DNA from: Paraspadella gotoi
Taxonomy: Eukaryota; Animalia; Chaetognatha
DNA length: 64,000 bases
Direction of reading: 5' to 3'
Assembly (NCBI GenBank): GCA_051294375.1
Contig: JBJCIZ010000282.1
Coordinates: forward strand, 562,809 to 626,808
How positions within the stretch are numbered: the stretch's first letter is position 1; each line of letters opens with the position of its first letter. The notes beneath the pieces are model-generated. The model saw only the letters and a list, made by a program, of their open reading frames with translations, did no database searches and was not told the origin of the DNA. Shown here one piece after another: positions 1 through 64,000 of this stretch. Both the position numbers and the translations under genes were made by a program.

Positions 1-984
1 GGATGACGACCCGACGATCGACCTGAACGACGCCGGCGTGGAGGGCGCGTAAATGGGGACTGAGCGGCAACCCCTGGAGGCATTCGCTCCAATTGCGAAC
101 TAAAGGTAAAAAATATTTGCGGGTCTCGCGGTTCTTTAGGGCGAGTTCGTTATGATCCGAAAAAAACTTTTATGGCATCGGGGACAGATGGTGGGGTCGA
201 CGATGGGCGGGACACGCGAAAACCCCGATGAGGGCGAGGTAATGCGATGTGCTAATAACCAATTTTTCTCTTGTTGTCCAAAATTGATTACGTTTTAATT
301 TTTTACAGCTGGATGATAAATTCTCCGTCAGAAGTCGACTTTGCGAACTACGCGGGACCTACGATCACCTGTCCTGGTGGTCGTTAGGTTTATTCTACAT
401 AGTTCGACGGGTGAGGCGGGGTGGGCACGTCGTCCCTCGAGGCGTCCGACCTCCTCCCCCCTTGCACAGGGTCGGCGCGGCGAGATCGATCGAGGGCGAG
501 GACTCTTCCCGGGTCGCGCTGCGGCGTCTCCCGCGATGAGAGATTCGCCCTACACCATTAGATTGCGCGGCGGGTGTAGGATCAACCATTGCGGCGGCAT
601 AATACGCGCCAAAATTCATTTTGTACACCGCGCTCAAATTCACGCTCCAACACTGATGGGGGAGAAACATTTATGGCGAACTGCGAGAGGGTGGCGAGAG
701 AGCGAGGAGGATCTTGTGAGTTGGGACGGATGGGTTCTCACCATCGTCATCCCTTGAGAGGCGTTGGCCTTCGCCCGCGCCAATTCAAAAACTCGCTTAA
801 AAAAAGCGTCCCAATCAATGACCAGTGCCATTGGCTCGATGGTCAAAAACGCCGGCTTGGAAGCCGACGGGGTCCCCCTCGACGTTGGGGTGATGATGGC
901 CGGCGGCTCGGTGTAGTATTCGCCGTAATAATAATAGTCATTCTGGATGACCGGCCGAGCGAGGGTCAGCGCAAAAAAACACGT

Positions 985-1827
985 TACGAAGTAAATGGGA
1001 AACTTGACGTGGACGAGAACGCGATAAGGATCTTCATCGGCCTTTCTTCTTTCGAACGGGATCACTTTGAGCAACAAACTAAATGTTGATGAGGTACGCC
1101 AAAATTTAAAAAAATTTGAGTATAGTAAAAGGGCATTGCAAAATTGTAATTGAAGCGTCATTGCCAATTTGCCATTGGCATTTTCGTCCGCGCTTTTCAT
1201 GTCGTAATTTGTAGTGTCACTAAATATCCTCGTCTCTTTGACCGTTTGACCTTTCGTGTCTACGTACTGATATTCGTAACTTCCCCCTATTTTACTCTTT
1301 CCAAGTATCAGTTCGTTGTCGACCGTTGGAGAATTGTCATTGCCCATGGTAAACAATATGGGACCGTTGATAGATATGGTAACAAATTCATCCTTTAACT
1401 TGTAGTGAATTTTTCTGTCGTTGTTATTGTAAGAAAAAACCTTTTTAAGACGAGGGATTTGAGAGGCGATCAACTCGTTGAGAGTCACGCAAAGATGCTC
1501 CCCCGTCTTAAAATTCCCTTCCTGTACTTTTACGTCGTAAAATCGACCCCACGTGGCTATTGGAACGACTGGGTTGTCCGATACTTTGTAGAGAAAATCA
1601 AAAAGGGTTAGATAATTTTCATCCGGGTTGTGAGGATTCAATATAGAATTAACGTATGAAAATTCTAAAAGAGCGCATTCCCAGTTTCCGCCAGTTAATT
1701 GGACGGGGTCTGGCAATTTATTCATAAAATCCCCGCTTTTGTTATCCGCAAAAAATTTTCCCTCGTCGACGTCAGAAGAGATCATGACGTAAAAATCGTC
1801 CTCCCCGCCCAAGAAGGTCGTCGACAT
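985..1827 (-). CDS. Maverick/adintovirus minor capsid protein (penton), C-terminally truncated and fused to unrelated sequence
   Basis: N-terminus FYVMISSD..FFADNKSGDFMNKLPDPVQLTGGNWECALLEFSY matches the Maverick penton N-terminal pattern (FYvtLpS...F.dN...F..kLp.pi.L.g.WevAL.e). It also has the late LLKVIP motif and overlaps the 3' end of an integrase. Homology ends near KFPIYF (~985), although the ORF runs on to 640. Confidence 0.8.
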
Positions 1828-2370
1828 TCTCTTTGCTCATCCAAGTGCCATGATCCGAATCGCTCGATTTCACTAGGTACTCCGTAGACTCTCCCGACTT
1901 ACGACCCGATCTTAATTTCCGGCCCCCTCTTTTTCGCGTCTTTACTACAAAATAACGGTTTTCTTTAACCGATTTAGGTGCTTCCGCCGGGACGAGTTGA
2001 TGGTCGTAGTAGGTTTTAGGAGAATTTTCCAACTTGTAAGTGATGGGCGTTGTTTTTTGTACTTTTCTAACGCGAAAAAATTTATTCTCGTTTCTTTGGG
2101 CGTAACCGCGAGAAAAAACTGTCCTTTTAATAGTTCGTTTGACCAGTTGACCAACCTTAAAACGTGGGAGTCTGTGAGCTAAGCGGGCTCTGCGATCTCG
2201 TCGCGCTTTTAAATATTTCGACCTCAAAAATTCTTCGTTCTTAGGTTTATGGGCGAGAGAGGGGGAGAGACCGAAAAGACCGACTCTCGGGCGGGCGTTG
2301 TAAGCCATGATGCAATATGGTAGGTACTTGGCAAAATTCCAATCTGACATGGCGTAAGAGATATATGTTT
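1772..2370 (-). pseudogene. Maverick retroviral-like integrase, C-terminal half only
   Basis: YN.RP...GLSP, FKVGQLV, FSRGY, P.TYKL, YY..QL and EYLVK motifs, alignable by eye to the complete integrase at 54894-56044. The frame is closed by a stop at ~2371 and the DDE core is absent. Confidence 0.85.
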
Positions 2371-2611
2371 ACACCTAGCCATCAGTGATAAGGATAAGCG
2401 AAGCGAACTCGAGTGTTTTTAATTGGAATCCTGTGATTAAATCTGTTTTTAATCTGAATCTTGTGATTAAATCGACGGAGATACTTGAGAATAAAGATTT
2501 CGACTGATAGTCTTACTGTTTTTGCTGAATTAGTAAAGAAACTGAATAATCGACTATGACTTTATTGTAATAATAAACAAATGGATGACAATGAAAAAAA
2601 AAAAAAATACA

Positions 2612-4835
2612 TCAAATGGTATTATACACTTCTTTTCGTCGATCAAAAATTGTTTCTTCTTCTTCTTCTCCCTCTTCCTTTTCACTTTCTTCAATCCCCC
2701 TTATTTCTTTTACCCATTCCCCTAATCTTATATCCCTCCCTCTTCTTTCTCTCCCTCTTTCGTTTTCTTCCACGATGAAAATGTTTTTATTTCTTCTATT
2801 TTGTCGCATTCTTATAAGACGTCGAAATTGGCGCCTGCAAATGGCGCCAACACACATGATGATCCCTAGCGCCCCTATCACGCTCGCAATAGCAATTATG
2901 TAGATGCTGTAGAAATAAATTGTAAAATGTTTTTTATAAAATCATTATCCAATTTTAAAATGAATTTTTTGGAATTTAAAACATCGATTTATACTCACAT
3001 TAAACTACTCTGCCAAAAGGACCTTTCTTCTCTCGTCCCTATCGTCGTCTTCACCCTCGTCGTCACCGTCGCCGTTTTCGAATTTTGATCGACGAATCTG
3101 AAAAAAAGATTTGAAGCAAAATTAATAATTTTTTTTTTATTCCTCTTGAAGGCAAAGAAATTATGATTTGCAGGCGAATGGTTTTTTTGAGGCGAAATAA
3201 CACGAAGAAATTACTTTTTTGAGGCTGTTGTTGAGAGGCGGCTGTTGTCGGTTAAGATGCGGTCGCTGCTTTGTCGAGAGAGGCCGCGGCTGTTGTCGAA
3301 GAGCGCGGCTATTGTCGCGACAGAGGCGACTGTTGTTCGACAGTAGGCGGCTTGTGTCCGAGATAGACTGGCGCTTGTTGTGAAGAGGCGGTTGTTGTCG
3401 AAGAGGCGGTAATGTCGTACGAGAAGCAGACGGCTGATTTGTCGAAAGAGGCGGCTGTTGTCGAAGAGCGGCTGTTGTCGAAGTAGGAGGCTGTTTGTAG
3501 AAGAGGAGGCTGCGTTTTGTGAAGAAGGAGGCTGTTGTAGAACGAGGAGACCTGGTTGTAGATAGAGGAGACTGTTGTAGAAGAGGCAGGCTGTTTGTAG
3601 GAAGAGAAGGTAGAAGAGGAGGCTGTTTTGTAGAAGAGGAAGGTAGAAGAGGAGGCTGTTGTAGAGAGGAGGTACGAAGAGGAGGCTGTTCTGTAGAAGA
3701 GGAGGTAAGAAGAGGAGGCTGTTTTGTAGAAGAGGAAAGGTAGAAGAGGAGACTGTTGTAGAAGAGGAAGGCTGTTGTAGGAGAAGGTAGGAAAGAGGAG
3801 GCTGTTTAGAAGAGGAGGTAGAAGAGGCAGCTGTTGTAGAAAGAGGAGGTAGACAGGGAGGCTGTTGTAGAAGAGGAGGTAAGATAGACGGAGGCCTTGT
3901 TGATGCCCTCTAGCATCTTTTTTGAAGGTCGAGGAAGCCGATTCCACTTGAACGCGTGCAGACAGCCGTCGAACATAATCATTGGCGCCACCACGGTGAC
4001 GGCGCTGCCAAGCGGAATTTTTGGTTCCGTTTCGAAAGTCGAAGGCCGTAGACGATGGCGCCGCGTCGGACGACGCGTCGTCAGGAAAGGATCGTCGGCG
4101 CCTGAAATGGGCAAGGCTCGGGGATCTTTCGGGGAGAAAAAAGAGAAATCGGAGGTCAGAATCGATTATTAGGAATTCCTAGATTTCGGTTCTAATTGAC
4201 GAACGTTGATTCTGACGTCGTTTGTTGACGAAGCTTGTAACGCATTGTGTGACAAAAACTTACAGATGGGTGAACGTAAATTGGTGGACAACGACAGCTT
4301 GTGAACAGAAAGTTCCGGATCCACTTGTGATCGGAACAGCCACGGCGTTCATCTGGACCCGCTCGATTGGCGAGCCGTCGGTTGATTTCGAACGAGAATG
4401 TAGCAGATTCAGCGTGGGCCGCGAGGCGCGGGCGTAGGCCGGGGCGGGGGCGCAATAAAAAAAACTCCGCCTCGAAGGATGATTGGATCGAAGAAGCCGA
4501 GGTGGTCTGGTCGGCTTATCACAAAAAATCTATTTTCGCGGGCGCATTCCCTGGAACAGAGTCTGCACTCCGATGCCGCAGCAGGCGGTAAGGCGACATC
4601 GACGGAGCCCCGCGCGCGTGATGCACCGGCCGAAAACCGTTGGCCGCTCGGGCATCGCTTGAAAGAGAGAAAAGTGAGACGAAAGCGACCGATATACCCT
4701 CGGAAGCTGCTTGATAGAGACGACGAGCAGGCGAACGAGGGGGAGAAAAGCCCTTGCTTGGATTCGCGGTGGATGGGAGAATCCTGGTGGTGGAGAGGTG
4801 GAAAATGTGGTTGGATGTTTTAATTGAATACCTAC
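2612..4835 (-). CDS. Spliced type-I membrane protein with Cys-containing N-part, Ser/Thr-rich mucin-like repeat stalk and C-terminal TM helix (frameshifted)
   Basis: Minus-strand GT-AG junctions: donor GTGAGT at ~2998, acceptor TTCTACAG at ~2908, donor GTAAGT at ~4264. TM segment IYIIAIASVIGALGIIMCVGAIC is followed by RRQFRR. TTASSS-type repeats lie at 3220-3890. Confidence 0.5.
3220..3890. repeat. Degenerate tandem repeat (GAGGCTGTTGTAGAA-like units)
   Basis: Directly visible; reads as Thr/Ala/Ser-rich peptide on the minus strand. Confidence 0.85.
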
Positions 4836-5319
4836 AAATTAAAAAAAATAGGCGAAAATAAATGATGATAAAACTGACACGGAAGAAGAAACTAGTAACT
4901 AAAGAAGAAAATCGAAAGAAAGGAAGCGATTTGGGGCAAAGACGTTAAATAGAAGGAAAAAGGTAAGTTAAGAAAAGAAAAGAAAAAAGAAAAAAAATTT
5001 TACCTGAAAGAATCGGGAGAAGAAACGGATTTACTGTGTCGCCGCCCGACAGAAAATGAGGTTAATGGAATAAACCGAGCGAAAATGATTAAACGCCTTA
5101 TGGCGGCGGGGGAAAGAAAAGGGGGGAAAAGACAAGGGTGAAGGGGGAGAAGTGAAGAAGAGAAGAAGGGACGAGAAAAAAATTAAATAGGGAAGAAAAT
5201 AAAAGAGAAAGGAAAGTGGAAAAAAGAAGGTCTCAGAAAAAATATAAATAAAATTCGCTATGATATTACAGGAATTAACTATATAAATAAGTTATAAACC
5301 ACTACAAAAATTTATAGTT

Positions 5320-5743
5320 AAACAAGTTTGAGTACAAACATGCCCGTGACTCTGCCCCCCATAGGCGGTAGCAGCTGAATCAGATAATATTAATATTCAT
5401 ATTACATTTTTTTATTTGTGTCAAATGTGTTCCCCCACCCCACTTTGTCTTGCCTCCACAATCTCAATTACAATATTTTTAAGTTGCAATAATTAATATA
5501 TCTTATTTATTACTAATTAATTATGGCAGCTTGAATTTTTCCAATTTACATTATAAAAAAAGCCATAATCAAATAGATTGTTTGTTTTTTTTTTTTTCCA
5601 ACATTTTTTTTTTTAACTCATTTCCCACTTGGGAACGATATCCACTACCGAAAACTTTTATTTTCTGCTCATCACAATCACAAAAATTGAAGCTCAATCG
5701 CCCCATGCACGTCATGAGTAATTGACGTTTTAAAAAATAGTGA
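5320..5743 (+). repeat. Fragment of dispersed repeat family (HINE/DINE-1-like)
   Basis: AACAAGTTTGAG start and the AACTCATTTCC...TCAATCGCCCCAT block are shared with 16882-17630. Confidence 0.5.
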
Positions 5744-6492
5744 NNNNNNNNNNNNNNNNNNNNNNNNNGTATGGGCGTTCTCGGTGATGGACGCCACGGA
5801 AACGTCGCATAAGTTGTTGTCGTCGTCGTCCTCCTTGGTGTCGTCGTCCTCCTTGGTGTCGTCGTCTTCCTTGTTGTCGTCGTCGTCGTCGTCTGTCTTG
5901 GCGCCATCGTCGTCGCCGCGAGGGATAAGTGTTGAGATCTGATAAGAAGAGAGAGAAAAAAAATTTGAGGCGAAAAAAAAAATTCGAGGCGAAAAAAAAA
6001 CATTCGAGGCGAAAAAAAAACATTCGAGGCGAAAAAAAATAAACTTACAACAAGAGACGAAACCGGTCCATGGCGGCGCGCGTGAAGCGCCAGCATTGAT
6101 ATCGAACGAATGCTGTCAGGAATAAGAGAGAACGAGACGACTAGTTAGTGTTTTGCGTTGCCACGACCCAATTCTTCTCGACAAGCTTACTTTCCGTTTT
6201 TCCTTCCTGTCGATATCTGATAACGCAATTCTGAAAGAAAGAGAGAAAGAAAGGCATTAGTATAAATGTTATTATTTTTTATGTTGTCCCAATATACGCT
6301 GTAAATACACTAACATTAAACTCTTCCGATTCCCCTAACACTTGGCCTTCTCGAATTTGGGGGTTGCCATTGGTCACTGCGACCAAACAAAAAAAAACCA
6401 AAAAAAGTTTCATTTTTAGAATTTCTGAAAATAAAAAAAAACGCCAAAAGTATAAATATCAGAAAAAAATCCCAAAAAAAAATATTAATTCT

Positions 6493-7277
6493 ATGTCTAT
6501 CATGGATTTATCCCAAAAACCGTCACACTGCTGCGACTTGATAGCGCCATTCGGTTGTCTGGTCTTCGGCTCAACGATGAGGTAAGTTATCATGACATAA
6601 AAAAAGTTTAAACAACGTTTCAAGATTCCCACATGTGTATTTTTTTTAGTGGAAAAACGACTTTAATTCTACGGCTTTTGCGCGACATATCAAGCGTCTG
6701 TTCTACCCCAGTTAACAAAATAACATATTTTTATGAACAGTTCAATCCAGAATTTGACAAGGCTAAAGAGGAAATTCCAAATATTGAATTTCGTCAAGGG
6801 GCGGATGAATCCTACTTCTCCGATAATGTAGAAGGTGAAATACCCACCGATGGTCAAGAGGGGTTACCTCATAATATCATCGTATTAGATGACAATCTGA
6901 AATCGTATTCAAAAAATTGGTTGATGATAGCCTTTTCGGTGATGATTCATCATAAAAAAACGTCTATCATAGCCGTCTCTCACGAGATTTTTTCACAGAC
7001 AAATAAAGAATTACGTTTTATTCAAGGTCAGTGCTCATATTTAATCTTATGTAATTTGAGGAGGGATCGCTCATCTCTCATTCACCTCGGTAGACAATTG
7101 GAACCAAGATGTCCTTTAAGTTTACTGGAAATATTTGACGACATTAAGGCTCAAGATAAGTTCAATTATTTATTAATTATATTCACAATTTAGTGGTAAT
7201 CAAGAAATTCAGTATATACAGCAGACTTTTTACCTTCTGATCCTTATTTCACTCAAGTTTATTTCGTTAAAAAATGA
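6493..7277 (+). CDS. Maverick FtsK/A32-like packaging ATPase; two exons (intron 6582-6649), 3' frameshift
   Basis: Splicing ATG AG|gtaagt...tttttag|T GGA AAA ACG rebuilds Walker A (PFGCLVFGSTMSGKTT). Walker B is IIVLDD, followed by HH.K.SII and FNYLLI motifs. The tail ADFLPSDPYFTQVYFVKK* is in a shifted frame and ends in ATGA overlapping the next start. Confidence 0.85.
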
Positions 7278-7636
7278 ATTCTTCTTCCCTAGCCGTAAAA
7301 AGATTCAAAGAAAATCTTCCGTTCTTGAATCAAATCAAAAAATTGACCGCTTCTCAACAAAAAAAAGTTTTAAAATTAGCACCTAAAGATTTTCTTCTCA
7401 CCCTCAGCGACATTTGTTTAAACATATTAAAAGAAAACATAAAATTAAAACCGTCACAAATAGAAAAACTAAGAAAGTTTAAACATATTTTACACGGATT
7501 ATCTTTAAAGAGAACCTCTTTGAAGCAAAGAAAGAAATTCGTTCAGAAAGGTGGGTTTCTCTCAACTGTTCTTTCTTTTTTACCATTGGCTGCTATGTTA
7601 ATTAACCAAATAGTTCAATCTACCAAAAAAAAGTAA
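7274..7636 (+). CDS. Conserved small basic Maverick/adintovirus protein with QKGGFL protease-site motif and hydrophobic tail
   Basis: Pattern L..L.....Q.K.VL......L..L.DICLNIL..NI.L...Q...L.K.K..L..L...S...RKK.VQKGGFL; usual position directly after the ATPase. Confidence 0.8.
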   Translation: MNSSSLAVKRFKENLPFLNQIKKLTASQQKKVLKLAPKDFLLTLSDICLNILKENIKLKPSQIEKLRKFKHILHGLSLKRTSLKQRKKFVQKGGFLSTVLSFLPLAAMLINQIVQSTKKK

Positions 7637-7641
7637 TAATA

Positions 7642-7831
7642 ATGACTCAAAGAAAACAACCTTTAAGATTCAGCGAAAAGATGTTTCTTATTTCAGAAAG
7701 GGATCTTAATAATTACGGATTGGATAAAAATAAACAGGAGATTAAAAAAAAAGATTTACCTGATGATATAAAAGTTCGCACATTGAACGATGAGTTTATT
7801 CGTTCCAAGGCCCACGAAGAAGTTTTAGAAG
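7642..7831 (+). CDS. Conserved Maverick ORF (KM.L motif) that normally precedes the integrase; cut by N-gap
   Basis: FSEKMFLISE resembles FKKMYMLTE at 53895; LPDDIKVR..N motif; syntenic position. Confidence 0.55.
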
Positions 7832-8479
7832 NNNNNNNNNNNNNNNNNNNNNNNNNNNNNNNNNNNNNNNNNNNNNNNNNNNNNNNNNNNNNNNNNNNNN
7901 NNNNNNNNNNNNNNNNNNNNNNNNNNNNNNNGAAAAAGAATCATGAGTTAAGAATTAATAAACCCTTTGACAATTTTAAAAATGATTAAAGGAAAACATA
8001 GAGTCTAAATTACTGTAGAAGACTATCAGTCTCCACGCTTGCGGTCCAAGGCGTTCGAAGCGTCGCCGTCCAAAAAAGGGTTATGACAAGAGTCTCACTG
8101 ACTGAAGAATCTCCGCTAAGTGTAGAACGCGAATTTCCCAAAGTAAACGTATATTTTCGGTGACACAAACGTAGCAGAACGTGGCAATATTGTGACAAAA
8201 ATAACGTAGTGAAAACTCGTCGCGATAGGGTTAAACTATTTTCAATAATAACGGTCGGAAATTAGTCTCTATAAACAAATATTTAGTCGAAAATACTCAG
8301 TTAACGACTATGTTCCGTGAAAATTTAAATAAAATAGTTTTAAAATCAATTATGATTGTGAATTTTCTACGACCTGGACCAATTGGAGAGTAGCAAAATT
8401 TCGAAGTCTCGAGGATCGAGTGATTCTTTGTCTCGGCGAGTATAAAAGGATTGGGACCAGCTGTGCAGAATAACAACCA

Positions 8480-9300
8480 CTTTTTGCCCGCAAATTTTAA
8501 AATTCGTCTATTTTGAGAATCCCCCTTTTCCTAAAATTTCCATGGTTTTTCTCCACGAATTTTTCGTTGCCAGCGGAGTGAAGAGTAAAAAAATGAACGG
8601 GAAATTTACAAAGTGGTCAAGGAGAATTTCATATAACAAATAAAGATATAACTTTTTTTTCTCTCTCTTTCCACAAATTTTTTCTACCACTTTTCTCCAC
8701 GAATTTTTCGTTGCCAGCGGAGTGAAGAGTGAAGTTTTTGCCGACAAATTTACAACTCGGTCAAGGAGAATTTCGAAATCCTCTCACTCTCAGACCACAT
8801 AAAGAAACTAAAGAAATAACTTGTATAACTTTACTCTTTTCTACAAATTTTTTCTCCCCACTTTTCTCCACGAATTTTTTGTTGCCAGCGGAGTCTAGCG
8901 CGAAGTTTTTACCCCGAAATTCGCAACTCAGTCAAGGAGAATTTCGAAATCTTCTCAATCTCGGACCACATAAAGAAACTAAAGAAATAACTTGTATAAC
9001 TTTACTCTTTTCTACAAATTTTTTCTCCCCACTTTTCTCCACGAACTTTTTGTTGACAGCGGAGTCTAGCGCGAAGTTTTTACCCCGAAATTCGCAACTC
9101 GGTCAGGGAGAATTTCGAAATTTTCTCAATCTCGGACCACATAAAGAAACTAAAGAAATAACTTGTATAACTTTACTCTTTTCTACAAATTTTTTCTCCC
9201 CACTTTTCTCTACGAATTTTTTGTTGCCAGCGGAGTCTAGCGCGAAGTTTTTACCCCGAAATTCGCAACTCGGTCAAGGAGAATTTCCAAATCCTCACTC
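8480..9300. repeat. ~180-bp tandem repeat (about 4.5 copies)
   Basis: Recurring CTCCACGAATTTTT...GCCAGCGGAGT...GGTCAAGGAGAATTTCGAAAT units. Confidence 0.9.
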
Positions 9301-9444
9301 CACGCCGCTACACACCCCCCTTGCGCTCCGGACACTAATACTTACTACTATAACCCCCCCTCACTCCGGCCACTAATACCCAGTACTGTGGTCAAGAATC
9401 ACATATTAAAACTTATATCCATCTCACTGTCCAGTATATACTAC

Positions 9445-9920
9445 TCACCCCTTTGAGAGGGGCTACCCTTATTCAGAAGAAAAAATAATCAGAGAGAGAG
9501 AGAGAGAAAGAGTGAGAGAGAGAGAGATAGAGAGAAGCTGGACAGATGCTGGACCGCCGCTGCAGAGCTGAACTCGTTTTCCGATGAATCTGAGTAGGGC
9601 CAAACTCTTTTCCTTTCTATAAATAAATATTAAAAAATAAATATTTGGGTATAGAGCAATATAAGAAATTTTTTGTACATTAAAAGTATACTTAAAAATG
9701 CATAAATTTTAGTTTGAGCATGTTCCCATACTAAATTTTTGATTCACCCCATTGAGAGGGGCTTCCCCTATTCAGAAGAAAAAAAGAGAGAAAGAGAGAG
9801 CGACATATAATTAAAAGAGAGATAGAGAGAAGCCTGACAGCTGCTGGAATCAGAAGCAGCAGCGACGGAGAAAAAGAGAGAGAGAGAGAAAGAGAGAGAG
9901 ACATATTATTAAGAGAGAGA
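9445..9920. repeat. Local direct duplication with (AG)n tracts
   Basis: CACCCC..TGAGAGGGGCT..CCCT.ATTCAGAAGAAAAAA at ~9446 and ~9746. Confidence 0.7.
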
Positions 9921-9961
9921 AAAGCTCAACAGCCCTTTTACTCTTACTTAATAAGTAAGTA

Positions 9962-10025
9962 CCTATGGCGCCCGAGGTAGCGCGAACTCATCCCAAGCTG
10001 AAGGACTCGGGTTCGCGCCCTTGTG
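9962..10025 (+). repeat. Possible tRNA-derived SINE head
   Basis: A-box-like TGGCGCCCGAGG and B-box-like GGGTTCGCGCCC at tRNA-like spacing; no full cloverleaf. Confidence 0.3.
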
Positions 10026-10307
10026 ATTCATACAAGATAAGCGGAAAAAAAGAAAAAGAAAAAAGGGAGAATGGATGGTAAACTGCTGACGGCATCATCT
10101 TCCATATTGGTTTTCAAATATTGTTTATGACTTAGTTACTTTGTATTTCATTTAAAAAAATTCGTTTCATTTTTTCCATTTTAATAAATATCAGTTTCGT
10201 AATTTCTTTGTTTTCATTAAAAAAAAAGTTTAATTAGTGTAGAACAATTAAACAGAAATTAGCTAATTATCTCATTAACAAAAACAAAACTGTCTTAGAA
10301 ACTCTCT

Positions 10308-10490
10308 TCTATATCACTATAAAACTTATGCCATTTCTATATCAGCTCTAGTACCGCAATGCCGCTTCTATATCACTATAAAACTCATGCTGTTTCTACA
10401 TCTGCTCCAGTACCGCAATGCCGCTTCTAAATCACTATAAAACTCATGCTGCTTCTATATCAGCTCTAGTACTGCAATGCCGCTTCTAAA
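10308..10490. repeat. 60-bp tandem repeat, 3 copies
   Basis: ATCACTATAAAACT.ATGC....TCTA.ATC.GCTC.AGTAC.GCAATGCCGCTTCTA repeated. Confidence 0.9.
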
Positions 10491-12109
10491 ACATGCCGGT
10501 TCCATTGAAAACACGCTTTTGAAGCGGCAAATATGTATCTCTCATAATTTATCATAATTCGATGTTCTGACATAATTTAAGTAAATGCCCAACAAGATTG
10601 AGGGGCGGACCGACAGACCAACAAAGTGGAATATAGTAGGCATCTGCTGATAAGCGTATCCGACTAAAAACCTTTTCCTTTCTAAGGCAAAACTCAGTGC
10701 TAAACAATATTAACAGCCTACTACCTACTGGTCTTTCAGAAATTAAAAAAAAATCAAATTAATTTTTATTTAAAAATAACACAACAAATTTATTTTCAAT
10801 AAAATGTTTGTTGCTTTTAGTAAGAAACTTATTTAGGCTTAGGCTTGAAAAGGTTTGGAAATGTAAAATATCTCCAATTAACACCATGATTCCAGTCGTC
10901 CATTACGTCAACACTGCAATGAAAATAAAATACTATTGCATGAAAAAAATATACATTAGGACTAAGATCTGACGAAAACAGCCAGAGGTTTTTTTAATGT
11001 ATTCTTATACCGGCCAATGTGGAATGATGGCAATATTGCTATTGTTAAGTTTCAAAAAAATCCGACCATAAATATAGAAAATATTAACCAAAATCTTCGG
11101 AAAATCCACCCCTTCTTTGGAAGATTTTTGCCAAAGAAGATTTTTCCCCAATCTGACTCCCGGTTAAAAACTCTTAGAATTCTGATTGTTAGCTCGTCTT
11201 TTACTTTTACTTTAAATAAATATTTTACCAAAATGGACTAATTCACTTTACCATGATCGTATCATATTAAAATAACTAAATAAAATGTAAAGACAAATTT
11301 TGAGAGCCCTTCAGACATATGGCTATCGGATTTCTGAATTTGAAGTTTATTGTAAAATCACAACATATGTTAAATGCATTTACATTGCATTGAAGTGCAG
11401 AAATCCCTTTATTTTATATATAAAAATTGTGTCAAAAATATTTTCCCAAGCAGACTAGTCCATTTGAATCTGATGTTTTGATGCCAAAATGAAGGTTATT
11501 TGACAAGAGAAAAACAAAGCGAGCCCTTCAGATACAATAGGATCGGAATCTAGTGTTTTTACATCTATTTTTTACCTGAATTTTTCCCAGGAACGTTTAC
11601 ATTGTTTGGTAGTCAGATTTTAGCAAAAATCTCCATTGAAAAAGTCTTCCTTGATTTCTAAGAACGACGTAGAATCCTAACTTACCGTTTTTTTTTAAAT
11701 AAAAATTATTTTGAATTACGACGAAGTTTTATAAAAGTGTGCGATCATAGTAAGTTAAAAATTTAGATATGGCTTCTCATTTTGAAATAGCTTTGATATT
11801 TTCATATTACATTTGGATTTAATTTTTTTTTGTTTGAATTTCCACTTCATTATGATTTACTGCAATATGCAAATGAGATTATAGTACTCATTATAATATC
11901 CAAATTAGTTTATAGAAATTTTTTTTAAAATCTTTAATAAACATGGGAAATCAAAAGACCTTTTTAATGAGAAGCTATATCTTAATTTTAATACAAATAA
12001 AAATAAAATCTTGTACAACCTATGATTGTAAAAATTTGTAACAATTTCAAATTGTAAACCATTGTAACATTTTTTGCCTTTTTTTTATTTATTTTTTAAT
12101 TATATATAT

Positions 12110-13160
12110 TTTTTTTTCAGGCGCTGCCTTTTCTGAATCGTTAAAAAACGAGTTCAGGCTCTCTCTCCGTCTCTCTCAGTTTCTCTCCATCTCTCTCAGT
12201 CTCTCTCAGTCTCTCTCAGTCTCTCTCTGTGTGCGTCTGTCTCTCTCTGTACGATCTCTTGCGTGATCGTTCGTTTTTTGGAAAATTTTGACTATTTTTT
12301 TCTTTCTAAAAAATATATATATTTGATCAGGCACTGCCTTTTCTGAATCGTTTAAAAACGAGTTCAGGCTCTCTCCGTCTCTCTCCGTCTCTCTCCGTAT
12401 CTCTCCGTGTGTGTCTATCTCTGTAAGATCTCTTGCGTGATCATTCGTTTTTTGAAAAAATCTGATTATTTTTTTATTTCTAAAAAATTTTTTTTTTTGA
12501 TTAGGCGCTGCCTTTTCTGAATCATATAAAAACGAGTTCAGACTCTCTCTCTCCCTCTCTCCGTCTCTCTCCGTCTTTTTCCGTCTTTTTCCGTCTCTCT
12601 CTGTCTCTCTCTGTGTGTGTCTGTCTCTCTCTTTACGAATTCTTGCATGAACGTTCGTTTTTTGAAAAATTTGGATTATTTTTTTCTTTCTTAAAAAAAA
12701 AATTATAAGGCGCTGCCTTTTCTGAAGACGGAGAGACGGAGAGAGAAAAAATGATGACAACGATGTCAAAGACGATGACGAAAACGACGACGAAAATGAA
12801 AATGACGATGAAGAATTTATTCCACGCTTTTTTCTCAATACAAAATCCCAAATTTACATCTTAGATTTTCGTGGATTTATTTTAGAAAAAGTGAAGAATA
12901 ACTCATACGGCAGAAATGTTACGCTTCTCTCCGTCTCTCTCCGTCTTTCTCCGCCTTTCTCCGTCACTCTCCGACTCTCTCCGTCTCTCTCTGTTTCTCT
13001 CTGTTTCTCTCTGTGTCTTTTATTATCGCCATTTATTTCGCGCTTTTTTCTCAATACAAAATCCCAAATTTACATCTGAGATTTTCATGGATTTTTTTGA
13101 GAAAATGTGAAGAATAACTTACTTGACCTGGATTTCGTGGCCGTTGCGGGGCAACTAGTA
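12110..13160 (+). repeat. Internal ~200-bp tandem units with (CTCTCCGT)n tracts; ends in small hairpin plus CTAGT (Helitron-like 3' end)
   Basis: GGCGCTGCCTTTTCTGAA repeated 4 times; GTTGC-GGG-GCAAC-TAGT at ~13143-13159. Confidence 0.5.
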
Positions 13161-13738
13161 AACAATGTCGAGAAATATGACCTAATAACGCGTTTTGTTG
13201 ACAACGGAAACGTTACGTAGGAGCTGACGTCGTTCTTAGAGATTAAGGATAGGAGTCTATGTCGTTCTTAGAAATCAAGGAAGACTTTTTCAATGGAGAT
13301 TTTCGCTAAAATTTGACTACCAAACAATGTAAATGCCCCTGGTAAAAATTCAGGTAAAAAATAGATGTAAAAACACTCGATTTAGATCCTGTTGCATCTC
13401 AAGAGCTCGTATTTTTTTTATCTTGACAAATAACCATCATTTTGGCATCAAACCATCAGATTCAAATGGACTAGTCAACTCGGAAAAATATTTTTGATGC
13501 AATTTTTATATATAAAATAAAGGTTTCTAGACTTCAATACAATGTAAATGCATTTAAGGTATGTTGTGATTTTACAATAAACTTCGAATTCAGGAATCCA
13601 ATAGCAATATGTGCTCAAAGGCTCTCAAAATTTTTCTTTACATTTTATTTAGTTATTGTGTTTTTTCCTTTCTGTTTCGTTGTGATTTGATTTAGAACAA
13701 AGTTTGAAGAGAGATTAACAACGATTTTTATTTCATAG

Positions 13739-13789
13739 TGAAACGGACATGTTTCGACTCACATACGAGTCTTCTTCAGCGCCAATTCA
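13739..13789 (-). ncRNA. Hammerhead ribozyme, inverted-pLTR copy
   Basis: Reverse-complement copy of 15203-15253 with the core intact. Confidence 0.75.
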
Positions 13790-13961
13790 ATTTGTGAATT
13801 TGAAGAGAATTTTTGTGCATAAAGAAAGAGAGAGAGAGAGAGAGAGAGACAGAGCAAAGTTTCCAACACAGAGTTTGAGAGAAAGGATAGTGTTCAGTTT
13901 TTTATTAGGGACAGGTGAAGGTGAGGACAGAGATAGTTTGTGAAAAGAAATTGAAATGGAG

Positions 13962-13993
<32 letters not shown>

Positions 13994-14196
13994 CAGTGCC
14001 TTAAAATATATTACATTATGAAATGTACAACAATGTTAAAATTTGGTAAACTTTAATAATGAATAATATCAACAATTAGCTACAGTAATAAATTAGTGAA
14101 ATGAAATAGAAGTTCAGAAATGTGAATATTTATTGTTAGTGAGGGATAGCTAAGTAATTAGGAAAAGGGAAATTTCAAGTAATAAGAAAGAGCTCA

Positions 14197-14360
14197 GCTA
14201 ATACTGGCCATCTATTCAGAGAATCAGACTGTCTCGTGCTGTCCCATGACCCAAGCTGGTTTTCAAGAGGTATTAGAGAGGCAATCTACATCAAAGCCCT
14301 CGAGCCCTCTTTGAACCGTGATGGAGGACGATTCGATCTCCCTCCAAGCTATGATTCGTA
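14197..14360 (+). pseudogene. Penelope GIY-YIG endonuclease C-terminal fragment
   Basis: Own translation ANTGHLFRESDCLVLSHDPSWFSRGIREAIYIKALEPSLNRDGGRFDLPPSYD matches the PLE signature W..R.i.EAiyI....PsLNrdgG. Not in the ORF track. Confidence 0.85.
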
Positions 14361-15202
14361 TCAAAAGTGTGGTGGAGGCCCCGTCTCCACCACGTCCGCA
14401 CAATGATTCCCCCATCTCCACTCAACGAGATAGGCGGAGACCTTGCGCAGGCAATGGGCAGACGATACCTCTCCTTCAACTGCAGCAACTCATTCCCTTC
14501 CTCTGTGGACTGAGCGCCGCCCAAAGCGACGGCTGCAGGAGGAAGGGGGGGAGGCCACCACTCCTGTCGCGAAAGTGGCAAGAATGGACAGCCGCCCACC
14601 TCGCCAGCAGGCAAGAAGAGGGCAGTCGGCAGGCGTACCAGGCCAGAGAGACATCCGAGTAGCCTTTGGTTTCTTCCCGCAAGGAAGTCTTCCCAGCTCT
14701 GCACTAGTAGGCTCCACCAACCTGTCCTCTCAGCCAATGACACACCAATGACCCGACCTTATCAATCTAGCCTTTCATTTGTTCATAACCAAGGGGGCCA
14801 GCTCATTTTTGAGCTCTTTCTTATTACTTGAAATTTCCCTTTTCCTAATTACTTAGCTATCCCTCACTAACAATAAATATTTCACATTTCTGAACTTCTA
14901 TTTCATTTCACTAATTTATTACTGTAGCTAATTGTTGATATTATTCATTATTAAAGTTTACCAAATTTTAACATTGTTGTACATTTCATAATGTAATATA
15001 TTTTAAGGCACTGTTCTCTCTCTCTCTCTCTCTCTCTCCATTTCAATTTCTTTTCACAAACTATCTCTGTCCTCACCTTCACCTGTCCCTAATAAAAACT
15101 GAACACTATCCTTTCTCTCAAACTCTGTGTTGGAAACTTTGCTCTGTCTCTCTCTCTCTCTCTCTCTTCTTTATGCACAAAATTCTCTTCAAATTCACAA
15201 AT

Positions 15203-15253
15203 TGAAATGGCGCTGAAGAAGACTCGTATGTGAGTCGAAACATGTCCGTTTCA
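15203..15253 (+). ncRNA. Minimal type I hammerhead ribozyme in Penelope pLTR
   Basis: CTGAAGA (15213), stem II GACTC/GAGTC, GAAA, palindromic helix III ACATGT, GTC cleavage triplet (15244-15246), and flanks TGAAATGGCG/CGTTTCA able to form stem I. Confidence 0.8.
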
Positions 15254-15719
15254 CTATGAAATAAAAATCGTTGTTAAATCTCTCTTCAAACTTTGTTCTA
15301 TTTAGTTATTTTAATATGATACGATCATGGTAAAGTGAATTAGTCCATTTTGGTATAATTTTTATTTAAAGTAAAAGTAAAAGAGGAGCTAAGATCGGAA
15401 TTCTAAGAGTTTTTAACCAGGAGTCAGATTCGGGAAAAATCTTTTATGGCAAAAATCTTCCAAAGAAGGGGTGGTTTTTCTGAAGATTTTGGTTAATATT
15501 TTCTATATTTATGGTCGGATTCTTTTGAAACTTAACAATAGCAATAGTGCCATCATTCTACATTGGCCGGTATAAGAATACATTTAAAAAAACCTCTGGC
15601 TGTTTTCGTCAGATCTTAGTCCTACTTTACAATGATGAAGTGGAAATTCAAACAAAAAATACTTGAATCGATATAAAACAAAGAAAATGGACACACATTG
15701 ATTGATGTAATAGTAATTT

Positions 15720-15945
15720 ATTGATGCAATGATAACCAAATGTTGATGCGATGATAACCAAATATTGATGCAATGATAACCAAATATTGATGCGATGATA
15801 ACCAAATATTGATTCGATGATAACCAAATGATTGATGCGATGATAACCAATAATTGATGCGAAGATAACCAAATGATTGATGCGATGATAGTCATTCACT
15901 CATGCGATGATAGTCATTCATTGACGCGATGAGTCATTCATCGTA
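15720..15945. repeat. 21-22-bp minisatellite ATTGATGCGATGATAACCAAAT
   Basis: About 10 visible units. Confidence 0.9.
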
Positions 15946-16684
15946 AATAAAACAAACAAACGCGTGTATGAGTGAGAGAGTTTGCAGTTAAGAGGGACGG
16001 GCCGCTTAACCCGCCTGTAACACAGTGTTACAGCCTGATCTGAAGCTCAGGGACTGCTTATATCGAACGGTTCTGTCACTAACACATAATAATAATCACT
16101 GTCTCTTCATTGGTGAGCTCGACTTCTGAACACAACAGCAACAACAGCACTTTCAGGCGACATGCCTCAACCTGGCGATGCATTCATCGTAATTCATAGT
16201 AGTTTTCATTTTTAAAAAAAATGTAAGCCCCTAGTTAAAACTATATAAACCGTAGTAGTTTTTATATAATAAAAAAGCACAATGCTGATGCAGACAACAA
16301 CGCAGATGATGACGACGACGTCACAAAGAAGCTGAGCCAATCCAAAATCTATCCAAAACGGATATGATATATCTTGACCCGTCTGTCAAGATAAAAATAT
16401 TTTATGTAAGACATTTTGAGAAAAAAGCTATTGTTTTTTTCTAAAATATTTACTCCAGAGATGCAAGGCGGTTACTAATATGGACTATATGAAGTTCTTG
16501 TAAGTTTTAAATTGACTGATCACAGTCCTTAAAGATGCTCATAAATCGCCAAAAGCTGGTTGCTCATTTGTTTCTTTGTAACTACCTCCAAAACAAAGAC
16601 AGAAAGGATATATCACAACATGATTTATCATGATTTGATGTACTGTCATGATCTAAGTGAATGACCAACTAGACTGTGGGGAAT

Positions 16685-16750
16685 GACCGACGGACCGACA
16701 AAGTGAAGTATAGAGTCGGAATCTGCAATAAGCAGATCCGACTAAAATGC
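16685..16750 (-). mobile_element. HINE/Helentron-associated-like terminus (related copy at 10605-10670)
   Basis: Minus strand reads TTTTAGTCGG-hairpin-CCGACTCTATA then GTCGGTCCGTCGGTC microsatellite. Confidence 0.4.
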
Positions 16751-16881
16751 TTTTGGTTTAGTTATATTTATAATTTTACTTACTAGGTCTTTACTTCACT
16801 TTCTTTAAAGTATTGTCCCCAGGACCTAAAAAAAATAAATGGTGTGTTAACTTTGTAGAGTCATTGCATGCACTAATTATT

Positions 16882-17760
16882 GAACAAGTTTGAGCAAACC
16901 ATGTCAGATCTGCCCACAACCATTATGGTGATTAATTAATAATTAATAATAATAATAATTAATTAATTAATAATTAATAATAATTAATAATAATATTAAT
17001 TAATAATGAATAATTAATTAATTAATAATTAAATTAATAATTAATTAATTAATTTAATTATATTTAATTTAATTATAATTTATAATTAATTAGGCAATTA
17101 ATTAATTAATTTGATCCCAAATGTTTGTTTTTAGGTCTTTTCGTCACTAACCAGTAACCACGACAAAAGCAATGACGACGATGAGAATAATGCCGATAAC
17201 GACTGACTTGATTGATTGACTTATTAATTAATTATTGATTAATTAATTGACTAATTGATTAATTATTTGATTAATTAATACATCCTGCATTTACATTTAA
17301 TATAAAGGGAAAAAGAAGCATAATCAATTAGTGAAACAGGTTTTTTGTTTTTTCCATTTAAACTCATTTCCACTCAGACAATTCCATCGAAACTTGATTT
17401 CCAGCTTAATCACACACTCTCCTGACCACATACAAAATTCAAGGTCAATCGCCCCATCCACTCGTGAGCAATTTGTGTTTAAATAGTGAAATATATTTTT
17501 TGTTTTTTCAATTTAAACTCATTTCCACTCGGACGATTCCATCGAAACTTCATATCCAGCTCAATCACACACTTCCCTATTCACACACAATATTTCATTC
17601 AAATCCATCCATCCAATCACGAGTAATTAGTGTTTTTTGCTAAGGTGGGACGGACGGATGGACAGACGGACGGACATCATTTTTTTTGCATAATTTATCA
17701 TAATTCGATGTTCTGACATGATATAAGTGGGTGCCCGACAATATTGAGTAAGGCAGATCT
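16882..17760 (+). mobile_element. HINE/DINE-1-like non-autonomous repeat
   Basis: AACAAG start, (TAAT)n tract, ~150-bp internal duplication (17340-17630) and GGAC/AGAC microsatellite at 17648-17676; blocks shared with 5320-5743 and 10543-10600. Confidence 0.45.
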
Positions 17761-18044
17761 CTGACGTATATTTTTTTTCAAAATCTACTACCTCTCGGTT
17801 TTTCCTTTGCCTTTTGTTGTTTCCTTTGCTTTCACAACAGCAATTGATTAAAAAATATTTGGGATCACACGCCTTTTTTTCAATTTTTAAAAAAATAGCC
17901 AATCGCGATCTGTGATTGGTCAATATCGGTCACGTGACCTTAAAATCTTTGTATTTTTAAGATTTTTTTAGGGCAAAAAGTTATTTAGTAGTTGTATAAT
18001 GAATATTTTGCTTAAAACAATTGAAAAATATTTTTTAACAATAT

Positions 18045-18927
18045 TGTATTGAACTAAGTTCGGAGAAGTGGCGTCTTTGAATTCTAACTGACTGGACTAA
18101 TTCTGCGCAATGAAGACCAGATGGAATCGGGTATAAAATGGCGCAGAAGAGACGATGGCGCCGGTCCAGACGCCCTGGAGATGCTGACGACAGTCTCGGC
18201 CGAACGACGTCGGCTAAGGCCGGAAGGACGACGAACTGCAAGGCCCAGGACTTGACGAAATGTCTATGTAAGTCTGATGCGGTTGAATGAAGTGAGTGTG
18301 TTGCTGAATGTTGAATGTAAAGTCTTGCTTGTTGCTTGTTGTGAGTGAGTTTTTCTGTTGTAGTTGTGTTGTGCAAAGTCTTGCTTGCGAATGTGCTGTT
18401 GTTGTAAAGTCTTGCTTGCTGTTGAGTGTTGTTAGAAGTCCTGTGCAAGGAATAACAAAACATTTAGTACAAACTCAGCAAATATATATAAATTTAAAGT
18501 GTCTTTCTTACTTGTTTCTGAAGCCAATATTAACCAAAAAAGAGATGCTTCTCTCATAGAAAAGTCCACCAAACCAGCGATCACACAAAAAATAAGTTTC
18601 CGAGATATCTAAAAAGAGTTTAAATAAGCTCTGAAAAGAACTAAAAACCCAGTGACAACTTTGAGATCTGAAGATACCACGTGGCCAGAATTCTATCAGA
18701 ATCAAATCGAAATCTATCGAAATCACGGGCACCAATCAGAATCAGCTGTACACTGCCTTCAGAAATCTGTACTTAAGTATAAACAAAAGAGAGAGCCTAA
18801 AGATGTTGTGGCGATCGCTAGAACGGAGGCATTTTCTATGTCAGTAATAAAGAACAAAAGAGCATTGGGAGATAAGGTAGAGAAGCTGGATTTCCTCGTA
18901 ATATAAAAGATAGTTATTTTGTAACAC
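18045..18927 (-). repeat. Possible 3' LTR of the minus-strand BEL relic
   Basis: On the minus strand a G-run (GCGGGGGG) abuts TGTTACA at 18927, like the PPT/LTR junction at 40701-40711. No partner LTR found; the left boundary is a guess. Confidence 0.3.
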
Positions 18928-21294
18928 CCCCCGCTATTTTAGTATGCCAAAAGCATACCAAAAAACCTTGAGCATGTCTAGAAAAAACTATCTAAAATAT
19001 CCGGTCGCAGGGGGATGGAAAGAGGAAAGGAAGAAAATTAAAATGCTGAGTATGCAAAAAATGCGCCCAGGACTTACTTGTCAATAATACCTCAAAATAC
19101 TTCAAAAAAACTGACAAAAAAACTGAGGAGCGGTGGAACGGACAGGCGGGTGACGACGGCAGATGACAAACTGACCGGCGACAACCCTCTTCCACACGCT
19201 AATTGTACTTCAAGTTATCATGTTTGAAGACGAAACAGGGGGTTACACAATGATGAATTTAGAAAAACCGTGCATGATGTAATAAAAGACTACGGTTGTC
19301 GTAAATCTAAACAATAATTTTTCACCCAAAAAATGCAAAAACGAAGACAACTATGTTTGCTCGGTTCACGAAACGGCCGGAGGTGCCGCTCATCAACTTC
19401 TGCCTAGTTGCAAAGCGCCGTGTGACGATTGCCGAAACGAACGTCTCTGACTACGAATAAGAAAAGTAAAAATAACTCTGTACGGCGTGTATCAGTACAC
19501 CCGTTTTCAACCGTAATCCAAAAAACGTAAAAACACTAAAAAACTGGCCAATCCTGGCATTTAACTTTAAAAAACGTTTGCCTGCTAACTGAAAAAGACA
19601 CAAAAAAGACAGTATAAATAAATTGACACAAGGCAGGGGGGAATGCGACGAAGGGAGCTAAATATTTTCTAACTGACTGACACAATAAAATGATTTTTTG
19701 CAAGCTAACTTCGGGCATTACTAAACCATAAACTCTAAAGCAAAAGCAAAGTAATATATATAAGCCTTTATCGAAGTTTAAAGCCGGTTATAACTGACCC
19801 CGGTGGCCGACTTTAAACCCGATGAATTTAACTTAGGTCGAAGCGCGAAGACCGGTTGTAACTGACCCCGGTGGCCGATCTCCGGTCTCGACATATGTTA
19901 CACCCGCGACTTCCGAAAGTAGCCAACTAAAGGAAAGAAGCATGAATATTAATGGCAGCCCGAATTGTAAGGACAATACGGCACCGCCAACCAATTCGAA
20001 TTCCAAAGATGGAACCGAAAAGGTAAATTAAAAAATACTAAGGTTGTCGGACTTGGTAAAGCGATATACACGCTTACCGAAATGCCACTATCCGCCCCCC
20101 GCAGGAACGAAATCGGATCTCAAAGCTAATATCGAACCGGCTAAGAACGATATCAACCCTTCGACCTTCAGACAAACATGGCGAGGCAAAAAGGTGCCTT
20201 TCATAATCACGAACAACCAGAGACGAATGACACAAATCTCAAAATATTCAAATTTTTCTCACCGCAGGTAGCCGCATAAAGGATCGACACACGCGTCAGG
20301 CACATCAGGCATTCGCTCACCATCCTTCATCGATCCTTGATGAAGCCCTTCGATGCGAAAGACCGAATCTTCGAAGATCCGCGCACGTCCGTCTCCTTAC
20401 CAAAAAATATTAGAGACACACAACCGTACTACGACACAAAAAATCTTAAACTGAGCCTACGGGAAAAAATAGTAAATTGAGACAAAATATAAAAATACTA
20501 AATCTTGGATCAATCCGTACTAAATCTCGCCGTCGAATCTTCTTGTAAACATGATCTTCTCGAAATATACACTGTAAAGCAAAAATAATTAAATTCCTTA
20601 TCTACCTTATGTCATAGTAGGTTGGCAAAATAAAAAATATTAAACTAAACCTAAAAACGAAATCATTTCCTATCACAATACTAAACCCGAAAAATACATA
20701 AACCAAAAAAAATTGTTACTCTAAGAAACAAAAATATTTTCAACCTGGATGCAATAATAGGAACATACTTTATTGGTCATTTTATTTTAAGCATCCGTTT
20801 GCCGTTGCAACGAGAAAAACTATGGCAAGGTAAAACTAAGAGACAACGGATGGGGTGAGACCCTCAAACCCTGCCTAAAAATAAAACCAGCAATAATATG
20901 GTAATCCCCTCGTTGTGCTGGCTCCCTGATTCCAGCTCCTGCTATCTTATTTTAAAGGGAGAAAATACAAAAAAGTGAGACGTACAAAGTCCAAATGATT
21001 ACGAACCAGCTGACCTGCCACAGAAAGCCGGGACGCAACTGTAAGGACGGGTAAGTACTAAAAGGGTTTTTGTTAAGGTCCTTGCCCGCCTAAAGAAGAA
21101 GACGGTGGTCAAACAAGTAAACCCTTCGTTACCGAATGCTGAAAAAAGTTTGGAGTTCCCGACGATTTCTCTCAACCAATTTTTACTGGAACCGGCCGTG
21201 TGTACAAGAGAAACCGTCCGCCTTGCGGCGCGCAGGGAGACAGTCTTGAACAGGGTTGACCGTCACTCCAAAAGCCTGTTGTTATATTTAAGCG

Positions 21295-22176
21295 TCAACT
21301 CACAAAGCTCCGTCCGTCTAGAGACTTTTGAAAGTTGAGGCAAAAAACTTTTACCAAAAAGCAAAAAAATGTTAGGGACAAACTATGAATAATATAAAAT
21401 ATCAGAGAAAGATAATCTATATTATTCTTTCCTACTCTAATTGTCGTCTCTTCTCCTAGGCTATCCAAAAAATCGACAAAACTAAATAAATACAAAAAAT
21501 GGGACAGGCAATGTTTCGCGATGTGTCCCGGTGAAAAACAGCGATAACACAAACGCTTATTGGAGACAATTTGCTTCTTTTTCTCGGCGGGGAGGTTACG
21601 GAAACGTAAGCAGGAAGTCGATGAATGGACTTCGCCGCAGAAAAGGCACGTGACAGTCTTTGGACGCGTCGAAACATTAGATGATGCAATTTGTTGAAAT
21701 CGCCTTCGTGGAGATTTTCGGTTTGGAGATGACGCTGGTGTAGGAAAAATATTTTCTCCATGTCCACCTTCAGTTGGTGGTTCAGAGATAGAGGTCGGCG
21801 GAAGAACGGGTGACGGAGTGGCGCGAGTCCGCTCCCGCTCCAGTTCTTTCGTTTGAGATAGCTCTTCCTTAAGCTGTAGAATTTCGCTTTCTTTAGAGCG
21901 TAATAAATCCGTTAAAATGGAGAGAGCACTTTCTTCAAATTTTTCTAGTTTTTTTTCTACTTTTTCTATTCGAGATTCGAGCATCTCGGAAATATCTTTA
22001 GCGATAGTTTTCGGCAGAAGATCGATGTCGCTTCCCAAGTTGATGAACTCCTCGATAATTTTTTGCTGGAAAATTCGGTCGGGAAGCGGAAACGTTCTCC
22101 ATTCTGTTCGGCCTATTCCGTAAAAGCACGAATCGTATTTTAAAGGCGTGATAGACGGATTAATTGAAGTCGCCAT
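21295..22176 (-). CDS. gag: BEL/Pao gag-like ORF of a non-autonomous/relic element
   Basis: Coiled-coil, then CLFCGEVHSSTSC and LCYRCFSPGHIAKHC knuckles with BEL spacing; no pol downstream. Confidence 0.75.
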   Translation of the reverse strand: MATSINPSITPLKYDSCFYGIGRTEWRTFPLPDRIFQQKIIEEFINLGSDIDLLPKTIAKDISEMLESRIEKVEKKLEKFEESALSILTDLLRSKESEILQLKEELSQTKELERERTRATPSPVLPPTSISEPPTEGGHGENIFPTPASSPNRKSPRRRFQQIASSNVSTRPKTVTCLFCGEVHSSTSCLRFRNLPAEKKKQIVSNKRLCYRCFSPGHIAKHCLSHFLYLFSFVDFLDSLGEETTIRVGKNNIDYLSLIFYIIHSLSLTFFCFLVKVFCLNFQKSLDGRSFVS

Positions 22177-23199
22177 AATGATTTTTTCGTTCGTAGTTTT
22201 TATTTTTGTTTGAGAACGCAGAAATCAACCGAGCGGTGATTGAGTTTTACTGTGAAATAACTTAGTATTTCACGCTCGCGATTGCTACCGTTCCAGCGTC
22301 GTCCGTCCCTTGTTAGTCTGACGTAAGTTTTTATGAATCTTTTTAACTGAATGTTTAGTAAATGATGAATGAAAAGTAGAGATGAGGGTTTAGAAACTTT
22401 ATTTTACTTTAAAATGTCCACAAAAATCCTGTAAAACTCAAGTTCAGGACGGGCGATGCTACTTTTAGTAAGGCAAAAAATGGAACTCAAAATTTCTATA
22501 GAGTCTCTTTAAATTACGACAAAAGAATGACAAATACCGACGAAATACTAACCAGTAAATCATTTGGCCGAACGCGTAAGGACAACTAAGGTACGGTCAA
22601 AATAAGACTTCGGCCGAGAGAGAAATTACTAAGGCGAGGCATAATATTTGACATTGACCTTGACTGATTTTCACCTTTTTCTCAAATCCTACAAAGAACC
22701 TGAAGACGAACTAGACCAACGCACAAAGTGTGACGACGTCAACTTCATACTAAAAAAACCAAAAAATATCAAATTTTCTAAAAAACGAACACAGTATTTT
22801 TAAAAAACAATATTTTTTAAAAAAATACTAAATTATTCTTATGGAAAAATTGGCCGTACCCCCCGCACGAACGGAGAGGAACGAACCTGTTCGTACAAAA
22901 AAGAAAAAATTTAGTCCCAAAAAAAACAAAGGGAGAACTACGTAGTTAATTTGTAATGCTTGTGGGAAACGGGGGAAAATCTCAAACTTCTCCCGAGCGT
23001 AAAGCCGTGAAGATCTGAGGAAAAAGGCATGATGGGAAATAACGCTTTTTCCGGAGATAATCGAAACCGTACGATCGATTAAAATTTGTGCTTAACCTAC
23101 CGAAAACCAAGCACACAAAATAACAATATTACCTAAAAAATAAATATTTATTTAAAACAAAAAATATTTAAAGAAAAAACGTGAGCACGATTCCATAAA

Positions 23200-26100
23200 T
23201 ACTCCTGTGTTCAGAGTTTAGTAGGGATTCTGAAATGACGATCTGGAATTGCTTGAGAAATGTTACACAATTGTCCCAAAAATATCTTTCAAACTTTGTT
23301 ATCTCCGTGCTTGGGGAAAAGCAGTCCACTAATTATGAATATTTCCGAAATTATGGACCTCTTTTTAGATTTATGAAGGGCTTTGAATAGAACATGCAGG
23401 CACGTTACCATGTCCGGATTATTGTTTTTGTGATGCAAAATTATTAAACAAGTTTTATTCGTGCTAATTTTTTGGTAAATTTCTCTAAAGCACAGAGATT
23501 CTTGGAAAGGTTTTTTAAAAAAGCTGATATCATCCTGTCTGATGTTAAGCATGTATTGACCGCTGTCTTCTTGTTCCATTTTAAATTGATCAATATTTAA
23601 AAACAAACGCCCTATGAAAATGTACCAGATTTATATTATTGAGACAGGAAAGGCGTAACAATTTTAATCGAGAACGAGTAAAAAATATATGCAAAATGGT
23701 TATATCGATAGTGGAGAAAAAAAAGACACTCGAAAAATAAACTCGACATCTATAAAGATCTAACATTTCGATTTGGCTTGTCCTTTTGTTTATGGAAAAA
23801 AAAATTCAAGGTTTATCGATATTTAATATATCAAATTTTAGAAATAAAAATTAACATTGTGTATATATACCCCGTAAGTCATACAAATAAGGAAAATAGC
23901 GACAATGGACTAGATAATATAAAAACCCCATAAGTCATACAAATAAGGAAAATATCGACCATGGACTAGATAATAAAAAAATAAAAACGGCTGATAAAAA
24001 GGCATAGACATGGGCTAATCGTGTAATAAAGTCAAAGACGACAAAGCTGACGAGATACTGGGGTTCTTCGGATATAAAATGAAATCAAAAGTGAGTCTCT
24101 TCGCCTCGGAATNNNNNNNNNNTTTCGAAAATATGTGCGGCATGCATTTTCCTAAAGTGTCTAATAAAAGTACCGTCTTCTAAGTCGGAGTCAAATGCGA
24201 CAATGGTGTCTTTGCAGTGGTTGTGGTTGCAAATGCAAAGCGCTGAATTCTTGCTATCATTCTCACGCTTTTACCATTTATCTGTGAACCTAATGCGGGG
24301 ATAAGTTTTTTTGCCATGAGACAAGTGTTTGCAAGGTGAATTCCTAGGTTATGGACCTTCATCTTAGTTGTAATCCTAAGGCACAATAATTATATCCTTT
24401 TTAGCAGTTGCATGGCCGACGTCGGATTCTCTAGATCATCAAACGCCGAAACCAAATTGGCTACAGTTTTGTATTTTTTTTCCCTTTTATGCTAGGTTTG
24501 GCCGAATCCTCTATCGCTGTAGTGGGAATCCAACTTGCCACAACACCCGCGAGGGCTTCTACCCAAAGTACCCCATCAAATACTGTCGCGAAAACCGAGT
24601 TAGCCTGGTCATCAGTCGACAAATTAACTTGTTGTAATTGCGAATCTATTACGACGTCCACGTGGGCCTCGACTGGAAGTGCGCCGTCGAATACTTTCGC
24701 AAAAACCGGGTTCGCCGCCTGATTCGTCGACGAATTGACTAGTTGTAATTGCGAATCTGTTAAGTGAAATATAAACAAAATTTAATGCAAACATTTAATA
24801 ATAAAAAAATATTTATTTTAAAAATAAAGTTTAGAATCAACGTTTTGTGGCTTGGCTTGCCCTTGCTTGCTCATTTGTTTAAAGTGCCTCTTTCGGGATC
24901 TCATTTGCATATAAGGCCTGGTCTGTGAAATGAGACAGAATATTGAAAATTAGTTGTAATTTATTTTCAGTTCCCGAATATATTTTTATTTTTTATTTTT
25001 AATTTAAAAAAAATACATATAGTTTTTGGTTTATACCATTCCTCAAAAATAAACAAGATGGCATTTAATCCAATACAGTATTTTTATATGTTTTGAAGTG
25101 TGAACGAAAATGTATTAAAATATTTTTTTTTGTATTGTGAAAAATGGAATAACAACGATTTCATATACATTACAAAAAAAAAACAACAAAGAAAACAAAA
25201 AAAAAACATCCTAATGATAAATGAAATAGACACTGACCTGACAAACTCGCCGTTTGTAGGGCTTCTTTCATGATGTCATCTATTATTACTGCTTCGCGTG
25301 CATCTGGTTCAGCGGCGCCCGCGTCGTCCCAACTACTCATTATTTTTATCAACTGGTGATTTATAGGGACCAAGGCATTGTTTGTTTGATCAAAACCCGT
25401 GTTAGTACTTGGCCTCTCGTCGGGTGTAAAAAGCTGGACACTGGATGCCTGTGTTGTCAGACCTTCGACGTTTCCATGGTTATCACAGTCATTAATGAAC
25501 ACCGACAATGCTTCAACACTATCTTGTTCTTTGGGTGACAGTGACTTTTTTTTATTTGTCGGGGTCACCGTGACGCTGATTATGGGATCGCGTTGGCCAA
25601 ATTGGCCTGGTTTATCTGGAGTGGAAATGGTGACTCTATTAAGATTTAATGAAGGGGCGATTTCGGGAGGTGGGCTAAAGTTTAAAATTTCGCAATTCGG
25701 TTCTTTTTCTTGGCGCATAGGATCGCTTGCGTTTGCATCGTGGGATGTGGGATGGGGGGAGTGGTGGATAAACAATTAACTGTTTTTTTTTTTTTTGGAG
25801 AAGGCGTGACACGAAGGCAGTTGATTTGGTTGAAATTTTATTTGGAGGAGCGTTTTCGCGAAAAAATAGTTACTCTCTTCCACTTGTTCTGGCGACGAAA
25901 ATGCAATGGGGTTTTCTGGTAGCAACTCGTGTCGTGGGGCATTTGACAAAAAGATCCCGTTTCACCGAGGCTGTGATGGTACGTTTCTTGCTCGTTCTCT
26001 TTTTCGTTGGGTTTCTTCGCGCCTGGATTCCTTGTTTTTTCTTGTCGCTTCGAGTGACGTTGATGGCGAATCTTCGTCGTGGAATCCTTGGAACGGCCTG

Positions 26101-26268
26101 GGTTGGAACGGTTGACAGTTTCTCTCTCGTTCAATTTAATTGGTTAACGTTTAAGTTGCAAATATTTGGACTCTCGTCGTCTGCATTCAATAGAGTCTTC
26201 AATCCAAACAAAAAGTCACAATTTCGTACATAACTATTGTGATTGTCGCAATATCGGTTATTGTTCAC
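23200..26268 (-). pseudogene. 3' part of a multi-exon gene with a BED/C2H2-like zinc finger, interrupted by the LTR insertion
   Basis: Exon-like ORFs at 23289-23606, 24461-24760, 25230-25775 and 25838-26268. Own translation at ~24125-24250 gives CICNHNHCKDTIVAFDSDLEDGTFIRHFRKMH. Confidence 0.5.
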
Positions 26269-26719
26269 TGAAGAGAAAACGAGACCCGACGGAGAGCCCA
26301 GATCTGATCCATTCGACCGATTGACCGATCGACCGGACATGACCGGACTCTTTCTCCACTTTTCTCTCCTCCTCTCTCTTCTCTCTCTCTCTCTCCAAAC
26401 TTTACTTGGACCGACCAACAAGACAGAAGATTCACTGGATCACTTAGACTCAACTATTTCTTACAAAGTTTTACCAGTTTTTACTGAAGATTCTTCTCGA
26501 TTTTTTGATTTTCCTACGATTTATTGATTCATCTCGATTTGATCTCGATTTTCGATTTCTTCGTTTTCTACATTTTATTACATTTATTTACATTTATTCC
26601 CGCATTTTTTCCTTCGACATTTTGAGCTTCAGACAGAAACGTTTTGGGATTCTTTTCGTCAGATAAAGTTGCGACCAACATCTCACCTCAAGAGGCGTAG
26701 AGAGCCAAGCTTCTCTACA
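26269..26719 (+). repeat. 5' LTR of outer BEL/Pao element
   Basis: TG...CA; aligns with 30591-31049 plus 41127-41142. Confidence 0.8.
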
Positions 26720-27861
26720 GTAAGAAAGTATACATCGCTTCGGAAAGGTGAGTTGGTTTTGTGATTGTTTTTGGATTGAACTAAATTTGTTTTCCAAGCT
26801 TGACAACGGAACCCTTTGAACCGGAAACATCAATCCAAAAGGTGAGTCTGATCGATGATTGATTGATTGATTGATTGATTAATTGGCTAATTGACCGATT
26901 GATTTTATTGATGATTTATTGATTCGATTAGCTGATTTGTATAAATGAACCGATTGATTATTCAATGATTTATGATTGATTAATTGTCCTTTTGTTTGCT
27001 TTAGTGCCGTCAGTCTTACATTTGAAAATTACTTAGGCAAGATATTTCAAATTCACATATTTTTTAACGAAAAATTTGTGATTCAAATTTTGTCTCAAGG
27101 AAATTTTAATTTTACGAATTAAATTCCTGTCTAAGTGACTTTGCAATTTGTTTTACTGTGTGGATTGATTATTCAATTTAAACTTGCTCTCTCTTTAATT
27201 GAAATTTTATTTTTATTTTTTTATATCGAAAATGATGTCCTTTGCTGATCTCGAGGAGAGATACGCGCGCATCAATATGGATGATTTCCACCTAAAGCTA
27301 AGCGACGCCATNNNNNNNNNNNNNNNNNNNNNNNNNTCTACAGTAAGAAAATATCATCGCTTCGAAAGGTGAGTTGTTTTGTGATTGTTTTTGGATTGAA
27401 CTAAATTTGTTTTCCAAGCTTGACAACGGAACCCTTTGAACCGGAAACATCAATCCAAAAGGTGAGTCTGATCGATGATTGATTGATTAGATTGATGATT
27501 AGATTGGCTAATCGACCGATTGATTTTTATTGATGATTGATTTATTGATTCGATTAGCTGATTTGTATAAATGAACCGATTGATTATTCAATGATTTATG
27601 ATTGATTATTGTCTTTTGTTTGCTTTAGTGCCGTCAGTCTTACATTTGAAAATTACTTAGGCAAGATATTTTCAAATTCACATATTTTTTAACGAAAAAT
27701 TTTGTGATTCAAATTTTGTCTCAAGGAAAATTTTAATTTTACGAATTAAATTTCCTGTCTAAGTGACTTTGCAATTGTTTTACTTTGTGGATTGATTGAT
27801 TCGAATTTAAACTTGCTCTCTCTTTAATTGAAATTTATTTTTATTTTTTTTATATCGAAAA

Positions 27862-29595
27862 ATGATGTCCTTTGCTGATCTCGAGGAGAGTACGCGCGCA
27901 TCAATATGGATGATTTCACACCTGAAGGGCTAAGCGACGCCATTGGCTCCCTCTGCCGAATCATTGAACGATACGAACAAGCTGGAACCCCAGAGGCCAT
28001 TGCCATTCCTGAAGAAATGGAGATAATGGTCAATCAAAAGGTCGGCCAAATTCAAATGATGCAGGAAGGTTATCCCAAAGGATCCCTCCAGCGCAAGATG
28101 CTTGATGAGAGCGTCAACATGGCGCACATCACCGTGCGTCGACGCCGCGATGTACCACCTCCCGAGAAAAATGACGCAAATGATGAGCAAGTGGATGATG
28201 CTGAGACGGCACCTAAGCAAACGCATGATGCTACTAAGGAAGCTGAGCCGTTAATTGATGGATATTTTGACGCCATTATTGAAATTCAACCGAATGATGT
28301 TTCTGAAGACGAAGATTCCGGCCCTGAATATGAGATACAAGGCCCATCCAGGACAAGAGAGATGTCGTGGGACGATCAAACGTTCCGCAATTTCAAACGA
28401 GAGCAACAAGAACTTACTCTCATCAAAGAAGAAAAGAAAAAACAAGAAGAACGATACAACCAAGAGATTGAAAGAAGGAAAGCGGAAATAGAAAAGGAAA
28501 TTCTACAGATGATTGACATCAAGAAGAAGGCCATGAAGAACATCGACGAAGAGATTGAGAGAAAAGCTCAATTATACAATGAAGCCTGCACCGTATTTGG
28601 AACAAAAGCAACTACTAGCACCATCAAAAAGGAGCGCCGGATTTCCTCTTCAGAGAATGATTTGAGAAATGAAGTGAATGAATTGAAAAGAATGATTAGG
28701 AATTTGCAAGGTCGTCTATCATGTGCAGAAACGACCTTCAACGAGACAAGATCCACCCAAGACAGAGCCATCACTGAAATACAAGATTACTGCATCAATC
28801 ATGAAGTAAAAATAAAGAAACAGGAAAAGAAGATTTGCCAATTGGAAAGATCAGTCAAGGAACTTACCAAACAACTGGAAAGAGAAAGGAACATAAGAAT
28901 ACATTTTGGAGGTACTACAAATGAATCTGCTCCAATCAATCCAACTGCTGCTCCAACCACTGCTGCCGCACCTCCTTCGGCTCCAACACCAACTACAGCA
29001 GTACCTCCTTTAGATGAATCCAATATGGGATTATGGATCAAGCAACAGAAGAAGAAAAAGATCACCTACGAAAAAGGGGCCTACGAGAAGCAAAAGAAAA
29101 AGGTTACCATGGATAACGCCGCCTTCGACGTCAACGAAGCCATCCAGAACGTCAACGGCGAGGGGTAAAATGATGGTCAAGTCTTCAAGGATCACTCAAG
29201 GATCACCACCAGCATCTTCTCGTGCATCTCGAAAGGTGAATGTTGAAGAGACGAATGTTGTTTTGAATCATATTAGCGATATAATTGATAGATGTTGTCC
29301 CTGTTGTAATGAATGGCATTGCCTAGAAACCTGTCCAACATTTAAGAGACTTACAAAGGATGAAAAGGTTGATGTAATGAAAAGAAATGGTTTGTGCTTT
29401 AGATGTTTAGAAAAAAACCACATATCAAAACAATGCACTCAACCTAGAGAGGCTTGTATGGTCTGCGATGGGCCTCATCATACTATTATGCATGCTACGG
29501 GTTTCGCTCCAGCTTTTACCCCGAGGCAGAGCCCAACGTCGTATGTTTCGGAGATGGAGTTTCCGATGATCTTCGTCTTGTTCCTTGTTCGATGA
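27862..29595 (+). CDS. gag: Internally deleted BEL/Pao gag (frameshifted) with three Cys/His knuckles
   Basis: CPCCNEWHCLETC, CFRCLEKNHISKQC and CMVCDGPHHTIMH; shares SWD....NF.RE.QEL and EKGAY.KQKKKVT with the inner gag. Confidence 0.8.
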
Positions 29596-30590
29596 CATCT
29601 TGGTTCCTGAAGAGCTGTTTGAGGGGTTGAGGAAAGATATTCATACATTCATTCATTCGTTCATCGATTCATTCATTCATGTGTCCGAACATTCATCCTT
29701 TCATTCCTTCATTTGTTCGTTCGTTCATTCGTTCATTTGTTCGTTCATTTATTTGGGTTATCTTGGTAAGATAACCGGCCAAAATTTTTTGCGGGAATTT
29801 TGATTGTTTCAAACGTTTATTCGTTATCTTGTATTATTATTAGGTTTCATTGTCTCATGTCTAATGGTTATTTTCTTTTTACATTTCTGTTTATTTTTCT
29901 AGAGTTTGTTGTATCTCCTGTTTTCTATCTGTTATTTGTCTTGTTTTCTTTGTCTCGTTGTTTCTTAATTTTCATGCTTTTATAATATCATTGGATTGTA
30001 TCTATTTTGTTATTGTCAGAAGTTATTCTTTTTCTTTATACTGCTTTATGCAAATAACATTGTTTCATTCGGTCTATAATGTTTCATTTTTTCATCGATT
30101 TCTTTTTTGTTTCATTCATGCTCATTCACATTCATTGGCGGGATTGCGGGTTTTATGAGGGTAAAAAAAAATTACAAAATTATTATACAAAATTCTTAAT
30201 TTTAATTATAGTTTATAAGTTTATATTAAAAAGTTAATTTCAGTTCTAATTTCTATTTCTTCATCATAGGGAAGGTAGAACAGGCTTTTTCTCTCTCGAG
30301 ATCACTGAAACGTACCTTGGGGATTCTAGCAGGGTTATCATCTTTTGCGTGCGTTGCGCATCTTTTCCCGACAAGTCCGCTAGCTTGCCGGTCACCCGCT
30401 TAGATCATTCGTCATGCTTAATGCTCCAGAATGGACGCCTCCTCTTCTGAGCCAAGATTTACATCCAAGGTTTCCTCTCCTGGCTGGGGACCGAGCATCT
30501 CCTCCTCGTCTTCAATTGTCTGGTAGTCCTCGTCATTTTCGTCGTCGGTAGGGTCGTCGATTCGATCATTCCAGTTTCTAATTTTTTGTT

Positions 30591-31049
30591 CGAGACCGAC
30601 GGAGATGGCCAGATCTGACCTATTCGACCGATCGACCGGACAGGGACTGACCTGACTCTTTCTCCACTCTTTCTCTCCCTCTCTCTCTTTCTCTCTCTCT
30701 CTCTAAACTTTACTTGGACGAGCTCAAACAAGACTAAGACAGATTCACTGGATCACATTTTGGAGACTTTCAACTATTTTCTTACAAAGTTTTACCACGT
30801 TTTTACTGAAGATTCTTCTACGATTTCATTTGATTTTCCTACGATTTATTGATTCTTCTCGATTTGATCTCGATTTTATACGGATTTCGTCTCGTTTTAC
30901 CTACATTTTATTACATTTATTTACTTTGATTCCGCATTTTTTCCTTCCGACATTTTCGAGCTTCAGTTCATAAAACGTTTGGGATTCTTTTCGTCAGAAA
31001 AGTTGCGACTAAGTGGACCATCCTCACCTCAAGAGGCGTAGAGAGCTAA
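30591..31049 (+). repeat. 3' LTR of outer element (split by inner insertion; remainder 41127-41142)
   Basis: Aligns to 26280-26708. Confidence 0.8.
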
Positions 31050-31375
31050 TGAAGAAACGTTCGGCCTATTCTAGTCATATTTAGACATTGACCCGACATT
31101 GACCTTATTATCGACCGACGACCCGACTCTTTTCACTCTCTCTCTCTCTCTCTCTCTTTATCTCTCTGCACTTTTCTTGGTTAGCGACTTTTTACTGGAT
31201 TATATTCGATTCTTTTTCGCGACTTCAAGGAGACCTCAACTATTTTTTCACAAAATTCTGTATACTTATTTGGACGTTTTGCTTCGATATATTAGAGGAC
31301 CGTCAAAAGCAGTTAATTCTCTCCGCGAAAGACTCTTTGGACGTCGACAAGGCTCGAGAAGAATATTACTCGACA
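31050..31375 (+). repeat. 5' LTR of inner element (about 100 bp shorter than 3' LTR)
   Basis: Near-identical to 40711-41126 except that ~40930-41035 is missing. Confidence 0.92.
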
Positions 31376-31386
31376 GTGAAAAAATA
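31376..31386 (+). promoter_or_regulatory. Non-tRNA primer-binding site, complementary to LTR 31241-31251 (putative self-priming)
   Basis: GTGAAAAAATA is the exact reverse complement of TATTTTTTCAC; no TGG. Confidence 0.7.
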
Positions 31387-31745
31387 ACGAAACGCTTTGT
31401 CTACGTAATCACGGCCGACGATTTCGGAAATCTATCTTTAACTTCACGTCGCGAAAAAGGTGAATCTATCTTATTATTAGAATTAAATTGACAATAAGTA
31501 AACCTTATTGATTAGTTAATTTTGAGATAAGGCAAATCAATTTATCGATTTTTAGTGCCAATTGATTTATTCGGACTATTGATTGGTCATTGATTTGAAG
31601 ATTCTTTATAATCAAATTAATCTTATCAAATTAATTATTTGACTGATTGATTAGGTGATTATTCCTGTTTATCATTGATTGATTGCTCATTTGAAAGTTG
31701 AATTTCTTGTTACTAATTTAAATTTTTACAATTCAATTTCATACG

Positions 31746-34084
31746 ATGGCGATCTCGATCGATAACCTGAGGGCCATGGAGACGTCGATCACCATGAATC
31801 CGGCGTCTATCGAGGGCCTCAAGGACACTACTGTCGCTTTGTCTAATTTGATTGAGCGATTCCGCGCCTTGGGAACTGAGGAAGCCCATCTCGAAGCCGA
31901 TCGTCTAGTCAACATCCTCAAAGACAAGCGTCAAAGGGCTCTAATCATAAGAGAAGTGACCTCCAATGAAGATGACGCCAGTCAACTCGACGAAACTCTC
32001 GCCATCGCCGATCAAGCGATAGGAAGGAGCGAGCAGAGAAAGAAGAGGATGGAAGAAAACGAGGACGAGAGGGCGACCCCGGAACAAGGAAAAGTTGCTG
32101 AAACAACTCCAAAGGAACTTTTCGTCGATGCTTCGTCCAACGGAGCTGATTCTATCGAAGAAACCTCGAGCGAATCAGATTATGAAACATCGGAAGAATC
32201 AGGACTGGATTATGACCAATCGACTTGGAAAACAAAAGACGGCTCCTGGGACGAAAGATCGTATGGAAATTTCCGAAGAGAAAAACAGGAGTTGGATGAG
32301 ATGAAGAAGGAAGAACGGCGAAGAGCTGAAGTCCATGACACCTGTATTAATCAACGGAAAAGTGACTATGAAAACGAGTTGAAGAAAATGCAAGAAACGA
32401 AGGACAACAGCATTGAAAATCATAGGAAAAGGATTGAAGAAAAAAGTCGAAACGTTTAGGAAGAGGCTTCTTTCTTTGCTAAGATCAAAAACGAATCCGC
32501 CAGACTTCCGAGCAACCCTCCATCGAGTTCGACGCCGAAGAAACAAAAATCAAAGATCAATTTGTCTTCTCTCCACTCGAAACTTCACGACCTCGAGACA
32601 AATACAAACAACGCTTTTATTTCAATCGCAACGGTTTTTGCGGAGCAAAAAGCTGAGAGAGAAAAGGAGAGAAAAGACATGGAGACAATGATTTTGAACC
32701 TCAAGAGGGATAACAACATTAGGGAAGACATCATGAAGGAACAGGAAAAAAGGATTAAAAGGCTTGAGGACAAGGTTAAAATGTTGACTCTAGAAGCAAA
32801 TAAACCACAAAACAAAGCTGAAAAGAGAGTAAGCTTTGGAAGAACTCAGATACAGCCACAATCCTTCTCCAGTACTTTAATTGAGTCTTCCACCCAAAAA
32901 CACAGTCGACTCAGCCACCAGCCCAGGCATCGCAAATTCCCCACCAATACCACAACTTGTTCAACCAAGCCAGACAACAGAAAACGCTTTCTTACATGCC
33001 TATATTGAACAAAACAGGAAAATTGCCATGCTTAGGACAGTTGAGCAAGGTCGACCGAAACAATTATACAATGGTGAGAACAAAAACCATTCATTTGAGC
33101 TCCACATTAAGGCTTTTGAGACGACCATGAGGCAAGCTGAAGCCACTGATGAGGTTAAAGTACAAGAACTAAATCATTGGTTCAACGGCTTAGCACACAT
33201 GAAGTTGACCAAGTATATTCTCAATAATGAGATACCAGCAAGTCAAGCCATTGGAGAAGCCATCGAAACTCTGAAAAAAGAATTTGGGAAAAAGGACGCC
33301 AACACCCATGATTTGTTGAAGGATGTCCTCAACAAACCCAAGGTTCAACCAGGCAACAAGACAGAGCTGGACAAGCTGACAACGGAGCTCGAAAATGTTA
33401 AAGCAATGGCGGACGAGATAAAAAAAGGTGATGATTTGGACAAGGATACAATCATTAACGAAATCCTTGAAGCTAGATGCGATCATCTTAAACTGGAGTT
33501 CGCCAGGAAGGATGCCTCTCATCAGATGGATAAAGGGAGAAAACTCAACTTCGACGAATTCATCAAATTCTTGAAGACCAAAATCCTTCTGGAGAAAGGC
33601 GCTTATGCTAAGCAGAAGAAAAAGGTCACGGTGGACGACCACAAAAGCAAGGACAACTTCGTTGAGCATAGCCTTGCTAGATGGATGCGAACCTTGCATG
33701 TTTTGCGATCAATGGCATCATGAGGCGGGATGTAATACCTTAAAACTGGCTTCAACAGAAAAGAAAAAAGAAATCTTAAGAAACAAAGGATTATGCTTCA
33801 AATGTTTGAAAACAAGTCATATGGCAAAGCAATGCAAATCCGATGTCAATTGTTTACTTTGCGACCAAAGCCACGACACGATGGTACATCATCTCAACCA
33901 AAGGCAAACTTATGCAGCAGCAGAATCAAAATCACTAAGCCCTCCCCATGGAGCAAGACGACCTCCGACCCCAAATAGAAACTCAATTGAACAAAATTCA
34001 ACACCACTTAGAATGAAGCCCTTGAGAAATTCACCTACAAGATCAGCTTCACCATCAGTGAGTGGAGGAACCATCTCCTCCTGA
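31746..34084 (+). CDS. gag: BEL/Pao gag (split by several frameshifts)
   Basis: Coiled-coil, capsid-like helical region (32990-33590) and knuckles CMFCDQWHHEAGC, CFKCLKTSHMAKQC, CLLCDQSHDTMVH. Confidence 0.88.
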
Positions 34085-37000
34085 CTAGCTGTAGCTTCAG
34101 CACCAGGAGAATCATCTTACCGGCCTGTTGTCCCTGTTGTTGTTGAACATAATGGACGAAGGAAAAAGACTTACGCCATGATCGATTCTGGTTGTAACCG
34201 GTGCGTGATCAGAGAGTCCGTTATAGACGAACTAAAGATTGCTACAACTGAGACAACCATGAAGATCAGATCATACGATTCCATCACGACCGGCATCAAA
34301 AAGATAGCTGATGTGAATTTGGAAAACTTGGAGAATGATTTTACAATTAGCATGAAGAAATGTTTGGTTGGAGAATTATTGACTAGTGAAGACGACTTCC
34401 CCCCGACAAATGCTGAGATTGAAGGAATGCTTCACATGGAGGGTGTCACTTTTCCAGAACTTGAACACAAAGAAGTTGAAGTCCTCATCCCGGCACAGCT
34501 GGCTTACACCTGGATTGGGGGAGAAGTTCGAAGGGGTCAAGAAGGTCAACCAATTGCATTGATGACTGATTTTGGCTGGACTTTGATTGGTCCACGAAGT
34601 GGAGTGAATGACGAATCTATTGATTGCGCGAGAATGACCGCGGAATTCCTGGAAGAAGATGAGAATATGATCAGAGAAGATCTCAAACGGATCTTCAACC
34701 AAGATTTCGAGTCAACCACGAGTGCAAAACTTCAGCCGTCACTCAACGATGAATATGCTATTCACCAGCTAGAATCAACCATACGATTCGACCCAGACAT
34801 AGGGCACTATGTCGTCGGCCTTCCATGGAAGGAAGGAAGAAAAAAGCCAGCAGAAATTCTCAACTGCAGAGATTCGAGCACCATGGCTCTCAACAGACTT
34901 AATTCGTTGATGAAGAAACTCAACAAGGATCCTGAAATGAGAGAAAAGGTTTGGGAAGAAATCCAAAAGGAAGTTGACGAAGGACATGTTCAAAAGGTCA
35001 ACCAGGAAAATGTTCCAAATGGAATCCCCAAGTGGGTTCTCCCTCTCCATGTTGTTCTCAGGAAGGATAAGAATAAAGTAAGAGTCTGTCATGATGCCCG
35101 AGCTTCAGTCAAAGGAAAATGCCTCAATGACGAGCTACTGACTGGACCAGATTTGATGAACAGCCTTATTGGAATCTTACTTCGTTTCCGACAAGAAAAG
35201 GTTGCCTTGAATGGAGACATCAAAATGTTCTTCCATCAAGTCTATGTGGATCCAGACGATGTCCACGTCTTCCACTATTGGTTCTTTGAAGATAAGGAGT
35301 GCACAAAACTAGCCCTCTTTGAACTCAAAGTTCATATCTTTGGAGCAACGTCTTCTCCCGTCGCAGCAAACTTCACTCTTCACACCCATGCCAAGTCACT
35401 GAAGGGTCAGTTTCCTGAGGAGATTATACAAGCCATCATCAAGTCTTTCTACGTTGATGACTTCATCACCTCAGTACCAGACGCAGAAACAGCAAGAAAG
35501 ATCAAGAAGGCGTTGACAGAAGCAATGGCTAAAGGCGGATTTGAGCTGGGCAAGTGGAAGTGCTCAGACCCGAATGTGCTGGAGGACCATGAGAAAGGGG
35601 AAGATTCCTTTTCTCTAGAGCAGAGAGACCCGAGCCAACCAGGACCGACAGTTGTAGCTGACAAGATCCTTGGAGTCTCCTGGGACAGTAAAATCGACTG
35701 TTTCAGATTCAAGATCAACAAGGAAAAGCTGGAGAAGCCCTGCAAGACAAGAAGACAGCTTCTCTCACAACTGGCAAGTCTCTACGATCCTCTTGGCTTG
35801 ATTTCTCCTTTTGCTTTAAAGGGAAAAGCAATCTTTCAAAAGGCAACAGCCTTAGATTTGGAGTGGGATGACGTCTTACCTGATGAAATCCTTAAGGAGA
35901 TTGAAAAATGGAGGGAGCAACTACCAGAACTTGAGAAGATCTCCATCCCGAGATGGGTAGCCACACCAGCAACCAGCAAAGCAGCACCAGAACTACACAT
36001 CTTCAGTGATGCCTCAAATGAAGGTTATGGCATTGCAGTCTACCGACGGGCATGCCCAGACGACGGGGGCGATCCTCATGTTGCCTTCCTCTTCTCAAAG
36101 GCAAAGGTCACTCCCCTTGACAGCATCAGGACAGGACACCACAATTGCATTCCAAAACTCGAACTCACAGCTGCAAGATTGGCTGCTGAGATCCGGCAGA
36201 TGATCATTGAAGAATGTCCATCTGAAAAATACTCCAAGATCGTCATGTGGACAGACAGTGAAACAGTTTTGAAGCAAATCAACGACCGTGAAAAACGTTT
36301 TGCAGTCTTCTTCAAGAACAGATTGTCAAGAATCCATCAACTGACGAAACCAGAAGATTGGAGATATGTTCCAACTAAAGAAAATCCAGCAGATGATTGC
36401 AGCCGCGGTTTGAACATCAATGATGGAAAATGGGAAAGGTTTCACCATGGCCCATACTTCTTACGCCAATCAGAAGAATTCTGGCCAAAGAACACCGTCA
36501 CCATGAATCCTCTACCATATGAAACAAAGGTTAATGCAATCAATGCAAAAACCTACCAATCAGAAGATGCAACCGTGACCAATCACTGGGCAATCAGGCT
36601 CGCAAGAAGAAAAAGCCATTATCATCAAAAGCTAAGACTAATCGCAAATTTTGAAAAAGCTGTGAAAACTATTTTCAGAAAAGATTTTCCAGAATCAAAG
36701 GAAAAATTTAAAACTCTCAAATCCCAAGAAATCGAATCTGCTGAAGGAGTCCTGGCCAAGGCTTTACAAAATCTTCACTTTGAGAAAGAAATGAACGAAT
36801 TAAAGAAGAAAGATGTATGTGATCCCGCCGATAAAAAAGAACTGAATATGAAACATTCGACTTTGAAAAGGTTAAATCCCTTTTTAGATGAGAATGGTGT
36901 GATGAGAGTGGGAGGAAGGTTAGAAAATTCACAACTCCACCATCACGCAAAACATCCAATTATCCTACCAAAAGATGATTCCATCACTCATGACTTGATT

Positions 37001-38104
37001 AGATCTATACATGTCGGTGAGATCCATGCACCAACCAATCAGGTCATTACAAATCTCAGAAAGAAGTATTTTATACCCTGCGTCAAACAACAAGTCAAGA
37101 AGGTCATTTCTAAATGCCTCAAGTGCCAAAGAAATCTGAAGGCGCCAGCGCAACAGAAGATGGCGCCACTTCCGGAAGAACGCCTAACGCCAGGCGCCCC
37201 TTTTGAAAACACTGGTGTTGACATGTTCGGTCCCTACAAAATCAAAATAGCAGGCCGAGCTGTCCACAAAAGATGGGTGGCACTCTTCACTTGTTTGAAA
37301 GTTAGAGCAGTTCATCTTGAGATTTTGGATGATATTTCAAGCTCCTCATTCATCAACGCAATGACAAGATTCAATTCTAGAAGACCGGGTTCAAAAAAGT
37401 TTTTTTCAGATAATGGAACAAACTTTCGAAAAGCTGACCTAGAGTTAAAAAACGCCGTACAAGAATGGCAAAATGAAGAAACAAGCAACAAACTGCTTGA
37501 ATACGGTATTGAATGGGATTTTGGCCCGCCTAATGCCCCACACTGGGGTGGTGTGTGGGAAAGACTCGTACAATCAACAAAAAGACATCTAGACTCTGTT
37601 CTAAAGAAAGAAAATCTGCAACTAGAAACGTTTTCAACATTTTTGGTGGCGGTAGAAGGGGTGATGAATCGACGACCAATCACTCAATCAAGCGATGACC
37701 CCAGAGATTTGGATGCGCTATCTCCAGCTGATATTCTTTACCCTGGAATCTACAACGGTTCTAGACCTGTGATAGTACCGCCAGAATCGTTATCAGGAGA
37801 TGCCTTGAGATCTGAATGGAAAAAGGCAAGACATCTTATTGACGAATTCTGGAAAAGATGGTCAGAAGAGTATATAACCACTTTACAAGTCAGAGAAAAG
37901 TGGAACAAAACAGAAAAGAATATTAACATAGGTCAACTCGTCTTAATCGTCGATGAAAATCTCTCAAGAGATGATTGGAAATTAGGTCGAGTTGAAAACA
38001 TCACTGAAAAAAGTGGTTATGTTAGAAGAGTGATAATCAAAACATCAACTGGAAAATTCCTTGAAAGAGATAGAACCGGCGTAGTCATTCTAGAACTTGA
38101 TTAA
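34085..38104 (+). CDS. pol: BEL/Pao pol: aspartic protease, RT, RNase H, integrase (intact frame)
   Basis: AMIDSG; CLNDELLTGPDL, DIKMFFHQV, FGATSSP, FYVDD; LYDPLG, HIFSDAS, IPKLEL, WTDS, NPAD; H..H/CLKC, GVDMFGP, SDNGTNF, PHWGGVWERLV, FWKRWSEEY. Confidence 0.97.
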   Translation, partial: LAVASAPGESSYRPVVPVVVEHNGRRKKTYAMIDSGCNRCVIRESVIDELKIATTETTMKIRSYDSITTGIKKIADVNLENLENDFTISMKKCLVGELLTSEDDFPPTNAEIEGMLHMEGVTFPELEHKEVEVLIPAQLAYTWIGGEVRRGQEGQPIALMTDFGWTLIGPRSGVNDESIDCARMTAEFLEEDENMIREDLKRIFNQDFESTTSAKLQPSLNDEYAIHQLESTIRFDPDIGHYVVGLPWKEGRKKPAEILNCRDSSTMALNRLNSLMKKLNKDPEMREKVWEEIQKEVDEGHVQKVNQENVPNGIPKWVLPLHVVLRKDKNKVRVCHDARASVKGKCLNDELLTGPDLMNSLIGILLRFRQEKVALNGDIKMFFHQVYVDPDDVHVFHYWFFEDKECTKLALFELKVHIFGATSSPVAANFTLHTHAKSLKGQFPEEIIQAIIKSFYVDDFITSVPDAETARKIKKALTEAMAKGGFELGKWKCSDPNVLEDHEKGEDSFSLEQRDPSQPGPTVVADKILGVSWDSKIDCFRFKINKEKLEKPCKTRRQLLSQLASLYDPLGLISPFALKGKAIFQKATALDLEWDDVLPDEILKEIEKWREQLPELEKISIPRWVATPATSKAAPELHIFSDASNEGYGIAVYRRACPDDGGDPHVAFLFSKAKVTPLDSIRTGHHNCIPKLELTAARLAAEIRQMIIEECPSEKYSKIVMWTDSETVLKQINDREKRFAVFFKNRLSRIHQLTKPEDWRYVPTKENPADDCSRGLNINDGKWERFHHGPYFLRQSEEFWPKNTVTMNPLPYETKVNAINAKTYQSEDATVTNHWAIRLARRKSHYHQKLRLIANFEKAVKTIFRKDFPESKEKFKTLKSQEIESAEGVLAKALQNLHFEKEMNELKKKDVCDPADKKELNMKHSTLKRLNPFLDENGVMRVGGRLENSQLHHHAKHPIILPKDDSITHDLIRSIHVGEIHAPTNQVITNLRKKYFIPCVKQQVKKVISKCLKCQRNLKAPAQQKMAPLPEERLTPGAPFENTGVDMFGPYKIKIAGRAVHKRWVALFTCLKVRAVHLEILDDISSSSFINAMTRFNSRRPGSKKFFSDNGTNFRKADLELKNAVQEWQNEETSNKLLEYGIEWDFGPPNAPHWGGVWERLVQSTKRHLDSVLKKENLQLETFSTFLVAVEGVMNRRPITQSSDDPRDLDALSPADILYPGIYNGSRPVIVPPESLSGDALRSEWKKARHLIDEFWKRWSEEYITTLQVREKWNKTEKNINIGQLVLIVDENLSRDDWKLGRVENITEKSGYVRRVIIKTSTGKFLERDRTGVVILELD

Positions 38105-38479
38105 TCGCTGATCTATTTAAAACAAAAGAAAATAAAAGAAAAGAAAATTTCGTGCATTTATATTCAATATCTGAATCTCACGTCGCGTAAGGACGATAAT
38201 GGCGACAACGATAATAAAAACATTTAAATTTAATATCCGAATCCAACATACGACGACGACGACAGTGACGACGATAATAGAGACGATAGATCCAGACCAA
38301 AGAAATTCGTCTTAAGTCCGATCTCTCTCTCGAAAAATTATTTTATTTATTTATTGGTATAGATAGAGCTGATATTGAATTTTTTATTATTCACTTTCTC
38401 CCTCTCAAAGCTTTTCAGTGACAAAGTTTTCTTGATTTAAAAAACTTTTTTTTGGTTTTCCAAAACAAACAAAAAAAAG

Positions 38480-39961
38480 ATGCAATTCGCCCAACAACCG
38501 GACCCCTTCCGCGGAGCCCGAAGAACTGTGGTACAGGACGGGGGCGGCATGGTCATTGGTGGCCTTAAAACCGTCATCTTTGAGCTTTTCTCGACGGCGA
38601 CAAAATCGGATAACGGGATTTTGTGGTTGGCACGTGCTTCAATGGTGGATGGGTCAAGGGTTTACCGTTTCCTCAAAGAAGAAACTATAGAGGGAGTGGC
38701 AGCCCTCTTCAGTCCTTGGCTGCAGGAAGAGTGGACGGTGTTTATCATCGACACCCCAGGAAAAACGGCCCGACTCGTCACCGAGTGGCTCCAATCACTC
38801 CACGGCCTGAAGCGAATTGCGCAAATTCCAAGGCAGATGTTCCGGTGGGTGGGACATGTTTACGAAATCGGCTTCAAGAGAGATTACGTCACGGAAGAGT
38901 TTCATCTCCGCGACCGCAACTCCATCGACCAGACGATTAAGGATCTTCCAGGAGTCGTCCAGCGAGCCGAAAAGGTCAAGGAAGAACGGTTTCGACCTCC
39001 ACAACAGCTGACGTCAACTCTACCACCCTCGGAAGGATGCTCCTTGGCCTTCGCGCCGACCAGTGCAAAGAGAAAGGCCCCCGTCAAACGTCAAATAACA
39101 TCGACGACGACCGCTCCTTTTTTAGCAGCTGGAGGCGCGAGGCCACAGGCATCAACATCACAACAAAAGATCAATCGTCAAGCGACACAGATGAGTGCCC
39201 GGGATCGCCCGGTTGGTAGCCGTCAGAAGACGGCAGTCACGCCGACTGAGGATCCTGAGACTCAACTGACAAAAAGCAAAAAGAGAAGATTGAAGATGTT
39301 TGAAAAACTCAGAACCTTAAAGGAAGAAAAAGCAACATCGGCGCAACAACATCAACGCCAAAGTCTTCCTTTTCAGGAAATTTTTCGACCACGCCAGCTC
39401 TTCAGCAAGAAGGTCGCGGAAGAACGACTGGAGAGGGCAAAGAAACTCTCCGGCCGTAGCCATCTTCGACCGGCCGAAGTAAATGGCATCCTCCAGGCTG
39501 ATGATGAGAAAAACAAAAACAAAAGGCTCCAGCGATTCGGCCAAAATCCATCAGGCGAACCATCGACCTCTTCCTCCTTCAAAAAAATCCGCTTCCCGGC
39601 TTTGGAAGAAAGCATCTCCATTCTGAGCGCGGATTACGAACCCGGTGCGACAACTCATTCCAACACCCCCAAGTTGTGGTCGGAACACGGCCCCCAAAAA
39701 AGTTGTCCATCTCCAGAACCACCAAAATGCAGAGACATTTGAGAAGATGTTGAGTCCTACAAAGAGATCTGTAACATGGGAGATGACGCTCCACAGGTGC
39801 CGAATCCGCCACGCGATTGGGCTGATCGCGTCGAAAATCCGAGTGACAACGATTACGAATCGAGGGATGACTTGGATGCACAGCAGAGCGACGAGATCCT
39901 CGAAATAAACGTCGAGGACAAATATAACTCTTTTATCTCAAAGGACGTTGAGGATCAATAA
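38480..39961 (+). CDS. Extra ORF3 of unknown function inside the BEL/Pao element (3' end frameshifted)
   Basis: 420-aa ORF plus acidic continuation 39776-39961, located between pol and the PPT; no signal peptide or TM helix. Confidence 0.7.
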
Positions 39962-40695
39962 CTCGGCTCCATCTAGGCATTCATCGGCAGTGACGAAGAG
40001 TAGCAGTCATGTCACAATCAAATCCCCAGGTGAGAAAATTCTTTTTATGACATCGATTTCTGCCCCCTATAAACGCGTTGCCCCGGCGCTGACGCGTAAA
40101 GATGTTCAATTGAATTTTCTTTACCTCTATATGATGAAGGATTTGAGATAGGACTTCTGATTTAAACTTATATTTAGGCCCAAAATTTGATTGTTTTATG
40201 ATTTGCTTGTTTAATCGAATTTTTATTTCTTTTTTACCCTACTCCATTTCCCGGGTTTAAATTAAAATAAATAATCGAGAGAAAATATATTAATAAACAA
40301 AACAAAAAATAATACTTCTATAAATTAATTATTAATCAATTAAGTTTATATCGAGATATTTATGAAACCAAGTTTAAACTATTTTAATCTAAATTTAATT
40401 CGAGTCTAATTTAAGGATAAGTAAATCACCACTACCAGTCCCTACTACCAGGCTTCAGGTCTTCGACGCCTGGAATCTCAGAACCGACGGGATGCAGGAT
40501 GCCCCCTTACAGTAATGCTGCTGGGTCGAGATTCCGCATCACCAATTGATTTCGACAAAAGAATAATCTCGGAAAAACAAACATGTGAAGAATTTTTTTT
40601 ATTATTAAGATATTTTTTTTTCTGAACATTGTTACATTAGTATCTGGGATTATAGAGGCCTCTCGTCTATTTCAACTAATGTCCTTTAGTTACAC

Positions 40696-40710
40696 GAAAG
40701 GAGACGGGGG
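40696..40710 (+). promoter_or_regulatory. Polypurine tract
   Basis: GAAAGGAGACGGGGG abutting the 3' LTR TG. Confidence 0.85.
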
Positions 40711-41126
40711 TGAAGAAACGTTCGGCCTATTCTAGTCATATTTAGACATTGACCCGACATTGACCTTATTATCGACCGACGACCCGACTCTTTTCACTCT
40801 CTCTCTCTCTCTCTCTGCACTTTTCTTGGTTAGCGACTTTTTACTGGATTATCATTCGATTCTTTTTCGCGACTTCAAGGAGACCTCAACTATTTTTTCA
40901 CAAAATTCTGTATACTATTTGGACGTTTGCTCGAATTTACATTGTTTACATCGATTTTTCTCCGCAAAAATAAACAATATTTTCACGGATTATTTTCGCG
41001 TTTGTTTACAATTCTTACGGCGAGAGATATTCAAATTCGATATATAGAGACCGTCAAAAGCAGTTAATTCTCTCCGCGAAAGACTCTTTGGACGTCGACA
41101 AGGCTCGAGAAGAATATTACTCGACA
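40711..41126 (+). repeat. 3' LTR of inner element
   Basis: TG...CA; matches the 5' LTR. Confidence 0.92.
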
Positions 41127-41142
41127 GCCAAGCTTCTCTACA

Positions 41143-41885
41143 TCAACTATCCTGAGACCAACCTTATTTCTTGCATTTTCGTAAGAGACGTCCTCATCAT
41201 TGGAGAAATTTTATTGTTTTATTGTTTTATTGTAGATTTCGCGAAATCGACGTAATCATTTTCTAGTTTAACCTTCTTTGTTTCTCTTTCGTTGCAAGCT
41301 TCGTCGGCCTTTCTCTTTTTAAGTAAAAACCTATCTTCGTTTTGTTTTTCTAAATGTTTCAATCGTCGTTCGTGTGACGTGTGACGACTTCGATGTCAAA
41401 TTCGTCAAGAGTTGTTTGTCCATTTGTCTAATTTTCTCTAAAAATTCCTCCTCTTTCTCCACTTCAGCCAGTTTTTTATCGCATTCTGAAATCAACCAAG
41501 ATGTTTCTAACGTTTCCGGAGAAGTTTCCTTTTTTAACGAATCGCGTTTTGTTTTCATAGACGCCAAGTCCGCTTCCGCCTGTCGAATTTTATCTGGCTG
41601 AGTGTTCAAAAAATCTAAGTCATTATCGGTTTTCCATTTTATGATATGATGGGCGTTGTTTGTTAAAGTTTCGTGGAGATTCGAATTTTCTTTTTGAAGC
41701 TTTGTGACGGCGTTGTAGAAAAAGCTGGCCATTTGAGTACTTTCTTCCGCCATCTGCACTTGCAAACAAAACAAAAATTGTTATTGTTGTTACCGTTGAT
41801 ATAAAAATATTTAAAAATTAAAAAAAAAAACTCAATTAAAAAAAAATGAAAACAAAGAAAAAAATAATATTCAAAGCGTCACCAG
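41143..41885 (-). pseudogene. 5' part (coiled-coil exon) of the gene interrupted by the LTR nest
   Basis: Acceptor GTGCAG|ATGGCG at ~41754 and coiled-coil ORF 41331-41753. Removing the insertion joins NARNKVGLRI to VNNNRYCDNHNSY in frame. Confidence 0.55.
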
Positions 41886-44547
41886 GTTATTTTCTGTTAG
41901 TTGCATTTCGTTATAAAATAAAATAAAAATCACTCGAAAATTTGTTTCTTGATTATCTGACTGGAAAGACGGAGAATATCTACTTAAAACGTTGCCTGAC
42001 ATTCCTTACATTTGACCAGAACTGGGGGTAGTGGGGTTAGGGTTAAAAGTTGGGATGGGTGAGAAGTTGAGATGGGTGAGAAGATGAGATGGGTGAGANN
42101 NNNNNNNNNNNNNNNNNNNNNNNACGCGGTCAAATGGGAAGACAGAGGGCGACAGATGAACCGAGACGGTCAGACCGTCTGACAGATATAGTCGAGATGC
42201 TATTGATAAGGAATGGTGGGTAAAACAGCGGTGCAGAAAAAAAGAGAAGAGAGAGAGTGAGAAGAGAGAGAGAAGAGAAGAGAGGGAGAGAGGAGGGGGG
42301 GAGGAGTAGGAGAGTGAGAGAGAGAGAGAGGGGAGAGGGCCTGGGAAAGCCGAGGAAAATGGATAGGGGGTTAATCATCATCATTTCTCCTCTCTTCCTC
42401 TCCCGGTGATGCTTTTAACGCGGTTATATTCGACTCATAGAAAGTTTTGGTAGGACTCGGATTCAATTGACCGCGGAGCAAGTCACGTGACAAGTTTGTT
42501 GAAATTGACCGTGAGCCGCCAAAAGGAATTCACAAATATGTCGAATTTAACGCCTCCTCTTTCTCTCTCCTCTTCTCTCTCTCTTTCTCTCTCTCTCTCT
42601 CCCATTAAAAAAAAGGAAAATTTGTCTATAACGACCTTTTATACTGACGCTAAGCTTTTCTGAGAATTTCCAAATTCTTAGATTTACCGATTGGTTAATC
42701 GGTTAGCTTAAGGCCTGGATGCATTTCAACAAGAATTGCATAAAGCTTTGTTTATTATTATGTCAAAGAAGTGTTTCCCTTTCACGTTTCAAAAAAAAAA
42801 CTCTATATTTGATTAAGGTCAGCTTCAAGAGGCAACTAAAATCGGGCAATTTTTTATCAGTAAACCTTAAAATTTATCAAACACGGTTAAAGCATTTTAA
42901 ACGCTAATTTTTTTATTTTTTTTAATTAACAGCACCTTACCTCAGTGTAATACTAAAACTAAAAACCAAGTCATTCCAATTATGTTTAGAATCAATTAAT
43001 GATTGGAAACATAAAACGTTTTATGTAGAGAGAGAGGCTGACGCTTAGTATAAGGATGTCTATATCATTTTATACAAAAAAGAATTCATTATAAAATTGT
43101 AAAAATTTTAAAGACATTTCATCCACTGGCATCTGAAGTGGGTCCACTTGATAACAACCCTCAATTGGTTGCCACAGATTCCACAGACGGACCAGCTCAG
43201 CTCTGCTTGACATTTAGTTTCTGTTCCCAGGTTTTTAAAACTTGGTTCAAAACAAGACTGAGGAAAAAAAATAAATAAACACTTTGCAGCATTCCTCCTT
43301 GTTTACTGAATGCTTTCCCAGCCACAGCCATTTGTTAATAAAAAAAATTGGACAAAATTTGATAAAACTTAAAGATTGGTAAAGCAATATTTAAACTTAG
43401 AATGAAATATAGTAGGGCTCGATCGTTCGGAAATCGGAAGTTTCCGAATCAAGTTCCCTTTATGATTTCACTTCTATTCAAACTGCAATAGTCAGAGCCA
43501 TAATAATAGTATCAATATGGGTAGATTCGAAAGCTTGGCGTCTGGGTAAAGCCAGACGAGGTTAGAGCGCGATGCGAAATTCCCATTTTTATCAATGCCC
43601 AAAAATGGATTTTAAATGAATGGTCCAGGCCGTTTTTTTCCCTTTTCCCAAAAAACCTGCTTGATCTTTTTTAAATGATAGAACAAATCATAACATATCA
43701 GGTACGGTTCTTGGATTAAGCTATTGCTTCTTCTACCACTAGATAAAAAAAAGAAAAGATTAAAAATTCTGCAATCTATTGCTTGATAAAGCATCAAATG
43801 AACTGGTTTTTTTAGTGTGAAAACTAGCATAGTCAAGCCTTCATTATTTTTTTGTTCTAAGACCATCGAAAAAACTGTATTGTTTTACTAATCTGTTTCA
43901 GGTAGAGCGCGGGGGTAAATTTAGGAAGAGTTTATATTTAAATTTAGAAGCAAATAGAAAAGGATATCAAGTTTTTGCACGCTAAAAGCTTTTTTAAGCG
44001 CGTTCCGGTCTGTATTGAAAAATGTGGTTGACGTAGGTTATCCAATGAGAGGACATCAATTAAAATATAAGCATTGATCATGCAGCGCGATCCGGGCACT
44101 GATAAACCGATATTTTTCAACATGGCTTTACCCGTTATTGTTTACGTTTTAAGAACGCGGTCTGTGTGAAACTTGATTTTCCCGTGAATTGGCGTTCGTA
44201 GGGCGTCGTTTGTCCCTTGTTAGTCTCTTTATCTCATCTCTTTGAAATACAGACAATGAAGAGTTAAATGTGAGTACAAAAAAGTTAAGTAATCTTAAAC
44301 AATAGAGAGAATGAGCTACTTTTGAAGATAAACAAAAAATTGGACGAATATAACAATCAGTGATTCGATGGATGATCCAAATATTGATCTTACTCAAATA
44401 CTGAATGGAATACAATGTGAATGCGATGTATTTGAATTGTGCGATGATCAATCACATTTGAATGATGTCTTCATTATGATGTATCAGATATTATATTCTG
44501 AACTTTGTCATCATTTTGTGCCAGATGCTAAGTCATTCAATGACTGA

Positions 44548-45672
44548 CGTACTTTTTTGAAAAGTATGCTCTTTAAATTGGCATATCTTTGAAAAGTACG
44601 CATACTTTTTTCGAACAGAAAAGTATGCATACTTTTTTCAAGTATGCATACTTTTTTCAAAGTATGCACCTTTTTTTCAAATAATGACCAACTTTTTTAA
44701 AATATGCATACTTCAATTTATGTTCAAGCATATTTTGCTATCACCTTTTTTAAATTATGCATACTTTTTTTCAAAGTATGCATACTTTTTTCAATGTATG
44801 CATACTTTTTCAAAAAATTAATGCCCATAATTTTTCGAAAGTATAGATACGTTTTTTTCAAAGTATGCATACTTTTTTTAAAGTATGCATACTTTTTTTA
44901 ATATATGCATATTTCAAATATGCCTTTTTTCAAATTTGATACTTTAGTATGCACTTTTTTTCAACAGTATGCATACTTTTTTTCAAAGTATGCTACTTTT
45001 TTCAAGGATTCCTATACTTTTTTCAAAGTATGGCACCTTTTGAAAAATTATGCCTAACTTTTTAAAAGTATGATACTTTTTTTCAAATTATGTATACTTT
45101 TTTAAAGTATGCATACTTTTTTTCAAAGTATGCATCTCTTTTTTGAGGAAGTATGCATACTTTTTTGAAAGTATGCATACTTTTTTGAATTTCTTTTGAG
45201 ATTACTTGGTATCATACTTTTTGATAATCATCTTTAAAGTATGACTTTGAAGTAATCTAACTTTTTTTAAGTATGCATACTTTTTAAGAAGTATGCTAAC
45301 TTTTTTGAAGTATGCATACTTTCTTGAACTTGCATACTTTTTTATATAACTTTTGCAGTAGCTCTTTTTCGAAAGTTGGCATACTTTTTTCAATATGCAT
45401 ACTTTTTTGAACGTTGCATACTTTTTTCGAACGTATGCATTACTTTTTTCGAACGTTGCATACTTTTTTCAACAGATGCATACTTTTCTTGAAGTTGCCA
45501 TACTTTTGAAGTTATGCAAAACTTTGAGTTGCATACTTTTTTCGAAGTATGGCATACTTTTTTTCAACTATGCATACTTTTTTCAATATGCTACTTTTTT
45601 TCGAAGTTGCATACTTTTTTGAATGTTGCATAGCTTTTTTCAACTTGCATTACTTTTTTCAACTTGCATAAT
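44548..45672. repeat. ~20-bp palindromic satellite AAAGTATGCATACTTT(TTTC), degenerate copy
   Basis: Directly visible array. Confidence 0.9.
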
Positions 45673-48111
45673 TTTTAGCTGATACCGCTAAATTATCGTA
45701 GTCAAATCCGGATTCAGATATGACAAAATTTTAGATATTAAACTATCGTCATCATCATTTAGTTTATTAATGTTATTCATTGCATCAGTACTTACCCATT
45801 TTCAATATTATCTTTTAATTTAATAGTTTATTGCTATCATATTTAAATCATTATCATAAAAAAAAAATTAAAAATGATTTCAAAAATGAAAAACTATCGT
45901 GAAGTGACGATAGTGAATTCTCCAATCTTTAATTTTAACGATATTAAATTTGAGTTAGTTTAATAGTTAGTTTTGCTGGTGTGAGATCAGCATATACTTT
46001 CAATTTTATTACTTTTTGGCTCTTTCTGTTTCCCTTTTTTTATTTCTGTTATAATTATGTTTATTTTTTGTTGTTAGTTTTGTAAGGATTCCTTTTTTTC
46101 CAGGCTTTGCTTATTCTATTTTCTTTATGAGGCCCCGGTTCGCGCATAATCGGCCTATTATCGGGTTTAAAGCTTTAGGTACTACAGTCTAGTTCAAATT
46201 CTTATGTGGATCAACGAGTTTTCGATTTTAAGCGAAAGTTGATCTATTTGAAGCGCGATTTTCGCGACTGTTTTATTGCCAATAACTTTTGAACGGATTA
46301 TCCGATTTTATGAATTTTGCATTATAGTGTATTTTAAATCCCTATCGATCAGGTACCAAATTTGATTTAAAATACTCAATAGTTTTAGGAACGATGCACA
46401 TCCCCCAAAAATAGATTTTCGGAAAAGCGTATCGATTTTTAAATTCTTTGCTCGACTTTCAGTTCTGTTAAATCTACAGAAAAAAATAAAAAATTAAAAA
46501 TAATTAAACAAAAGAGTTGGAGGCTAAAACCGTTTGAAATAAAAATAAACTAAAATTATTTTTTATAAGTTGGGAAGATAGGGAGAATTTATGAAGAGGG
46601 ATTTGAAAAATGTTACTAGTTTTCAAGATATTTAGAATTTAATGCCAAAATTTTATTATTCTTTTTTTTTATGAAGATAAGTGGAATTTGAAAAATCCCT
46701 CTCATAGAAATTGGGGGACCCCTTGTCCTCAAGTAAATTTATGTAAAATTTCATTGAAAATCCGCTTAGCCGTTTGGGCCGCAACTCTTCCAATAAGTTT
46801 TTCTTTTATTATATAGTATTATAAAATTCGAAAAAAACAGCAATGGATTCGAAGAGAAGTAAAGGGAATTACATTTTCAGAATCATCTGGAACCTCTACT
46901 TTCCGGAATATAAGCTTTTATTAATCCTAATTTAGATTTGGCCAGTGATCAGGCCTTAAAAGGCGAGGCATCCTGCCTTCCCAATTGGTTTTCAAAATTT
47001 TTCACTTCTCGTGATCGAGCACAGTCGACAAAGGCATCGACCGCAGCCGGGGGGTAGGTAAATGCTCATTGGTTCTCGAAATTCTCGCCTTTTCAGTGGC
47101 GGGAAAACGAAGATGACGATCGGAGTGGCGCCAAAATTGGCTCTCGCAACCAGACTGGTTTGTCGGAAATTCTCTCCTATCGCGATTGGTTGGCAGCGGA
47201 CGGATGTCGACGATCGAGTCCAGGGGGTTCGCGCCTCGCAACCCGATTGGCTCAAATTCTCCCTGTTTGTGATTGTGTTGGCGCAAACCCGAAGATCAAG
47301 TGGGGGCGTTGTTGTGTCAGTAACACGATTGGTTCTAAGAATTCTCCCCCTTTATTATTGGTCGAGGACCAAAAGAAAGAAGACAATATGGCTATTAAAT
47401 GGTAAACTAGAATAGAGTGCAAATCTTGACGCTGCACGGCGCTCTGGCAACGACGATGGCGACGGCGTGCTCGGGTGCATGAGTCTTTTGAGAAATTGTT
47501 CATTCAAATTAATCTTCACCTTATTCACAAACTTTCTAAATCTCATATCTTGAACAAAAAAAAAGATGCTGCTCTGCTTCCACGTCTACTCCCTCCGTTA
47601 TGCAATTTCTTTCTTTTTTTTTTATTTTCTTTGCTTTACATTCTATTTCTCTTTATGAGAGAACCCAGGTATACAAGACTGTCAAATAATCGTTATTATC
47701 GGTTTTATAGGATATAGTTATAAAACTAACAAAGATAGTTCTCAAATCCTTATTGGATCAAAAGACGAGTTCGATTTTAAGCGAAGTTGATATCTAGAAT
47801 TGTTAAGAATATAGTGCGCACTATTTTTCTCAAAGCGACATAGTTTCGGCTCTTGCCATAACGCTTTTGAGAAAGAACACGCAAGGATTATCCACGGGAT
47901 AATTTTATGAAATTTGGCGATATAGATAAGTAATATAATGTGAATTCCCTAGTCCGATCCGGTGTGGTATCCAAATTTATTAAAATATACTCCAATGTTT
48001 AGAAACGATGCACATCCCAAAATATAGATTTCGTGGAAAAGTGCGTATCGATTTTTTAATATCTAGTTGCTGACTTTCAGTTCTGTAAAATCTACAGAAT
48101 AATAATTACTA

Positions 48112-49172
48112 ATTTTTTCAAAGTATACCTACTTTTTTTGAAGTATGCCTACTTTTTTGAAGTACGCATACTTTTTTCAAAGTATGCATACTTTTTTTGA
48201 AGTATGCATACTTTTTTCAAAGTATGCACCCTTTTTCAAATTATGCACCCTTTTTTCAAAGTATGCATACTTTTTTCAAAATATGCATACTTTTTCAAAA
48301 TATGCATACTTTTTTCGAAGTATGCACCCTTTTTTTAAATTATGCATACTTTTTTAAAAGTATGCATACTTTTTTCAAATTATGCATACTTTTTTCAAAT
48401 TATGCATACTTTTTTCAAATTATGCATACTTTTTTCAAATTATGCATACTTTTTTTAAAGTATGCATACTTTTTTCAAATTATGCATACTTTTTTCAAAG
48501 TATGCACCATTTTTTCAAATTATGAATACTTTTTTAAAAGTATGCATACTTTTTTTTCAAAGTATGCATACTTTTTTCAAAGTATGCATACTTTTTTCAA
48601 AGTATTCCTATTTTTTTCAAAGTATGCACCCTTTTTAAAAATTATGAATAACTTTTTAAAAGTATGCATACTTTTTTTTCAATTATGTATACTTTTTCAA
48701 AGTATGCATACTTTTTTTCAAAGTATGCACCTTTTTTTCAAATTATGCATACTTTTTTAAAAGTATGCATACTTTTTTTCAATTATGTATACTTTTTTCA
48801 AAGTATGCAATACTTTTTTTTAAGTATGCATACTTTTTTCAAAAGTATGCTACTTTTTTCAAAGTATGCATACTTTTCCAACTTGCATACTTTTTTCAAA
48901 CTTGCATACTTTTTTCAACTTGCATACTTTTTTCAACTTGCATTACTTTTTTTCAACTTGCATACTTTTTTCAACTTGCATACTTTTTCAACTTGCATAC
49001 TTTTTTCAACTTGCATACTTTTTCAACTTGCATACTTTTTTCAACTTGCATACTTTTTTTCACTTGCATACTTTTTTTCAACTTGCATACTTTTTTCAAC
49101 TTGCATACTTTTTCAACTTGCATACTTTTTCAACTTTGCATACTTTTTTCAATTGATACTTTCAACTTGCAT
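48112..49172. repeat. ~20-bp palindromic satellite grading into 19-bp AACTTGCATACTTTTTTC
   Basis: Directly visible array of roughly 50 units. Confidence 0.95.
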
Positions 49173-50549
49173 AATTTTTAGCTGATTACCGCTAAATTAT
49201 CGTAGTCAAATCCGGATTCAGATATGACAAATTTTAGATATTAAACTATCGTCATCATCATTAGTTTAATTAATTTTATTCATTGCATCAGTTTACTTAC
49301 CATTTTCAATCATTATCTTTTAATTATAGTTTTATTGCTATCATATTTAAATCAGTTATCATAAAATTAAAATGATTCAAAAATGAAAAACTAATCGTGA
49401 AGTGACGATAGTGAATTCTCCAATCTTTAATTAACGATATTAAATTGAGTTTAGTTTAATAGTTAGTTTTGCTGGGTGAGATCACGCATATACTTTCAAT
49501 TATTACTTTTTGGCTCTTTCTGTTTCCCTTTTTTATTCTGTTATAATTATGTTTATTTTTTGTGTTAGTTTTGTAAGGATTCCTTTTTTTCCAGGCTTTG
49601 CTTATTCTATTTTCTCTTATGAGGCCCGGTTCGCGCATAATCGGCCTATTATCGGGTTTAAAGCTTAGTACTACAGTAGTTCAAATTCTTATTGGATCAA
49701 ACGAGTTTCGATTTTAAGCGAAAGTTGATCGATTTGAAAGCGCGATTTTCGCGACTGTTTTACTTGCCAATAATACTTTTGAACGGATTATCACGATTTT
49801 ATGAATTTTGCATATAGATGTATTTTAAATTCCCTATCGATCGGTACCAAAATTTATATTAAAATACTCAATAGTTTTAGAAACGATGCACATCCCCCAA
49901 AAATAGATTTCGGAAAAGCGTAATCGATTTTAAAGTTCTTTGCTCGACTTTCAGTTCTGTAAAATCTACAGAAAAAAATAAAAAATAAAAATAAATAAAC
50001 AAAAGAGTTGGAGCTAAAACCGTTTGAAATAAAAATAAACTAAAATTATTTTTTATAAGTATGGAAAGATAGGAGAAATTCTATGAGAGGGATTTTGAAA
50101 AATGTTACTAGTTTTCAAGATATTTAGAATTTAATGCCAAAATTTTATTATTCTTTTTTTTATGAAGATAAGTTAATTTGAAAAATCCCTCTCATAGAAT
50201 TGGGACCCTTGTCCTCAAGTAAATTTATGTAAAATTTCATGAAAATCCGCTTAGCCGTTTGGGCCGCAACTCTTCCGAAAGGTTTCTTTTATTTTATATA
50301 GTATTATAAAATTCGAAAAAACAGCAATGGATTCGAAGAGAAGATAAAGGGAATACATTTTCAGAATCATCTGGACCTCTACTTTCCGAATATAAGCTTT
50401 TTTAATCCTAATTATAACTTTTGGCCAGTGATCCCAGGCCTTAAAAGGCGAGGCATCCTGCCTTCCAATTGGTTTTCAAAATTTTCACTTCTCGTGATAC
50501 GTAGGCACAGTCGACAAAAGCATCGACCGCAGCCGGGGGGGTAGGTAAA

Positions 50550-50855
50550 TGCTCATTGGTTCTCAAAATTCTCGCCTGTTTCAGTTGGCCGGGAAAACGA
50601 AGATGACGATCGAGTGGCGCAAAATTGGCATCTTGCAACCACACTGGTTGTCGGAAATTCTCTCCTATCGCGATTGGTTGGCACGGACGGTGTCGACGAT
50701 CGAGTCCAGGGAGGTTCGCGCCTCGCAACACGATTGGCTCAACAAATTCTCCCTGTTTGTGATTTGTTGGCGCAAACCCCAAAGATCAAGTGGGGGGCGT
50801 TGCTGTCCAGTAACACGATTGGTTCTAAGAATTCTCCCCCTTTATAATTGGTCGG
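50550..50855 (+). promoter_or_regulatory. Cluster of inverted CCAAT boxes (putative promoter); duplicated at 47065-47365
   Basis: At least six ATTGG motifs (CATTGGTT, AATTGGC, GATTGGTT, GATTGGCT, GATTGGTT, AATTGGTC) within ~300 bp upstream of the gene at 51172. Confidence 0.45.
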
Positions 50856-51171
50856 CAAAAAGACGGCGGCAACGACGACGGCGGCAACGACGATGGCGAC
50901 GGCGTGCTCGGGAGAGTCTTTTGGGTCACCATTCTCACATTCACAACTTTCTAATCTCCTTCTGCGTGCGAATCTCTCCCGTCTCTCTCCTCGTTGCAAT
51001 TTTTTTTTTTTTTTTCTCTTTGTATTTTTTTCCCGTTTTTCGACGTTTTTCCCATTTTTCCTTTTTTCTTTTTTTTTCGATTTGACGCCAATTTTTCTTC
51101 TTTTTTATATATATAATTTCTAAATTTACTTACTAGGTTTGTATTAATCTCCGATTCACATACCATAGAAA

Positions 51172-51606
51172 ATGCAGAACTCCGCGAATGTCGAGAAGAC
51201 GTGGGAGGAAGTCGGGGCCACTGCGATAATCAACGAAAAGGAAAAGCTTAAACACACGCTGTAAGTATCACCAAGTTGGTATTAAATCAATTGTTTGTGC
51301 TATAACAGGTCAATCTTTACGTTAGTTATTTATTTTGTCATTTTTAAAATTATTTCTTAATTGACGTTTTACAGATGCCAGGAGCGATCGCGGTTGAGAA
51401 TGAACTTGCTGGATGTACAGCAATTGAAAAGGATAATGGAACCAGTGAGGTAAAAAAATTATAGATTTAGATTTTTTTAATCGATTAAAGGTAACTTTGG
51501 TTTTAATTTTAAATTTTCAATGCGCACAGAAAACGACATCATTGCCCGGAACGGACGAAGACCGGGAGAGCAATACAGCGACAGTGCGCTCGATCAACTG
51601 TGGTGA
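51172..51606 (+). CDS. Small three-exon gene of unknown function (51172-51260, 51375-51449, 51530-51606)
   Basis: Two GT-AG phase-2 introns keep one open frame: MQNSANVEKTWEEVGATAIINEKEKLKHTLCQERSRLRMNLLDVQQLKRIMEPVRKRHHCPERTKTGEQYSDSALDQLW*. Confidence 0.55.
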
Positions 51607-52239
51607 GTCGTGGAATACGATGAAATATTGGTTACTTTTACTTTGGCCGACCGGTTAAACAAAGGTTTTAGGGTTGGGTAATTAAGTAATATTTTTTTAA
51701 ATTTTTTTGTTAAAAAAATATTTTTAAGTACTTTTTTAAAAGTTGCCAAAATTGCGTTCGATGAAAGTAAAATTTAGCCCGAAATAATTTACTTATGATA
51801 ATTATTTGCAAACTATATATTTTTGCTCAAATAGAATTATTATTCAACCTTTTCGTATTACTTTTTATGCATTTTTATGCAAAAACATTGGAACGGCAGG
51901 TTGCCACCCTAGACAAACTTGTCTAGATTTCGAATTCGAATCCATCTACTTTAGTTTAGTATTTTTTGTTGCTTTCATTGTATAATAAAATAGATTACAT
52001 TGTTTTTGCCTATACAAAAAAAGTTTTTAATTTTAATGCAAAATTAAGCTAAGAGTATCAAATCAAATATATCAAATATATCATTTCGATATTTCCTAAA
52101 AACCCTTCTATAATTAGTCATTTGAGATCGAAAAAAATTATTATGAGTGACAATCTTTTTAGACAATTTGGTAGCCCTAAAAAGGCCTTTTGGGGTTAAG
52201 TTGCCTTCCAAAAAGGCAGTTTTGGGATGGACCGAGGCA

Positions 52240-53064
52240 TTAAGGAGCAGGCAGTACAATCACGTCCGGACGGCGTGGTTGGTCCCTTGGATCCTCGAAG
52301 ACGCGCAAGCGATCTGGGCAGAATCGGCTTAATAAGATGTAAAATAAGACTGCAGCGATTTCCCTGTATGAGAAACCTTGCCGTCTCAATTTCACACACT
52401 TAACACCGAGACCGATCAGGAACGCCAACACGCTGGATGGTGCCAGAACGTCGAAGACAAGGTCGACAATCTGTGGAGTCGACATGCCGATTTCCGCGAC
52501 TTTAGTCCCGATCGTTTTCAGACTAGAACCGCTTTCGGAAATTGCCTCTTTGTCCTTTGTCTGAGGTTTCGCCGTTGTTGTAGTTGTCATGGTTGTTGTT
52601 GTAGTGGTAGACGTGGTAGTTGTGGTAGTTGTCCTTTTTGTTGGTATGGGAAGCCAATCTTTTTGCTTCTCAACCACGAGGTCAGCTTCACCCTTCGGCT
52701 CAGCCATCCTGGATTGAGAAGCAGTCAGACCAATTGCCTCTTCGTACGTTGGTAAGCCTGCAGGTTCTTCCGCAGCCGAATCCTTCCCTTCCGGAGCGAC
52801 TGCACCCTTCGGCTCAGCCACTTCAGTGGGAAAAATGTCCGGATCAGCTACAGGTTTGTCCGGGGACAAGCCTGCAGGTGGTTCCGCAGCCACATCCTTC
52901 CATTCTTCCGCTTCCGGAGCGACTGCACCTTTCGGCTTAGCCACTTTGGCGAGAAAAACGTCCGGATCAGCTACAGGTTTGTCCGGGGACAAACCTGGAA
53001 CCGCTGGGGCCGAATTTCTCCGATTCTCTACTTTGGGTTTGGCGTCACCCTTCGGCTCGGCCAC
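52240..53064 (-). CDS. Repeat-containing, Thr-rich membrane protein next to Maverick core
   Basis: Two ~40-aa repeats (GLSPDKPVADPD.F...VA.PKGAVAPE), poly-Thr tract, hydrophobic LVFDVLAPSSVLAFLIGLGV followed by KCVKLRR. Confidence 0.6.
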   Translation of the reverse strand: MAEPKGDAKPKVENRRNSAPAVPGLSPDKPVADPDVFLAKVAKPKGAVAPEAEEWKDVAAEPPAGLSPDKPVADPDIFPTEVAEPKGAVAPEGKDSAAEEPAGLPTYEEAIGLTASQSRMAEPKGEADLVVEKQKDWLPIPTKRTTTTTTTSTTTTTTMTTTTTAKPQTKDKEAISESGSSLKTIGTKVAEIGMSTPQIVDLVFDVLAPSSVLAFLIGLGVKCVKLRRQGFSYREIAAVLFYILLSRFCPDRLRVFEDPRDQPRRPDVIVLPAP

Positions 53065-53894
53065 CCTTGTTCGAAATCATCAACTCGAGGTTGTCGTTCT
53101 TCAGTTCCATGGTCAGTTTCGTAGTCGGTTTTTTGGTCCTGGTTAGTAGGTGCATTAGGTGTGCATCGTCCTCCGTCGTACATACAAATCACGATTCGAC
53201 CTGTCAAACGCGCGCGAGAGATAAATCACCGCCGCGGTTCCGTCCTGCGCGCGAACAGACATTTCGGGACGAGAGAGAGAGAGAGAGAGAGAGACTGATG
53301 TCTGTTCCATCCCCCATATATCGACATCTGTTCCGTCCTACAACGGAACAAACAATCGGAACCATCAAGGTTCCTATTTTTTTACGGGTTAAAGTCGCTA
53401 TGCCCCCATACTTTCAAAACTCATACCCTGAGGCAATGTTTACCTTCTGTCACTCAGAGGGACGCGTCCCCATAAAAAAACTTTCGCGAATATGCGGATT
53501 CAGACCATTGTTTATGTCTATTCATAGTAAATTTGCATACATAGAAAAAACAATAACAACAGAAATATTTTTTATTTCACGCGACAGAAGGCGGTAATAC
53601 AAAAAAGAAAATTATAAAAGCGTGACCATCGCCCGCATATTTTTAAAATTTGTTCGACCATCGGTTAGAAATATTTTTTCATTGTTATCCCAAAATAACG
53701 GATAATATGGAACCGCAAAATTTAATCGAGTTAGACAAAGCCATAAGGCAAAAGGACATAAAGTTCCTGTGTCGCAAGAAACCATCGACGAAATCTTGAC
53801 GCCTGGTTCTACAGAAAGGTCGCGGTTTGATATTAAATTCCGTTCTCTCCGACCTCATTCCCACCCTCGTTCAATATCTTTTTAAAAAATAATC

Positions 53895-54897
53895 ATGAGT
53901 TCCTTCAAAAAAATGTACATGTTGACAGAGGAACAATACAATAGATTTTTAAAACACGAAAAAGCGGGACTACTGCCACCGGGAGACGCCGGAATTATTA
54001 TGCAAAAATATAATAAAAAAAATCATAGAAGATAAAATATTGAAAAAAAATGAAGAGAATCAGAACTGGACTAAATTTGGGGAACGCATAGACCCCATCA
54101 TTCGTTGACCATTGATCGACACAATAGCGGGAAATAGAGTCGCCCCGGAGCCGGAGAGACCCGCCACTCCACCCCGTGAAGCCAGAGAAGCGGAAGTCAG
54201 CGCGACACCGAGCGCCCAGCCAGCCGTTAGACCCAAACAAAATAGAGATGTCGCGAAATTAATTACGCAAACTTTAGCGCCTAGTATACGAGTCAAGGGT
54301 TTAAGGTTATTATGCAGACTTCAGAATTTCCCAAATTTACTCATAAACCGATACAAAATAATCGTGAACGGGAACTTGTTACCCGGGCAAGCCAAAGAGA
54401 TCGTCGACGATCTCGTTAGAGCGAGAAAGAGCTTGACCTATCCCGTCAACGATTTGCTGAGAACCATAGTAGAACAGGACTCTAAAACGAAAGATTTTAT
54501 TTATAACATAGAAGCGAAACAAATTTTAACGGACGCCTTGCGAGAGAAGAGTGGAGAATTGGCCACCCACCGAGACCCATCGTCCCCACCGCGCCCAGAA
54601 ATCCAGATTCCGCAGCTACCATTTTTAACGCCGGGCGGCGCCAGAGACGCGGATAGCGATCCCGAGACTCCATTTAAAGAGTTGCCCGGCTACAAGTCTC
54701 CGGAAGAGTCCTTCAAAGAACTATCGGACAAAAACGGACAGCATGGAAAAGGAAAAAAATCCGGAAAGGGAAGAAGGAAAGGAAAAAAGCCACAAAGAGG
54801 AAGCGGGGGAAAAAAATCGCAGAGAGGAAGCGGGGGAAAGAGAAAAATTCAACCAGGAGCCAGACTCAGAAAAAAATGGGAAAAATTATTTTTATGA
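53895..54897 (+). pseudogene. Conserved Maverick pre-integrase ORF (frameshift and stop)
   Basis: MSSFKKMYMLTEEQY start; IIVNG.LLPG...IVDDLV block; QxGxG motifs and KKWEKL end. Confidence 0.65.
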
Positions 54898-56044
54898 GAA
54901 AGCTTCCAAGAATTATTACGAACCGAAGGAAGTAGGAAGATATTCCAACTTGAAGACCCTTCACGATCGGTTGAAGAAGGAAGGGAAAAAAGTAACCAGC
55001 AGACAGGTTCGCGACTGGTTATTACATCAACTGACATATTCGTTACATAAACCCAGGAGAATAAAATTCGAAAGACGAACCATGAAGAAGCTTTACGTGA
55101 ACGACACGTGGAACGCCGACCTCGTCTCTCTCATAGAAATATCCAAATTTAACTCCAGACATTATTTCATTCTTTGCTGCGTGGATTCTTTTTCTCGCCG
55201 CGCCATGTGCCGACCAGTCCACCGCAAGACGACGGTGAATATGAAGACGGCCTTCGACTCAATATTTGAAGAGACGGGGGAGACGCCCAGAAATCTGACG
55301 AGCGACCAAGGGACCGAGTTTACGAGCCTGAAAGATTATTTCAAAGAGAACATGAATAATTATTACAATACCAAAAGCCCGCTAAAAACGTTCATGTGCG
55401 AAAGATTCATAAGAACTCTGGAAGGAGCCATTCATAAATATTTCACCGCCCGAAAGACCCTCAGATGGTTCAACGTCTTACAACCGCTGGTGGAAAGCTA
55501 CAACGCCACTCCAACTCCGACCCTATTTAATTTGAGCCCGAACGAAATATATTTCTGCGACAGCAACATAGAATACGTGCATCGTCAATACAAGAAGCGA
55601 GAGAGACTGAAGAGAGAGAAATACAAAAACAAAAAACTCAAGTTCGAGGTGGGGGATTTCGTCAGGGTAATCAAGGACGATCTGGGCAAGTTTTACCGCG
55701 GTTACTACCCGGCGTTCAGTCCGTCAATTCATAAAATAAGAGAGATCGTTTCCAGCATTCCTCCAACGTACAAGGTGGAAGATAAGATGCGATCTTATTA
55801 CGAGCAGGAACTCAGTTTGGTCTTAAAAGGAGATGATTTGGAGCAACGAGGGATTCACTACTATCTCAAAGGAAAGAGAGAGGTCGGCGGAAAGACCCTA
55901 AAAAATAAATCGGTAATTGGCAAGGAAACGGAATATAACGTTAAATCGGTTTTGGACCCGAACCTTTCCCTCTGGCTCAACGAAAAGGACTACCAAAATT
56001 TAATCAAAAAACATGGAGTTCTCAGTGGAGGTGATATCCGATAG
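54894..56044 (+). CDS. Maverick retroviral-like (rve) integrase
   Basis: YY.P...G.YS, WL..Q.TYSLHKP.R, WNADLV (D), VDSFSR, SDQGTEF (D), CERFIRTL (E), YNATP, FEVGDFVR, FYRGY, YYEQEL. The true start is uncertain (ORF open from 54743). Confidence 0.95.
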
Positions 56045-56926
56045 TTGCACCGCCTTGTTCAAGGAGAATAAAGCATCGTCCTTCGTCAACCGACTCCCAC
56101 ACCCTTTGTACCTGGATGAACACTACTGGGTCGCTTTATCAGAGATTTCTTTCGTCAAAGAAATTCGGAACGTGGACGTCATGAATTTCTAAATTTTTGA
56201 TTTTTTGTTCGAGGACAAAAAAAATAGTCCCGGTTTCTATGGCAAGACGATAGAGGCTGAGATCGAAAGCGGTTATTACGATTCTTCGGAACATTTAATA
56301 TCGGTGCTAAATCACGTTATATGGTAGCACGTCCCACGATTGAAGGGTATCAAACTTTTCACTTTCGACCCGATAAGTAATTTGTTTTGGTTTCATTACA
56401 AAAAGGAATATTATTTTTACTTAAAAATTCATCATAAATTATGTCTATTACTGGGCATCATGTCCACGGAAGAGGACAGCAAAAATCTTTTCACCCTGTT
56501 AGGATCGCCGAAGAAAGCCGACTCCTTCGAGTACGAAACAGAGGATGGTAAAATTATTAATAGAACGTTCAAAGAGAAACAGGTCATTTCCGATACGGCT
56601 TGCCAGGGCACGGATCATTTTTTATACAGAAGTCAGGTGCAACTGATCGACGCCTTCGCCGTCTATTGCTCGGCGTCCAAGGATGTCATTTACGGGGACA
56701 AATTGACAAACATTTTACGGGTGGTCCCGCTTCAAGGCCAACGAAAGGACAGTACTCAGTTATCCTTTCCCACAATACATTCCCATCAGATCGAACACAT
56801 CAAAGAGATAACCATTCAGATACGCGACTTGTACGGAACCTCATAGATTTTATGACATCTTTCGTCAGAGTTAAATTAATATTCAAAAAAAGATACCTGG
56901 GACTCACCAACGATGCCTCTCTTTAG
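56013..56926 (+). pseudogene. Maverick penton (minor capsid) with two in-frame stops and a frameshift
   Basis: MEFSVEVISDS...F.ENKASSFVNRLPHPLYLDEHYWVALSEISF; stops at 56190 and 56325; VYC.....VIYGD...NILRVVP and I.IQIRD..G motifs. Confidence 0.85.
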
Positions 56927-57403
56927 CCCCTCGCCTCGCCAGGAGAAACAGTAGGGTCGGATTCGGTTCCATCCTCAGATCCATAGGCAATTCGTATTTA
57001 CTCCCGGCCTTGAGATCCTTCTTCCCGTCGGTAAGAGGCCGCCATGAAGAACCTGGCTGAAGAGGGGATAAGGGCTGGGGGTCAGATTTTAACCGACGTA
57101 GCGCGAGGAAAAAATATGAAAGAGAGTTTGACGCAACGGAGTAAAGACGCCATAAAAAATATAAAAAAAATAGCAAATGAAAGAGGGAAAGAGGCCCTAA
57201 CGAGAGTGGGCGGGGTTATAAAAGCCCGCACCTTCGGATCGACCGCCAGTAGAGAATCCAACGCGACCGGAGCAGGCAAGAAAAAAATTAAAAGTAAGAG
57301 TAAAAAAATTAAAAAGGGTCTTTGCGGTCTAGGAGGCGGAAAGAGAAAAACCAAATTAAAAAAAAAAGCGAAAACGGGGAAAAGATTTTTGATTTTTGAC
57401 TAA
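56913..57403 (+). pseudogene. Basic Maverick virion core protein (pVII-like), frameshifted
   Basis: GFGSILRSIG, G...G.QILTDVARGKNMKESL..R, Lys-rich tail ending IFD; lies between penton and MCP. Confidence 0.7.
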
Positions 57404-57412
57404 AAAGGGAAA

Positions 57413-58753
57413 ATGGCGCTAGCGTTGATGGACCACTCGGCCACGACGTGCGTGGACGAAGGATTGAACGTGTTCGACAAGAGCATAGTGGATCATCAAT
57501 ACGACAGCGCTTACTTTTTAGAGTTGAAGCCTCAAATTCCTCTCGACTCCAAGTCTTCCTAGATCGTCTTCAAACGGGAGCCCATGAACGAATTCATCGA
57601 TTTTGGAGATTCCTACATGAAACTTCACGTTAAGATCACTAAGGCGGATAATACGGCTATCGATGCCGCATCGGCGGTTAATACTTCAGTCGGCTTCACG
57701 CAGATACCAACGGCCTCAATTTTTAAAAATTTGGATATTCGTTTAGGTGGACAGTCTCTAACAGCGCAGGATAATTGTCACGGGTATACATCGTGGTTGA
57801 CCATGCTGATGAACATGGATAAGCAATGGTTGAGAACGAAAGGAAATTTATTAGGCTGTTATTACGAAAGTAACCCCAGTACTAACCGAGCGGACACGGG
57901 CTTTTCCGGTTTCAAGGAACGCCTTGAAACCACAAAACTTTCCCACGTAGCCGTATACGTAGCCCCCATTCTTCACAGTTTCGCTCTTTCGTGCACAAGA
58001 CTGATGCTTTCCATGATGGACGTGAGTATAGCTTACGAAAGACAGGTCGACGCCTTCCCCATCCTCTCGGACATCACCACCGGCACCTTCAAATACGAAA
58101 TCGTCGACATGTCCGTCATGCTCAAGCAGGTCGTCGTGAACCCGAGTTATAACCTAAGATTGGAAGCGACATTGGCGAAAAAAAATGCTAGGTACGAATT
58201 TAAATATTGCCGATGCTTCGAATATAGCTTACCATCGGGCAGAAGATCCTATTCTTTCGACGACGTCTTCGCGAAAAACGAGATCCCTCAAATCGCCATA
58301 GTCGGTATCGTCGACGCCGACGCCTTCGAAGGTAACTTTTTAAAGTCACCGTATTATTTTCAGCATCGCAACCTAAAAAAATTGGTATATCAAATCTCCG
58401 GAAAAAATTACCCCAGTCCGAACGGTTTCACCTTCGATTTCGAATCGACGACGGCGCCCGATTGGATCGAAGGGTTTCCTTCGTTATTTCAGCTGAGCGG
58501 CATTTATTCCAAGGATTCGTTATGTATAGACTACGAAAGATACGACAGCGGATACACGTTGATATGCACCACGTTCGACGCCCCCAGCACGTCTCCCGAT
58601 ATCCACTCTTTACCCAAATTCGCGCCGGCCAAATTAACGCTGGAATTCGGCACCGATCTCCCCAACAATAGTAAACTTTTGGTATATTCTATTTTTAATC
58701 GCGAAATCTTCATAAATTCTCAAAGACGAGTCTTGCTAAATTATAATCTGTAA
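57413..58753 (+). pseudogene. Maverick double-jelly-roll major capsid protein (hexon) with one in-frame stop at 57560
   Basis: LNVF..., FIDFGDSYMKLHVKITKAD, SIFKNLDIRLGG, IP..AIVGIVD.DAFEG...KSPYYFQH, GYTL, L.LEF...L and I.INSQR motifs. Confidence 0.9.
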
Positions 58754-58908
58754 AAGAAAGAAAAAAGGAAAAAAGTTCCAAGCGAAAAAAAGTTCCAAAC
58801 AAAAGAAAAAAAGTTCCAAACGAAAAAAAAGTTCCAAGCGAAAAAAACCGAGCGGACATTTTGTCTTTTCATTCGCCTCGATCGCTGCGCTGCGCTACGG
58901 ACCTCATC

Positions 58909-59379
58909 ATGGATACTCGATCGCTCGATCAACTAGCATTTTCAGATCCGCTGATCGCTTCTTTTTTCATCGGAACTAAGGCATTGGATCAAATACCGAC
59001 TATTATTAAACCTAAATCGTTGCTAATTTATAACACACAGAAAGCATCCTCGGCCGGACGGCACTGGATAGCTATTTCGAGTTTAAACGCGCCGAATCTG
59101 CTAGAAATCGTGGATCCGCTAGGGGATCCGCTGCAGCCCGATCCTCGCCTCGACTCCATCTTTAAAGCGTCTGCTCGCGAAATCGTATACAACGATAAAT
59201 TGAAACAAAGGGAAAATGGCTTCTTCTGCGGACTACATTGTCTATTTTTTTTGTATTTCTTTGCCAGAGACTTTTCCGCCTGCGAAATATTAAACAAATA
59301 TTATACTTCTACCTCGTATATAAACGATGTTTTCATATCTAATTTTATTTCATCGCTTTTTAAATTCGAAGAAACATAA
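58909..59379 (+). CDS. Adenain-like cysteine maturation protease
   Basis: IYNT.......G.HWIA (His), DPLG (Asp), Q......CG.HC..F (Gln/Cys). Confidence 0.92.
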   Translation: MDTRSLDQLAFSDPLIASFFIGTKALDQIPTIIKPKSLLIYNTQKASSAGRHWIAISSLNAPNLLEIVDPLGDPLQPDPRLDSIFKASAREIVYNDKLKQRENGFFCGLHCLFFLYFFARDFSACEILNKYYTSTSYINDVFISNFISSLFKFEET

Positions 59380-59456
59380 TTTTTCTCTCACCGGTTAATT
59401 TTTTCGAATTTTTTACAGCGTTCTTTCTCTCTCTCTCTCTCTCTCTCTGTCTTATT

Positions 59457-59896
59457 ATGAATGAAGAAACCGGCGTGTTCGGAGAAAATTCACCAATTCG
59501 AAAGCAGTTATCTCAAGGCCATGGCGAAGAACCGCAAACATCAAGCTCGGCATCGAACCAAGATCGCTGCTGGCCGTCAAATTGGTGGACTTCGCGTCGA
59601 CGAAAACGCAGAGAGGCGGAGGCAAGAAAGCGCCGCTCAAAAGGAAAGGGGGGAAAGAAATCTCGCGCGCGAAAAACAAGAGCCAGAAAGAACCTCGTCG
59701 GGCGCGGGGGCGGGGGACCAAGGGAAAGTCAAGGGGGAAGGAAGAAAGAGAAACGCGGGAAGGGCGTGGCGGAAACGCCGCTAACGGATCTTCGAGCTCC
59801 CAGGAGGGATCTAAGCGTTCCTCTACAAACGACTCTCGCTCAAAGAGCCGGTTAACGAAGATGAGTCGACTAGGTACTTATTTGTCCCGCCTATAA
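59457..59896 (+). CDS. Small Arg/Lys-rich Maverick ORF (frame uncertain)
   Basis: Overlapping basic ORFs; QRGGG motif in the 59582-59896 frame. Confidence 0.35.
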
Positions 59897-60191
59897 AATC
59901 TAAAAAGATCGGTCGGCGCATGCGCGGCCTGAGCCGAATATCTCGTTAATTTTACCATCGAACTTCTCAAAACCCTTCAGGCGTCCTTCGCTTGCGTCTC
60001 AGAGAAGGCCGCCGAGTTTCACCGCCGTCTTCCTCTTCCTCCTTCCCCTTCGACCGAAAACGGGCTCCGCCGTCGTCAAAAATTAACGACGCTCTCTCTC
60101 TCTCTCTCTTTCTCTCTCGTCGATCTTCGACGTCCTCGCCCTCGTCCTCGTCCTCTTCCCGACCTCACCATCGTCAGACAAAAATTAATAG

Positions 60192-60226
<35 letters not shown>

Positions 60227-60629
60227 CGTCGCCGTCGATCTTCAACGTCCTCGTCCTCTTCCCGCCCTCGCCATCGTCATAGACAAAAATTAACGATGCT
60301 CTCTCTCTCTCTCTCTCTCTCGATCGCAGCGCGCGCGCGCGAGAGCGGAAACTATCGACGCCGCTTTCTCCCGCGAAGGCGCTCTTCCCCCTCAAAAAAC
60401 GCCCGCCAGGCACGCCTCTCTCTTTAAATTCGGTCGTCGGAGGCGAAAACTTTCCACTCGCCGATTTTTCTTTTCCCGAATCGAGTTTTCATCACTATTC
60501 GAAAAAAGAAAAAAAGAACTCTAACTCGAAATTTTCGCCATTCATTCGTTCATCAAAAAAAACAAAAACTTTTACCCTTTCTCTCGATCTCCAAATTTTT
60601 TTCGCCAACGACGAAAAAACGACGCAAAA

Positions 60630-63392
60630 ATGGTCAAGGCGTTCTACGACGAGTACGACCAGGCCATGCTTCGCGGTTTCCATCACCCGGAAATTGGATT
60701 CGCCATGCGGGGTAAAAACAAAACCCGTTACGTCGCTCCCCGCGTGGTTCGCGTCAGCGTCGACGAGACTCCCGTCGCTTCGACTTCCGGCGCTTCGACT
60801 TCCGCCGCGGCGGGGGTCGGGAGACCGGGGACGCCGATGACCTCGTCCCCCAAGGGGAAGCAAGGCTTCTTCTTTTTCAAAGCAAAATCCGCCGTCAAGA
60901 CCGCCGTCAATCAAGTTGGCGGCGGGGCCGGCTTCCTCAATTCGCTCAAGGATCGCGCCACGAAACCGCGACGCCGCTCATCGCCGACTCCAATCTCGCG
61001 AAGGCGTTGAAGGACCCGCGCCTTCACGCCAGGATGATCGCCCCTCCGCCGTCTTCCAGCCAGAACTTCTACGGCAGCGGGAAACTGCGCGCGACGGGAG
61101 CGGCTTTTGGTACGTTGAAGAAGGGAACCTTGACCGGAGACGGTCACGCGGTCGTTATGGGGAAAAATACTGGAGGGGTTAAGAGCGAGAGCGAGATTAG
61201 TAAAAAGAGAACCGTTGGTAACGGTGGGAGTTCGGAATTCGGATTGAGCAGACCGAACGTGGAATTCGTGATCGGGGAGCAGATCCTCATCAAAATCCGT
61301 AATTCCGGACTCTCGTTCGAAAAGAAGGTAATGTCGGCGACGCGTGCTATTCAAGCAAAACGTGGGAATCTCCTTCGGCGAGTGGTGCGTGCTACTCAAT
61401 AACTTCGATAAGATAAGTTCGAGCTTCGCCGAAAACAGTCAGTGGGCGGCGCATTTGAACGATATCGACGACGAGACCGGAGAACCTCGGAACAGAACCG
61501 ATTTTACCGGTCAGGTGACTCCGGCCGATATCGTTCGAGCCAATGAACGTTACCTGAAAGACGGGAGTTTTTATCCGCTTTCCGCGACCAGGGGGGTCTT
61601 CGTAACCGTAGAGTACGGGAGAAACGATCCGTCCTGAAGGGTTTTTCCCGCCCTCAAAATAGCTCATTATTCCAGATCCGAGCTCGAAGATTACTCGGAA
61701 GGGATTTACGGGGAAGGGATCCCCGTTCGGGAGGATAACGATCAGTTCGGGGACAGCACCGCCCATCTCGTCACCCCTAAATCTCCCTCTTTTTCCATAA
61801 AGGGTTACGAATTTAAGGAGCTGAGAGAGAACGTTGCTTGGAAGATCGAGCAGTTCTTGCAGCTCGAGTCGGGTCAGCATTGTCATCGCGACCGACAGAC
61901 CAAATCCTTTTGCGACTTGTGCCGGGAATACGATCCAACGGCCGACGACCCCGCCTGCATCCGGCGCACTTTCGACCTCGCCACCAGAGAGGGATGCTTT
62001 TCCGCTCGTTCCATCATGAAGCTGGCCCGTAACGCCGTCGGCATCTACGAGAGAAAGAACTTCGTCGGCGGACTCAGCCTTCGCTTTCAAGGTCGTCCTC
62101 CTCCCCCCAAGAAAAATTCGACGAACAAAACTTATTTCGCCCCTCACGATTTACCCCCACCCACTTCTCTCCTCCCCCCGCCTCCTCCCCCCCTTCCCAC
62201 CATCCCGTCCTCTTCCTCAGCTTTCTCCGTCGTTCGGGCTGCCGAAGATCGTCCACTTCCGCCTCCTCCGTCTCGCGCCATCTTCGACAACGGCCTCGCG
62301 GCGGGGAAGAAAAGGAAAAGAAGCGACGTCTCCCCCGACTCGACCGCCGCTCCGCCGCGGAGGGTCGTCCTTCCTCCCTTCGAAGACGACGACGAGGACG
62401 ACGAAGCGGGCGGAGCCGCTAAAGGACCCGTCTCTTCCACCTGGAAATCCATCGTCGGCAAAAAACGTTCGAAAATCGACGATAGGAGCTTGCCTCCGCC
62501 GATGTCGGCCGCCGGGGGCGGCGTGGGCGCTGGCGCGCCGGGGAGCGGCACGGGGCGTGGGCCGGCGGTCCCCCGTTCCCCCGTTCCCGCGAACAATAAG
62601 AAGAGGAAGGCGGAGGAGGAAGTGGAGGGAGCGGAGGAGGAGAAGAAGAGGATGAAGAGGACCATCGGCGGCGTCGAACTGGACTCGGCGGCGGCGAGCA
62701 TCCTCAATCAACAAAGGGAGATCGTCGAGAGGGAACGACGGCTGCGAACCGTGAAGTCGGCGACGATGGCCGGCAAGAAGCGTCCCTCTTCCCTCCCTTT
62801 GGACGCCGAGGGGGAAGGAGTCGTGCCATCCAAGCGTTACCGATGGGAGTTTCGACGCGATTCCGACGCGAAGCCCATTCTCCGTCGGTACGAAATCGAT
62901 CCGAGGGCGACGACGAACATGACGACGCCGACGACGGGAGAAGGCGAGCGGGAGGAGGAGGAGGAGGAGGCGAAGAAGAGCAAGACCGTCTCCTTTCGAC
63001 TTCCCCCCCGAGAGGAGGCGGAGAAGGAGGAGAGGAATGGAAAGGAGATCGATCCTCGTGGCATCGCGACGACGACGACGACGGCGACGACGACGGGGAA
63101 AAGAAAAGCTTCCGCTTCGACCACCGCGTTATCTTCCTTTCCTCCCTTCGCTATCGAGTCGGACAGTTTCATAGACTCGGCGGTCGAGCGTCTACTCCCT
63201 CTGAAAAAAAGAAAAGCTCCTCGCGATCTCGATGTTTCTTCTTACCGGAATCCGGAGCCGCCCAAACGCGCCGAGAAGTGGCTCGTCGACGACGGCGAGA
63301 TCCTGTCCCAGGAGGACGACCGGAAAGCCGACAAAGAGAACCGGAANNNNNNNNNNTCTCTCTCTCTCTCTCAGGGAAAAACCGCTAACTAA
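60630..63392 (+). pseudogene. Large Maverick accessory gene: PC4-like repeats, Cys/His cluster, long Pro-rich disordered tail with NLS-like motifs
   Basis: VGISFGEWCVLLNNFDKI and FSIKGYEFKELRENV resemble the PC4/Sub1 GISL...W..L motif; CHRDRQTKSFCDLC; KKRKR and KKRK clusters; broken by frameshifts and stops. Confidence 0.5.
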
Positions 63393-63589
63393 CGGTCGAA
63401 GTGAAAAGAGGCTCTCTATCGTTTTTAATAGGTAAAAAAACAGTAATGATTCAAGGGTATGTACATATATTTACAAATTATCATTGGCAAACAATAATCA
63501 TGTTGTGAGAATTATTTATATACATATTTACAAGTATCAAAATTATTCGCCCTTCTTTTTTTTCTCTAAAATTTCCTTATATTTCTCTT

Positions 63590-64000
63590 TGAGGGCTGGT
63601 GGTATTTCGTGTAACATTTTTTTTTGGAAGGAAGCCTACCCAATCCAGCACTAACATATTCAGTCGAACTGTCTTCTCAACCAATGACACGTCAATGTCC
63701 CGGCCTCATCGTCCAAGCCTCTCATTTGCAAAAGCCAAGGGGGCCAATCTCATTTTGAGCTCTTTCTTAATTCTTAACCTTTCACTTTACTAATTACTTT
63801 GCTATCCCTCACCAAATGTATCTCTTCACTTTTTATTTTCTTTTCTTTTCTTCAATTATTTATTAATAGTTAATTGTTAATATTAAAAATTTCAGTATAC
63901 AAAAATCTTTTTAACTGTTTTCCATTAAGAAATGTATTATTTTCTTTCTCCCTGTCTCTTTCTCTCTCTCTCTCTCTTCCCAATTGACCATTTCCCTTCT
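63590..64000 (+). mobile_element. Penelope-like 3' region, diverged relative of 14650-15040
   Basis: CCAATGACAC, CCAAGGGGGCCA..CTCATTTTGAGCTCTTTCTTA and CTAATTACTT.GCTATCCCTCAC are shared and collinear. Confidence 0.7.

Follow-up and report, generated by a model that had tools for sequence, protein, structure and literature searches.

Complementarity between primer sites and LTRs points to self-priming in BEL/Pao retrotransposons of Paraspadella gotoi

Retrotransposons in the window

Here we describe a BEL/Pao retrotransposon (the inner element), a gag-only element into which it is inserted (the outer element) and a third element on the minus strand, all lying in a 64,000-nt stretch of the Paraspadella gotoi genome (hereafter the window; GCA_051294375.1, contig JBJCIZ010000282.1, positions 562,809–626,808 of the forward strand). 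The inner element is on the forward strand, within the 3′ LTR of the outer element and near its end. Its 5′ LTR (TG..CA; 31050–31375) lacks about 100 nt of the sequence of its 3′ LTR (40711–41126), and the long LTR form is present in short-read contigs. The LTR boundaries were set independently by the LTR pair and by a 5-bp target-site duplication with one mismatch (gctaa at 31045–31049 on the left, gccaa at 41127–41131 on the right), and a polypurine tract (40696–40710) adjoins the 3′ LTR. The gag region (31722–34084), which is in four pieces in the assembly, encodes BEL-type Cys-His boxes and terminates with TGA, after which comes CTAG in the pol frame. It is followed by a 1339-aa pol (34085–38104) with RVT_1, Peptidase_A17 (Pao), integrase zinc finger and DUF5641 domains. 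An extra 433-aa ORF (38441–39742), for which no family match was found in Pfam or Atlas, lies between pol and the 3′ LTR.

Directly after the CA of the inner 5′ LTR stands GTGAAAAAATA (31376–31386) and no TGG. These 11 nt, the putative primer-binding site, are the exact complement of a predicted self-primer segment inside the LTR, TATTTTTTCAC (31241–31251), which recurs in the 3′ LTR at 40891–40901, with AATAAA 3′ of it at 40969. The initial annotation had reported this exact pairing, and we found its positions and letters to be right throughout.

The outer element, also on the forward strand, comprises a 5′ LTR (26269–26719), a gag in two pieces (27879–29595; 29% and 37% identical to inner gag pieces) and a 5′-truncated 3′ LTR (30591–31049, with its final bases at 41132–41142); the copy in the window has no pol. 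Its primer segment in the assembly (26455–26464) is one base short. In nearly all short-read contigs a C follows 26456 (depth 5134/5404 in contig X1, and all of the depth in X4, X7 and X9), so TACTTTCTTAC is the usual form of the outer LTR segment, and all of its 11 nt pair with the site that follows the LTR, GTAAGAAAGTA (26720–26730). The latter is the common form in the contigs, the deepest of which match it without substitutions. The 26720 copy, previously called the noisier one, is thus the representative form. By contrast, the variant on which that description relied, consisting of the 11-mer TATTTTCTTAC (30775–30785) and a second copy of the primer site (27343–27353), is known from the assembly alone and falls outside both contig-compared stretches. 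The second copy is preceded by an N gap and just 6 nt of LTR, and it belongs to a stretch (27337–27943) that repeats 26714–27311 at 95% across a 25-N gap and is probably an assembly overlap. Compensation between the inner and outer pairs, as proposed earlier, is borne out, with three compensated differences in the common outer pair instead of two. The contigs also contain a second outer subfamily (23 differences over 26691–26845) as well as other sequences that follow the outer LTR end.

The third element has a putative 5′ LTR at 22251–22747 on the minus strand (TGAAG..TTCACA). Its ends are provisional because no partner LTR was found within the 64-kb window. A predicted self-primer segment, TTGAGTTTTAC (22431–22441, minus strand), is exactly complementary to the primer-binding site GTAAAACTCAA (22240–22250, minus strand), which precedes a gag-like ORF (21295–22224, minus strand) with a zinc knuckle 41% identical to that of the inner element. 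Between the third 11-mer and that of the inner element there are five differences, all of them compensated. The three LTRs share a TGAAG start, and the three 11-mers are all preceded by AAC and end in AC, forming helices of exactly 11 bp.

Several other features lie in or near these elements. Splice-donor-like AAAG|GTGA motifs occur at 31460, 26748 and 27369, 26–84 nt past the primer-site start in the inner and outer elements, which suggests a leader intron 3′ of the primer site. Elsewhere in the window, an integrase (rve) is accompanied by ORFs that may resemble the packaging ATPase, capsid and protease genes of Polinton/Maverick elements (640–2368, 6612–7193 and 54109–59379), and satellite arrays built of an 18–20-bp unit make up two related blocks, some 3.5 kb from each other (44593–45677 and 48087–49185). 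No tRNA genes were found in the 64-kb window, and an Rfam search of 26000–42000 returned a single chance-level match.

Pairing between primer sites and LTRs

Complementarity of this kind is rare in shuffled sequence. An exact complement of the primer site occurred in 63/20000 dinucleotide-shuffled LTRs for the inner element, in 26/20000 for the outer element and in 7/10000 for the third. When the whole window was scanned on both strands (433 candidate GT sites after ACA), three matches of at least 10 nt were obtained: the inner element, the third element and one satellite site.

Relatives were retrieved by pol alignment, and the best 80 of 162 confirmed metagenome loci were used; searches of viral contigs and genome contigs yielded no relatives. 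Where LTR ends could be fixed by comparing 5′ and 3′ copies, non-TGG sites follow them. Direct complements of these sites are short in the relatives and start right after an AG acceptor; joining them to an upstream GT donor gives 11–14 perfect pairs. In most relatives, then, the complement appears to exist only across a predicted LTR intron, an arrangement not seen in the initial annotation. In L002, the nearest relative that has a leader, spliced pairing extends over 12 bp, with the site at offset 0 from the LTR end.

We then scanned 94 flanking regions of the 80 loci (237,057 bases) for sites that start with GT and have ACA within 5 nt, criteria that were set post hoc, the spliced L002 pairing having already been seen. 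The scan gave 24 matches in 23 loci, with most LTR ends resting on the ACA motif, many loci coming from the same families and several being copies of one. Twenty-two of the matches fall at a candidate LTR end (6 of them contiguous and 16 formed only when a GT..AG LTR intron is spliced out), compared with 3 on the reverse strand, none of them spliced, and 0–2 in each of ten local shuffles. Two long L010 matches were dropped as part of an unrelated 33-bp inverted repeat. Among nine elements with independently fixed LTR ends, six pair over 11–12 nt at offsets of 0–5 nt (null, 0–5 of 500 positions each). The other three are L010 (6 nt perfect), L035 (one mismatch) and L064, whose two LTR copies are mutated and together yield 11 nt. 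Imperfect pairings were also seen in L022 (one mismatch), L047 (a 9-bp core) and L077 (one G-U), and no pairing was found in L060 or L054.

Nineteen chosen elements, with 14 distinct primer-site 11-mers among them, all pair with their own LTR over 10–14 nt. Of the 342 cross pairings between these elements, 278 reach 5 nt or less and 32 reach at least 10 nt, the latter between identical or nearly identical sites. L042 and L048, members of one family that are close on the RT tree, differ by a single compensated pair. Covariation between primer site and LTR, put forward at the outset from two families, therefore extends well beyond them, to 19 elements and 14 sites. The helix stops exactly at the primer AC in 18 of the 19, and none of the 19 primer sites starts with TGG; no TGG or other primer site was seen after the LTR in any element examined. 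By eye, no link was evident between primer-site offset and polypurine-tract offset. In one family, CTTAC, which corresponds to a splice donor read on the opposite strand, stands in the flanks of L016 (7109), L019 (8015) and L017 (3485–3489), possibly a target preference, as judged from two to three sites only.

Folding was used to examine where the RNA might begin. The inner helix is weak (−9.0 kcal/mol), and its predicted probability depends on the modelled 5′ end: at the inner pairs of the helix it is 0.95–1.0 for an RNA that starts 0–20 nt before the 11-mer in the full-length LTR model, 0.56 for a start 20 nt before it in the shorter 5′ LTR model, and 0.02–0.06 when the RNA begins 50 nt upstream. 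These predictions fit a transcription start close to the inner 11-mer. Folding of the whole region was no better than that of shuffles (z 0.46). A second helix further upstream lacks significance in the two forward-strand elements (inner, p 0.48; outer, p 0.19); it is significant (p<0.05) in 4 of the 19 elements, in which the primer is thus probably longer than 11 nt. A start at the 11-mer, as originally expected, accordingly suits the three window elements and probably does not suit those relatives with a second upstream helix.

A self-priming model and its alternatives

The maintenance of pairing with different letters among relatives suggests that this group starts DNA copying with its own RNA. 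We consider it likely that the BEL/Pao elements of the window prime minus-strand synthesis in the manner of Tf1, and priming by an element-encoded RNA in one form or another is highly probable. The earlier proposal of self-priming is supported as regards pairing and covariation, from which the priming step itself is inferred. Transcription would start a few bases upstream of the LTR primer segment, and the 5′ part of the RNA would pair with the primer site, either in cis or from a co-packaged RNA. A cut just after the AC, probably made by the RNase H of the RT as in Tf1, would free a 3′ end to be extended into U5 as far as the cut, and upon strand transfer the 3′ LTR would serve as template for all sequence upstream of the cut.

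In relatives with an LTR intron, splicing would be needed to build the split primer, and the unspliced 3′ LTR copy would be unable to compete for the primer site. Under this scheme an intron located just upstream of the cut would survive, everything on that side being restored from the 3′ LTR; with tRNA priming, by contrast, an intron in R ought to be lost. One locus may record the loss of such an intron. The L032 LTR starts with TG after a flank of unrelated sequence. As far as the donor it shares 93% identity with each of the two L077 LTRs; it then continues with the L077 second exon, with 409 nt from GT (1583) to AG (1991) exactly missing, and the two loci are sisters on the RT tree. This would be the trace expected from reverse transcription of an RNA that had been spliced in its 3′ LTR. 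The splice-assembled primer would belong to the relatives and not to the three window elements, which are probably intron-less forms of the same system.

The position of the poly(A) signal fits a primer at the 5′ rather than the 3′ end of the RNA: in 13 of 17 relatives, and also in the inner 3′ LTR, the primer has the signal on its 3′ side. We disfavour priming by the natural 3′ end of the RNA, with the AC followed by AAA as poly(A) site, on account of this downstream signal and because such a model would purge the LTR intron.

The same signal, standing between primer and primer site in these 13 relatives, could give rise to short LTR RNAs, and hence to priming in trans. Such a primer would be a short LTR transcript bearing a cap, spliced in elements that have an intron, and either terminated at the LTR poly(A) signal or derived from solo LTRs; it would anneal to the site and be trimmed to the AC. 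Covariation is equally compatible with such a primer. Nevertheless, cis folding of the inner RNA is predicted with high probability for a start near the 11-mer, and the retention of an intron next to the cut point would be simpler to explain if the genomic RNA itself were cut; we therefore regard priming in trans as unlikely.

Covariation demonstrates pairing, not priming, and the helix might instead be a regulatory RNA structure (acting in poly(A) occlusion, packaging, dimerisation or translation control) in elements that use another primer. Its variable offset of 0 to 5 nt from the LTR end would be in keeping with such a role. The helix nonetheless sits at the primer-site position and ends sharply at the conserved AC/GT in all but one of the chosen elements, and the elements examined offer no alternative site after the LTR. 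A purely regulatory role is, in our judgement, improbable.

A host tRNA fragment might also serve as primer, with the LTR match being secondary. One common primer site resembles what we take to be the tRNA T-loop palindrome, a likeness that speaks for this explanation. Transcripts of RNA polymerase III cannot carry six consecutive U internally, and the primers of the inner element, L052, L056 and L080 would need just such a run. This requirement, together with the diversity of the sites, each of which tracks its own LTR, makes a tRNA-fragment primer very doubtful, even though the ICTV profile calls the family tRNA-primed (PMC8742986) and priming by half-tRNAs is known in copia elements (PMC6317226). 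Chance complementarity or an assembly artefact, conceivable given A/T-rich 11-mers and the noise, gaps and duplicated stretch of the assembly, is barely credible and already largely refuted by shuffle rates of 0.07–0.3% per element, by the short-read contigs that back the inner pair and the common outer pair, by the window scan, and by 22 matches in relatives against 0–3 in controls.

Placement among LTR retrotransposons and implications

The inner element has the PR-RT-RH-IN order, Pao peptidase A17 and DUF5641 of BEL/Pao (Belpaoviridae) pol proteins, together with the TG..CA LTRs, polypurine tract and short target duplication of this family. Among the named homologs, which are 31–38% identical, are schistosome, mollusc, fish, coral and insect proteins. 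A FastTree phylogeny of 127 RT-RH segments, each at least 380 aa long (528 columns, rooted at the midpoint), built without gypsy or named BEL/Tas/Suzu references, places the window element on its own long branch within a clade formed with L002–L006 and metagenome proteins (support 1.0, without reference elements). This clade is apart from a group with schistosome, mollusc, fish and coral proteins, and the pairing signature occurs in both groups.

The TGA-CTAG sequence at the gag end (34082–34088 in the window) recurs in the pol frame in four of four close-clade loci (L002, L004, L005 and L006); L008 reads TGA-CTAA, and the remaining 15 of the 20 loci checked are without the motif. We take it to resemble the leaky UGA-CUA readthrough context. 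With a stop codon separating gag from pol, the window element is unlike the Belpaoviridae of the ICTV profile, in which the gene layout is one continuous gene or two overlapping genes only (PMC8742986). It differs from them also in its primer site: according to the profile, this site is 18 nt long and complements the 3′ terminus of tRNA-Arg or tRNA-Gly (PMC8742986), and no such site, nor any TGG, follows the inner LTR. The tRNA-type site is likewise absent from the published Sinbad element of Schistosoma mansoni, so it describes some members and not the whole family. Sinbad and other Belpaoviridae share domain order and Cys-His boxes with the window element, and in the Sinbad sequence (PMC554778, supplement 1; by eye) a 386-bp LTR and four bases are followed by a site at 391–401 that pairs 11/11 with the join of 191–198 and 234–236 across a 35-nt GT..AG stretch, a spliced complement. 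The terms PBS, tRNA and priming do not occur in the main text of that paper (PMC554778).

The window elements are like the Tf1-type elements in having no tRNA site and a site after the 5′ LTR that complements their own LTR. The latter group, which comprises Tf1/Tf2 of S. pombe, Tj1, Tosmo1-3 and the Tf1/sushi and Tcn1 chromoviruses, belongs to Ty3/gypsy and requires a cut to free the primer, according to the accessible portions of two accounts (PMC10085805, PMC4600332). The window elements belong to another superfamily, as judged by Pao peptidase A17 and DUF5641, and the Tf1-type three-duplex pretzel is absent from their predicted lowest-energy folds. The RT and integrase of the inner element are not of the Ty3/gypsy chromovirus type, and its Pao-type pol thus sets it outside Tf1/sushi despite its probable Tf1-like priming; self-priming in BEL/Pao would likely be independent of Tf1. 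A primer across a predicted splice junction, as in most relatives of the window element, is not described for Tf1 in the same portions of those accounts. Tf1 has been shown to self-prime, and predictions of self-priming exist for Tf1/sushi, Tcn1 and copia TAR elements (PMC10085805, PMC4600332, PMC6317226, PMC3601003, PMC5006619). The Ty1/copia TAR elements (Houba, Osr-1), for which the prediction is based on LTR/primer-site complementarity as here, are plant copia elements, and no splice-built primer is described for them in the accessible part of that source (PMC6317226).

BEL/Pao surveys make little of priming: primer sites and tRNA are not mentioned in two of them (PMC3118150, PMC6238403; term search of the main texts) and only generically in a third (PMC8220671). 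Full-text searches of the openly readable literature turned up no report of BEL/Pao self-priming or of a splice-built primer, and self-priming thus appears to be undescribed for this superfamily.

Within BEL/Pao, Cer7 of C. elegans may encode its own tRNA-like primer RNA, in its internal region and not as an LTR fold-back. An element-encoded primer would thus be common to Cer7 and the window elements, with the LTR fold-back in the latter only; a literature search for the Cer7 primer RNA found no paper.

Taken together, we favour, with somewhat less assurance than self-priming in the window itself, a scenario in which a broad marine-animal branch of BEL/Pao, including Sinbad, gave up tRNA priming for a primer built by host splicing of an LTR intron. 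Splicing would give the RNA's 5′ end licence to act as primer and would bar the 3′ LTR copy from competition, and the window families would be intron-lost descendants that converged on a Tf1-like 11-nt primer. The reading makes sharp predictions, which name the junction, place the cut after the AC and give the sequence of the primer, and for which Sinbad of Schistosoma, with transcripts reported, is well suited. If it is true, self-priming would be present in all three LTR superfamilies, and spliceosomal splicing would create a replication primer. It would also account for the persistence of an intron inside an LTR and for annotation pipelines finding no primer site in these elements, and the replication mode stated for the family by the ICTV, priming by host tRNA, would need revision.
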